64,000 nt of DNA from Chrysemys picta bellii (taxonomy: Eukaryota): contig NW_027052712.1 of assembly GCF_011386835.1 (NCBI RefSeq), positions 124,001 to 188,000 of the forward strand. Direction: 5' to 3'. Positions 1 through 64,000 of this stretch are shown here, piece after piece. The notes beneath the pieces are model-generated. The model saw only the letters and a list, made by a program, of their open reading frames with translations. It did not search any database and was not told the origin of the DNA. Position 1 is the stretch's first letter, and every line of letters begins with the position of its first letter. Made by a program: the position numbers and the translations under genes.

Positions 1-967
1 CAGAAAACTGCCTTGCTTGTAGCGATAACGTCTGCAAGGAGGTTGTGTGAATTGCAGGCTTGATGGTAGAGCACCCTTACATGCAGTTTTCTAGAGACAA
101 AGTAACCCTGATGCTGCATCCTAAGTTTTTATCCAAGGTGGTTTCCCAGTTTCAGTTGAATTGAGCTATATATTTACCAGCGTTCTTCCCTAAGCCACAT
201 TCAACCCCAGAGGAACAACATCTCAACACTGGATGTCAGGCGATGTTTAGCTTTTTATCTGGATAAGACCAAACATTTCTGTTCCTCATCTCTTTTGTTT
301 CATATGCAGACTGAATGAAGGGTCAAGCAGTCTCTTCACAGATGATCTCCAGGTGGGTACATTCCTGTATCCTGACAGCATACAAAGTAACCCAGACTAG
401 GCCTCCTTATGTCTCCTCATTCCACAAGAGCCCAGGCAATATCAATGACCTTTCTATATTGGACATTTGCAGAGCTGCCACCTGGTCTTCTGTACGTACT
501 TTTAAAAGCCACTGTGCCATTACTGCTGCATCCAAATCAGATGCAAACTTTGGGAAGGCAATCCTGCAGTCCTTGTTTAAAGAGACTCAGAGCCCCACCT
601 CCTACAAGTACTGTTTGTAAATTACCTAACTGGAATTACACAGCTGCATCTGCTTGAAGAAGAAAAGGCTACCTACTTTTAATTGTTATTTTTCAAGATG
701 TGGCACAGACATGTATTCCACGATCCACCTTCTGTCCCCTCTGCATTGGAGTCTGTACTTCTGACGTTTGGTGTGAAGGAACTGAGAGGGTCAGGCCACC
801 TCATATGGCCAGATGAAGGGCTTAGGGGACAAGTCATGAGCGCCGCCCCTATGGGTACTGCTAAGCAAAGTTCTCTGGCTCTGGTGCACTGGGTGTGCAC
901 ACACCTAAGTAGAGTACATGTCTGCATCACATCTCGAAGAAAAGTTATGGGTAGTTAACTGTTCTTT
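1..967 (+). mobile_element. DIRS-type (tyrosine recombinase) retrotransposon, 3' part: degenerate YR, internal complementary region (ICR) and right terminal repeat; lies in a RYR2 intron
   Basis: Frameshifted translation gives KTALLVAITSARRLCELQA (1-60), LHPKFLSKVVSQF, HSTRA (ORF 409) and DICRAATWSSVRTF (ORF 315), all DIRS YR motifs. 667-720 is the imperfect reverse complement of 911-960 (shared TACATGTCTG..CACATCT.GAA), the ICR/right-terminus arrangement of DIRS. Confidence 0.85.
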
Positions 968-1159
968 CACCATTGTCTCTTGTGAAGGCTAAACTTACTT
1001 TTTTAAAAAGCAATAGCAGATGGAAAGAGATGAACATGTGTGCCTGTTAGAATGAACATACTGAGAGCATTAATTGAAGGATTTGCCATGCAACCAAAAT
1101 AGTTGGGTTCTGAGAGGTGGGATGTTGCAATTAAGGCTACATAATATAGTGCCATCTGT

Positions 1160-1740
1160 CACTGTGTCAGGTTGCTTTGCTCATACATGTTGGACAATTG
1201 CTTCTTTGCCTGAGGACATTCTCCAGTGGGAAATTCCACATGTTTCCATCTTGTCAGCTCTTTTGTTCATCGTTTACATGAGGCCTTTGGAAAGGTTAGT
1301 GAGGAGGCATAGGTTGCAATGTCTTCAGTGTGCTGATGACATGTAGCTTTATAACTCCATTTAAACTGTCCCAGCTGGAGATGTCATTGCCTTATTCATT
1401 ATTTGAGAGAGAATGCGGTGTAGATTGAGACCCAGTCTGTAAACCTGTATCCTGTGATCTGCACTGGCTGACTGTTGGTTACTGGATTTTAAGATGGTTG
1501 GTTTTGACCTATAAGCCCGAAGTGGCCTGGGACCTACCTACCTCATAGACTTCCTTTCTCCCAGTGGCAAACTATCCCTAGGTAGTCAGTGGAGATGCCT
1601 GAGCATAAGCTCAATCGTTACCAGAGAGGAGGTGGCTGACAGGGCCCTGGATCTTTGGAACTTGCTTTCCCTCAAGTCCATAACAACCTGAATTTGTCAG
1701 CCTTCAGAGCACTCTGCAAGACCCACTTTTCTTTTTTTGC
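1160..1740 (+). mobile_element. L2-clade LINE fragment (RT C-terminal part and 3' region)
   Basis: ORF 1074-1346 has SILSALLFIVYMRPLERLVRRHRLQCLQCADD (cf. GSILSPLLFNIYM...YADD). Downstream it reads LHWL..., LTYK and ...CKTHF, typical of the L2 ORF2 end. Confidence 0.75.
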
Positions 1741-3144
1741 TGTAAGGAGATGGGGAGTTGGTTGTGATGCTTTGGTACTCTGGAGACTGTGGGAAGTCAT
1801 TTATTTTTTATTGTATTTATGCTGATCCTGGGGTATTAATTGTTCTAGGAGAATTAAAGGGCTTTGGTTTGTTTACAATGTGTCTATGTAATCAAGGTGT
1901 GATTGCAGCTTGTGTAGGCATACCCATGCTCATTTTAACCTAGCTGCTTCAGGCTAAAAGTAGCAGAGAAGGTGTGGTGGTGCAAAATTGTCAAGGATGC
2001 CCACAGCATTGAAGAGGATGCTCTTTTATTACAGTTATAGTTTGTAAAAATTCAAATCAATATATACATCCTTTTGGAGTAACACATGTCAAGAGTTTGA
2101 TGGTTTCATTGCTTTTATAAATAATGATCTTTGATTGCCTTGTACCAGCTAACATGTAGTTAGATGATGAATTTTGCTCTGAGAGGATACCTCCCAGCTT
2201 CTTATAGGTGTGCTTAGATAAGAGTTCTCAGCTATGTGGCAAATTGTTTACAATTCTGATGTGTTGTCTCAAAGATTCAAGCAAACTTTTGTTTTTAAAA
2301 AGGCATTTGTAAAAAACAGAATTCCAGGTTTTGATAGCCTCAAGCAGTGTATCTCATGCTGTTTGCTTTTCCAGTTTGGTTTCCCTGGTTGTGAGTAACT
2401 GAATATAAGTTGACAGGTCTTAACTGTAAAACTTGAGCCTAATTCTCATCTCACTTTCACAATTTGTACAGCAGTAAACTCCATTAACTTCAGTGGCATT
2501 GGTCTTATTTATACCAGTGCAAGTGAGGGAAGAATCAGGCCCTTTGTATTTATAATATAGGTCTCTGACCCTAGAATGTTTTTTCCTTTTCTGTTTCTCT
2601 AAGAAATGGCCCATTACTTCTTCGGAGCTCTGTTAATGGAATTCCATTACTAAGTGACAAGCATAGTGAGCGCAGGAGCTGCAGGATGCACATAGCCCCT
2701 GGCCATCTCCATGGTATTCATATAATAAAGCTATGAACTCTGCTAAGTATATAGTAGTATCCTTTTATTGGGTTGGGGTTTTTTTTTTAAATAAAGATTC
2801 CATTACCCTACAAATGTGTGTCTACCTTTTACCTACTATATAAAAGAAAAGGCTAGGGCTGTACATATAAAACAGAAATCCACTTGTCCCAAAACACCCA
2901 ATTAAAAAGTATGTTACAAAATCTCTGCCAGTCTAGTTGGAGGGACTTGTTTTCTTTTTGTGTAGTCAGCTTTGTTTCACATATTTAGACACAAGAGTGA
3001 TTTTCAAAATATATGAAGGTTTCTACTACTTCTGGAGACCACTTCTCATTTGATCTTACTCCGTCAGAGCGCAACCTTGGTTTCCATGGGTATGCACATT
3101 TTGCCATATTGTACTCTTGAATGTTAAGTATCATTTTTATTTAA

Positions 3145-3249
<105 letters not shown>

Positions 3250-3454
3250 TAGCATATTTAAGTAAAGTGCTGGTTGCCAGAATGTCCATTCATTATCCAA
3301 ATGCGATGATTCATCAGAGAGTAATTTTAAACTGACCGGAAAGTATGCAGTTAGCAGTACAACAAAGGGTTCAGTATCAAACAGCATACTGGGCAAGATT
3401 CTGTCCTCAGTTACCCCTCAGTGAAACCATATTGAAGTCACACAAATAAAACTG

Positions 3455-3664
3455 CAACAGAGAGTCCTGTGGCACCTTTAAGACTAACAGATGTATTGGA
3501 GCATAAGCTTTCGTTGGTGAATGCCCACTTCGTTGGATGCGACAAAGTGAGCATTCACCCACGAAAGCTTATGCTCCAATACATCTGTTAGTCTTAAAGG
3601 TGCCACAGGACTCTCTGTTGCTTTTTACGGATCCAGACTAACACGGCTACCCCTCTGATACTTG
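3455..3664. mobile_element. Penelope-like element terminal repeats, head-to-head (palindrome 3455-3620), with 13-bp flanking direct repeat
   Basis: Arms CAACAGAGAGTCCTGTGGCACC... / ...GGTGCCACAGGACTCTCTGTTG are near-perfect reverse complements. ACAAATAAAACTG occurs at 3442-3454 and 3665-3677. Same terminal family as 32900-32984 and 63891-64000. Confidence 0.8.
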
Positions 3665-4273
3665 ACAAATAAAACTGAGAGTCTGGTCTACCGAGATGAC
3701 TTTCCATGACTGACTTTTTTTTAACTGAATGACTTTTTAAATATCTTCTTAGAGCAAATATATTACTATATCACATAAAAGCCTACAGAAACAATTCTGT
3801 AGCATTCTGTAGAACAGTCTTAATACAATTCCTTTTAATCAAAGTGCTCTGCTAACAGCCAGGTTACAGAATAGCATTCACTGTTGCCCACTTTTGCCTG
3901 TGAAAGGGGTACAGTGGAGAGAGAGATCTTTGACTGCACTTCAGCACTACCAGTTAGAATCACACAGGACACAGTTAATCAAAACTGATATTCTGCTCTT
4001 GACACATTTTAGACCTATTTGTCCACTACCTGCAATCTCAGTTGGTTCTTTGGTACATCTGGCTCCTTATAGGTGATAAACTAACAAAACTAAGCCAAAA
4101 CACCTACCAATTTATTTTTATGTGTCTTTTTATGTTAATGCTAAGGATTTTATTTTATTTTAACTTTGTCAGCTGTGGCTGAATAGAACAAAACTGACCT
4201 CAGTGGTTGGTGAAGGCTTTTTTAGTTTAGCTTGGAGGTTCCCAATATTCAGCATTAATGAAACCAGGTTACA

Positions 4274-4320
4274 GATCATAGAATCATAGGACTGGAAGAG
4301 GTCATCTTGTCCAGTCCCCT
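4274..4320 (-). mobile_element. CR1 LINE extreme 3' end (short fragment)
   Basis: ATCATAGAATCATAGGACTGGAAG...GGTCATCTTGTCCAGTCCCCTG is the reverse complement of the CR1 3' tail. Confidence 0.6.
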
Positions 4321-4890
4321 GTTATGGTTAATCTCACTTGTGTATTTTCTTTGGATATCCTAAGTGAAAGTAGTCTGTTCCTGCAGAGTTCCCATTTTCT
4401 TGTTTAAATCTGACTGTCAGAATTCAGAAGAGTATCAGGTACCTGCTGTGTTCTGTAATCTCAACTGAGAGCGTATTCAGTTTCAAATGGGTAAACATAA
4501 CTACCTTTGAGGTAAAGATTGCTATGGACTACAGTGACTCTTATATTCATTTAAGTAGCCTGGCGAGAACAAAAAGGAAAAATTGCTTTTCAGCCCTGAT
4601 TAATTCATGCCCTCTTTTCTCCTGATCTATTCCTATTCAGTTATTGATGCCAAAGATTTTTTTACCAAACAGCAAGAAGTGATTGTGACAGCAATTAAAT
4701 TTCTGTTCATGTGCTTGGCTGAGGCTTAGGCTGAGTCCTTAAAGCAAAAACCTTTATTAAGCACATAGTATATTTCATGTTTCAGAATTTCTAAATAAAT
4801 TGTTGTGTGCTTATTGGTTTTTTTTTTCCAAAGAAGCTAGCACTGTTATAGAGCATTTCAACAATGTATATATTTTCTGGATTTTTTTAG

Positions 4891-4991
4891 ACCAAATGCT
4901 TTATCTGTGGGATAGGCAATGACTACTTTGACACAGTGCCCCATGGCTTTGAAACACATACCCTGCAGGAGCACAACTTGGCCAATTATCT
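4891..4991 (+). CDS. RYR2: RYR2 exon (101 bp): [33 protein letters not shown](L); Zn-binding CxxC...HxxxxH of the C-terminal domain
   Basis: Acceptor TTTTTTTAG ends at 4890, donor GTAAGT at 4992. NDYFDTVPH is the RYR2 form (RYR1 SDYFDTTPH, RYR3 NDYFDTTPH). Confidence 0.97.
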
Positions 4992-5555
4992 GTAAGTACA
5001 GAACCACACAAACATCAATAACTCATGACTTCCATCAGCCCTTGCAAGTAACTAATCAGTCCCACAAAATAAGGGAGAAGGACCACTGTATAGATTTTAT
5101 ATGCTGTATGAGTGAACAAGAGAGGTATAGAGAAAGATTCCTTTCCATTTTTCTCATTGTGATACGTAATGCCAGGTTAAAGGTTGCCTGTGTAACCTTA
5201 ATTCAGCCCCACTATGCATATGTATTATGATGCAGACTTTAATTACATGATTGCATAGTATTTATTCCATGGGCCGTCTCATTCAGTGCACAGAATGAGC
5301 CCTGCTCTGGGAATGAATTAGTGCTGTGTAGTGAAAGAAACTGTTATTTGCAGCAGAAATTGGAAGGTGTATAGCAAATGAAGTAGGGAACAGATAGCAT
5401 AAAAAGGACAGCCGCACAGTTAAGGCAGTTGAATGCTGCCCTGGAGAATTGGATCCTATCACTGTCTATGCTACAGAGTTCCTGTGTGGTGCTAATCAAG
5501 CCATTTAAACCATTTTTTTCACAAGTGGCTACTAATTGTGTATTCTTGATTATCT

Positions 5556-5696
5556 GGGTGCCCAACTTGAGACGGAAGTGCTTGGTTCTCACAGCTGCAA
5601 CTAAAGTCAATGGAAGCTGCATTTGAATATATAAAGTGCTATCTAATGCTAAGTATTCTGAAAAATCTGGTCCTAGGTACCTCAAATTGGGCACTC
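5556..5696. repeat. Old palindromic MITE-like repeat (unclassified; similar decayed elements at ~2420-2545, 26785-26885, 35641-35735, 60440-60535)
   Basis: Imperfect terminal inverted repeats GGGTGCCCAACTTGAG / CTCAAATTGGGCACTC. Confidence 0.4.
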
Positions 5697-6415
5697 AAAA
5701 TTAATGGTCATGCTTTACGTTTATATTTTATAGAGAGAGATGTCATGTCTAGAATGGATTTAATATAAAAATGAGCTAGATTATGAAATCATCAGCATGT
5801 GTGTAAATATGCCAAAGCATCAAGCCTAGAGTATTAATAAAACCACAGGGTTATATTCTGCTGTCAAAGTTTTTTCATCTGTATTGACTAGTTTGAACCA
5901 CAAGATATAATAAAACACCCTCTTTAATAAACTGTTTAATAAACTGATTCTGAAAGCCTTAATCATCTTGAATAATGTGTATTCATGGAAACAGTCTCCT
6001 TGACTATTCACCAATGTAAGTGTGTACAATAAAGCCCTAATTCACTAGTCTGAGACAAGAAAATTTCAGTTATAATTTTCCTATTAGAAGGGTTGGGAAA
6101 GCTTCATCTAAGCATCATAACTGCTGCATGGTTATAGTAAACAAAACTCGAATCTCTTACTCTTTTGAGGGTCATCCATTATTAATTGTAGTCAGCTAGT
6201 AAAAATGAATGATGGGTGAACCTCAGAAGTGTTGAGATTGTGTGTGGTTTAATATATATCTAAAATTCTAAATGTCATGCATATATTGTATATCCATTAA
6301 CAGAATTATTCTTATTCTATAAAACATAATGGCAAACATCCATCTGTCTGTATTTCTCCTTGGTTTTCTGATATTTCCATGTGCTTGTTTCTGATGAAAA
6401 TGTCTTTGTCTGTAG

Positions 6416-6467
6416 ATTTTTTCTGATGTATCTCATTAACAAAGATGAAACAGAGCATACAGGACAG
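6416..6467 (+). CDS. RYR2: RYR2 penultimate exon (52 bp): FFLMYLINKDETEHTGQ
   Basis: Acceptor TGTAG ends at 6415, donor GTAAGT at 6468. Phase-2 join CT|A gives Leu. Confidence 0.97.
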
Positions 6468-7728
6468 GTAAGTGAGCACTGTTTATACCAGTATTATTTA
6501 AAAACTGTTAGTGATAAAAGTCAGGAATGTTCAGTATGGCACAACTAGATAAGAATTCTAACCAATCGTATGAAGCTCTCCCTGTGGAACAAGTGACCTC
6601 ATTCAAAACATTCCTTAAAACTCACTTATTTTGGCCAGAGTTTCATTGTTAACCTCCTCTTCAGCACCTTTGCATCTGTTCTGGTACCTGATTTTGTACT
6701 CTTAAAACTTGTCTCCCCAAAATAAGCATGAAAGGAAAATTGCAACTAACAAAATACGTACATCCCATTAAAATAACAAGTCACTTGACTTTTTCCTATT
6801 GGCTATCTCCCTCGCTTCCTTTGTTACTGTTATTACTTACGTGGTTACTTGTAATTTATATTGTATTCTTTTCAAAGCCAGGACAGTGCCATCTATCTCT
6901 GTAAAATACCATTTTCTCCCATTGTACTGTATAAGCAATATTGAAAGCTGGTGATTTCCATAAGAGGCAGGCTTATTAGACATAAGGACAATTATAGTGA
7001 GACTTGCACCTCTTAACGAGGATATCAAACTGGATTCTAACTTTCAGATTGGAATAAGCATTCACAAATTTGGCAAGGGGAAGAGAATTTGTTCATGTAC
7101 AATGAGTAACAGTGTGTCCATTAATGACATACAGCCCAGATACACATGAAATTCAGGCAGGTGACATTCATTTAAGAGGAGAACAGATAAAACTAAAGCT
7201 TCTTAAATTTCACAACATTTTATCCAAATGAAATTCTAACCACTTGCTCAGCTCAGCCTATTAGTTCCTATGCTCACTTTTTCTCTCCCCTCCCTGGAGA
7301 GCAAGGAGGCAGGACTATGGATCCATTCCCTTCCCTCCCTTTCACTAGCATGCAGAATAGAGCTGGCTCACCCAGGGAACAATCCAGCACAAGGAGCAGC
7401 CTAAAGACACTGTACACTGCTGTACACCACCCCCAAATCACTCTTGCAAAGATAAGAACTGCAGACTCTCATTTATTTTTTGTTAATTTCAGTGGGCTCT
7501 GCAGGGGCTTTAGATGGCACAGCCATGGATGGTGAGCAGATACGCCATACCAGAGGGATATAGCCAGAGGCCAGAGAGAATGCCCTCTGAGGCGAGTGTA
7601 CTCAGAGCCTCCTCCTACTTCTCTTTTTGGGAAGTATATCATAGATTCTCCCACAGTACCCACAGCTGCATTGCTGAAAGTTGGAGCCCTGCCTATGCCC
7701 TCTTTGGGTTGTCTTTCTATCTAGCTAC

Positions 7729-8387
7729 TGTGACAAAGTTCCTCCTCTATCTTGGTGGGTCCTGAGCTTATTGGCGGATTTTCTTGCCTCAGAGATTCAC
7801 CATGTGGTTTGGGGAACAGCCCAAAGGCCTTCCCCTCTGGAAGAACCCACAGTCCAGGTCAGTTGGGAGGTTTGAGGGGAACCCGGGCCCGCCATCTACT
7901 CCAGCCCAGTGCCCTGTGGACTGCAGCTGTCTATAATGCCTCCTGTAACAGCTGCATGACAGCTACAACTCCCTGGGCTACTTCCCCATGGCCTCCTCCA
8001 AACACCTTCCTTATTCTCACCACAGGACCTTCCTCCTGGTGTCTGATAACGCTTGTGCTCCTCAGTCCTCCAGCAGCACACCCTCTCACTCTCAGCTCCT
8101 TGCACCTCTTGCTCCCAGCTCCTCACACTCACACCACAAACTGACATGAGCGCCTTTTTTAAAACCCAGGTGCCCTGATTAGCCTGTCTTAATTGATTCT
8201 AGCAACTTCTTAATTGGCTCCAGGTGTCCTAATTAGCCTGCCTACCTTAACTGGTTCTAGCAGGTTCCTGATTACTCTAGTGCAGCCCCTGCTCTGGTCA
8301 CTCAGGGAACAGAAAACTACTCATCCAGTGACCAGTATATTTGCCCTCTACCAGACTCCTGTACCCCACTGGTCTGGGTCTGTCACA
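7729..8387. mobile_element. Solo LTR (Gypsy-like), 659 bp, in the last intron of RYR2
   Basis: Termini TGTGACA...TGTCACA, with a 4-bp TSD CTAC at 7725-7728 and 8388-8391. Confidence 0.85.
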
Positions 8388-9889
8388 CTACATACTTATA
8401 AGGCTCACCTCACTGTAGCAATCATTCATGTATTATTCCTCACAACACCCCTGTTACGTGAAACACTGTTGGCACTAATGCTTCCTTGCATTCAAAACCC
8501 ACAAACGTGATATGGGTTGCATCTTGCACAGGTGCACTTGATGAGAAGAGACTTTCCTTGCCCTCATTCCTTTTACACCTTCACAAGGGCAACCAGAACT
8601 AAACCATATTTTTGGCAAGGGTGCTTGTTAGTCTTCACAGGCCATATCTTCCAGTGGCTTCCTTTTTTGAATGAGCATCTATGTGCATGAATTGTATAAA
8701 CTGGAATGTAAAGATCTGCTTTCTTTACAAACATTCACATTTTGAGTCCAGATGTAGGTGGCTACATGCTTTTTTGGGTGCAGATAAAAGGTAAACCCTT
8801 TGGGAAATGATGCCCCAAAGATTTATTTTACCAAGATTTTTTTTTCTTGCCTTCACTGTTCTTTGAAATGTTCTTCCAAACCTTTTGACACTTCCTCAAG
8901 CCTTTTAGCTACAATTGTCAACAGAAAAAAAGTGTGCCAAACGTGCTCAGACAGCTGGAATTCCCACTGAGAGCTGTGTAAGAGTGATCGGTAAAGTGAT
9001 GGGTAGTTGCAGGTCCTACACACACACAGATTGCTTACAGTACACCACGGGGATACAGCACATTTTTGCTGTTTGTTTAAACTGTTCTCTCTGAAATCTG
9101 ACAAATATACTAAACTACTGTAATCATGTTCTGTCTATATACGGCCTGTCAGTCTTGACTGGGTGCACATTTTATAAACTTGTTTTACTGTTTCTGAATA
9201 TCTATTTTGTCCTTTGACAATGACATGTTAAACTAGACTAAAATGTTTACCTCTGTTTTGTAAATTGATAATATTTGTTATGGAAAAATACTGCTGCATT
9301 TATGTTTGCTCCATTGTTTGACCTTACTTATTGTGTGTGTTGACCCACTGCATACACTGAGTCCAGACAGTGACGACCAATAATCACTCCAGTCTGGTTA
9401 GTTATTCAATGCTTTCATTTAGATGTGGGGAATGAGAGAGCCCTCTGAGCTATCTAATCAACTGAATCACTGGTATTTGCTACAATAAAATGCTGTCTCG
9501 TTTTGTTTTTACTGTATTATTCAAAAGCTGAAGAGTCACCCTTAAAATGTGCAATACACCAGATTCAATGAATGTAGGGATATATTTGGTATAAGCGCTA
9601 TACATCAGGACAAGACTAGTAAACTATCTGTTAAAACAGGTGGGGATAAAACCTATAGTTAGGGGAAACTTCCCATTTATGGATTCTACCAGAAATTGAT
9701 ATCATTAAAGCCATTGTATTATTTTATATATTGCACACGGGCATGTTTGAAATGCTGATGTAGAAATTCAGCGGAGGTTCCTTTAAGGATCATTAAAACA
9801 CTAATCTTTAGCTACAGTTTGGTATTGTGGGCAACTGTACTTGAGCTTCAAGTTGCTCCTGGACATAAAAGAGCAAAACTAATTGTTTT

Positions 9890-10188
9890 GGCCAGGTCTA
9901 CATTGGGGGGGGGGGAGGAATTGACCTAAGATACGTAACATCAGCTACAAGAATAGCGTAGCTGAAGTCGACGTATCTTAGGTCAACTTACCTCGCGTCC
10001 TCACAGTGCAGGGTCGACTGCCGCTGCTCCCCCGTCGACTCCGCTTCCGCCTCTCGCCGCAATGGAGTACAGAAGTCAACGGCAGAGCGATCAGGGATTG
10101 ATTTATGCCGTCTACACTAAACGCAATAAATTGATCCCCAATAGATCGATCACTATCCGCCAATCCGGTGGGTAGTGTAGAAGTACCC
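9890..10188. mobile_element. PIF/Harbinger non-autonomous element (MITE), same family as 30307-30579
   Basis: Ends GGCCAGGTCTACA.../...GTAGTGTAGAAGTACCC, flanked by TTT/TTT. Shares the internal palindrome GACCTAAGATACG..CAGCTAC..GTAGCTG..CGTATCTTAGGTC with the 30.3 kb copy. Confidence 0.8.
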
Positions 10189-10487
10189 TTTGTCTCCATT
10201 TTTTATTTCATCAGAAAGAAGGTCAAAATTCCTGAGCTCTTCAAGAGTCTCTTTAAACTACTCCCTAGCCTAACATGTGTGTGTTTCTATAATACTTTCA
10301 TCCAGGAGATAGAAACCCAAAAGCCTAGACTAAAATAAACTAAGTTGTTAGTGTATTCCATCACATATAGGTTCATACACAGCAGATCAATTTTGAATTG
10401 AATCAGAAAATTTAGAACAGAATGTAGTCTTTTTTGAAAGACGAGGGATGACTAATGTACTCTCACTGAATCAGATTAATTATTTAA

Positions 10488-10601
<114 letters not shown>

Positions 10602-11472
10602 ATACGAATCGCCACTGAAAATATATCTATCCATCTCCCAACTCTTTAGGGAAGAACTGATTTCTCGACTCTCCAAAGCTGTGTGCTTTTTGGAGCACCA
10701 AAGCTATGTTTCTGATTACCTGACTGTGCTGGGTTTTTTCCCTGTTTATTTGCTTTGAGAACAATGGAGTAAAGAACAATGAAAACTTAAAACAGCAACT
10801 CATGGGGGGGAAAAAAACCACACACCCACACATAAATCCCCATACATAACATGCACACACACGAAGAGGCAATTATTTTATGAGACTGCCAGATGAATCC
10901 CTTGATTCTGAGAACACACGTGGGGTAATGTGGTAGTGACATTCATTCAATCTATTTATTTCATCATCCTGGAAGAAACTATATAGTTCACAGAGCACTG
11001 TAAAGGATTGTTTTGGACACTAAGTTGTGGGGAAATAGTGCCTTACTATATGTGGGTTGAGCTATGCAGAAGATGAGTGCATGATGACATATTATCTTTT
11101 CTTTGTGCCGTCCCTTTCTTCCCAGTTAATATTTATTTTGTGTTTTGGTGAGGTTGCGGGGGGAGGGGTTTGACTGTGCACATCTTTTTAATAAGACTGT
11201 GGCGTGTCTCAGGACAAGAGTAGGTTATTCTCGTCAAGCTAAGTTCACATTTACCTTCCTCTTTTGCTCTTGCTCTTATTTTGGTAATGCTCTGATGCAA
11301 CACTGCAACTTTATGAAATCTTTGTATGAAAACAGATTGAAAAACACTTTAAAAAGAAATATTTCATTGCATGTTTATTATGCAAGTTTAAAACCAAGAA
11401 ACAAAAAACAACAACCTTCAAAAGCAAGTTGATCAACATGAGAAAAACAATCACAATAATCATACTCATAGT

Positions 11473-11478
11473 AATAAA
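11473..11478 (+). terminator. Candidate RYR2 polyadenylation signal 1
   Basis: AATAAA followed by GU-rich GTGTTGTGGGCTTT. Confidence 0.45.
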
Positions 11479-11759
11479 GTGTTGTGGGCTTTATTGTACA
11501 TTTGGAATCAGTGTCATCAGCCAACAATGTATATGTTATGAACTTAACGGTAGTTTTGGTTTAATTTCTTTTTCTCTTTCTTTCATTTTTGCCACCTGTG
11601 ATCAATAGTGGAGTTAAAGATTTTCTTGTTAGACCATTTTTTAAAATCAAAGCTGAAGCAATATCCATTCAGGGATTCCATCAGGTCCATCATGAAGCAC
11701 CAATGATGTGTACATCACTCCATTTTGAGTCCTTTTCAATTGTAATGGCAGTCTTTACA

Positions 11760-11765
11760 AATAAA
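11760..11765 (+). terminator. Candidate RYR2 polyadenylation signal 2
   Basis: AATAAA hexamer with GTGGTTTTG downstream. Confidence 0.35.
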
Positions 11766-13766
11766 AAGAGAAATTCAGAATGGAAGCAAGGTGGTTTTGC
11801 TAACATTTGAGCCTTTTCTTACTGAGTTTGCTAGTTATACCTGATTTAACAATCAGGATCACTCTCTGCTGTCTTTTTGTTGAAATTATTATCCTCCTGT
11901 GCTCTGTGGTGATCCCACTTTGCATCTTTTTCACTCATAGTCCACAACTTCATCCGGTCATAAAGGCAAATCAGTAGCTTCACTAGCACTCAGTTGTAGC
12001 TAAGAGAAGTGGGAAGTAATTGTTATGAATATGGTGTTTAAAAGCCACAAAAATCATATTTAAATCCCTCCCAGCCTCTAGGGCTGTTCAGATGTAGGCT
12101 GTCAGTTCAGCTGAACAGAAATACAGGGGCCATTCTGAAATTTGGGTCCAGAGCAGGGTTGAGATTTCAAATACCCTAACATTCCAGGGCTCTTTGAACC
12201 CAGAATTTTGGTTTATAATTATGATTATAAAAATAGGAAACAGCTGCCAGGAATTGATTTGTTTTCTTATTCACTACCCCCCTGAGATGTTAGCAGAAGA
12301 GGTTTTCCCTCTCACAAAAGCACATACAGTGGTTTGTTATAGATTTTGCTCCTGAGCACCAGGCTGATGATATTGACTTAGTTTTAAAGCTCAATGAAGT
12401 ACTTGTTTCAATAACTAAATTCAGAAGGAAGAATATGGACTTTGCAGATAGATATATGAATAGAAGAGGGATGTCTCCTTAATCTTGACCTTCCACATCA
12501 GACCTTCCACATCATTGTCTACTGTTTGAGCCCAAGACTCTGTAGCACCCAATATGTGTGAAACCACGTTAATGAACAATGGGCCCATCTTTGGTGGTGG
12601 AACAGATGCTTACCATTTCATTATATACATCTGCAGCTACTGAATAAATCTGCCCACCCGCCATTCATAGGGACATATGCCTCCTCCCAGCTGATAATGG
12701 GTTCACTGATGTGAGCAAGATTTGTCTGGCATTGTTGGAAGTGGGTAGAGGTATGCTTCATGGAGTGGCTGTGGACCATGGGTGTGAATGTCTTCTGCCC
12801 TGCATCCCCTGCTCCCTCCACTGAGATACTAGCCCACAGTTCACTATAGTGACCTGGATGTGGTATTCAAAACATAAGATTCAGAAGAAAACTCCAAAAA
12901 GTTGAGAATAAAAACACATGTCATGAGAGTATTATGTTTTTCTTATTAAACTGTGTATTTTCAGTAACTCATTCTGATTCTAATGGTGACATTCAGTTTT
13001 TTCAAGTATGATCCTTCAAGCAAATCTGTCAAATACTGAAAAGGAAGGAAAGCTATTCAAATACTGCATTTTGGATTCATGCAAAAAGGAAGGGAAATCT
13101 TTAAATGTTATAGCTTTTAACTATCACTGATCAAACTGATTTCCTAAGATTTTTGTTGGCAAGCTTCTGAAATGGGATGTTGTAAAATGGAATGCAGCAT
13201 AAATAATAGCTTATTCACATGACTGCTGCCAAATTCTGCAGAGAATTAATTCTTTTGCAACTGTCTGGAAAGAATTAAACTTTAAAATGAAGTCAGAAGT
13301 GTGCCATGGGAGAAAGCTACTTCCAGGCTGAAGTACAAGGCTATGTGACAATGCACCAGTTCAAAAAGCATTATTGTATTATGTCTACGAATTCAATTAC
13401 AGTACTTACCTAATGTACCATTAGATATTTTAAGGTCCAATTACATTTACAAGTGCATACATTAATATTTGCATTTTTAAATATTTCAGCCATTACCTTG
13501 TAGTTAAGGTATGAACAAGTTATACAAAATATTTCAAGACACGCTCTTTATGAGATGTTGGAGGGGATTTGCTGCTGTTTTTTGATGCATGCTGGGTACA
13601 AGGAAGCTACCAACATTGTATATGTGGTCATGTATTCTGGTTAGTTTTAGCAAATAAGTCAAAGAATGAATGATGATGGAGAAGTAAAAAATACACATGA
13701 AATAGGAAGTAAATGAGGGTAGAGGTTGAAATAGCCATTTGTCTATACAGACCAGTCTTTTGCGGT

Positions 13767-13889
13767 TAGGGTGACCAGATGTCCCGATTTTATAGGGACA
13801 GTCCCGATATTTGGGGCTTTTTCTTACATGGGTGCCTATTACCCCCCACCCCCGTCCCGATTTTTCACACTTGCTGTCTGGTCACCCTA
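13767..13889. mobile_element. hAT MITE, 123 bp
   Basis: Perfect 13-bp TIR TAGGGTGACCAGA / TCTGGTCACCCTA. 8-bp TSD TTTGCGGT at 13759-13766 and 13890-13897. Confidence 0.92.
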
Positions 13890-14883
13890 TTTGCGGTCAG
13901 GATTCAGGAACCTCTTTTGCGGTCAGGATTCAGGAACCTTAGGAGGCCCCTGTCTACGTTGTACTTGTCATCAGTGTAGCTCCTTTCACAAGCACTAATA
14001 GTCTCCTTTTATCAATCACGAACATCCATCTGTCATTTTATTAGTGATTTTGACATGAGAGAATCACAGAAAGAACAAGGCCACTTAGTCCTTTAAGGCT
14101 GATGCTCTCACCCTCTGTATTTTACAAGATTGCCCCTATATCTTTGCCTCTCATGTCTTGTCTAAGCCATTTTTGAAGAGCTGCAGGTATGGTGCATTGC
14201 GAACCCCCACCATCAAGTTACTCTTACTAATGTAACATTTTCTTTGCCTTTCATAATTTTTTAATTTGCAGCTCCAGGCCAATGGTACAAACTGCTATGG
14301 TCCTCTGAGACTGTGGCTAATTCCCTTCATTTACACTATTACCTTGAAATATTTCTTGGCTGTGATAATTTTCCAGTCCTTTGTTTTCTAGCCTATAATA
14401 TATCTAAAATAAGAATTTCCTTCTTTCTTAACTAACCAAATGTAGTATCAGTTTAATATCTGGTACAACCTCAATTAAGAAATAGTAGCTGGCATTTCAG
14501 AAAGCAGGGGTAGATTTGTTTGCTGACTGTTCTATGTCTAACTTTAATTTTCATACATGTAGCTCCTTCAGTCTCTCCTCATAGTCTCCTAGTATCTTAT
14601 CCTTTTTTGGTTTTTGATTCCCTCTGTATTTTCCTTAGTCTTCCTAAAAAGTTGGGGGCAAGGCTGCATACAATATTTCACATGGAGCCACACCAGGCTA
14701 ATAGAGTATTACTAGTACTTCTTACGTTACATGTAATCATTTACAAATACATCCAAGAATAATACTGGGTTTTCACAATAGCTTTGCACTAAAAGCTCAT
14801 ATTTAGTTTTCTGTCTCCTCCCTATGTCTTTCTTGAATTAGCATCTTTCTATGTAGTCCATGTGATATTTTAATGGTATCTGT

Positions 14884-15010
14884 GAGGGTTACCAAATAGC
14901 ACCTGTGGAAAAAAACGGGACAGGGGATGGGGGGGTAATAGGTGCATATATAAGAAAAAGTTCCAAAAAACAGGACTGTCCCTTTAAAAACGGAACATCT
15001 GGTCCTCCTA
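14884..15010. mobile_element. Older copy of the same hAT MITE family in the opposite orientation to 13767-13889
   Basis: Ends GAGGGTTACCAAATAGCA / ACATCTGGTCCTCCTA; the interior is the reverse complement of the 13.8 kb copy. TSD decayed. Confidence 0.7.
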
Positions 15011-15427
15011 TCTATGCAATTTATCTATTCTTTCTGGTTGTCTTTATGGGGGTTTTTTGTGTGGAATCTTGTTTCAGGCAAAAAAAAAAAAACCAAACCC
15101 ATGACTGGCATAAGTGGACAAAGGAACATTCTCTATCAATGCTGAAGTTCTCCGGCAGCCAAATTTCATGTATCTGTTGTGCAAATGGAGGCCAGGAGTC
15201 TGCACAGTGTGGAGCTTAGCTTCCTGCACACCAGTGCAACCATGGGTGGATCTACAACAACATGGTCTTGGGACTATATTATCAGGTATTGGATGGGAAG
15301 ATCTGGGCCAAAATACACTTGACATATCAGCCTTTAAATTTCCTGACAGTAAAAAAAGAAACAAAACCAAATTGGACCTAACTAATCCCTGGTGTAAATC
15401 CTTCTCTTTTAACTGTCTGCTGACGTG

Positions 15428-15575
15428 ACACCTTCTTCAAGTACTGTCCCTATGGGTGCGCTACTACAGGTGTGCATACACCTCAAGAGGCGCATGTTCA
15501 CCTGAAGTGGAGCACACTTAAGGATACATCTCTAAGAACTGCAATTACTGCACAAGGTGAGTAACCTCTTCTTTT
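15428..15575 (+). mobile_element. Short DIRS terminal-repeat derivative (left-end-like sequence fused to right-end-like sequence)
   Basis: Starts TTCTTCAAGTACTGTCCCTATGGGTGC (cf. 25362 TTCTTTGAGTAGTGTTCATATGGGTGC) and ends ACATCTCTAAGAAC...GGTGAGTAACCTCTTCTTT (cf. 930-967). Confidence 0.55.
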
Positions 15576-15622
15576 CTACCTTCCAAAGCAAATTTGTATA
15601 AGGTAAATTACTGCATATAATA

Positions 15623-15921
15623 CAGTAGAACCTCAGAGTTACAAACACCAGAGTTACAAACTGACCAATCAACCGCACGCCTCATTTGGAACCGGAACTA
15701 CACAATAAGGCAGCAGCAGAGACAGGAAAAAAAGAAAGCAAATACAGTACTGTATTGTGTTAAACATAAACTACTGAAAAAAGGGAAAGGAGCATTTTAG
15801 TTCTGCATAGTAAAGTTTCAAAGTTGTATTAAGTCAATGTTCAGTTGTAAACTTTTGAAAGAACAACCATAAAGTTTCGTTCAGCGTTATGAACAACCTC
15901 CATTCCCGAGGTGTTCCTAAC
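15623..15921. mobile_element. Tc1/mariner (Tigger-like) non-autonomous element, one end degraded
   Basis: TA|CAGTAGAACCTCAGAGTTAC start; the distal end GAGGTGTTCCTAACT is a decayed partner. Confidence 0.6.
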
Positions 15922-16620
15922 TGCGTGCATCTCTGTTTGGAATACGTTAAATGAGAGGTGGATTTAAGAACAATTTAAAAGAAGGTAAATCAATAGGGCT
16001 GGATCATATCATATGAAGTTAAATTGAATGAAAAGTTCTGAATAAAATACTTTTTTTTTCACATTGCTAGCAGAATGAGATAGCAACAGTATGACTCGAA
16101 TGAATTGGTTGTTTGAAAAATTAGAACCACCAGGGGCAGAGTAGAAACATGGAAAATTTTGAGCTAGCAGGATAAACAGAAGATGTTAATATGAAAAATA
16201 ATCATTGTGGGATAGACATTTCCTTGGTGTGTTGAGAATCACAGGTACAGACTAAAACCCTGCAATAAGCTCTGCCACTGATCCAATTGCTGTTTTTTTC
16301 TCAAAATGTTTCATTGTGAAGACCACAAGATGGGCTCCTCCATGACAAATTCAGATTTAACATTCTGCTCTTGGCCCTCAGTTTTGCAATGATCTCCATA
16401 TGAATGAACCCGGCCAGGGAAGACTGGAAGTGGGGACCATGAACACAGGGCAGGAGACTGGAACCATAAGCTGGGGCAGAGAGGAAGCTGTTCCCTTCTC
16501 CACCCTGGGAACCCCAGCTCTGGATGCTGTACAAGCAGGAAAAAAAAAGTGCATGCCCCAAAGAGCTTATAATCTAAGTATGAAACAAGAGACAGCAGAA
16601 ATGAAATAGACAGACAGGGA

Positions 16621-17340
16621 TGTACAAGTGAACCATGAAACAGTATTGACCAGCATGATAGACAGCTTCAGCACACCAAGAGCCTAACCATTGTTAAGAT
16701 ATGTGTAAGCATCGTGGCAAAGCATAGCAAACCATTGATCTTAGAAAGGCTGGTGGCTTTGCATGAGCCTTTGAAGGTGAGGTAGGATCCTTTTAATTAG
16801 CTCTTTTCCCAGCCTTGTTTCTATTTCCTGTAAAAGGAAATCACCATGGCTTCTTGGAACAGCTTATAGCTGGGATAGGGCAAAGAGGAAGCTGATTGGA
16901 GAAGAGCCAGCTGCTGGCTAAAGGGGACTCATAAACCCACAGCTTGGAGCTGACAGGAGCTGAGACTACGTAACTGACTCAACATCCTCAGCTCACACCG
17001 CATGCCAGCATCAGATCAGAGCTGCATAGGTGTGAGTGACTGCACAGGGTAAAGGGTCCTTATGTATCTAGCCAACATGGTGGGAGGGGTGGGGAGAGGG
17101 AGAAGTATTTTGCTGTGCCAGGGCAACAGAGTCTGTGTAGTCCCTGTTAGAAATTCTTATCTGGGTGTTCTCCTAACTTTTCTTGGGTTAGATAAAAGTT
17201 TTGTACTATTGTTAAGTGTGGTGCTTATTCCAGGAGCTAACTCTCACCTCCACCCCCAGGAAGTAAGGTTGTTGTCTTTGCAGAGGTATGTGGCAGGGAC
17301 CTGGAACCCCTTCTCCAACTCTGGGAGACCCCACCTGAAA
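16621..17340. repeat. Possible LTR-like sequence (unclassified)
   Basis: Starts TGTACA, GC-elevated, with a promoter/polyA-like layout. No TSD or partner LTR found. Confidence 0.3.
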
Positions 17341-18171
17341 AGAGCCTAGCACTATGGGGTTCTGGTCCATGACTAGGGGGCTCTTAGACCCTATGATAAT
17401 AGACAAATAAATAATAATTTTACAGGGCTGCTGAGAAGGTACAGGCCTCTTTGAATCTGCCTTACCCATGTCCTTGTGTCCTTAGCTGGGTGAAGTAACT
17501 AAGGAAAAGTGAAACAGGCTCCATTTAGTGAAAAGAGAATACCTTTCATTCCCTTGGCTGTGGCTTGCATTGGCATGCATAGCAGCCTGGCTCGTTGATA
17601 GCTCAGATGGCAGAGTAGAGAACTGCACTGGGTATTAGGTGTGGTCCTACTCGGAAAAGTGAAAAGGTGTAAAAATAACATCTTTTTACTCAACAGTTCT
17701 ATGCCTGTTTGTATACAGAGTCTAAGCTCCTGCCATGATAAAAATTATGTATTTTTGGTAGGGCAGTCAACACAGAGAGAGTAAGCCAGACTGTCCCACC
17801 TTCTACATTAATAACAGAATTGTTTACTGAGTTTGTCAACTTCATCTGTGCAATCCATTGTAGGCCTTGGGTTTACACAGATGGCACAGGAAGGATAATG
17901 TGAAGACTGGGAGTGGGCACAGGTGCAACTGAGGTCCTAATTCAGCTGCATATCCTTTATTTATAGTATCGGTAATTATTTGAAATGGAAAGAGCCCCAA
18001 TTGAGATTAAGAACTAAGTTTGTTCGAAGGACATAAGGTGGAGGAAAGGACTATTTAATTGTAATCTGCATTTGATTTGGAAATCACTGAAATACCATAA
18101 GCATGGACTGGACACACATCTTTCTGTCATCTGCATTGTAATTTTTCCTTAAATTTGTAAGTTATTCCTTA

Positions 18172-19135
18172 AACTACAAAGGCAAGAGCAGTTTGACATT
18201 GATCTCGCCACGCATAGTAGCTACGACACGAGATTGCTTGTGGCATTCACAGAGGTGCTGACCACAGTGGAACACCGCTTCTGGGCTCGGGAAACAAACA
18301 CGGAGTGGTGGGATGACATCGCCATGCACGTCCATGCACAATGACAAGCAGTGGCTTCCGAACTTTTGGATGAGGAAAACCACATTCATGGGACTGACCC
18401 AGCCCTGCGGTGCAAGAACACGAGAATGAGAGCTGCCCTGTCATTGTAGAAGTGTGTGGCGATTACACTGTAGAAGCTGGCTACTCCAGATTGCTACCAT
18501 TTGGTCGCTAACCAGTTCGGAGTGGGAAAGTCGACTACTGGATTCATGTTGACGGAAGTGTGCAGGGCCATTAATCACATCCTGATCTGAAAGACCGTGA
18601 CTCTGGGCAACGTGCATGACATTGTGGATGGCTTTGCACAAATGGGCTTCCCTAACTGCGGAGGGGCGATAGATGGCGCACATATTCCAATTCTGGCACC
18701 AGATCACCTAGTCATTGAGTACATTAATCGGAATGCCCATTGTGATCCTGGCAGACCCTGTCTACCCCTTACTGCCGTGGCTTGTAAAGCCGTACATGGG
18801 GCACCTTGACAGCAGCAAGGAGCGGTTCAACAACAGGCTGAGCAAGTGCAGAATGACTGTTGAGTGTGCTTTTGGCCGTTTTAAGGCCCGCTGGTGCTGC
18901 CTGTATGGGAGGCTGGACCTAGCCGATGACAATATTCCTATGCTTATAGCCGTGTGCTGTACGCTCCATATTTGTGAAGGGAAGGGTGAAAGCTTCACTC
19001 AGGACTGGACCACTGAGGCTCAGAGCCTGGAGGCTGAATTTGAACAGCCAGAGACCAGGGCTACTAGAGGGGTGTAGCGCAGGGCCATAAGGATCAGGGA
19101 TGCCTTGAGGCAGCAATTTGAAGCTGAAAGCCACT
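18172..19135 (+). pseudogene. Harbinger (HARBI1-like DDE) transposase, frameshifted and internally deleted
   Basis: FWARETNTEWWD (~18280), GFPNCGGAIDGAHIPILAP (ORF 18597), ILADPVYPLLPWLVKPY...RMTVECAFGRFKARW (ORF 18715). The segment between EYINR and ILADP is missing. Confidence 0.88.
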
Positions 19136-19399
19136 AATATTTATTGCTATACTCGGGAGTGCAGTGCTTGTAATGCTAGGAGGTGATTGGTGCAGATGAT
19201 GCTCTATGAAGGTTTAAGAAAATTGCCCGTTGCTTTGCAGGGCTCTGTTTGCTTTCAATTAATGGAATAAAGATTGCTTTCAAACCAAAACAATTCTTTT
19301 ATTAAAAAACAACAACCGGAGGAGAGACAAACAAAAAAAGATATCAGCACTGAGGGGGATGGGGGAAGGGAGGGACCCAGGAGAAGGTGGGGTCCCAGG

Positions 19400-21120
19400 A
19401 TGACTAAAGATTTGTGTATGTCCAGGTATCATATCCAACCTTCTCCTTTGGAATACAGTGCAGCGGGTACTGTACTTTAGCAGGGCTAAACTGTAGAAGG
19501 ACAGGTGTTGTGCAGTGGGTACTGGGAGTCCGTAGTGCTGGACTGTGATGATGGAGGAGTTGAATGCAGCGGGTACAGACTGGAGCCAGGAGGTTGATAA
19601 GAGTGTGTCGGCGGTGTCTGGGGGGTGCATGGGAAAGAGTTTTGCGACAGCGGCTGCAGGGGAGGTTGGGCACGGTTTGCAGTGCTAGTAGCGCCTTGTG
19701 CTCCTTAAGAGCCGCTCTGTGGCTTCGTTCTGGCATGACATGTTCTTCTTTTGGTCCCTCTTCTCACTGTCCTGCCACTCCTTCAATTCTTGCTTTTTGG
19801 CCACAGAGTGCATCATGACATCACGCAGAAAGTCCTCTTCAGTTCCTCATGGCCGCTTTCTAATTTTGTGCAGCTGTTCAGCTGGCGATAACAAAGAGGG
19901 AGGCTGGGCTCTCTAGGTCATATCTGTGTAGCCAAAATGCAACATTTTACAGAAGCAGTATTGTTTGCAACACACAGACCACTGATTCAGTGTTTTAAAA
20001 CACAGTCACTATTCACATACCTATCATTAACTGGCTGACCCCAGGCAAGCACACATGAGCCACAAGACCCCCAAAATGGTGAGTAACCACAGGGGCAGGG
20101 GAAATCAGTGTTCTGGGACCCACTGTACACTGGGCATGTGGCTCTTGGGGAGAGCCAGCACTGTAAGGGGGGGCCTTATAATCATTACTGTCCCCATATT
20201 TTCCACAGGCTGTTTTCATTATGGAAGATATCTCGCTGCTAAGGGTGAGCAGGGAATCAAGGAAGGGTCTTTTCCAAGTCTGCGGCATCTGCCCTGGCCC
20301 CTATGCAGCTCGCCTGTGTGCAGCAATGGTCCCTCCACCCCACCCCATTATGGCAGAGTGGTGCAGGAAAGTTACCCTTAATGGGGCAAGAAACAAAGCA
20401 GCTCTACCAAAGAACGTGCGGCAGTGGATTGCCCAGTATCTCCATGAGAGTTTCCTGGAGATCTCTGAGGCAGATTCCCGTGAAGTGAGGGAGACTTCTC
20501 TTTGTTAAGCTAAATAGATTGAGCTCAGTGAGTCTATCACTATAAGGCAGACTTGGCATGCAGTGGGAGACAAGCCTGCTTTCTGCAGCCCTCCTGCCCC
20601 CAAAAACTTGCTTCAGTGATTCCCAAAATGAAAGCCACTTACCAGGGTCTCCTCTCCTATTTGCATTTCACCAAGTTCCAACAGCTGTGACTGGCTAGCC
20701 ACCTCTGGGGTCGAAAAGAGCTCCTGGCTGCATGCATTTCTGACCTCCGAGTCATCCTCTGCCTCTGGATCCTCCTTCCCCTCCACATCCTCATCCAAGA
20801 TTTCTTCCTCTTGGCTTGGTCCACTCTCGACTGGCACATGAGCCACCGAAGTATCCACAGTGGTCTTCGCAGCAGAGGTGGGGTTGCCACCGAGTATCGC
20901 ATCCAGCTCTTTGTAGAATCAGCAGCTCATGGGTGCAGCACCTTGTGGTAGGCATTCTGCAGCTCCTTCAGTTTGATCCTGCACTGCAGTGTGTCCAGGT
21001 CATGGCCCCTTTCTGTCATGCATCGTGAAATCTGACCGTAGGTATCCTGATTCCTACGGCTGGAGCATGTCCATCTGGAAATATATGCCGAGACCACTGC
21101 ATGAGTCACCAAGCAAACAG
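19400..21120 (-). pseudogene. Harbinger Myb/SANT-like DNA-binding protein gene, spliced and degenerate
   Basis: YGQISRCMTERGHDLDTLQCRIKLKELQNAY (ORF 20927) plus acidic tract SQEEEILDEDVEG...SQELFSTP (ORF 20613). Minus-strand donor G|GTAAGT at 20643/20642 and acceptor CAG| at 19924/19923, leading into ...FLRDVMMHS..KQELKEW. Confidence 0.75.
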
Positions 21121-23231
21121 GAAGGGGACTTTCAAAATTCCCAAGGAATTTAAGGGGTAGGGTTCATGGTTGGTCACCTGAGGGCAGGGCAGTAGAGTGC
21201 GAACTGATGACTAGAGAGGTGAGAACAGGCATTGTGGAACACCTCCTGGAGGCCAATCGCAGTGCTGTAATTGACCAGGGTGTCTACACTGGCACTGCGG
21301 CACTGTAGCCCTGGCACAGAAAGCTGTATGCCTCTCGTTGGGGTAGTTTTTGTACAGTGCTGCAATTGCACAGTTTTTGCACACTAAGTGGCATGGCAGT
21401 TGTGTTCACCTCGGGAGTTACAGCTCAGAAAGCTGCTTTACTGCACAGAAATTTGCCAGTGTAGGCAAAGCTTTAGTGTCTTATTCAGCTGGAAAATATG
21501 CATACTGATTTTTCTCCTGTTTCCAGGGATTAAATATAAATGTACCACTTCATGAAAATAACTGATGGTTTTTTACAGTTTCTCACTAGGTGATTGCTTC
21601 ATCAAGCTTTGACTTACTATGAAAGTACTTTTCATTTATAACATTGATCCAGTCTACCCAGGCATTAAATCCACATATTCAAATTTGAATCAGAAAATCC
21701 CTAATGCCGTCAAGCTTGACCACAGCACTTAACAAATATTGATACTGTTGTGCTGTTGTGTACCCTTATGAAAAAATTTTCAGCAGTTTTTCCTGTATAG
21801 CATTCTTAAACAACAACAATGGAAAACAAAGATTAAAGTATCTTTAATGGAAATACAGACATTTAAAAGGAAAGTGACTTGATTGGTGAAAGCTGTTTAG
21901 AGATGTCTTGCACATATTACAGATAAGTAGGTATTGTGTTCTAAGGTAGCTAATTTCAATTTTGAGTGTTTATAAAATCTCATTACTGTAAAACACATAG
22001 TGGAGTTAGGTAACATCCATTAATATCAAACTCACTGGTGTGTTCTGGTAATAAAATGAATATCTGATAGAATGTTCTCAAAAGGTCACCACTATTTTGT
22101 TTCTTGCATAGTTTATTTAAGGAAGAGAAGAATTATGGTAAAAAGCTTGAAATTATTATAAATCTTGCATAAAATACCATCTTGGAAAATATGTGCCATG
22201 GATATGGTTAAGATGGATAGGTGCATGACCTATTCTAGTATCACTGAGGAGATCATTTGCAGTAATTATGAAGAAGGTGGTATCGCTTGTTATGAACCAG
22301 ATTAATGAACATACTTATTTTTTACACTTGTAGTCTGTGTAGTACCATACAAAATTGAAATGGCATAGTTGAGTACTGCTGTCTTTTACGGGGACATCTA
22401 ATGTGGCTGCTATTCTGTGTTGTGGTAGTGGGCATCAGTCAGATAGAATGCTGCCAGCTATGAAGGAATGTTTTCTTTACCCTCTTCAATGCAAGAGAAA
22501 GGATGACAATAGACTATTTGTATTTGCTTTTTGTCTATTACCTGGCAACAGACTACAAATTACTAAAATACTTGCGAACACTTCCTGAGCAAAAAAAAGA
22601 AGACTAAATTCATCACGATTCTTTTTCTGCCAATTATTTGTTCAATGTTGACAATAAGCCATATTCTTCATCAGTATAAATCCATTGACTCCATTTCACC
22701 AATTCTGTTAAATCAATGAAGGGAGAAAATTTACTAATGACTAGGAAAAATACTGAAGTTGCGATGGGAAACTTAGCAAGCATCACTTCCTTCATTGCAA
22801 CTGATAAGATTTCCAGCACTAACACTTACCGACAGGAAAGAGTTAGTTTCTAGGCATCTCTAGCACATGTTACAGTGAGTGGCCTAATATATATGATATG
22901 CCTACTGAGAATAGTTTTTAAGTAGTTCAGTGTGTTATCTTAAAATGTTAATGGCCCACAACAGTTACTATTAAAGTATGCCTTAATTCCAAGTTATTTT
23001 TGTTATAGAGTATGTAGAAAGATTGCTGACCTTGACGCAATTTATTCACCCTCCCTAAACTGAGGTCACATGACATACAACATGCTTAACTTTTTTGCTG
23101 TGGAGCCCACAAAACTTTAAAATATAAGGATTTACAATATCCTTCATAGAGCTCCCAACAATCACTCTGCTATTTAGGATAACTGATCTAGTGGAATGAG
23201 CATGCAATGGGAAGTCCAGAGACCAAAGTTC

Positions 23232-24090
23232 ATAGATTCCAAGAGTCCAAGCCAGAATGGGCCATTGTGTGATCATCTAGTCTGATTTCCTGTATAACAC
23301 AGACCATAGAACTTCCTCAAAATAATTTCCAGAGTGTACCTCTGATAAAAATACCTAATCTTGATTTAAAGATTGCCAGTTATGGAGAATCTACCATGAC
23401 CCTTGATAAACTGTTCTAATGATTAATTACACTCACTAGTAACAAATGTATGTCTTATTTTCTGCCCAAATTTGAGTAGCTTCCACTTCCAACCATCGGA
23501 TCATGTTATACCTTTCTCTGCTAAATTGAAGAGTCATTATCAATTTTTTTCCCCATGTAGGCAATTATAGACCCTAGACTTGTCCTTCTCTTTGTTAAGC
23601 CAAATAGATTGAGCTCAGTGAGTCTATCACTATAAGGCAATGGTATTCAACCTGTGGTCCGCAGACACCTGGTGGTCCACGAAAGGTGACTATGAAAATA
23701 AAGTTTCAGATCCCAGAAAAGGCATTCCATTTTTCTGATCAATCAAAAGTGTGAATACCACCACCTATAGGTTAAAACATGGCAGTGTTGTTGTTACCAT
23801 AGAAGCTCACAGTTTAGGGCCCTTTCTCATATTGCATCAAATGCCATGCTGAGCACATGCAGCATTTGTAGTTGAATTCTGTTCCGTCAGTTTTCAGTCT
23901 GACTTCTACAGTGGGGATCCACGGACCACAGGTTGAATTTCCTAAGGGGTCCACACCTCCATTAGAAATGTTTTAGGGGTCTGCAAATGAAAAAAGGTTG
24001 AAAACCACTGCTATAAGGCATGTTTTCTAATCCTTTAATCATTCCTGTGGCTCGTCCCTGAACCCTGCCAATTTATCAACATCCTTTTTG
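23232..24090 (-). mobile_element. 5'-truncated CR1 LINE interrupted by a hAT MITE
   Basis: CR1 3' tail CATAGATTCC...GATCATCTAGTCTGA at the left end. AAAGTTC occurs at 23225-23231 and 24091-24097 (probable TSD). Confidence 0.8.
23638..24010. mobile_element. hAT MITE, 373 bp
   Basis: TIR CAATGGTATTCAACCT / AGGTTGAAAACCACTG (14/16). Perfect 8-bp TSD CTATAAGG at 23630-23637 and 24011-24018. Confidence 0.9.
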
Positions 24091-25361
24091 AAAGTTCTGT
24101 TCCTCACTACCACTGACATTCTGTGAACTTTGACAAGTCAGAAGCAGTCTGCTTCAGTTATCACATGTGTAAAATAAGGATAATATTAACTCAGCTCCCT
24201 ACAGCTCTTTGACAACTATGGTGGAAGATGCCAGACAAGTCTGAAATATTATGACAATAAAGCGATGAGCAAGTCCTCTTACATTTTTACCTCCCTTTCT
24301 GTATCAATCTTAGAAAGAGACTCTCCTGCATTCTTTACTGCATTTTTTATTCGCAAGGCACATAGCCTGATTTATGCTTTCCACTGACCCACACTTCTGC
24401 CTTGCTGCAGAAGTAGATTTATGTGATACATGCTGCAATACTTTGAAACAACTATGCAAAAAAGCCAAAATAAAACACCAAAAATTCCTTATTAGTTAAA
24501 ACAAAATATTTCAATGATGTAATTTTTTTAACAGACCACTTTGTATACAGACTCCTGTTCTTCTGGTTCAGTTTTTGCTTTTAGAAATAATAATAGAGAC
24601 CCTCTGATTTCTCCTAGAGAGTCGCAAGCTATTATGACTAATATCCAAATAGATGGAAATCATGCTTTTTGTGTGTCTCTGCATTTTGACCTTTCTATCT
24701 CATCCTTTGCATCTAAATGATGTGCAAGTCTGGGCTAATTAGAGAATTCCCAGTGCTGTGTGATCATACAGAACCAGTAAGTAGGGAAATTGTGATCCCT
24801 AACTCATGATGTAATTAGTTTTATATGTATGAGTCAATATTCTGTGAAGAGATGGATTGTGATTAGCCTTTGCACAGAAATGCAGGGGACATCTAAGACA
24901 CCTTCTAACCCTGGGCAACCTGGAATTGGAGTATGACTACACCAAGCTTTTTACTTTGAGATAATTGATTACCAATTAGCTTGGGGTAATTAACATGCTT
25001 GTAAATTTGATCCACACATTTGATCCAGATGGTATATGGTTTTTTTATTATTTTTTTTAACTGCAGGGCTGAAACTGCCTAAAATAGTCTAGTGAAGACA
25101 AGGCCTTACAAGGCCAATCTCAATAATAGTCTTTGTAAGTCACAGCTCAATATTTGCTTCTCAGGGAGAAATGCTTGAGAGGAATACCTTCTCTTGTTAC
25201 CCCATACCAAAGGGTCAGGTCCACAGCCATTGACAAACCATGAAACTGTGGGAAGACACCTACTGTACCTAGCCATTTTGCAGTTATGCAGTAACTAGAA
25301 CCTACCACATGTATACAAACACCTGTCAAAGACAGATCACACATCTGAAGGAAATACTGTT

Positions 25362-25560
25362 TCTTTGAGTAGTGTTCATATGGGTGCTCCAGTTGAGGTA
25401 CACAGGCACCTTTAACTGGATATTTTTGATAGCAGTACTTGTTCAGCCTGCACACACACACTCTAGACTTCCTCGTGCACTGCACCAAGAATATACAGAA
25501 CTGCGCAGGTTAACCGCCCTCAGTTCCTTCTCAACTGCCCTATGGCATTACATGGAGCAT
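25362..25560 (+). mobile_element. DIRS left terminal repeat fragment
   Basis: TTCTTTGAGTAGTGTTCATATGGGTGCTCCA...CCGCCCTCAGTTCCTTCTC; similar to the 15428 piece and complementary to the ICR start near 650-665. Confidence 0.55.
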
Positions 25561-25694
25561 CCAGCATGCGCATGTCAACCTTAGACTGTAGCTTAGCCTT
25601 TAGGATTCTTTAGTTTTAGTTTAGTTCAGTCCAGAATGACATGCAGGTCCAGGATGCCTTCATCCTCTGTCCCAGCTTAGCTGTGAAGGGGACC

Positions 25695-26156
25695 TGGAAG
25701 AAATCTTTACATCACAGGAAATAATGGCCAGACTTATGAAGACAAAAAACACATCCCCAAGAAAAGATGCCATTCACTATGACTTCCTGAAAAAACAAGA
25801 TCCAGGTTGCCTGGTACTAACTTCCATTTTCATCAAGTGCAAACAGTTCTGTCATACTGCCAGCTCCTGGAAGAAGTCTCTGATGGGTTGGAGACCCATC
25901 TCTCTCCGCTCCACCATGTACAAACTGTATGCCAGCTGCATTGCGGCTAGGATTATAGACTGGTCAATGAAGGGAGGGGTCATCAGCTCCATCCAGAAGG
26001 ACATCATGTCTTGCAAAGACTGTTAGAAACACAACTTTGTCCTTCAAACTGCCATCGACATGGCCAGGAGGACATGGAGGCAATGTACCATAGCATGGCT
26101 CTATCTGGCTAATGCTTTTGGATCCATGCCCCACCAGCACATTTTTGTCATGCTCT
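25695..26156 (+). mobile_element. RLE-type non-LTR retrotransposon RT fragment (NeSL clade, Utopia-like)
   Basis: KNTSPRKDAIHY..LKK.DP, WRPISLRSTMYKLYASC; after an in-frame TAG it continues HNFVLQTAI...AWLYLANAFGSMPH (RT domains 1-3 of the NeSL/R2 type). Confidence 0.75.
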
Positions 26157-26479
26157 AAGTGTATGGAGCCAGTTCTGTTTTGTATTGTTAAGAGGAACCC
26201 CTAGATATTGAACCCAGCTTCTGTTACTGCCGACACCATCTGGTAAAAGGGATACAATTATTTTTTTAAAGCTTGATTTGCTTCAAGGTTTATTTGTTTT
26301 GGCCAGTTGGGTTTTTTTGGGTGGAAGGCAATGTCAACAATGTGTCTGTCTTATGTTGGATACACCTTTTTGAGAAAGAAGGTTTTGTAGGGTTTCCTAA
26401 AGACAGTCAGGCTCTGAATTCACTTGATCTCCTTGGGAAACTTGTTCCATAGACACAGTATGCTCTTTGTCCTTTACAA

Positions 26480-26662
26480 AAGCATCCCACTGGAAGATTC
26501 TCTGCACCTTGAAGTCTTTAAACCATGATTTGAGGACTTCAATGGCTCAGACACAGGTTTGATACAGGGGTGGGTGGGTGAGATTCTGTGGCCTGCATTT
26601 TGCAGGAGGTCAGACTAGATGATCATAATGGTCCCTTCTGACCTTAAAGTCTATGATTCATG
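26480..26662 (+). mobile_element. CR1 LINE 3' end
   Basis: ...GGAGGTCAGACTAGATGATCATAATGGTCCCTTCTGACCTTAAAGTCTATGATTCATG is the canonical CR1 tail. Confidence 0.85.
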
Positions 26663-26966
26663 CTTAAATAGAAAGTCCTGGAAAATTGATCTTGCCCTGC
26701 AGGCTGCAGTCCTGAATACCAATGAGTTCCTGTAAAAAAAGCACTCCTGTACTGCAGGAATTTTTTAAGACTACAGGACTATAAACCAATTTCAAGCGTG
26801 CCTAAGTGACTTAGGAATCTAAGGCCAATTGAAGGTCAACAGGACTTAGGCTCCTGAGTCACTTTAAGTGCTTTTGAAAATGTTACCAAAAGACATTCCT
26901 TGGGTCCTTAGAAAAACATCAACAGTATAGGAATCACCTATGACTTTCATGGCTGAAATGTTAAGG

Positions 26967-29252
26967 CAGGATTCAGCAACCTATGGCACGTGCGCCAAAG
27001 GCGGCATGTGAGCTGATTTTCAGTGGCACTCTGCTGCCGGCCTGGGGTTCCATCCGCCGGCCCCGCTCAGCCCGCTGCCAGCCTGAAGTTCCGGCCACCG
27101 GCCCCCTGCAGCGCACTGCGTTTGATGTTGTATGTGCCATCTGTCACGATTTTTTTTTCCGCTGTGAGTTGAGAGGTACATTTGACAAAATGCCAGCTCC
27201 TAAGAAAGCAAAGTTAGATGTCTGTTCATTTCAGCCTTCTTGGACAGACACATTTGGATTATTCAGAAGAAGGACCGTGCTGTTTGTGCTTTCTGTTGTG
27301 AAAGTGTTGTTTGTCACACATCAGGTGTTCAACGACCCTTTGAAATTAAGCACAAGAAAACCTTTCTTGACGAAGCAGACGAGACTGAATCGATCAAAAA
27401 GGTAGTAGCAGGATGTGAGAAGCAAAGCAGTGTTTTTAAATGCTTAAGTGTAAGTAAAAAACAAGCTACAGAAGGAAGTTACAAGATTGCACAGTGCACT
27501 CCAAAAAATGGAAAGCCATTTATAGATGGGGAATATATAAAAGAAGTTTTTCTCAGCAGTTTGGAGGTTTTGTTCAATGATTTGCCAAATAAAGATACGA
27601 TCGTATCTAGAATAAAAGAACTTCCTGTCTCTGCCAGAATAGTTGAGAGACGCATAAGCGAAATGGCAGAAAACATTAACGAAAAGCAGACTGCATTAAA
27701 AGACACAACAGTGTTTAGCGTTGCAGTTGATGAGAGTGTGGATATAAACGATGTTCCATATTTGGCAGTTGTTGCAAGCTATTGTGCTTCCGATGAAATC
27801 CAAGAGGAACTTCGTTGCCTAAAACCCCTGCATGGCACAACAAAGGGAGAAGATATAGTGGAAAGTTTTGTAAACCATTTTGAAGAATGAGGAGTTGACA
27901 TCAGAAAAATATTTTGTGTGACAACAGATGGTGCTCCTGCAATGGTCGGAAAACAGAAGGGATTTGTAAAGTTACTTGAAGATCAAATTGGCTGCCTAAC
28001 AGTCAAATTTCACTGTATCAAGAAAACCTGCATGCTAAAATGTCTAATTTAGAGCTTAATAATGTGATGAATACAGTGGTGTGAATTTCCTTGTTGCTCA
28101 ATCTGCTTTGACTCTCAGACAGTTTCAAGCACTGCTAGAAGAGATGGACAATGCTTATAACAACATTCCACTTTACAGCAACATTCGGTGGCTAAGTCGT
28201 GGCAAGGTTTTCGTGCACTTTGTAAACTGTTTTGATGCAATCAAGGCTTTCTTGTCGGAAAAAGAATAAAACTACCCCAGAACTGGATGATGACAAATGG
28301 CTGTGTAAGCTCATGTTTCTAACTGACATCATTGCTCACCTAAATGAACTCAACCTCTGTCTCCAGGGTGCAGGGCAAATGGTTCTGGGTCTTTATGAAG
28401 CCTGGAAAGCATTTGTTGTAAAACTAGCAGTTTTTTCTCTGGATATTCGAACTTCGACTTTCTGCTACTTCCAACACATAAAAGAGCTATCGACACATTG
28501 CACTGTCAGTCTCAATGAGATTGGAATGTACATGCAAGAACTGGAATCAGAATTTTCTGACAGATTTCAAGATTTCCAGTGATTTGGCCCAATTCTTTCT
28601 TTTCTAATTAAACCTGAAAAGTTCAATGAAAGCGACTTGGATTTGTCTGTATTTCAGTGGATGGGTGTTGAAGATTTTGAAATGCAACTCATTCAGTTAA
28701 AAAACTCAGAATTGTGGGCATCAAAGTTTGGAGATCTGCGGAGTGCACTTGAAGCTACCGAGAGAGATCATGGGGCCTCTATTCTGACCTGCTGGACGTC
28801 CCTGCCAGTGAAATTTAACTATTTGAAGAAAATTGCGTTTGCAATGCTTTCAGCATTTGGATCCACATACCTGTGTGAACAGGCATTTTCACACATGAAA
28901 TCTGTCCTCTGTCCCTCTCGGAGCCGGTTAACAACTGATCACTCAGAAGCCTGTGTGCAGCTTAAAGTATCCAAATAAGTACCAGACATTGGAAAACTCA
29001 GAAGGAAAAGCAAGGGCAAGGATCACACTAAACTGATAAGATCTGCATTTTAATTTAATTGTAAATGAAGCTTCTTCAACATTTTAAAAATCTTATTTAC
29101 TTTACATACATCAGTAGTTTAGTTATATAATATAGACTTATAGAGAGAGACCTTCTAAAAATGTTAAAATGTATTACTGGCACGTGAAACCTTAAATTAC
29201 AGTGAATAAATGAAGACTTAGCACACCACTTCTGAAAGGTTGCCGACCCCTG
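26967..29252 (+). mobile_element. Full-length hAT DNA transposon (Charlie/Buster/SPIN-like), 2286 bp
   Basis: TIR CAGGATTCAGCAACCT / AGGTTGCCGACCCCTG (13/16). TSD TGTTAAGG (26959-26966) / TGTTAAGA (29253-29260). Confidence 0.93.
27190..29030 (+). pseudogene. hAT transposase (GTF2IRD2/EPM2AIP1-like), disabled by stops and frameshifts
   Basis: MPAPKKAK start, BED-like AVCAFCCE...HKK, FSVAVDESVD (D1), TTDGAPAMVG (D2, ~27921), RWLSRG and FGSTYLCEQAFSHMK (catalytic E and hATC domain). Stops at 27888-27890 and 28267-28269. Confidence 0.92.
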
Positions 29253-29342
29253 TGTTAAGAAATGAAATCTCCACCAAAGCTATGCAGGAAAAAAGACTTG
29301 CTTATTCCCATCAGGTAATTTCTCATTGTAACCTTTTCATAT

Positions 29343-29560
29343 GAGAGAGACAAAGCAAATGAAGTGATACCTTATATTGGACCAACTTCTATTGGTGTAA
29401 GGATAAATTTTCAAGCTTCACGGAGCTCTTCTTCAAGTCCGAAGAAGGAAATCAGATAGAAACACAAGGTGGGACAGATTGTTATGCATAAGGGGTTCAC
29501 ACGCCTTGCAGGATACCACTTAAAATGAAGTGGGCAATTTACATGACTTTTCACATGAGA
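29343..29560 (-). mobile_element. Penelope-like element terminal fragment (second subfamily)
   Basis: GAGAGACAAAG...GATACCTTATATTGGACCAACTTCT...; same family as 56230-56295. The minus strand carries a decayed hammerhead core. Confidence 0.65.
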
Positions 29561-30204
29561 CCGCCACAGCTGAAGTTTATACTGCGGTTCCTTGCTGTCT
29601 CAAAAGGGATTCTAGCTACACCTTTGCCAGCACCCTTTGAAAGGTGAAGAAACAGAATGCTATTATGTGACACATTTGCTAAACAATCTATAATTCTTTT
29701 ATCATCTTCTGTCATCTGTCACAACCTTTAACTTTCTGGTTTCCCAGGAAATATCCCATGACCCATCACTTCAAAATCTCATCATAGCCCTTTCTATAGT
29801 TATATCTGAAATGGACAACCAGCTGAAATGGTAAATAAATAATCTAAGTAATGGAAATTGTGAGCATCTCAAGTCACGGTACATTACAGAGAATCTCATC
29901 AGTTAATGATATTGCATAATACAATTAAAAACCACTAGCATGAATAAAATTCCTAAGGAAGGACAGGCTTTATGTAGTACAGGGGATAATCTTCAAAACT
30001 GTAATAAATTGGTATTCTCTGAAATCATAAGATTACAGAACCAAATTCTGATTTTCCACTGGTTTGATATCCATTTATTGCTCTGGAGTTACTCCTTATT
30101 TACACTGGCATGAGATCAGAATCAAGACCATATATTTCCATAAAGTTAAATTGGACTTTAACTGACTTGTGCTCATATAAATGTATGCAAGATGTATACA
30201 TGAC

Positions 30205-30610
30205 CTAATGGCTAGTGCATTAAAGTATGGCTTAGGAGACCTGGGTTCTATTCCCAGCACTGTTACTGGGTGAGTCACCTGTATGACTTCACCTCTCTGT
30301 GTCTCAGGCTAGGTCTACACTACAGCGGAGGGGTCGACCTAAGATACGCAACTTCAGCTACGTGAATAGCGTAGCTGAAGTTGTGTATTTTAGGTCGACT
30401 TACCTGGCTGTGAGGACGGCGGCAAGTCGACCGCTGCCGCCTCTTGCCGCGGTGGATTTCCGGAGTCGACGGCAGAGCGATCAGGGATCGATTTTATCAC
30501 GTCTTCACTAGACGCGATAAGTCGATCCCCAGTAGATCGATTGCTACCCGCCAATCCGGCGGGTAGTGAAGATGTGCCCTCAGTTTCTCCATTTGTAAAA
30601 TGGGCTGTAT
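30205..30610 (+). mobile_element. MIR-like SINE interrupted by a Harbinger MITE
   Basis: GGAGACCTGGGTTCTATTCCCAGC...CACCTCTCTGTGTCTCA|insert|GTTTCTCCATTTGTAAAATGGG is the MIR core. Confidence 0.7.
30307..30579. mobile_element. PIF/Harbinger MITE
   Basis: Ends GGCTAGGTCTACACTAC / GTAGTGAAGATGTGCCC. 3-bp TSD TCA at 30304-30306 and 30580-30582. Confidence 0.85.
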
Positions 30611-30696
30611 CAATTGTGGAGGGCTCTGTATTGTGTGTGTGGGGGGAATTCTGTGGAGCAGGGCATCTGCACTGTATGTATGAGGGGCCTGTTTTA

Positions 30697-30908
30697 GGGG
30701 GGGAGGGATAGCTCAGTGGTTTGAGCATTAGCCTGCTAAACCTAGGGTTATGAGTTCAATCCTTGAGGGTGCCACTTAAGGATTTAGGGCAAAATCAGTA
30801 CTTGGTCCTGATAGTGAAGGCAGGGGGCTGGACTCAATGACCTTTTGGGGTCCCTTCCAGTTCTAGGAGCTAGGATATCTCCATATATTATTTATATTAT
30901 ATTATTAT
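30697..30908 (+). mobile_element. tRNA-derived turtle SINE (tortoise PolIII/SINE type) with CR1-derived 3' end
   Basis: A box TAGCTCAGTGG, B box GAGTTCAATCC, CR1-like tail GGACTCAATGACC...GGTCCCTTCCAGTTCTAG, then an AT-rich end. Confidence 0.9.
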
Positions 30909-32634
30909 AAATGATAGGAATATAGATAAATAGGAATCAATTAGCTGAATTCTCCCCTCTGTTACAATGGTGCTCTTCTCAGTGGGAGTTGCACGGGTAT
31001 AAACAAGGGTAGAATTTTGAATACCATTTTAATTATTTTTTCCAAAACACTACACCTACACATTTGCAGAAAGAATAAATTCCATACAAATGTCCAGAGA
31101 AGGAGAATTCATTAAACTCATTCCGGGGATCAGCACTCAACCTGAGATTTTCTTCCCGCACCCTGTGCCCATGAGAGGTGGAAAGATTTGGGAGGTAGAG
31201 TTCAAAGTGGTCTTCAATTTAGACTTATGGTTTTCCTTTACGCTATATCTGAGCTGTCAGTGAGTCAGCTATTGTTTGTTTTGCAGATCACTTTCTCCAG
31301 CAATGGAAGAGGAGTTTATCTAATGGTCAGTGAGTGCTGCTAAGTGCACACATTACTCTTTTTCTTCTTAGTCTTCTTTTCTTAAACTTTGCACAAAGGC
31401 TCACACAAAGTTTTATTTTTAAATCACAATCCATATAAAGAAAAAATGTGAGAAAATCATTAGCTATGTGCAGAAAGTTTGCAAAAAGCAAATGAGACAG
31501 AGCTCATCAAAATATTCATTTTGAAATACTCATATGAGTTCCAGTGGATTCCATAATATTTGTAAAGCACCAAGAGATATGTGGATGGCAGATAAAATTA
31601 TTTTTGCATTTATTATATTTTTATATGTTCAAAATATTAACTTCTTAACCCCTCCCCATCAACCTGTATTTTCCCCCAGTAAACCAAATTTGTAAGGAGA
31701 TTCAAAGATATTTTACTAAGTATCAGCCTTTCACCTTTGGGATTGGTTGGCTCTTCACCTAAGCAATACCTGAGTTGAAAGGAGCTGAAAATCTTTCCAC
31801 TGAGTCAAAAGGCAGACCCCCATTTCAAAGGATTCCCATGCTATTAAAGGCATATTGAGACACTGACAGCAGACTCCTTTACAGCATGGAGGACTTCATA
31901 AGTGCTGTATAGGTTCTGCTAGAGCAGTCCTGGGACTTTCATGAGGCTGCTGTGAATACGTTTGGGATGTGACAAAGCTGCTCAAGTGCTATATCACCAT
32001 TCTCTAGAGTGCTGTAGTGTGACGTGGTGCTTTATGCAAAATACTGCTGAAATGGAACCTCTCAGACTTCTTGTTGACTGGGGGACTGAAACTGCTGCTC
32101 AGGCCCAATGTGTTAATCAGCATGCAACACACTGCCTTGAGGCTGCCCCTCCAAGACTCAGTATCTGCAAACAAGATATAAGCCCTAGTATTACTGACAG
32201 CTTTCACAGATTCTCTTGAAGATCAAGGGATATAGCAGATACTTTTGTTTTCAAGGTTCCATGTCTCAAATCCCATAAGGGGTGTGAATGTCTCATACTC
32301 TAAAAATGTGATCACTAGATCTGATATAACACTACTCTCATGACACTGATGGGCAGCGAGCTTGCTCAAAATACTAACTTCTGTGCTGCTGACAAAATTC
32401 TATGAATCTCTCCATGGTGCTGTATCCGCCCTGGACGTGTGTGTGATTCTTAGACATGCAGTTCCCTTGGATCTGCAGTGGCACAACTGGAACTAAAGTG
32501 TATTTAGAACTACTCAGATTGTGTTGCCAGAAGCTGATTATGTGCTTTTTCCCTGGGACCATTGTTTCAGCCTAGGACTTGATCAGGAGAAATTGCAGTG
32601 AAGAAAAATAGAATGTTAGTTGAAGTCCACCTTT

Positions 32635-32839
32635 TGAATGGCCATTACACAAAGTTAAACTATTTCCCCTTGCTTTCCCCACCCCCCTACAGTTCCTCAC
32701 ATCTTCTTGTCAAATTGCTCGAAATGGGCCATTTTCATGACCACTACAAACAGTTCTTTTTCTCTCCTGCTGATAATAGCTCACCTTAACTGATCGCTCT
32801 CCTTATAGTGTGTATGGTAACACCCATTGTTTCATGTTC

Positions 32840-32874
<35 letters not shown>

Positions 32875-32984
32875 TCCTACTGTATTTTCCACTGCATGCA
32901 TCCCACGAAGTGGGCTGTAGCCTATGAAAACTTATGCTCACATAAATTTGTTAGTCTCTAAGGTGCCACAAGTACTCCTGTTCT
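32635..32984 (+). mobile_element. Penelope-like element 3' region and terminal repeat
   Basis: Ends ...GAAGTGGGCTGTAGCCTATGAAAACTTATGCTC...TTAGTCTCTAAGGTGCCACAAGTACTCCTGTT; same terminus as the 3455 and 63891 copies. Confidence 0.8.
32844..32872. repeat. (TA)14 microsatellite inside the Penelope fragment
   Basis: Direct reading. Confidence 0.95.
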
Positions 32985-35900
32985 AGATGGAGGCAATATT
33001 TCATGTTTCATTATGAAGCACTTTTGAATTTAATATAATTTTGCAAATACGTAAGTTTCTGTATTAGAGGGTCATTTAAAGTATGCAATATGAATTAACC
33101 TGGCAAGGAACAGTCATTCTGTAGGGGATACAGTATTTAAAGATATGGAATGCTCTGTATTTTTCATCTGTTTAGCCATTTCTGTATTTTCCCATAGGAA
33201 TTTCTGCTATTGACTATGCTTAGCTCAGACTCGTTTAAAATCTGTCCGAATAGGTGAGTAATGGATCCTGGCTTTTTAGTGCTATCTATTCATAAAGTAC
33301 AACTCTTGTCACAGTGACACACTCTTTCCTTTACAGTACTTTGACTTGCCTCTTTCATGTGTTTTTTTTTAAACAAGTTCAGCATTGCTCTTTAGTAAAA
33401 GATCTTGGCTCTCCCTTCTAAGATGATTTCTATAAGCACATGTAGTCCACCCAGCCCTTTTTTTTAAAAAAAGCCCGTGTGTTGGTACTGCTTAGAAGCT
33501 GATGGAAAGGTATCCTGCTTTGGTATTAATTCCCTGATTGTCATGTTGTTCTTGTTCTGCAATCATGAACTTCAAGTGTTCACATTATAAGAAAAGTGTC
33601 TCTAAAAAAGGAAGGTAAGACTTCACTTGGTCACAAAAATAAATAGATAGTCAGTAAAACATAACAATACTCAAATCATAATCTGTGAAGGAAAGAAAAT
33701 CAATAATTATGATAACATCTTTTTGGGAAAAGGAAAATTACTTTAGCAAATGCATATTTAATGACTTAGATAAGATAATTAGACATCTTCTACGGAACTG
33801 AAGGCAGTCACAACTGAGAGATCAAAGCTCATTTATAAAGTAATTAAGGCTCTAAAATGTAATTGCTGCCTTAAGGAAAACATTTTAAAATAAAGGCTTT
33901 GTATCAAACTTTTAGAATTCTCTTTCTCTAAGAAGCATAGGATATATGCATCACTCTAATCTGATCCTGCAAAATGGGACTGGAAATCTGATAAGAACAG
34001 ATTTTCTTGCAAGATTTCTGGTACCAGCTGTTTTTGTTAGAGCAAGATATACCATGAACTCCATTCTTGTCGGGAAATTTCAGTGCCACTTCTGATTTTG
34101 ACTGAAATAAGGAAGTGCAAAAACTGAACTGTACCTCATCTGATCTGTGCAGAGAGGAGTATTCAACTTTTTCTGTACCACTGTCCTCCCCACTACCCTG
34201 GATCCAACAGAGGCCCGTCACAGGCTCTGCACAATGAAAGAGAGAAAAATGGGCTGTACCAGTGGGTTAGACAGAGAAAAGACGACTTTGCCCCCTCCCT
34301 GGCCTAATGCATACCAAGGCCAGATTAATTTATCTGCAGAGTTTCCCCATTTGGATCTCTAGGGGCTGCAGTAGCCAGGGTGAATCCATGCTAGAGCAAC
34401 TCAAATGGAGCCTCACTGCCAGGTACATGCAGGGCTGGTAAAACAGACAAACCAGTGCAGAGGTGGAGACCTTCTATGGCTCTGCCAAGTTTTAAGGCAG
34501 GGCCATGGCTTTTACCACGTGGGAAGAGATGTGGGGAACATTCCCTCTCTCCCCTGACAGGGAAATGTTGGGTTTCTCCATTAAGAAATCCTTGCAGAGA
34601 CTTCCTACTAACTGCTCCCTCTCTTGAGTTAACATGGGAAGGAATGTGTGAGCCAGAGATTCCAATCTATGAAGAGTGTTTTCCCAGCTTTGAGGATGAT
34701 TGGGGCCATATAAATATGAATATCTAAATAGCTTTTATAGTTATGAGTGGACATCAAGTAGCCTTTTAGCCTCATCAGCTGATTTTAGTTTGATAACTAC
34801 TCCAGAAAGACAACCATAAAAAACTACTTCTTAGTAAAAAGAACAAACACCATGAAGTCACCAGGTATCTAATATTCCCATTTAAAGAAAAAAACATTGT
34901 GGATATGGTTCAGTTCTTCATTTGAGCCATATCTATGTTACTATCAGTGCAGAGATTATTATATGGAGATCACCTTTAAAAAGAGAGTGAGTTAGACATC
35001 AGTGCGCTCTACATACATGCTTAATGAGATGTCTGAAACAGAAATATGCTACTTATTTAAAAAGATATGAGTGGAAAGACTGGTGGTATAGGCACTGTCC
35101 TAGGACTCAGGAGATCTGGATTCTCTTCCTTGATTTTACACATCCTTTACACATAACAGTGCTTAGCAATTTAAAAAAATCAGTGAAGGATGAGAAGTAA
35201 AGAATACTGTATCCTATTGCCACTGCAGGGGGAATTTTGGTAAATGGCAGCATAGAATAGAGAATTGGATAAAACCCCCACAACACTGACTTGGAGCCTT
35301 GAGCTGGCTCATTTCTGAATTGCTTGACTTGGAATACAAGAATCCCTTTGGCTGATATCCTGGCCTGCATCGGATGGAGTAATGCAACCTGACACCCTGC
35401 TACTAATGTATTTTTCAACTCTCCTTTTAACCCTTCACTCATTTTTTTTTTATTCTATAAAGTATTGCGGGAGAGGTGATAGAGTTGAAAAAGTGAGACA
35501 GAAGGTGTGGAAGGATAATAAAACATAAGGATGATGGGAGAAGAGTTGAAGATGGAAACAAATCAGAGATGGACGAAAATAGAGAAGGGATAGAAATAGG
35601 CAAAACACACCATTCTTTAAAATTTTTATACATAATCACACAGGCCCCAATTCAGCAAAGCTCTTAAGCACGTGCTTAAGTTCATTACTACTCAACAAGA
35701 ACTTAAACACTTTAAGTTAAGCATATGCTTAAATGCTTTGTTGAAGCAGGGTCATGATGAAGATTGTAGTTGTTTTTTTAATAATATACCTCTTGAACAA
35801 CCACTTCATTTTCTGTGGGGTAAGTGTTCTTCCCTAGCTAACTTCAGTGCTGACATCTCATGAGACCTTCTGTATGCTCATCATTATATTTTCAGTCTTT

Positions 35901-37570
35901 AGGGACACAAGATTTATGAAATGACAAGTCATGTGTGATGTGACAGCTGTATTTACACCTGAAGTAACAGTTTTGAACCAATTTGTTTGTGAATCCCATA
36001 AGAGTTATCATTCTACAATAACATCGGTTTCACACGAGCCTCTAATATGAACCCTATCTAGAGCTTTATGGAAGATTACATCTCAACATGTGTGAAAAAC
36101 TGGCTATATGCGATTGTTATCAGTATCTATGCAGTTTAGGTTACTATACAACATTTACCATTTTTCTCTTGATTATTTTTTTGATTAAAATGCCCTTCTA
36201 CTGCACACAAGCTCCGTCTACTGCCAAGAGATTTTATTGGTTACCGCTTCCTGGCTTTCAACGTGTTAAAAGAAGCTTGACCATATTGTTAAATGACTCT
36301 GTTAGCTCTCTAAGTCATATTAGGATCCAGATCAAAATTGCCTTTCCTTATTTTAAGAGCCCTCAGTGGACTTCCACCAATTTCCTTTGCAGATTCTCTT
36401 TTCCCTTTCCTGTTCCATCCCCTTTTCTAAAACACCAGCCTCCTTTCTGTCATGTCATATAATTTTGCTACTTTTGCTGAGAGAGCCTTCTCCTCTGCAA
36501 TTTCTGCCATCTAAAAGAGCCTTTCTTTGCTTTTTTGCAACATTGACTGCCAACCTCTTTTAAAATCCCATCTGAAAACAACTACATATCCTTTGTTTAT
36601 ACTTCTTATTGCCTTTCTCTCGCTGCTATGAATTATTTGTATCATGTATTTAACTCTGTATTTTGGGATATCATTTGTATAGATACTATAAAAATAAATT
36701 GTTTTCAATTGTATCGTTCTTCATTGCCAAAAGTCAACATCTTTTAATTAAGATGTGAAGACATTAAAGTCTCCTAACAGCAAAAACATCAAAGAAAAAA
36801 TATGTGCTACTGATAGCCAGTATAATGCATATTGGACAAAGAAGAAGTGAATAATTAAAAACAAATAGCCCACCTCCCTCCCCAGTACAATATTAATTCC
36901 AGCAAGCACTGCAGTCTGAATGTTATCATGTACTTTCAGCTGCAATAAACATGCAGCTTCAGTAGACTATGGTGTAGCCTTGCCATCCTATTAATGTTAG
37001 TTGTGTGCAGAGTGACTTTTCCAACATTTTCCACTTAAACCTTCAAATGTAAGCCAATTAAACCTATTTACATTTATAGGAGTCCTTGCCACGCTTCAGA
37101 AAAAAGCACAAGGAGAGAAAAGAACAAACAAGAGTCGCAATTTACCTATTTGTACTTAGACAGCTCCTTTCACGGTTCATTTAACTCCCAAATATTGAAG
37201 GTTATGCAGTATAATTCTAATGGAAGTTGATTCACTGTTCATTGAAAATGTTCTGGGAAAGTCTCCAAAAGGGTTGAAGTAGAATAGATTTGGTCTCCTT
37301 TCTGTATGGAATTGAGATACTAATTCTAGTGAGGAAAGTTCTAATAAAATAAGTTCAAACTGGAAGCACTGCCTGTTGTCAATTTCATATGCACTTTCCT
37401 ATCATCACATCTGCTATCTGAAATCCCCATTTCACAATACTAGGTGGCTTTGACAGAATGCATGAGTGCAAGCTTGTCTCCAGTGAATGAGAATTTAGCT
37501 TCCTCATACTGTGGAACAGGTACTCAAAGAAATGGCAGTAAAAGTGGATGCTAGGACTAGAATTTCACCC

Positions 37571-38885
37571 AGCTACCCCTGTATTGAGCCCAATACCTTG
37601 TTTGACTAAAGCACATTTTCTGGTCTTGATTTGAAGACATCAAGACATGGAGAATCCACTGCTTCCCTTGGTAGTTTGTTCCAGTGGTTAATCACCCTCA
37701 CTTGTAAAAATCTGTGCCTTATTTCCAATTTGAATGTGTCTGGTTTTACCTTCTAGTCATTGTTTCTTGTTATATCTTTCTTTGCTAGATTAAAGAGCCT
37801 TTTAGTACCTGGTAGTTTCTCCCTCCGAAGGTACTTATACGCTGTAATCAAGCCACCTCTGAATCATCTTTTTGATAAGATAAACAGATTTTGCTCATTC
37901 AGTCTCTCACCATAAGGTATTTTCTCCAGCTCTCAAATAATTTGTGAGACTCTTCTCTGCTCCCACTCCAATTTTTCAACATCCATTTAAAATAATATAA
38001 TGAAAGTTAAATAAAAAATAAAAAATCAAAAGTGGACACAGTATTCCATTATTGCTTATAATGCCATATACCGGGGTAAAAATCACCTCCTTACTCCTAC
38101 TTTCTACTCCTCTGTTCATACATCCAACGTTCCTGTTAACTTTGCTACAACATTGAACTGGGAGCTCATGTTGCGTTGTTTGTCCATTAGGACACCTAAA
38201 TCCTTTTCAGAATCACTGCTTTCCGGGATACAGTCCCCACATGCTGTGGTGTGTCCTGCATTCTTTGTACCTTGATATATGACCTTGCATTTTGTTTGAA
38301 TGAGCCCAGGTTACCAAGAGATCCAGATTGTTCTGTCTGTGACTGCCCTGTCATCCTCATTATTTATCACTCCACCAATCTTTGGGTTATCCACAGATTT
38401 TATCAGCAGTGATTTTGTATTTACTTTACAGATCATTGATACAAAGATTGAAGAGCATCTGGCGTAATACCAATCCTCGCAGAAACCGCTAGAAACACCC
38501 CCTTTCATTCATGATTCCCCGTTGACAACTACTTTTTGAGATCTATCAGTTACCCAGTTACTAATCCATTTAACACGATTTATTGACACTGTCTAGTGCT
38601 ATTTTTTTTTAAATAAGAATGTGGTGTGGTAGCAATTCAAATGCCTTCAAAAGTCTATTACATCTGTGCAGCTACCTTTACCAATTAAGCTTGTAAGTGC
38701 CTCAAAAAAACAAATCCGGTTTGCTTGCAATGACCTATTTTCTATAAAATCGTGTTGATCAGCACCAATTATAGTCCTATCCTCCAATTTCTTTATTAAT
38801 TGAGTCCCATATTAGCTTTTCCATTATTTTGCCTTGGATTGAGGTCAGTTGCTCCAGCTTAGCCCGCTTGCCCTTTTTGAATACT
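37571..38885 (-). mobile_element. CR1 LINE fragment (RT to 3' region)
   Basis: ORF 38311-38508: SLLIKSVDNPKIGGVINNEDDR (degenerate KFADDTKIGG); continuous similarity to the other CR1 copies. Confidence 0.85.
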
Positions 38886-39147
38886 GACATAATGTAAGAA
38901 CTTTTCTGGTTTGAAATGAAAGCCATTTTCATGACTTGCTCAACCTATATTTTGATCTTCTAGGAAATTAACATTTTGTTTATTAGGTTTACACATAATG
39001 CCTTCTTTGGACTTCAGTAAGTCCACACTAGGTTTAACCTTGGACTATGTCATATTGATGGTTTGCAATGTGGTGTATCTAGAGCAGCACATTATGACTC
39101 CAGGGAACTTATTCTTGACACTACAATTGACTTGTGTGACATTAGAT

Positions 39148-40089
39148 TAGGGTTACCATATTCAAACATTTAAAAAATAGGACACTCCACGGGGCCCCTG
39201 GCCCCACCCCTTCCCCACCCTGGCCCCGCCCCAACTCCGCCCCTTCCCCAAAGTCCCTGTCCCAACTCTGCCCCCTCCTCTGAGCACCCCGCATTCCCCC
39301 TCCTCCCTCCCACTCTGATCTTGGTTGGGGGTTGCTAAGTGCTTCCCTGCTCCCCACTCGCCCTGCAGCCCCTGCACCCCCTCGCCCCTGCAGCCTCTGC
39401 ACCCCCCGCCTGCCCTGCCCCTGCAGCCTCTATGCCCCTGCCTGCCCTGCTCCCCACTCGCCCTGCAGCCCCTGCACCCCCCCGCCCCTGCAGCCTCTGC
39501 ACCCCCCGCCTGCCCTGCCCCTGCAGCCTCTATGCCCCTGCCTGCCCTGCTCCCCACTCGCCCTGCAGCCCCTGCACCCCCTTGCCCCTGCAGCCTCTGC
39601 ACCCCCCGCCTGCCCTGCCCCTGCAGCCTCTATGCCCCTGCCTGCCCTGCTCCCCACTCGCCCTGCAGCCCCTGCACCCCCTCGCCCCTGCAGCCTCTGC
39701 ACCCCCCGCCTGCCCTGCCCCTGCATCCTCTATGCCCCTGCCTGCCCTGCTCCTCCTCACCCTGCAGCCTCTGCACCCCCCCCGCCTGCCCTGCTCCCCC
39801 CCTCACCCGGCAGAGGGAGAGCTGCGGGCTCCACGTGGACCCAAACACTGTGCCGCGCTGCTCTGCGAGGGAGGAGGGAGTGGGGGAGGGACTCTGGCTG
39901 CTAGAGGCCCCAGTGGCTGCGAGCAGCTTTCAATCAGGCCCAGCTGTCCAATCAGCCGCGCCGCACTCTGCATGAGGGGAAGGGGGAAATCCCGGACATT
40001 TCTACTTTATTAGAAATCCCCCCTGGACGGCCATTTAAAGCTGAAAAAGCCGGACATGTCTGGGGAAACCCGGACGGATGGTAACCCTA
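39148..40089. mobile_element. hAT MITE, 942 bp, carrying a GC-rich minisatellite
   Basis: Perfect 12-bp TIR TAGGGTTACCAT / ATGGTAACCCTA. Perfect 8-bp TSD CATTAGAT at 39140-39147 and 40090-40097. Confidence 0.92.
39345..39800. repeat. Minisatellite, exact 100-bp period, 4 full copies plus a partial copy, C-rich on +
   Basis: CCCTGCTCCCCACTCG recurs at 39345, 39445, 39545 and 39645. The unit is built from CCCCTGCAGCC(T/C)CT submotifs. Confidence 0.95.
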
Positions 40090-42429
40090 CATTAGATAAG
40101 TCTCTTGAATTGCTCTTTGTGCCTGTTTTCTCTGTATATAAAACAGCTAGAGTAACACTTATGTGCCTTCCTGGGGGACTGGCCCTGCAGACTGACAGAC
40201 TACTAAAGAATGGAAAAGTACAATACACAGGAAACAAATCCTAACAGTTACAGCATTTTGTACACCAAATCCCCAGTTGTAGAAAATCTGCAAGAAAGGG
40301 TATATCAGCAGCAGGGACAAGTGACCACTGCTTTGATGGGAGCCCAGAGTTGGACAATATAAACTAGAAAAATGTTTGGGGCTGACTTGAGAGGGTGCAC
40401 ACAAATGTTGGCTGGAGGATGCACTGAGTTTCCTGGGGAGACCAGAAAATGCTTTGTAACTGCTTTGGTAGAAACTGGGGAGAGGAAAGTAGCACAAATG
40501 CCATGTGTTTTGTCACACCACAAGAGGTGCAGTTGTTCCCACTAGTGCAGGAGTGAATGTATCCCAAGAAGTGCCTGTATAATGGGGCGATAGCAAGATA
40601 CTGGGAGACAGCAGGTGTCTGTGAGGTGGGAAAACACTTCTCTGTTCTGCACTGAGAGGAAAGTGAATTCACTGGCCTTGATAACACTGGGGAGAAATCT
40701 ATTGATGCAAGACAGTTACTAACTCTGCTCACCTGCCCTTTGAGCATGCTAGTGAGGGTTCATGGGATATGCTGTCTGGCCCTGACCTTATTCATTCTGT
40801 AACCGAGTCCCCTGCGGTTCTTCCCCCAGATGGTGAGAGATCCTGACTGCACCCAGTTATTTGCATTGGGTGGCTCCAGCACAGGCCTCAGTTCCTTACC
40901 TACTGGCAAAGGGGCCCTGCCCTTTGTGGGCCAAATTAAGTCTCTCTGGATGGAGTGATCAAAAGGAAAGTCACATATCTCAATGCATTCAACTTCTTCC
41001 CAGGACCCATCAAAAGTGTGTGTGGGGGGGAGGAAGTTCACAGTGCTGCCAATAATACAGTGCCCACATAGTGTGTTTTGAGATATCTCCCTGCTAGGCT
41101 GCTGAGTCAGGCTTAGTCTGTCTGGCTCGCCCTGGGAGCTTGCTGCACTCTCTGTAGGGTCCAGCTGAAGGTCTCCGGGCTCAGAGTTCCCGCCATAGCT
41201 TCAGGAGTCACTTTTGCAGTTTGCTGCTTAGGTCCATCACTGCCACACACCCCTTCATGCTGACCGCAGTTTCCTCCCTATTATACATGATTGATAGAGC
41301 CAGCTCCACCCCCAGGACCTCTCTGGCACCTTCCTCATCCATGTGGAGTCCACACACCCCATTGCACACCCAGCTTAAGTGCTCATAGGTGCTGTGAGAC
41401 TTCATTTCACTCACTCAGGCTGGGAGAAGAAGAGCCCCCTAGTGGCCAGAGTATAGCTTAATAGTTTCTCCTCCCTTGTCTCACTCAGCTAACTTGTCAC
41501 TCATAACTGCCATAGAATCTTTGGGCATCAGCATTCCATCTGACAGCTCCCCACAACAATCTGCACCCACTGCCATGGAATCTTTAAGCATCAGCATTCC
41601 ATCCAAAAGCCCCTTTTTCCCTTTCAGAACTCCCCAGACTCCCGTTAAGCAAAAGGGAGAATTTCATCCTCCCCCTTGCTACCTTTTTTTCTCTTTAATC
41701 TTATTCCTCTATTCCTCTTTTTTCCTTTACTCTCCCTCCTTCCTACCCACACTTATTGGCTGTGAATGAAGGATGATAGAGGTTCAATATAAGGGTAAGG
41801 CAATAGCACTGACCTAATGAAATGTATTTAACCCCTCCCATTGCCCCTGCACATCAGCTTAGGAAGTTACACTTTCAAAGGGACATACTTGAATAAAGGA
41901 GACTGCTTGTGTACTCATTTAGCAATTTCTAGGGGGCTCCCACCAAAGAAAATGGCTTGATGCCTCATCTCTGTGTTTGGAGGACTTTTTTGTAATGACT
42001 TCTAGATGTTCTGATCCCTAGCAACTTCATTAATATGGAACAAGAACTTAATTTAGCGCTTCTCAATTTGCTTCAAAGGGACTGATTGTTCAATTTAAAA
42101 ACTATATTATGAATGGCCACAATTCCTCTACTCCTTTGATGACACATTATCTATAAAGGAGCTGATTCTTTCATTTATCTGTTATTATCCCTCTTTTGAA
42201 TTCCTCTAGAGTGCTATTTGACATTTAGAATGTACTTTTTCACTTGTTTAATTTCTTCTTCAGTTTTGCATATCCATCTTGCATTTCCATTCAAATTCTT
42301 ACCTTTTTATTAGTGCTCTGGTTTTGGTTTGCTTGTTCGTTTGATTGTGGTTTTGGTTGTTGATTGATAGCACAAGAAGAGTTCTCTGTTGCTGTGTGGT
42401 AGCCAGTTCAGGAGAGACATTACCATGTG

Positions 42430-42620
42430 TTGGGTAGAGCACAGCGCTGGGAGCCATGTATCCTGAGTTCTGCTCCTGACGCTACACTGATTTGTGTTAG
42501 GTAAGCCATATAACATCTTTGTTGCTAAATTTTCCCCATTAGTAAATCAAGGATAAAAATACTAATCTTATAGAAAGCCTGGAAATATAAATTTGTTAAT
42601 GTTTGCACAGTGCTTGAAAA
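42430..42620 (+). mobile_element. MIR-like SINE
   Basis: GGTAGAGCACAG..CTGGGAGCC...TCCTGAGTTCTGCTCCTG head, TTTTCCCCATTAGTAAA..AGGATAA core, TTGCACAGTGCTTGA tail. Confidence 0.6.
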
Positions 42621-42859
42621 CTGTCACCATATTTAATACAAAAAGGCTCAGGATTCATCAAGGGTCATTAGTGACCCAACAGGCAGCTGCAGCTAAGTAC
42701 AGCTGAATATTAGGATAAAGATTACTTCACTTCCATAGAAAAAAATTGGATACTTCTTACACCTTACCCACCAAATGCATCTGAAATGACGACCTCAAGG
42801 TTAGTGCATTGATATTTTGGGATGAGATATTTAAATTGATAGGATCATGAGAAGCACAA

Positions 42860-43359
42860 NNNNNNNNNNNNNNNNNNNNNNNNNNNNNNNNNNNNNNNNN
42901 NNNNNNNNNNNNNNNNNNNNNNNNNNNNNNNNNNNNNNNNNNNNNNNNNNNNNNNNNNNNNNNNNNNNNNNNNNNNNNNNNNNNNNNNNNNNNNNNNNNN
43001 NNNNNNNNNNNNNNNNNNNNNNNNNNNNNNNNNNNNNNNNNNNNNNNNNNNNNNNNNNNNNNNNNNNNNNNNNNNNNNNNNNNNNNNNNNNNNNNNNNNN
43101 NNNNNNNNNNNNNNNNNNNNNNNNNNNNNNNNNNNNNNNNNNNNNNNNNNNNNNNNNNNNNNNNNNNNNNNNNNNNNNNNNNNNNNNNNNNNNNNNNNNN
43201 NNNNNNNNNNNNNNNNNNNNNNNNNNNNNNNNNNNNNNNNNNNNNNNNNNNNNNNNNNNNNNNNNNNNNNNNNNNNNNNNNNNNNNNNNNNNNNNNNNNN
43301 NNNNNNNNNNNNNNNNNNNNNNNNNNNNNNNNNNNNNNNNNNNNNNNNNNNNNNNNNNN
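42860..43359. other. Assembly gap (exactly 500 N)
   Basis: Direct reading. Confidence 0.99.
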
Positions 43360-44535
43360 GCTAAATAGATGGAACTCCTTGAGCCTATCACTATAGACTT
43401 TTTTTTCTAATTCTTTAATCATTCTCATAACTCTACTCTGAAGCCTCTCCAATTTTTTCAACATCCTTCTTGAATTGTGGGCACCAGAACTGGACACAGT
43501 AGTCCAGCAGCCATTGCTCTAGTGCCAAATATAGAGGTAAAATAACCTCTATTCCTACTCAAAATACCCCTGTTTATGCATCCGAGGATTGGATTAGCTC
43601 TTTTGGCCAGTGTGACACTAGGAGCTCATGTTCAGCTGACTGTCCATCATGACCCCCAAATCTTTTTCAGAATCACTGCTTCCTAGGCTAGAGTCCCCCA
43701 GCCTGTAAGTAAGGCTTACATTTTTTGTTCCTAGATGTGTACATTTACATATAACCATATTAAAATGCATATTGTTTGTTGGTGCACAGCTTACGAGTGA
43801 TCCAGATCACTCTGACTCAGTGACCTGTCCTCTTCATGATTTACCACTCCCCCAATTTTTGTATCATCTGCAACCTTTATCAGAGAAAATTTAATGTTTT
43901 CTTCTAGGTCCCTAATAAAAAGGTTCAAAACAGTGAGGCCAAGAACCAGTCCCTGTGGGACCCACTAGAAACATACTCAATGATGTTTCCCCATTTACAA
44001 TTACATTTTAGACCTATCATTTAAATCAACTGATTGTGTGCCATGTTAATTTTATATTGTTCTAGTTTTTTAATCAAGATGTCATAGGGTACCAAGTCAA
44101 AAGCCTTACAGAAGTCCAAGTGTATTATATCAACACTATTACCTTTATAACCAAACTTGTAATCTCATCAAATAAAGATATTAATTTGACAGGATCTATT
44201 TGCCACTAACCCACATTGGTTTGTATTAATTATATTTCCCTCCTTTAATTCTTTATTAATCAGGTTCTGTATCAGGCACTTCATTATCTTGCCAGGAGCA
44301 ATGTCAGACTGACAGGGCTATAATTACCCAGGTGATTCCATTTACCCCCTTTTAAATATTGGCACACCATTAGCTTTCTTATAATCTTCTGGAACTTCCA
44401 CAGTGTTCCAAGATTTATTGAAAAATCAAAAATCCTCAGCCAGCTCTTTTAAAACTCTTGGATGCAAGTTATATGGACCTGCTGATTTAAAAATGTCTGA
44501 CTCTAGTAGCTACTATTTAACATCCTCCTGAGATG
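43360..44535 (-). mobile_element. CR1 LINE fragment running into the gap
   Basis: Minus frame SSGAHNSRRMLKKLERLQSRVMRMIKELEKKVYSDRLKEFHLFS (CR1 ORF2 C-terminus), with RT-like sequence upstream. Confidence 0.85.
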
Positions 44536-47184
44536 GAAATGGAATGAAAAGGGTGATATCATCATCATATATGACTCTATCATCTTTTTTCCCTCTTCAG
44601 GACTCCTTGTCCCAATCTATTCTTCCAACAAACCCAGGTCTGGCTGTTTTGTCCTCTGTGTTCAAATCAGGTATATTCCTCCACTATGTTGCTTGGCCCA
44701 GCAGGGAGAACAGAGTAGAGAGAGAAACTATGCTCTCAGTTCCCGTGCCTGGATCCAGCCTAGGGCTGCAATTGCAGGGAAAGTTCAGCTCAGCTCTGGG
44801 CTGTATCATGCTCTGTGATGACCAAATCTTTGGTGTTTTTAGTTGCCAAGCTGTAGCACATTTCTGAGCATGTGCAAACTGCTGTTTTTCATAGGCTTAT
44901 AACTTGGCCAAATTTGGGCAGACTTTCACAGGAGCAGACTTTCACAGGAACAGTGAAAGATCCGTCCCTGACGCAAAGGCCACCCCCTGCCAAATTTCAA
45001 GTCCTTGCTTCAAAGTATGGGGATGCTAGAGCTTCTAAAATAAAAAGTTGTCAGCATTTTTAATATGGGCAAAACCATATCTATTTCAGTAGCTTCATTC
45101 TCAGAAGTAACTGAACTGTTTTGGCTGAAAATTAAAAAAAAAATGGAGCCTGAGGCAGACATGACATGTAGAATTTCAGCCTGAACAGTTCAAGTCCAGC
45201 AAAGATAGAAGCAACTGAAAACAGGGTCTTAGAATGAGAAGTGTCGAACAACCTTAGTAATTTGTGATTCTACCAGCCTAATCTACAGTATATTCATACA
45301 CAAAATCTCTGTTGTGCATTAGTTAAGGTTGCCACACATCTACTATACTGACACAAACCCAAGGAAATGACAAGTTAAGTCGCCTAACAGCATACATCTT
45401 CTTCTCCACCTATCATTACCACAACTATTGTACATCATATACTACACGCAAACTGTAACTCTTTTCCCACACAGGTTTGCCAACTTTCCAGAATGCCCTT
45501 TACCATATTACTCCATCCAAATACACCAGGCTACTTCCTAACTGTCCTCTTCTGCATATTTCCAAGATTACTGGTTATTTTATGTTTGGGGCAGAGGAAA
45601 GAAAATGTAGAAGAATCTGCCTACTGCCTAATCAGTCAACTGAAGATGCATAATATAGATCATGAAGTCCAGAAAGTGTGTGGTCAATTGATCTGGGAAA
45701 ATAGTGTTAAAATCCTATTCATTTAAACGTTCAGATGAATTTATTTCAGCCATAATCATGCACCTTTTGTATTAAAGTTCAATGATATTTTATTGACATG
45801 TGTTTGTGGAAAGCAAGTTTCTACATAAATGTCAGTATTCTTCCTAGAAAGGGTTAGCTTAGAACATTCTCATTCAAACAAAGAAAGCTGGCTGCCTGCC
45901 TGCCCAGACAAATTATGTTCCTCTTCTACAATACAGCCACTCAAAAGCAGAGAATCAGAAATGGATGCTATAATTTTTTTTTTTTACTTTAAATATAGCA
46001 TATACAGGTATTGAGATTTTTTCATTATGTGAACTTTCATAGGATTCATTCTGTGGTTATCTTTAAACCAGTACTGTATTTAAATAGGATGGAATCTGGT
46101 TTATCTTAAACATTGGGCACTAACTGAACTATTAGCTGTTGATAACAGAACACTTATCATTCCATACTTCAGGATCAAAGAGAATGGATACTCCTGTTAT
46201 ATTGCACTGTGGAAGTTTTATCATAGGAGAATTTTTGCAACATATTATCATCATGATTTTTTTTCACTAATATAATCTGAAAAGTATAAATATGATTATA
46301 AGCTTGCACTGTATTCACAAATACTAATTAAGCAGAAATGTCACTGTGTCATACAACTGACCTTCTAGGAAAAATGGATGGATTGCAATTTTCTAGTAAC
46401 TTTCCAAAATTATTTTCAACCCTCATTAAAGGGGAAAAAGCCAAGCACAGTTGGGTAGAGAAACATCCGAGGCTGACTTTACTGATAATTTGTTAGTTTT
46501 GCAACACCATAAACAAGCACACTCAGTCATGTTTTAAAAAAAAAATGCCATTCATTTAAACTGAAGTTGGCAATACATCTTTTTAGAGTTGAGTGAACTT
46601 GCTTTATTTTCTTCATATATACATGCATGTACACACTCCAGGATTTATTAAGTAACAGGACAAATGCAGAATGGACCAAGTATAAGATACAATATATCTG
46701 CAATGGATACTTGATTTGGATTTCTTAACAAAAAGGGTACTATAGAACTTTCTTAAGCCAATATTCCTATATTACTGCAGTGCATATAGTGAATTCATTA
46801 ACTCTTTGTATAGTAATCCAAGTATGAAAAGGATTAATACTAAACACTATTTACACGTATAATCATGCAGCCATTCTTTCTTTAAGTAAATTTTATAGGA
46901 AATAAAACATAAAGACTGTTAAAAATTTGCAAAAATAAAAATCTTCAGTTTATTGCTCCCTTCTTGGAACAATTTCCTAAACAAATTGAATCTTCTTTTC
47001 ACAAATGATCAAGAGCAATCTTCTTAGCTATAGTTAGCCCCCTGTAAAGATATAAAAATCACATTTAATAATAAATTATACTTTGCACTGACATATAATG
47101 TTCCACCAAAGGATCGAAAAATAATTTATACATTTTAATGAACCAAGCCTCAACATCCCCATGAAGTTAGGAAATGATACAATT

Positions 47185-47275
47185 TTTTAAACACAGAGAA
47201 ACAGAGGCACAGAGAGAATGACTTATTCAGGGTCACTGAGGAAGGCAGTATCAAAACCAGAAATAGAAACCAGGG
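47185..47275 (-). mobile_element. MIR-like SINE fragment
   Basis: GAGAAACAGAGGCACAGAGAG..TGACTT..TCAGGGTCAC is the MIR core on -. Confidence 0.55.
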
Positions 47276-48940
47276 GAGAAATCCTGGCCCCATTGACGTC
47301 AATGGCCTGTGGTGTTCAGGAATCCCTTTGGGCCCACGGTGCTTGAAAGAAATACTCAATTCACTGACCAGTTCCACTGCCTCTGCATAACAGAACATGG
47401 GCTTCTGCAGCATCACTTCCCAAACTTCCTGTCTGTGAAGCTATGCCACTAAAAGATACAGTCCTCAAATCACATCTTCCTTTCCCAGGCAAACTTAATG
47501 ATAATACTTAAATAATGTGATACAATACACAATTCCAAAATGTATAACCTACCTACTAACAAAACTTATTAACGATGTTCAATTAATCTCTGAGGTGCCT
47601 TGCACTGTTTCCTTGGACTTGTGGACATCTCCCTTGAAATATCAGTACTACTGTTGCCAGGAGATGGTAATTTGTTCTGGTAGTGTTATGTCCTGGGGTT
47701 TGTCTGTCTCAACCTGTTGTATTATCTCAACTCACTGCTTCATATCTCCCTCCCTTCTGGAAACTGGAAAAGGTGTTGCCTACTCCTCAGCATGTGTCTG
47801 TCTGGTGTGACAGCCATTAAGACTGTGGGGCAACCTCAAGTGACAGCACTGTCACTGATCTCCATCATAGATGAACACTACATCATTTTCAGGAAGTGGT
47901 GGCAGTTCCCAATTCCCAAATCAGGTTGCGTTTTTATGTTTAGCATTATCTGTCTCTTCATACTTCTGCAAGTCCCCACTTACTCAGACATCAGCTTCTA
48001 CCATTACAAGCATTCAAGTTCTCAGTTTTCTGATAAACAATATTTCTGCATATGACAAACCATATTTTATTGGGGCCATCCTGCAACTTTACAGTGCTAA
48101 GTACAGATCAGAGTCTGACTCTGCAGCCTTTTTCAGTTACGACTTTATTATTTTAACATCACTTTCCACCAACCTGTTGGATTGGGGATAATGGGGACTA
48201 GTGATTACATGTCTAAACCCAAACTGTACTGTAAACTGCTTAAACCTATGCCCAGTAAGCTGTGGTCCAGTCAGACATTATTATGTCAGAAATACTATGC
48301 CTAGCAAAAAAAGATTTGACATGTACAATCACTTGTTTAGCTGTAGTATCGTCTAGTACTATGTGCTACAATAATACAGATAATAATAATCGTAATAGTA
48401 AAACAATCTCAAGGAAATTAGAGTAACAGTTTAAAATAAATACATCGTTTTTTTCCAGCCAACATAAGCATATATCTATAACTACTTTGCTCCCATGGGG
48501 CATTTTTTCCTATGCCATTAACATGGGTTCATTTGCTTGGTGTGGGACAGTTTCCTCAATGCTGCTGTTCATTTGAGGCTACTATAAAATGTCTCTAGGC
48601 TTCTCTTAGATTTTTCAATCCCTAAATGACCTTCATGTATCCTTTTTCTCTAACACCTTAGGGATCACCATCCTGGTGTCTTTAAACAAAATCCCATCTA
48701 GGACTGAGAGCTCCCCCATGAATTGGTGACAGGGGCTGGGAACATGCAGTCCTGGCCACACTGTTGAGCTGTTGCTCTGGCTATTACAGTCCACATTTTC
48801 TTTGGGACTGAATAGTATATCTTGTTTTTTTTTTTAAATCAAACTGAGATGAACAATGCCTACCTCTGGACTTTGCTCCACTGTATTTTTGTCAAATGCT
48901 CTAGAGGGTATGTCTGCAACCCCCAAATCTCTCCCGGGTT

Positions 48941-50790
48941 TCACAGAATCCCAGAAATGTAGGGCCGAAAGGGAACTCAAGAGGCCATCAAATCCAGCTC
49001 CTTGCACTGAGGCAGAACCAAGTAAATTAGACTCTTTATAACAGGGCTTAACATGTTTGAAGACTGTTATCAGGTGTCCCCCACCCGGGTCTTCTTTTCT
49101 CAAGACTAAACACGCTAGTTTTTTTAACCTTTCTTCATAGGTCAGTTTTTCTAATAATTTTATCATTTTTGTTGCTCTCCTCTGGACTCTCTCAAAGTTA
49201 TCCACATCTTTCCTAAAGTGTGACACCCAGAATTGGACAGCGTACTCCAGCTGAGGCCTCACCAGTGCTGAGTAGAGCAGGACAGTTACTTCCCGTGTCT
49301 TACATATGACATTTCTGTTAATACACCCCAGAATAATATTAGCCTTTTTCCCAATTGCATCACATTGTTGGCTCATATTCAATTTATGATCCACTATCAT
49401 CCCCAGATCCTTTTCAGCCGTAAGGCTGCTGAAGCCACTTAGCCAGTTATTCCCCATTTTATAGTTGTGCATTTGAGTTTTCCTTCCTAAGTGAAATACT
49501 TTGCACTTATCTTTACTGAATTTCATTTTCTTGAATTCAGACCAATTCTCTAATTTGTCACGGCTGTTTTGAATTCTAATCCCGTCCTCCAAAGTGCTTG
49601 CAAGCCCTCCCAACTTAATGTCATCTGCAAAGTTTATAAGCATACTCTCCATTCTATTATCTAAGTCATTAAAGAAAATATCGAATATTACCAGACCCAA
49701 GACCTCTCTAGATCTGCTCTCCTACTTTGACAGTTATGCACCCACTTTATAGTCATTTCATCTAGATCACATTTCCCTAGTTTGCTAATGAGAAAATCAT
49801 GTGGAACTGTGTCAGAAGCCTTACTAAAGCCTTACTAAAAATCAAGAAATAAAACGCCTACTATTTCCCATTATTCACTAGGCCAGTAACCCTATCAAAG
49901 AAGGAAATTAGGTTACTTTGGCATGCTTTGTTCTTGACAAATCCATGCTGGCTATTATTTATAACCCTATTTTCCCATGGGTGCTTACAAACTGATGGTT
50001 TAATAATTTGTTCAGTATCTTTCCAAGTATCAAAGTTAGGCTGATAGATCTAGAATTCTCTGGGTCCTCTTTATTTCCCTTTTTAAAAGATAGGTCCTTA
50101 GCAATTTGGCCATATTTCAATTTTTTTGGAGGATTCCTTTTCAATATTCAGGTCATTAAAAAGCTTCTGATGGAGCATATTGGCATCTTACTATTCTTCT
50201 GATCTTTCCTTCGCATTGGGATAGTTTGCAGCTGTGCATGTAATATTGTCTCCTTGAGAAACTGCCAGCTCTCCTGAACTCCTTTATTTCTTAGATTTTA
50301 ATTCCCATGGGAGCTTACAAACCAGTTCTCTAAGTTCATTAAAATCTGCTTTTCTGAAGTCAGTTATCCTTATTCTGCTGCTCTCATTCCTTCCTGTCCT
50401 TGGAATCATGAAATCTATGATTTCATGGTCACTTTCATCCAATCTGCCTTCCACCTTCAGATTCACAACCAATTCCTTTGTGTTGATCACTCACGATCAA
50501 ATCTAAAATGGCTGTCCCCCTTGGTACTTCCTCCACTTTCTGAAACAAAAGTTGTCCTGGATTTCAAGGACTTATTGGAATTTTGTGCTTTACTGTATTA
50601 CTTTTCCAACAGATGTCTGGGTATTTAAATTCCTGCATTACTACAAGATCTTGTGTTTTGGATATTTCTGTTATTTGTTCTAAAAATGCCTCATCCACCT
50701 CTTCTTTCTGATTTGGTGGTCTATAGTAAACCCCTATAATGATGTCACCCCTATGTTTCCCCCTTTTATCTTTACCCTTTCTAGTCAATT
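48941..50790 (-). mobile_element. CR1 LINE with internal deletions (endonuclease end, RT, 3' tail)
   Basis: ORF 48834-49700: INFADDIKLGG...ALVRPQLEYAVQFW...ERVQRRATKMI. ORF 50564-50800: GVYYRPPNQKEEVDEAFLEQ (APE domain). CR1 tail at 48941. Confidence 0.93.
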
Positions 50791-51039
50791 TGCAAATCAT
50801 ACATTTGTAATTGAAAAAATAATCTCTGTATTCTTGGGGTAGGGGAGGGTGTTTGCCAGCTCCATTCTGGCAATCGTAATAAGTGATTTATGGTTAAGTT
50901 CAACTAATGCTCCCATAAAAAAAGGACCTGAAACTTTTTACAACCAAGTACTAAAGGAAAAACCTCTTTCTTTATATGAGTATATTGACACTCCGTTTTT
51001 GTTAGCATGTATGATGCATAAGCCACTGATCTCCAGTTG

Positions 51040-51590
51040 ACTACACTGTTGTAAGAGGACCCTTTCTGGAGGCATCAATGGATAACTTAGTTTTGTGCTT
51101 ACTGTCATAATACCTCCTGACTCCTTAACTCCTCCTGTTTCTCAAACTCACTATTAAGATTTCATTCCATGTCCATTGGACATCTTTGCACAGTAGCACT
51201 TCCAGGTTGCTGGTTTGAGTAGTTATACTAGGCAAATATTTCCCAACATAGTACACCATTCCAAGGAATCTTTGTACCCTTTCCTGTTCTGTTGGGACAG
51301 ATGTGTTGGTGATGGCCTCACTCAACATTACTGTGATCTACCTATACACGTTGCTGTGTTAATGTATCTTTCAGGTATGCTATTTCCATTATATGGAGTT
51401 TACATTTTTGTTTGTTTAGCGTTAGCCAGGCAGCACTGGCTCTTCCTAGAACTGCCTGGAGCCTTTGGTCATGTTCTTCTACTGTGAACATCTTGTATCT
51501 TCCAGCGATACATCTTGAGTGCTGAACACAACCCAAATGGCAGTATGCAGAAATAGTGTCTCCCAAAAGAAGTGCTGAACGTGCACAAAC
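51040..51590 (-). mobile_element. Gypsy/Ty3 pol fragment (RT end to RNase H start), degenerate
   Basis: HDQRLQAVL...LTLNKQKCKL...IAYL (ORF 51342), VQRFLGMVYYVGKYLP...WTWNE (ORF 51125) and KLSIDAS near 51110-51090. Confidence 0.8.
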
Positions 51591-51752
51591 ATGTACTCTG
51601 TTTTTCTAAGGGGACCTGCCAGAACCCCACTGACCCTTGGCTCGCTGGCCTGCTCTGAAGCTCACACTAATGCTACCTAAACTAGTTAGATCAAGCTAGC
51701 ATGGATAGGCTTGCCTTTGCACATCTTGTGCTATGTAGATAAGCCCTTAGAG

Positions 51753-52492
51753 CAGTGGTTTTCAAACCTTTTTTCTGGCAATCCAGTTGAAGAAAATTGT
51801 TGATGCCTGTGACCCAATGGAGCTGTGGATGAGGAGTTTGAGGTGTGGGAGGGGCAGAGGGTTGAGAGTGTGGGCTGCGGGGTGAGGCTGGGGATGAGGG
51901 GTTTGGGGTGCAGGAGGGGGATCCGGGTTTGTGGGGGCTCAGGACTGGGGTGTGGGAGGGGGTCAGAGCTCTGGGCTGGGGGTGCAGGCTCTGGGGTGGG
52001 GCTGGGAATGAGGGGTTTGGGTGCAGAAAGGGGCTCCAGGTTTGGGGGGGCTCAAGGCTGGGACAGGGGATTGGGGCGCGGGCTTACTTTGGGTGGCTCC
52101 TGGTCAGCAGCACAGTGGGTGTACTAAGACAGACTTCCTGCCTCTTCTGGCACCACGGACCGCGCTGCGCCCTGGAAGCGGCCAGCAGCAGGTCCGGCTT
52201 CTAGGCGGAGGCACGCAAGTGGCTCCGTGTGGCTCTTGCCTGTGTGGCTCGGCCAATGGGAGTGTGGAGCCAGTGCATGGGGCAGGGGCAGCACGCGAAG
52301 CCCTGTGGTCCCTCTGTCTAGGAGTCAGACCTTCTACTGTCCACTTCTGGGGTGCAGCGCAGTGTCAGAATAGGGACTAGCCTGCCTTAGCCGGGCAGTA
52401 CCGCCGATGGGACTTAACGGCCCGGTCAGCAGTGCTGACCAGAGCTGCTGCGACCCAGTGCTGGGTCGCAACCCACAGTTTTAAAACTACTG
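51753..52492. mobile_element. hAT MITE, 740 bp, GC-rich interior
   Basis: TIR CAGTGGTTTTCAAAC / GTTTTAAAACTACTG (13/15). TSD CCTTAGAG (51745-51752) / CTTTAGAG (52493-52500). Confidence 0.88.
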
Positions 52493-53764
52493 CTTTAGAG
52501 CAGTCAAACTTTTTTATAGGTTCGCTTTCTTTTTGTATTCTCAGGTGAAAATTTTTCTCATATGTTTTCTGCTATTGTCAGAAAAAAGACTGCCGTCTGA
52601 ATGTCTTCCTTATCACTGGCACCCGTTGCTTGCAGATACAGAGTGAAGTTCTGTTTAAATTTCTTTCAATTGTTTTCCACATTTCACCAAATTTCAGCTC
52701 TGATGGAGCTTTTAGTTGCTCCATTCTGCCACTCAGGTTATTTTCTTTAATTTCTATTGACTCATGGTGTCCAGGAATCACTCTTGGCCCAACATGCTTG
52801 AAAGAGATACTCTTTATTCAGAGTCAAGTTCCAACTGTATCTGCATAACAGAACATGGAATTCTGCAGACCCCTTCCTATGTCTTCCTAGCTCTGAAGCT
52901 AAACACTTAAAGGTACAGTTCCCAATCCCTAGGTGATAAGATGACAACAATCTACCAGAAGACTAAAATGGAATACTCTATGTTGATTGTTGTCAAAGCT
53001 TAACAAACATAAAGGGGTTTTTACTGAAGTATAGACAATCTTTAAAAACTACTCAAGATTCTGCTGTCCTGGCTTTGAACTCAAATATCCAATACATCAG
53101 TGTTTTTCTCAACTACTGAGCAGTTAGTTAAGCAGCATGCATTCAAATGTGCAGTTGCTCAAACTGTGGTTGGTGGGTCCTGGAGAACTGACTGGTTGGC
53201 TCCTCCTTATTTTCAACTTCTAAATGTAATTAAAAGACAGCTAAACTACAATAAACACTTTCCAGTATGACTTTTCCATGTTAAGCAATTATCTAGTTGC
53301 CATAAGAATATTATGATTCCAAATGGGAGGGAAGATAGCATGTTCCATTGATGTTAGAAGAGCAAGTAGTCCATGAGGCAATATTTGCATGAAATAGTAC
53401 TTCATACTATGAAACACTTTGAGAAGCCCTCATTTAGAATATATAATGTGAAATACTGATTTTTCCATTAGTGTTGAATTTTTAAGATCCCACTTTAAGA
53501 TCTGGGCCTAACATGCTGACTACTGCACACAGTACCACAGAGAGGAGGAACAAGAGGAGAGAGTTTTGACAGGGTGGGGCTATTTTCATCAGCATAGTTA
53601 ATTATTAAACTGCTTTGATGCCGGTGGAATGCAGAGGTGTTCTTTTAAGAGGCAATGTTCTACTTGGAATGTCAATATGTACCAGGAACGTGGGTCAGCA
53701 GTTGCAGGTGCTTTTTGCCATCAGTGCCTGGTATGTTTAACACTGAATGAATCAATAGGAAAGT

Positions 53765-53828
53765 ATAGAATCATAGAACTGTAGGACTGGAAGGGACCTC
53801 GATAGGTCTTCTAGTCCAATCACCTGCA
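53765..53828 (-). mobile_element. CR1 extreme 3' end (short fragment)
   Basis: ATAGAATCATAGAACTGTAGGACTGGAAGGGACCTCGATAGGTCTTCTAGTCCAA. Confidence 0.7.
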
Positions 53829-55027
53829 TAACTAAAAAGAGAACCCAAGACAAGACTATGGCTTTAAGTCTCTGCCAGTACTATGTGGGTGAGGAGAATG
53901 AAGCAAGGCTTTTCATTGGCAGAAGCTCTCAAAGACAGACAAAGACTCTCTGAGAACTCAGGAAATGTACACAAAAGTAGTCATTACTGCATCATTTCCC
54001 AAGGTGCAGCATGCTCTCTCTCCCAGAATTCTGCCCACCAATTCTGCGCTACTCATGTGGAGTCTAGTACTATTGTTTATGCTAGACTGTAATGGTCCTT
54101 ATGCAACACAAATGTAAGGTGCCAGATGCACCCTGTAATGGGCTTAACTCTCCCACATTCCCTCTGCAGTCATATTCGATTTGTCAGGTTGGAATGCAGT
54201 AATTTTGATTGAGATTTCAGTGTTAGGATTTTGTATTAGAAAAGGTACTCAGAAGATACTACCTCACACCTAAGGGGCACACTAATAAATCTGCCAAGGG
54301 TTCTCTAAGTAATCTCTGACCTATTTCGTGCCTTTAGTTAGTATAGTTCATAAACCAAAGTTAGCTAAGTCTGGGGAGGTTCTAGCAAAACTGTCACACA
54401 ACTCAAAATATATGACAATCAGGAACAATGCTATGAAGGATTTTACCCTGAAATAGGCTGCAAATTACAATTGCTAAATTAATGTGCATGCAGCCTCAGC
54501 CACTCATGGAAACCGAAAAAAGAACAGAATTGATAGGAGTGTGTGTATAAGAAAAAAATGTTTACCAAGAAGTAAAGTTTATTTTAGTTTCAATGATACT
54601 ACTGACATCTAATGGTAAAACATAGTAACTTTCAGCAAAGGTGTATAAGCTTTTTAAAAGATATGTATTATAAATTAAATGGCTAATACTTAATTAAATG
54701 ATATGACAGCATTTACAGTTTCATAACCTTTGTTTGTGACAAACACATTAAAAGTCAAAACACAAATGTAATTTACTTTTCCTTATTATTTTAACACTGG
54801 CTAAAAAATACTTTTGTTTTCTACCTGTCTTGAAGAAAGACCAATGAAATTAGATTGCTCTCTACATAAATTATTAATTCCTATCATTTTAGCACTGTGT
54901 ATCTATCAAAACCAAATGAAAATTAATATTTTGCAAGTTAGCATTTTAAAATTTGATCTTCATTTCCCTAGAGGATACTCTTAAGATGTTCTGACATACT
55001 ATCCTCCAAAACAAACAGGATTAAATA

Positions 55028-55510
55028 GTGACAACACACCTCTTTCATAACACCAAGGCGCTGGTGTTAGGAGGGCTGGGGGTAAATCAGTTGTACTCTG
55101 GAGGTATAGTTCTTCACGTTAGTTTATTTACAATATTTACAGAATAGGCCCTGGGGGTTTCTTTAAATGAAAAAAACAAAAACACAAAAAAACCATTTCC
55201 TAACTTCCACTGGGATACTGCCTGGCCCCTCCCCAAACAGAAATACACACATGATTTCCCTTATTGAGGTAAAGAGCTGTTTTTTTCTGAGAAGCCTTTT
55301 CCCCATGCTCTACACAACCTTTCTACAACTTGCTTCCCTTTCCTTCCCTCCTATTCTCTCTTTCACTGGAAGAGGTTTTGAAAGGTCACAGGCTGCCCTT
55401 AATTAGCCTCAGGTGGCCATAATTAACCTGAGGTAACCTCTTTCAGTTCACAGAAAACAGGGCTTTAACCATTCTAAGACCGATATACCTGCCCCATTCC
55501 AGACTGTCAG
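55028..55510. repeat. Probable decayed Gypsy-type solo LTR
   Basis: GTGACA...TGTCAG ends; the TTAATTAGCCTCAGGTGGCCATAATTAACCTG motif resembles 8170-8240 of the solo LTR. No clear TSD. Confidence 0.4.
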
Positions 55511-55521
55511 GTCTGACTTTA

Positions 55522-56226
55522 GGGTATGTCTACACTTACAGAGTTTTTGCACTGTCAGTTTCACCGGTGATAGGGAACCAGTGAAAGTAAAGCGCTGGTT
55601 TGGGTACTCACTCAATTCCTCAGGCATCACAGAGTGTTTACACTACCAGCACTTCCATCGTGGATGAGAGCAGCACTGTAGGGCAGCTATCCCACAGTGC
55701 AGCTCTCTCAATAGGTCTTGTGGGAAGGGGGCGGGAGGTGAGCGGAAGGCATTCTGGGTCCCTGCTCAGTGCCCTGTGCTGCCCTGCTTCATGTCTCAGG
55801 AGCCCCATTACTTCCTTGTTTCTTCTGTGGCATTTTTTTTAAAACCTCCTGCTGTCTGGCTGCTTTCCCCGTCACATCTACAAACAAAGGGAAAAGGACC
55901 TTCAAATTTCCTGGGGCTTACAGGGGAGGGGTGGATGTCAATGCATCAGAGCAGTGGAGATGCTGGCCAGAGTGGTCGCTTTTGGAACTGTGGGATATCC
56001 TCCGGAGGCCAAAAGGTGTTTACACTGCTAGAACGTATCTTCACTTTCACAGCAGCGCAAAAAGAACAGCAGTAAGAGCTGTATGCCTCTCGTGAAAGTG
56101 ATTTTCTTTTTGCGGTGAAACTTCTGAGTTTCACCGCAAAAAGTCATTAACAAGTGTAGACGCTCCTGCGGTTTTAGCACAAAAAAGGGACTTTTTGAAC
56201 TTTAAATGGTAAGTGTAGACATAACT
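55522..56226. mobile_element. PIF/Harbinger non-autonomous element, 705 bp
   Basis: TIR GGGTATGTCTACACTT / AAGTGTAGACATAACT. TSD TTA at 55519-55521 and 56227-56229. Confidence 0.88.
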
Positions 56227-56229
56227 TTA

Positions 56230-56295
56230 GAAAGACAAGGTGGGTGAGGTAATATCTTTTATTGAACCAACTTCTGTTGGTGAGAGAGACAAGAC
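56230..56295 (-). mobile_element. Penelope-like terminal fragment (second subfamily)
   Basis: GACAAGGTGGGTGAGGTAATATCTTTTATTGAACCAACTTCTGTTGGTGAGAGAGACAAG; homologous to 29343-29400. Confidence 0.65.
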
Positions 56296-56412
56296 ACAGG
56301 TCTGATTTTATCTTGCTAGCCATGCTGAGTCTTAAAGTGAAAAATGTGGAGGGATAGAAATTTGAGGAATTTACATTCCTGTTCTGAGATTAAAAATATT
56401 AGGATAATAGTA

Positions 56413-56586
56413 CACCTCTACCTCGATACAACGCTGTCCTCGGGAGCCAAAAAAATCTTACCGCGTTTTAGGTGAAACCGCGTTATATAGAACTTGCTTT
56501 GATCCACCGGAGTGTGCAGCCTCGCCCACCCGGAGCGCTGCTTTACCGCATTATATCTGAATTCGTGTTATATCTGGGTAGAGGTG
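56413..56586. mobile_element. Tc1/mariner (Tigger-like) MITE, 174 bp
   Basis: Perfect TIR CACCTCTACC / GGTAGAGGTG, flanked by TA on both sides. Confidence 0.88.
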
Positions 56587-56987
56587 TATACTGTATTGCG
56601 GCATGAAAACATGCAAGTTACTTTTAGCAAATTAATGTCTATTAGTGTGAAGTTAATATAGTCCCGTCCCCTCCTTCCCCCGATCACAGCCCCTTGTATG
56701 AAGTGTCAGGCAACATTACTTTTTCAATTTAAAGAACCTGCACTTGGGCTGGTTATATAGAAATGCAACCCCAATGTTGAACTGAACACTGTACAGAATT
56801 TCACTCACATCCTTCTGTAGTTTGCTAGTAGTAACCTCTCTGCATTCTTCTTTAGTCAAGTTAGCTATGTCAATATTTTTTAAAATTATTTTAGGCTTTG
56901 CTAATCTTATTGTTTGGTATCCTTCACCAAGGCTAGTGTATGAGATTTGTAAATAGCCAGGAACGCATCTTTTGACTAGGCCAAGTG

Positions 56988-56993
56988 TTTATT
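56988..56993 (-). terminator. Candidate polyadenylation signal of the RSPH3-like gene
   Basis: AATAAA on - (TTTATT on +), 36 nt downstream of the stop codon. Confidence 0.5.
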
Positions 56994-57029
56994 GGCCATT
57001 ACCTGATTACTTGATGTTTGGTTTGGTCT

Positions 57030-57184
57030 TCACTTAGCTTCAGGCTCCTGAGTTTCTGTTTGATGTAATGCTTCTATCTGAACGGAGCTTCGATGAGATG
57101 CTTCTGTTTGCCCAGCAGGCTGACCAGATGCTTCTGGCTGATCAAATGCATCTAACCTCTTTTCAACCACCTCACGAATCAATG
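57030..57184 (-). CDS. RSPH3: RSPH3-like terminal coding exon: (T)LIREVVEKRLDAFDQPEASGQPAGQTEASHRSSVQIEALHQTETQEPEAK*
   Basis: Acceptor CCATTTGTCATTTCAG| at 57185. 155 bp = 2 + 51 codons. LIREVVEKRL matches human RSPH3 as I recall it, and the phase-1 join with the 60210 exon is in frame. Confidence 0.88.
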
Positions 57185-58130
57185 CTGAAATGACAAATGG
57201 AGTTACTATAGGGCAGAGCAGAAATTTGTATGGATAAAAAAATGCAATATTTAGAGATGATTTTATACATTATTACATTATTGATTGACTCACAGGGCAA
57301 CAGTGAAATGTAATAGTAAATGCAAAAAATTTTACCTGTGATTGTGATATATGCTTAGCCAAATTAGCTCTAGTTACCTCAAGGCAATTATTTTAAAAGG
57401 TTCTGTTCAACTGTTTTATTATCCCTCGTCTCTTATCTTTGTTCCTTCATAAGTGCTGGAGCAGGCCACAATGCCAGGAACCAGTACTAGTGAGGGGACA
57501 TTAAATATTGAAGGCAAGGGATCCCTCCAAAGCAAAAAGAATCTAACCTATATTTCTGGAGAGCAGTGCAGTTGAAGATCACTTTCACTGAAACAAAAGC
57601 AGCAGCAAAATAATACTGTTTATTCCCTTAAAAATCAATAAATATCACAAAGTGTGGGATCCCACTTTAAAAAAAAGCCCCAAAATTAACCAAAAAAGGT
57701 TTTTATTTTTAAAACAATACAGAAAATGGAACAATACAGAGGTGCCAGTAACAGCTCCATGGTTAAGACTGAGTTGAGTTTTGCACTTAAAGAAGATTCA
57801 CCCTCTCTGTTATGTATCCTCACCAAAACTGTAGCACTTATTCTTTGAGTACAGAATAAATTTTCTTGGAATTTACAAGTAAATCCATTCATTAATTTCC
57901 ACCTTAAAATTAATTTAAAAATGGATTCCATGAGAAATGAAGCACTGTATTTGATCTTTTATTTTTGTCCCAAATGGTCTCAGCTCATGCATTATCTATC
58001 TACACAAAAAATGGGAGATAGATGATTTTTAATAGATCTGATGCAATGGGCAATTTTTGAAAATAGACCTACTAAACACTGAAGGCAGGTGGAGGAAAAC
58101 TAAGGTGGTGCAACGGAATGTAGAGGGTAC

Positions 58131-58315
58131 CTATTGGGCTTACGCCAGCCTACTGCTAAAGGGTCCCCCCCGCAGCCTAAGGGGAGGATCCACAGGGCCT
58201 GAAACTCAAATAATTACGGGGGACAACTAATGTAAAAATAGGGACAGCAGTGCGGTCAAAGGGTCCAAAGAAGGGAAACCTGACCGAGGGTAGGAGGGCA
58301 AAGTACCTGTTAACC
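58131..58315. repeat. Possible ERV/LTR fragment in the RSPH3-like last intron
   Basis: Abrupt GC/CpG-rich block in AT-rich sequence, resembling a turtle LTR 5' segment from memory. No TSD. Confidence 0.35.
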
Positions 58316-59318
58316 GGTCAGTATGCTCCAGCTACTTTGCACTGTTGTAGGAGGGTGCAAAGCAGCTAGAACACATTGGTGAATCTGGCCCTAAAAGTTA
58401 AACACAAATCTGGAAAAAAAAAAAAAAAGATGGATACTACATATCTTCCAGTCATTAGTATATCACATGCTTGTTGAGTGTTCATGGATGAACTTTTTAG
58501 TAATAAAAAAAAATCCCCAGACAAAATTTCATTAGTAAGGAGTTAAGTTTGAGAAATACATATCAGTAATTTAGGGTAAAATACATAAGAGGAAAGTTGT
58601 AATTATCAAAAAAATAAGGTCTAGATTATAGACCCAAGAAATTCAGAATTCAGACTAAATTTTAAAGAATCCAAAGTCAAGGCACAGAAATGCACAGTTA
58701 GGGTACTCAAACAACCTTCTTAAGTCTGACTTGCAGTGACACCATGAGGAAGAGATATATGCAAAAAAGGATGAATGTGTGTTTAAAAATAATTTTAATC
58801 TAATCTGGGACCACACACTGATATGCATTAATTATAACTGTATGATTATTGCATGGTTTAAGATTGGTGCTTTAACTGCAGCCTGTAAAGGTAGACATTT
58901 TTAAAAATACTGTTAAGCTCTGATGAGCCAATCAAGAATCAGAGACTGGTTCATTTACCTGATTAATTACTGCTTTAGTTCAGGGGAAAGTACAGTATTA
59001 TTGATTACTGAGGAGCTAAGCAGACGTCTCCATGAAAAATGTGACTGATTTACACTGTTCCAAATCACCATATTGATTATGTCTAAAATTAATAGTGGAA
59101 AGTTACTAGCCACATGACTTTTCAGCCAATCATGACCAAGAATGTTTCTTCTGTTCTTATTCTTTCATTTAGAATGACCACATTGTTACATGGTTGGGAT
59201 AATTTATACATGTGAGGCCACAGGCCTTTTGTTATATACCAGTGGCCTTAAACAATGTATATGCTTTTCAATTTGAGAAACAAAAGAGCCTTCAGTTTGT
59301 TCAATGGAAAACTATATA

Positions 59319-59809
59319 CAGTAAAAACTTTGGTATCCAGCATGTTGGGGGTATAGGGGGTGCCGGTCAGTCAAAAATTTCGGTTAACTAAGAGGGAGGG
59401 AGTTTGGCTGTGAGAGGGACCTCAGGGCTCGGGGTTGGGGCGTGGGAGGGATTTCAGGGTGCCGGATTCGGTGGCGCTCACCTTGGGCAGCTCCCCACAA
59501 GCGGCGACATGTCCCTGCTGCTCCTAGGCAGAGGCGCAGCCAGGCGGCTCTGCGTGCTGCCTCCACCCACAGGAGCCTCCCCCACAGCCCCCGTTGGCCG
59601 CGGGTCCTGGCCAATGGGAGCAGTGGAGCCAGTGCTCAAGGCAGGATGGGGGCAGCGCATGGAGCCTCTGTGGCCGTTCCCCCACCTAGGAGCAGCAGGG
59701 ACATGTCGCTACTTCTGGATATGGATATTAAAAGTCCAGTTGGATATCAGAAATGCCAGTTTCTAGAGCTTTCCGGTTGGTAAACTGCCGAATAACACAG
59801 CCTTTACTG
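59319..59809. mobile_element. Tc1/mariner (Tigger-like) non-autonomous element, 491 bp, GC-rich interior
   Basis: TA|CAGTAAAAACT ... AGCCTTTACTG|CA (TIR 9/11; right TA mutated). Confidence 0.7.
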
Positions 59810-60209
59810 CACAAGAACATAGTTTTGTTGTCTGTGAAATAAATGAGGAATATAAACTATGTAAATAAAAAGAGAACAATTAACATTCATTAACCATTTC
59901 ACTTCCGCTGAACATAACAGGAACCTCTGTCAGAGACATTCCACATAGGCTGTGTACTGTCAGTAGAGATGTGCTGCTGAAACACGCCTGGTATTTCTAT
60001 TTTTTTTCACTTGACCAATAATTACAAATCACCAGCATAAAATGGGTCTGGGAATTGTCCAACAGTCAGAAGGTTAAAAAAAAATGGTAAAATACCATCC
60101 CATTTGGACAATTGTAACTGTTAAAATATCATCTGCTTCTTTATTTTGCAATAATCTGACTGAAAAAAGTTAAGCAGGGTACATTATATTCCATGACTTT
60201 ATAACTTAC

Positions 60210-60296
60210 TGTCAAGCACTGCCCTTCCCAGAATCTTCTTCTCCAATGTCTTATCTACTTCTGCCATCACCCATGGAAGGAATTCTTTTTCAACGT
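60210..60296 (-). CDS. RSPH3: RSPH3-like penultimate coding exon (87 bp): (D)VEKEFLPWVMAEVDKTLEKKILGRAVLD
   Basis: Acceptor CTTTCTCTCCACAAATCTTACAG| and donor |GTAAGT. Aligns without gaps to human RSPH3 DIEIGFLPWLMNEVEKTMEYSMVGRTVLD (recalled). Upstream exons are not in the window. Confidence 0.9.
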
Positions 60297-62499
60297 CTGT
60301 AAGATTTGTGGAGAGAAAGCAAGATAAAGTATTTTTATTAGTGATGTGTTATAGGATCTTAGGGTCTATTTTCCACTAAATGTATGGTTGTTCCCCATTG
60401 TTGAATGACGACTGGTCCATTAAAGACACTTGTCCTGTAAAGACCTGATTTTACAAGGAATTGAGTCTCCTCAACTGCCACTGACTTTAGTGGTTGTTGA
60501 GAGTGCGCAGCCTCTTGCTCAATCAGGCCCCAAGTTAAAAATGAAAAATTGCATTTAGTTAGATGAAAATAAGGTTCAGTAATTTAGGATAGTAACAGTT
60601 CTGCTTTTAATTTGAACATATCCTGGCCTCTGTCCTGTCCAAACTGTTTAATTGTCTATGCCCAAGGAGTTCCCGCTTATCCTGGTATTTCCAACATTAT
60701 CCTATTTTAACAAGACAACCCTATGTCTTGCCATATTTGCAAGATACACACAGGTTCTGCTTGTGCCCAGTGACTGATGCTGTGTAAAAAACTTAGATAG
60801 AAAGTACTTTCAGGGCCCATGAAATGTCACTATGTTCAACACGAAGTTTCAATGCAACATAACATTTGCATGTAATTGTTATACTGACAAAGTTTTCTCT
60901 CATTACTTAGGTCCTCAAAAGTGGCATTTCTCAGGCAAAAATAAGTTGTACACCAGAGCAGGCAGCTTGTAGCAAAATGCCAAACAGAATTGTATTGGAA
61001 ACCTTAAAGTCATCAATAATGGCAGCAGTTTACTTATTGGAAGTGCACTTAGGTTTCACTGTATTAATAAATTAAAAAGCAAGAAGTACAGAATTGAACT
61101 CCTTGGACCTGACAGTACCTCTCTTCTTGCCAGCTAGACCTCTACTTACAAGTAGTCATAATAAGACTCTGAGTGTTTGCTTCTGAGATAGACAGAGGGT
61201 TAGCCAAATTTACAAGTGCAGTGCATGAATGACTGGACTGACCCACAAGAAGAATTACTGTTCGAGCTAAACATGTGATTGGGCTGATTTATTAGGCCAA
61301 ATTGTTAAACCTTCTGGACTCATCATATGGGACCAGAAAAAAAAAGGGCATTCAAAGTTAAAAATTCTATTTCAGTAGTTTGAACTTCAGCCACTGATAC
61401 TAGCCAAAATAATTCAGAGAGAGCATTTTCATTCAGTTCTAAATATGTGATATCCGCAGACATCCATGGTATCAATGTGCATAAAAATATGCCATAGAAA
61501 CTTTGTTTTGAAGCAGGAACCCAAGGTAGTAGAAATTTGGCAATACATCTTATCTAATTTTCTCACATCTTTTCATCTACCACTATTTATCCCATCACTT
61601 TTTTTTTTTTTTTTTTTTTTTTGGGTAAGTGAATGGACTGTTTGTGAAAGATGGAATGATGGCGTTGAGACAAAGTCCTCTCCCCTTAGAAACCCAGGAA
61701 GGAGGGACCATTTCTAGAGCTGAGCATCTGGCTCATTTCTATGGCTGTTCAGCCCTAGACCATTCTTCTTAGACTGCCATCAAGAAAGCCAAACATGATG
61801 ATGTTTTCTGTGTCCTGGACACCTACCACTAGATATTCCTCAGAGACCCACAACTCGTATCACAGAAGCCAAAGAAGAGCCATTAAATGGTAATGACTTT
61901 CAGGGCCTAATTTGAGTCAAGAAGCAGAAGCACATGTCTATATTTTGCATGCAATGCTGGATATACATGTAGATGTGCATAGCTAAACAGATGCCCTCTT
62001 TTTCATGCATAGAACTGTATGCACCTACTTCTGGCAGAAAATCTGGCTCTCAATCACTGTGATTCACAGGAGTGACCTAAAGATGATGGGTTTCATGAAT
62101 TATTATAAATTCCTTGAGCCATCCAGTTCTGTCTCTTGCACTCCCTTTTCACATCCATCCTGTCTCTTAAGGTGACGACTATTGGTTTTCAGTTAGGAAG
62201 AAGGAATTGCAGTTTTATTTATAGCTGGCTTTCACAGGCACTCCATGTGTAAGCTGCATAGAATTATAATGTCTTCACTACACTACAATTGTAAACATAT
62301 TGTGGCAGCCAATTATAACATGGTTGCCCTCCTCCAGTCATTGTTTTAATACTTTTTGCTTTTTCCAGTATAGATGGAAACAAACTCTTATAATCATATT
62401 AAGAAAACCATACTACAGCTCTGATTTTGTCAGGTCTGTAGTATGGTTACAGCAAGATATGGTACACAGACTAGACCAAACTAAGTTATAACACAACCT

Positions 62500-62692
62500 G
62501 GGGGGAGGGATAGCTCAGTGGTTTGAGCATTGGCCTGCTAAACCCAGGGTTGTGAGTTCAATCCTTGAGGGGGCCACTTGGGGATCTGGGGCAAAATCAG
62601 TACTTGGTCCTGCTAGTGAAGGCAGGGGGCTGGACTCGATGACCTTTCAAGGTCCCTTCCAGTTCTAGGAGATAGGATATCTCCATTAATTT
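62500..62692 (+). mobile_element. tRNA-derived turtle SINE (tortoise PolIII/SINE type), young copy
   Basis: Same A/B boxes and CR1-like tail as 30697-30908, with CpGs retained (GGACTCGATGACC). Confidence 0.9.
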
Positions 62693-63754
62693 CTAATTTC
62701 TGGGCATTAAGTTAAATAGCTGCCTGCTGGTATGGTAAAATATTGTAGTGCAGATGGTCCCTTGGGCAGCAGTTTGTGGAAGATGTTCACCTCACGAGCT
62801 GAGGAGTGTGACTGTAACATGCAATGACCCTGCTGATAGAGGGTGGAAAAACAATTGTGTACTTTTTAAACACCAGTCTCTCTCTAGGCCAATAATTGCA
62901 CGTGTGCCACAATGGTATTCTTCCGGGGACCTAAAAAGGTCAGACTTTGAAGCCACTGATTTGCATAACTGCTATTTCCTTTTTAACAAATTCTGAAACT
63001 TTCCATGCCAGAGAAACAATTCACTTTAGATTTAAAAAATGTAAATACTTGATTATCTTTCTAATAACATATCTCTTTGTTTAGTGTCCAGTTTGAATGG
63101 CAACAAGGTTTGCTCTGATTGCACTGGCCTGGAAGTTGAATGGTTATTTTTTTGAATACCATGTACCTAAGTTGCTGAAACTAGTAGGCACTTGGCTAAC
63201 CTTTTCATGCCATAATCACTGAGCTTCTAGGGTGATCCAAGCTGCCAGAAAGGGAATATTCAATCAGTAGGTTCTCTTTTGTGGAGTTTTTAGTGCTCAT
63301 GAAAGCTGCCAGACTGATAGCTATGGAGACTTAGTCTTCCATTTGTTTGAAGGGCAAAGCATAGGTGGAGCAGTGCTGTATCCTCATGTCACAGAAGCCA
63401 AGTTTAGTGCCAACCCCCACCACATGTGAGAGCAGGTGTTGGGGTAGGCAAGAACCTATCCACAGCATCCATCAGAAGCAGAACAGGGGAGGGTTTGGAG
63501 TGCAAGGGGTGAGGAATCAAGGAGCTAAAGATAGTGTGGGGCAGACAAAAGGAAAAGGGCAATTAGTGGAGTAAATCTAGCAGTTCTGCTACCCATACTG
63601 TTTTCTCACTGTTTATTCCCTGACATCCATTCTGCTTTCTGTTCTCTGTTCCCTGCTTGGCCCCTGCCTGTCTTCCATACTGTCTCCACTACTGCCCCTG
63701 CCTGATCAGGAAGATACTTGTTCCAACCAATTCCTCCCCTCTTCTGATAATGTT

Positions 63755-63890
63755 TAACAGCATCAAATACCCCAAAAACATCTATGTGGGTGAAACCAGA
63801 CAATCACTATGCTCTCAAATGAACTCATTCAGAAACATGATAAAAGACAAAAACACCATCTCTCCTGTGGGTGAACACTTTTCACAAAGC
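63755..63890 (+). mobile_element. Penelope-like GIY-YIG endonuclease fragment
   Basis: NIYVGETRQSLCSQMNSFRNMIKDKNTISPVGEHFSQ (ORF 63657): YVGET...R.N.H...V.EHF pattern of PLE endonucleases. Confidence 0.8.
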
Positions 63891-64000
63891 AAAAACAACA
63901 AGGAGTCTGGTGGCACCTTAAAGACTAACAGATTTATTTGGGCATAAGCTTTCGTGAGTAAAAACCTCACTTCTTCGGATGCACGAAGAAGTGAGGTTTT
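63891..64000. mobile_element. Penelope-like terminal repeats, head-to-head, cut by the window end
   Basis: GGTGGCACCTTAAAGACTAAC...GCATAAGCTTTCGTGAG...CTCACTTCTTCG|GATGCA|CGAAGAAGTGAGGTTTT inverted junction. Confidence 0.85.
63942..63982 (-). ncRNA. Minimal type-I hammerhead ribozyme fold within the Penelope terminus
   Basis: Minus strand reads GCAU-CCGAAGA-A-GUGAG-GUUUUUA-CUCAC-GAAA-GC-UU^AUGC. Stem I GCAU/AUGC, stem II GUGAG/CUCAC, palindromic stem III AGCU. Confidence 0.65.

What the first reader, a model, noticed from the sequence alone, without database searches (positions are those of the whole stretch)
57030..60296. Intron-containing RSPH3-like gene convergent with RYR2, invisible in the ORF track
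Seen: two minus-strand exons with textbook splice sites, matching phases, an open frame and a nearby AATAAA. They translate to DVEKEFLPWVMAEVDKTLEKKILGRAVLDTLIREVVEKRL. Known: this is the conserved C-terminal part of RSPH3, the ciliary radial-spoke stalk scaffold/AKAP. In human, RSPH3 lies at 6q25 near EZR and TAGAP, while RYR2 at 1q43 is followed by ZP4 and CHRM3. Inference: either RSPH3 sits at a different locus in this lineage, or this is a second, DNA-duplicated (intron-retaining) RSPH3 paralogue.
Basis: partly seen in the sequence, partly recalled or inferred. Interest (0 to 1): 0.7.

Follow-up and report, generated by a model that had tools for sequence, protein, structure and literature searches.

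The report
Last two exons of turtle RSPH3
The two minus-strand exons are real, but they are simply the last two coding exons of the already annotated radial-spoke gene RSPH3 of the painted turtle, lying tail-to-tail about 46 kb from the end of RYR2; this is an ordinary gene, not a hidden one.

Summary
Exon A (60296-60210) and exon B (57184-57030) lie on the minus strand. They have AG/GT splice sites, matching phases, a TGA stop and an AATAAA 37 nt downstream. Their 79 residues are 100% identical to the C-terminus, same stop included, of RefSeq XP_005291598.2, [quoted passage not shown]. That protein has a full Radial_spoke_3 domain (361 bits). So this is the annotated RSPH3 of the painted turtle. 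In a tree it nests among emydid turtles, as an orthologue should.

By alignment to Chlamydomonas RSP3, the two exons encode the end of the conserved domain. This includes the Dpy-30-docking amphipathic helix, which spans the splice junction. An acidic tail follows.

The RYR2 last coding exon ends at 10601 (+). The genes are therefore convergent, about 46 kb apart, across transposon remnants and a 500-N run.

RefSeq does list a second gene in this species, "RSPH3 homolog B-like". It is 98% identical up to residue 360 and then has a different tail. It is not the copy in this window.

The only earlier scan note here is a hammerhead note on this same window.

The parts
60210..60296 (-). Penultimate coding exon of RSPH3 (87 nt; residues 294-323 of XP_005291598.2, first and last codons split). 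It encodes the FLPW segment and the first two thirds of the Dpy-30-docking helix.
   Evidence: Splice sites read; translation; Pfam PF06098 positions 186-213; RSPH3 PDB chains; 100% identical to P0146.
57185..60209 (-). Last intron (3025 nt, GT..AG, 39% GC). It contains a GC-rich inverted-repeat element at 59495-59718.
   Evidence: The intron position is shared with birds: read-through gene models P0001 and P0005 break at the same ..LD codon.
57030..57184 (-). Last coding exon of RSPH3 (coding part; residues 323-373 plus TGA at 57032-57030). It encodes the end of the amphipathic helix and of the Radial_spoke_3 domain, then a 36-residue acidic tail.
   Evidence: tblastn gives E 2.8e-26 and 100% identity to P0146 up to the same stop. 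Alone it has no Pfam or PDB hit, because only about 14 of its residues are conserved beyond sauropsids.
56970..57029 (-). Short 3' UTR with an AATAAA poly(A) signal at 56993-56988. The exact cleavage site is not determined.
   Evidence: The next AATAAA on this strand is at 56263. No read data were available.
60297..64000 (-). Part of the preceding RSPH3 intron. No further RSPH3 exon lies in the window, so the upstream exons are beyond 64000.
   Evidence: Three-frame reading and tblastn with 30+ full-length RSPH3 proteins find nothing here.
3152..10601 (+). Context: the last four coding exons of RYR2 (3152-3216, 4891-4991, 6416-6467, 10506-10601 including the TAA stop).
   Evidence: Motif scan; boundaries read; the last exon matches the exact C-terminus of RyR2 chains at 4.8e-18 to 1.6e-17, with RyR1 and RyR3 slightly lower.
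10602..57029 (.). Context: 46.4-kb interval between the convergent stop codons (RYR2 and RSPH3 3' UTRs plus intergenic DNA). It holds transposon remnants and a 500-N run at 42860-43359. No other host gene was detected.
   Evidence: Pfam: DDE_Tnp_4 at 18712-19074 (+), hAT dimerisation domain at 28583-28975 (+), RVT_1 at 48837-49721 (-).

Best explanation
These are the last two coding exons, plus a short 3' UTR, of the canonical RSPH3 gene of the painted turtle (Chrysemys picta bellii or a near-identical genome). RSPH3 is the dimeric stalk scaffold of the ciliary and flagellar radial spoke. By homology, the segment encoded here is the end of the Radial_spoke_3 domain. It includes the second amphipathic helix (AH-D), which in Chlamydomonas RSP3 (residues 291-308) docks the Dpy-30 domains of the spoke-neck proteins RSP2 and RSP23. 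In the turtle this helix corresponds to residues 312-329 and is split by the intron between the two exons. A non-conserved acidic tail follows. The gene runs on the minus strand, and its 3' end faces the 3' end of RYR2 about 46 kb away. Shown here: exon structure, identity to the annotated protein, domain mapping and phylogenetic placement. Inferred: the helix function (from Chlamydomonas experiments), expression, and that the upstream exons lie beyond the window.
For: The splice sites, phases, stop and AATAAA were read directly. All 79 encoded residues are identical to the C-terminus of P0146 = XP_005291598.2 / XP_042713194.2, and the protein ends at the same stop. No other turtle protein is identical: there are 1-13 differences, increasing with phylogenetic distance. 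P0146 carries a complete Radial_spoke_3 domain at residues 110-337 (361 bits). It aligns end to end with the human, mouse and Chlamydomonas RSPH3/RSP3 chains of solved radial spokes. In the block around the helix, the ungapped alignment places Chlamydomonas residue x opposite turtle residue x+21. AH-D was mapped to residues 291-308, and V300P abolishes binding (PMC3494852). In the ML tree, P0146 sits with Trachemys and Malaclemys inside the turtles. Only one copy of each exon is in the window.
Against: Only 2 exons are visible, so the rest of the gene cannot be seen in this window. The RefSeq model is a prediction. A second, 98% identical RSPH3-like gene exists in the same species, so 'the' RSPH3 is not strictly single-copy here. 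An older model, XP_005291598.1, carries a slightly different last exon with 2 residue differences. This hints at more than one copy or allele of this exon.
Confidence: 0.92

Rival explanations
1. The window copy is the daughter of a DNA-level duplication: an intron-retaining second RSPH3 paralogue placed next to RYR2, while the ancestral copy sits elsewhere.
For: RefSeq lists two RSPH3-type genes in Chrysemys picta bellii: P0146 and P0142, 'homolog B-like' (XP_065434917.1). They differ at 7 of 362 residues. Each carries its own derived substitutions relative to other emydids.
Against: The window copy keeps the full ancestral C-terminus and stop shared by all 20+ turtles. The B-like copy loses homology after residue about 360 and has an unrelated 79-residue tail that is not encoded in the window. 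A copy truncated at a duplication boundary is the more likely daughter. Both proteins are recorded on a contig of the same length, 979,666 bp. This suggests a local duplication rather than one copy at RYR2 and another at a distant ancestral site. No other turtle among the 32 cluster entries shows a second gene.
Confidence: 0.12
2. The RSPH3-RYR2 adjacency is an assembly artefact: two unrelated pieces joined across the N run at 42860-43359.
For: A 500-N run lies between the two genes. The species' annotated RSPH3 sits on a sub-megabase scaffold of 979,666 bp, whereas other turtles have it on 196-225 Mb sequences. This indicates a scaffold-level assembly.
Against: The operators state that N runs may also be deliberate masks. 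Nothing in the flanks suggests a chimera, and both sides are similar transposon-rich intergenic DNA. To my knowledge (from memory, not checked here), both genes lie on the same ancestral chromosome, the chicken chromosome 3 homologue. The contig sizes for RSPH3 fit that.
Confidence: 0.1
3. The two exons are a dead 3' fragment (pseudogene remnant) without upstream exons.
For: No upstream exon is visible in the 3.7 kb available. There are no junction reads.
Against: The frame is intact, both splice sites are canonical, and there are no differences from a full-length annotated 373-residue protein. Conservation follows the turtle phylogeny. Introns longer than 3.7 kb are normal in this genome; the last one is 3.0 kb.
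Confidence: 0.03

Closest known systems
RSPH3 of Chrysemys picta bellii, RefSeq XP_005291598.2 / XP_042713194.2 (P0146)
   Same: Residues 295-373 are identical to the window's translation. The split codons 294 and 323 fit, and the stop is the same.
   Different: Nothing in the part that can be compared. Residues 1-293 are encoded outside the window.
'Radial spoke head protein 3 homolog B-like' of the same species, XP_065434917.1 (P0142)
   Same: 355 of 362 residues are identical to P0146. It has the same Radial_spoke_3 domain and the same recorded contig length.
   Different: It has three substitutions in the last-exon part (G355, I357, K361). Homology is then lost, and an unrelated 79-residue tail follows that is absent from the window. 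It is not the copy in this window.
Human RSPH3 (PDB 8j07 chain E) and mouse Rsph3b (8wzb chain D)
   Same: The same domain, colinear to turtle residue about 349. The FLPW..GR.VLD.LIREVVE.RL segment is conserved. To my knowledge (from memory, not checked here), mouse has a young tandem pair, Rsph3a/Rsph3b. This parallels the Chrysemys pair.
   Different: Mammalian proteins have longer N-termini (560 and 606 residues against 373) and different tails. To my knowledge (from memory, not checked here), human RSPH3 lies at 6q25.3 between EZR and TAGAP, not beside RYR2 (1q43).
Chlamydomonas RSP3 (PDB 7jtk chain E), the experimentally dissected radial-spoke AKAP
   Same: It aligns over turtle residues 16-329. 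Its Dpy-30-binding helix AH-D, residues 291-308 (PMC3494852), corresponds to turtle residues 312-329, which these two exons encode.
   Different: Identity is low in the helix itself. The C-terminal 200 residues of the algal protein have no counterpart. Binding partners in turtle are untested.

Membership tests
RSPH3 / Radial_spoke_3 (Pfam PF06098) | Significant match to the Radial_spoke_3 profile | tested here: met
   Exon A alone scores 21.2 bits, E 2.2e-4, below the 26.4-bit cut-off because it is a 28-residue fragment. The full-length protein whose C-terminus is identical to the window scores 361 bits over profile positions 1-228 of 229.
RSPH3 / Radial_spoke_3 (Pfam PF06098) | Both exons align colinearly, in consecutive residues, with bona fide RSPH3 proteins up to the natural stop | tested here: met
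   tblastn of turtle and bird RSPH3 proteins: residues 294-323 map to 60297-60208 and residues 320-373 map to 57194-57033.
RSPH3 / Radial_spoke_3 (Pfam PF06098) | Dpy-30-docking amphipathic helix (AH-D) near the end of the domain | tested here: met
   Met at sequence level only. Chlamydomonas residues 291-308 correspond to turtle 312-329, with paired hydrophobic residues recurring every four residues (PMC3494852). Binding was not tested.
RSPH3 / Radial_spoke_3 (Pfam PF06098) | RIIa-binding amphipathic helix (the AKAP feature, AH-R) | not testable with these tools
   It lies in upstream exons outside the window. It was not examined separately in P0146.
RSPH3 / Radial_spoke_3 (Pfam PF06098) | A complete gene at this locus, transcribed and spliced at 60210/57184 | not testable with these tools
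Orthologue of the single vertebrate RSPH3 (as opposed to an old paralogue) | Placement in the gene tree follows the species tree | tested here: met
   P0146 groups with Trachemys and Malaclemys inside Emydidae, within the turtles, with birds as outgroup. The difference counts rise with taxonomic distance.
Orthologue of the single vertebrate RSPH3 (as opposed to an old paralogue) | Conserved neighbours in related genomes | not testable with these tools
The other collections hold no vertebrate genomes. No paper was found.
RYR2 (neighbour) | Terminal exon identical to the RyR2-type C-terminus | tested here: met
   Best PDB matches are RyR2 residues 4935-4966/4967 at 6e-18. RyR1 and RyR3 score slightly lower and do not match the last residue.

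The most novel reading that the evidence does not exclude
The tail-to-tail RSPH3-RYR2 adjacency is real. It marks an evolutionary breakpoint that joins the homologues of human 6q25.3 and 1q43 in turtles, or in sauropsids generally. In addition, the painted-turtle lineage has a young local duplication of RSPH3 whose second copy ('B-like') lost the native last 13 codons and gained a new tail. This would be an independent parallel to the mouse Rsph3a/Rsph3b pair.
Probability: 0.4. Interest if true: 0.25.

Novelty: already known. Interest (0 to 1): 0.12.

Why it matters
It matters little. The result shows that reading raw sequence can recover short exons of a conserved ciliary gene, but the gene is already in RefSeq. 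Two modest points remain. The first is a gene-order difference from human at the RYR2 3' flank, of the kind common between amniote lineages. The second is an annotated, nearly identical second RSPH3 gene in the painted turtle, which may be a young duplicate or an assembly duplication. Neither bears on an open question about radial spokes.

Tried and rejected
- **Synteny in other turtles, birds and outgroups:** The other locus collections hold no vertebrate genomes.
- **Literature:** four searches (RSPH3 with RYR2/synteny, TAGAP/chicken, turtle, chicken) gave nothing on gene order. PMC6679542 lists RYR2 but no flanking genes.
- **Earlier scan notes:** they gave no neighbouring-window information.
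- **Exon B alone:** no Pfam or PDB hit. Natural full-length proteins were aligned to the DNA instead.
- **Upstream RSPH3 exons in 60297-64000:** none found.
- **The tail of the B-like protein:** searched for in the window and not found.
- **RYR2 protein ids:** an RYR2 id would have let me compare accession order or chromosome with RSPH3. I could not obtain one, because the word search only sees proteins of similar length to the query exon and the single representative search had been used.
- **Deep paralogue:** rejected by the tree.
- **Other host genes between RYR2 and RSPH3:** rejected. Only transposon domains were found.

Full report
**What is in the sequence**

- On the minus strand, an 87-nt exon (60296-60210) follows a pyrimidine-rich tract and an AG. 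A GTAAGT donor follows it.
- After a 3025-nt intron and a TTTCAG acceptor, a second exon runs from 57184 to a TGA at 57032-57030.
- An AATAAA lies 37 nt further on, at 56993-56988.
- Exon A ends with one base of a codon and exon B supplies the other two, giving Thr.

**Identity**

- Exon A alone matches Pfam Radial_spoke_3 at profile positions 186-213 of 229. The E-value is 2.2e-4, below the cut-off only because the piece is 28 residues long.
- Its best matches among solved structures are the RSPH3 chains of mammalian radial spokes. Exon B alone finds nothing.
Each exon was searched by reference, and natural full-length proteins were then aligned to the DNA.
- A 30-residue reference around exon A, sent to the representative library, returned five RSPH3 proteins.
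- One of these, goose RSPH3, was used for the word search. It returned 1328 RSPH3 proteins, turtle ones included.
- tblastn of these against the window hits only the two exons, colinearly. It finds no further RSPH3 exon in 60297-64000. The upstream exons must lie beyond the window.

**Which gene**

- Cluster look-ups gave 32 turtle RSPH3 entries.
- One of them, P0146 = XP_005291598.2 / XP_042713194.2, [quoted passage not shown], is identical to the window over all 79 residues and ends at the same stop.
- Every other turtle differs at 1 to 13 positions, roughly in order of phylogenetic distance.
- The window therefore comes from the painted turtle or a near-identical genome, and the finding is the 3' end of its annotated RSPH3.
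- P0146 has a complete Radial_spoke_3 domain at residues 110-337 (361 bits).
- In a maximum-likelihood tree of 22 turtle and 3 bird proteins it sits with Trachemys and Malaclemys inside the turtles. That is what an orthologue does, not an old paralogue.

**What the encoded part does (by homology)**

- P0146 aligns with human, mouse and Chlamydomonas RSPH3/RSP3 chains from solved radial spokes.
- In the relevant block the alignment with Chlamydomonas RSP3 is ungapped, with algal residue x opposite turtle residue x+21.
- Sivadas et al. (PMC3494852) mapped the Dpy-30-domain binding helix AH-D to algal residues 291-308. They showed that V300P abolishes binding, and that this helix anchors RSP2 and RSP23 at the spoke neck.
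- The turtle equivalent is residues 312-329. It begins in exon A, crosses the split Thr323 codon and ends in exon B.
- The two exons therefore encode the FLPW segment, this docking helix, the last residues of the conserved domain, and a 36-residue acidic tail conserved only among turtles.
- This functional reading is inference. Nothing was tested in turtle.

**Surroundings**

- On the plus strand the window holds the last four coding exons of RYR2: 3152-3216, 4891-4991, 6416-6467 and 10506-10601.
- The last exon matches the exact C-terminus of RyR2 chains best.
- The two genes are convergent, with 46.4 kb between their stop codons.
- That interval contains remnants of a Harbinger-type transposase, a hAT element and a reverse transcriptase. 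No other host gene is recognisable.
- It also contains a 500-N run at 42860-43359. The RYR2-RSPH3 link therefore crosses either an assembly gap or a mask, which is a caveat for any synteny claim.
- Rfam finds nothing in the window at gathering thresholds.

**The paralogue question**

- The same species has a second RefSeq product, P0142 = XP_065434917.1, "radial spoke head protein 3 homolog B-like". It is recorded on a contig of the same length (979,666 bp) as P0146.
- The two are identical at 355 of 362 residues. Each has its own derived substitutions relative to other emydids.
- After residue about 360, P0142 loses homology and continues with an unrelated 79-residue tail that is not encoded in this window.
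- The window copy keeps the C-terminus shared by all turtles. It is the canonical copy. If the duplication boundary lies in the last exon, it is also the one expected to keep the native 3' flank, which is the RYR2 side.
- No other turtle in the clusters shows a second gene.
- I cannot tell whether the B-like gene is a real young duplicate or a duplicated haplotype in a scaffold-level assembly.
- An older model of the same accession (version .1) differs from the window at two residues in the last exon. This again hints at more than one copy or allele.

**What could not be done**

I did not resend it, so there is no read evidence for the 60210/57184 junction.
The neighbours of RSPH3 and RYR2 in other turtles, crocodilians, birds and outgroups could not be examined.
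- Literature searches gave nothing on this gene order.
- The human positions (RSPH3 at 6q25.3 between EZR and TAGAP; RYR2 at 1q43) and the location of both genes on the chicken chromosome 3 homologue are from my own knowledge.
- The contig sizes recorded for RSPH3 are 196-225 Mb in turtles and 100-148 Mb in birds. They fit a chromosome-3-sized molecule but prove no adjacency.

**Verdict**

- This is a correct exon call on an already annotated, ordinary ciliary gene.
- The difference in gene order from human is plausible and unremarkable.
- The only mildly interesting residue is the annotated second RSPH3-like gene of the painted turtle, which lies outside this window.

Noticed in passing
window 42860-43359: A run of exactly 500 N lies between the RYR2 end and the RSPH3 end. 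The apparent adjacency of the two genes depends on whatever joined or masked this spot.
   Followed up: no
outside the window (protein P0142, XP_065434917.1): The painted turtle has an annotated second RSPH3-type gene ('homolog B-like'). It is 98% identical to RSPH3 up to residue 360 and then has a different 79-residue tail. It is recorded on a contig of the same length as RSPH3. It may be a young local duplicate or an assembly duplication.
   Followed up: partly
protein P0152 against P0146 (XP_005291598 versions .1 and .2): The two versions of the RefSeq model differ only in the last exon (T346/G355 against A346/S355). The window carries the version .2 residues.
   Followed up: partly
window 18712-19074 (+), 28583-28975 (+), 48837-49721 (-): Transposon remnants between the genes: Harbinger-type DDE_Tnp_4 (E 1.4e-14), hAT dimerisation domain (E 9e-6) and a reverse-transcriptase fragment (E 3e-5).
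   Followed up: partly
window about 39280-39900: A GC-rich repeat with a period of about 100 nt, open in several frames and translating to Pro/Ala/Cys-rich text. tblastn noise hits recur at 39344, 39444, 39544 and 39644.
   Followed up: no
window 59495-59542 and 59671-59718: A 48-nt inverted repeat (81% complementary, 128 nt apart) inside a GC-rich element in the last RSPH3 intron. It is probably a small mobile element.
   Followed up: no
Rfam gives no hammerhead match in 56000-64000 on either strand, even at E up to 1, and none at gathering score in the whole window. This does not exclude a minimal motif.
   Followed up: partly
protein P0127 (TFK01006.1, Platysternon megacephalum): A 373-residue protein that is clearly RSPH3 is named 'ribosomal protein S6 kinase beta-2' in its GenBank record. 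This looks like a naming error.
   Followed up: no
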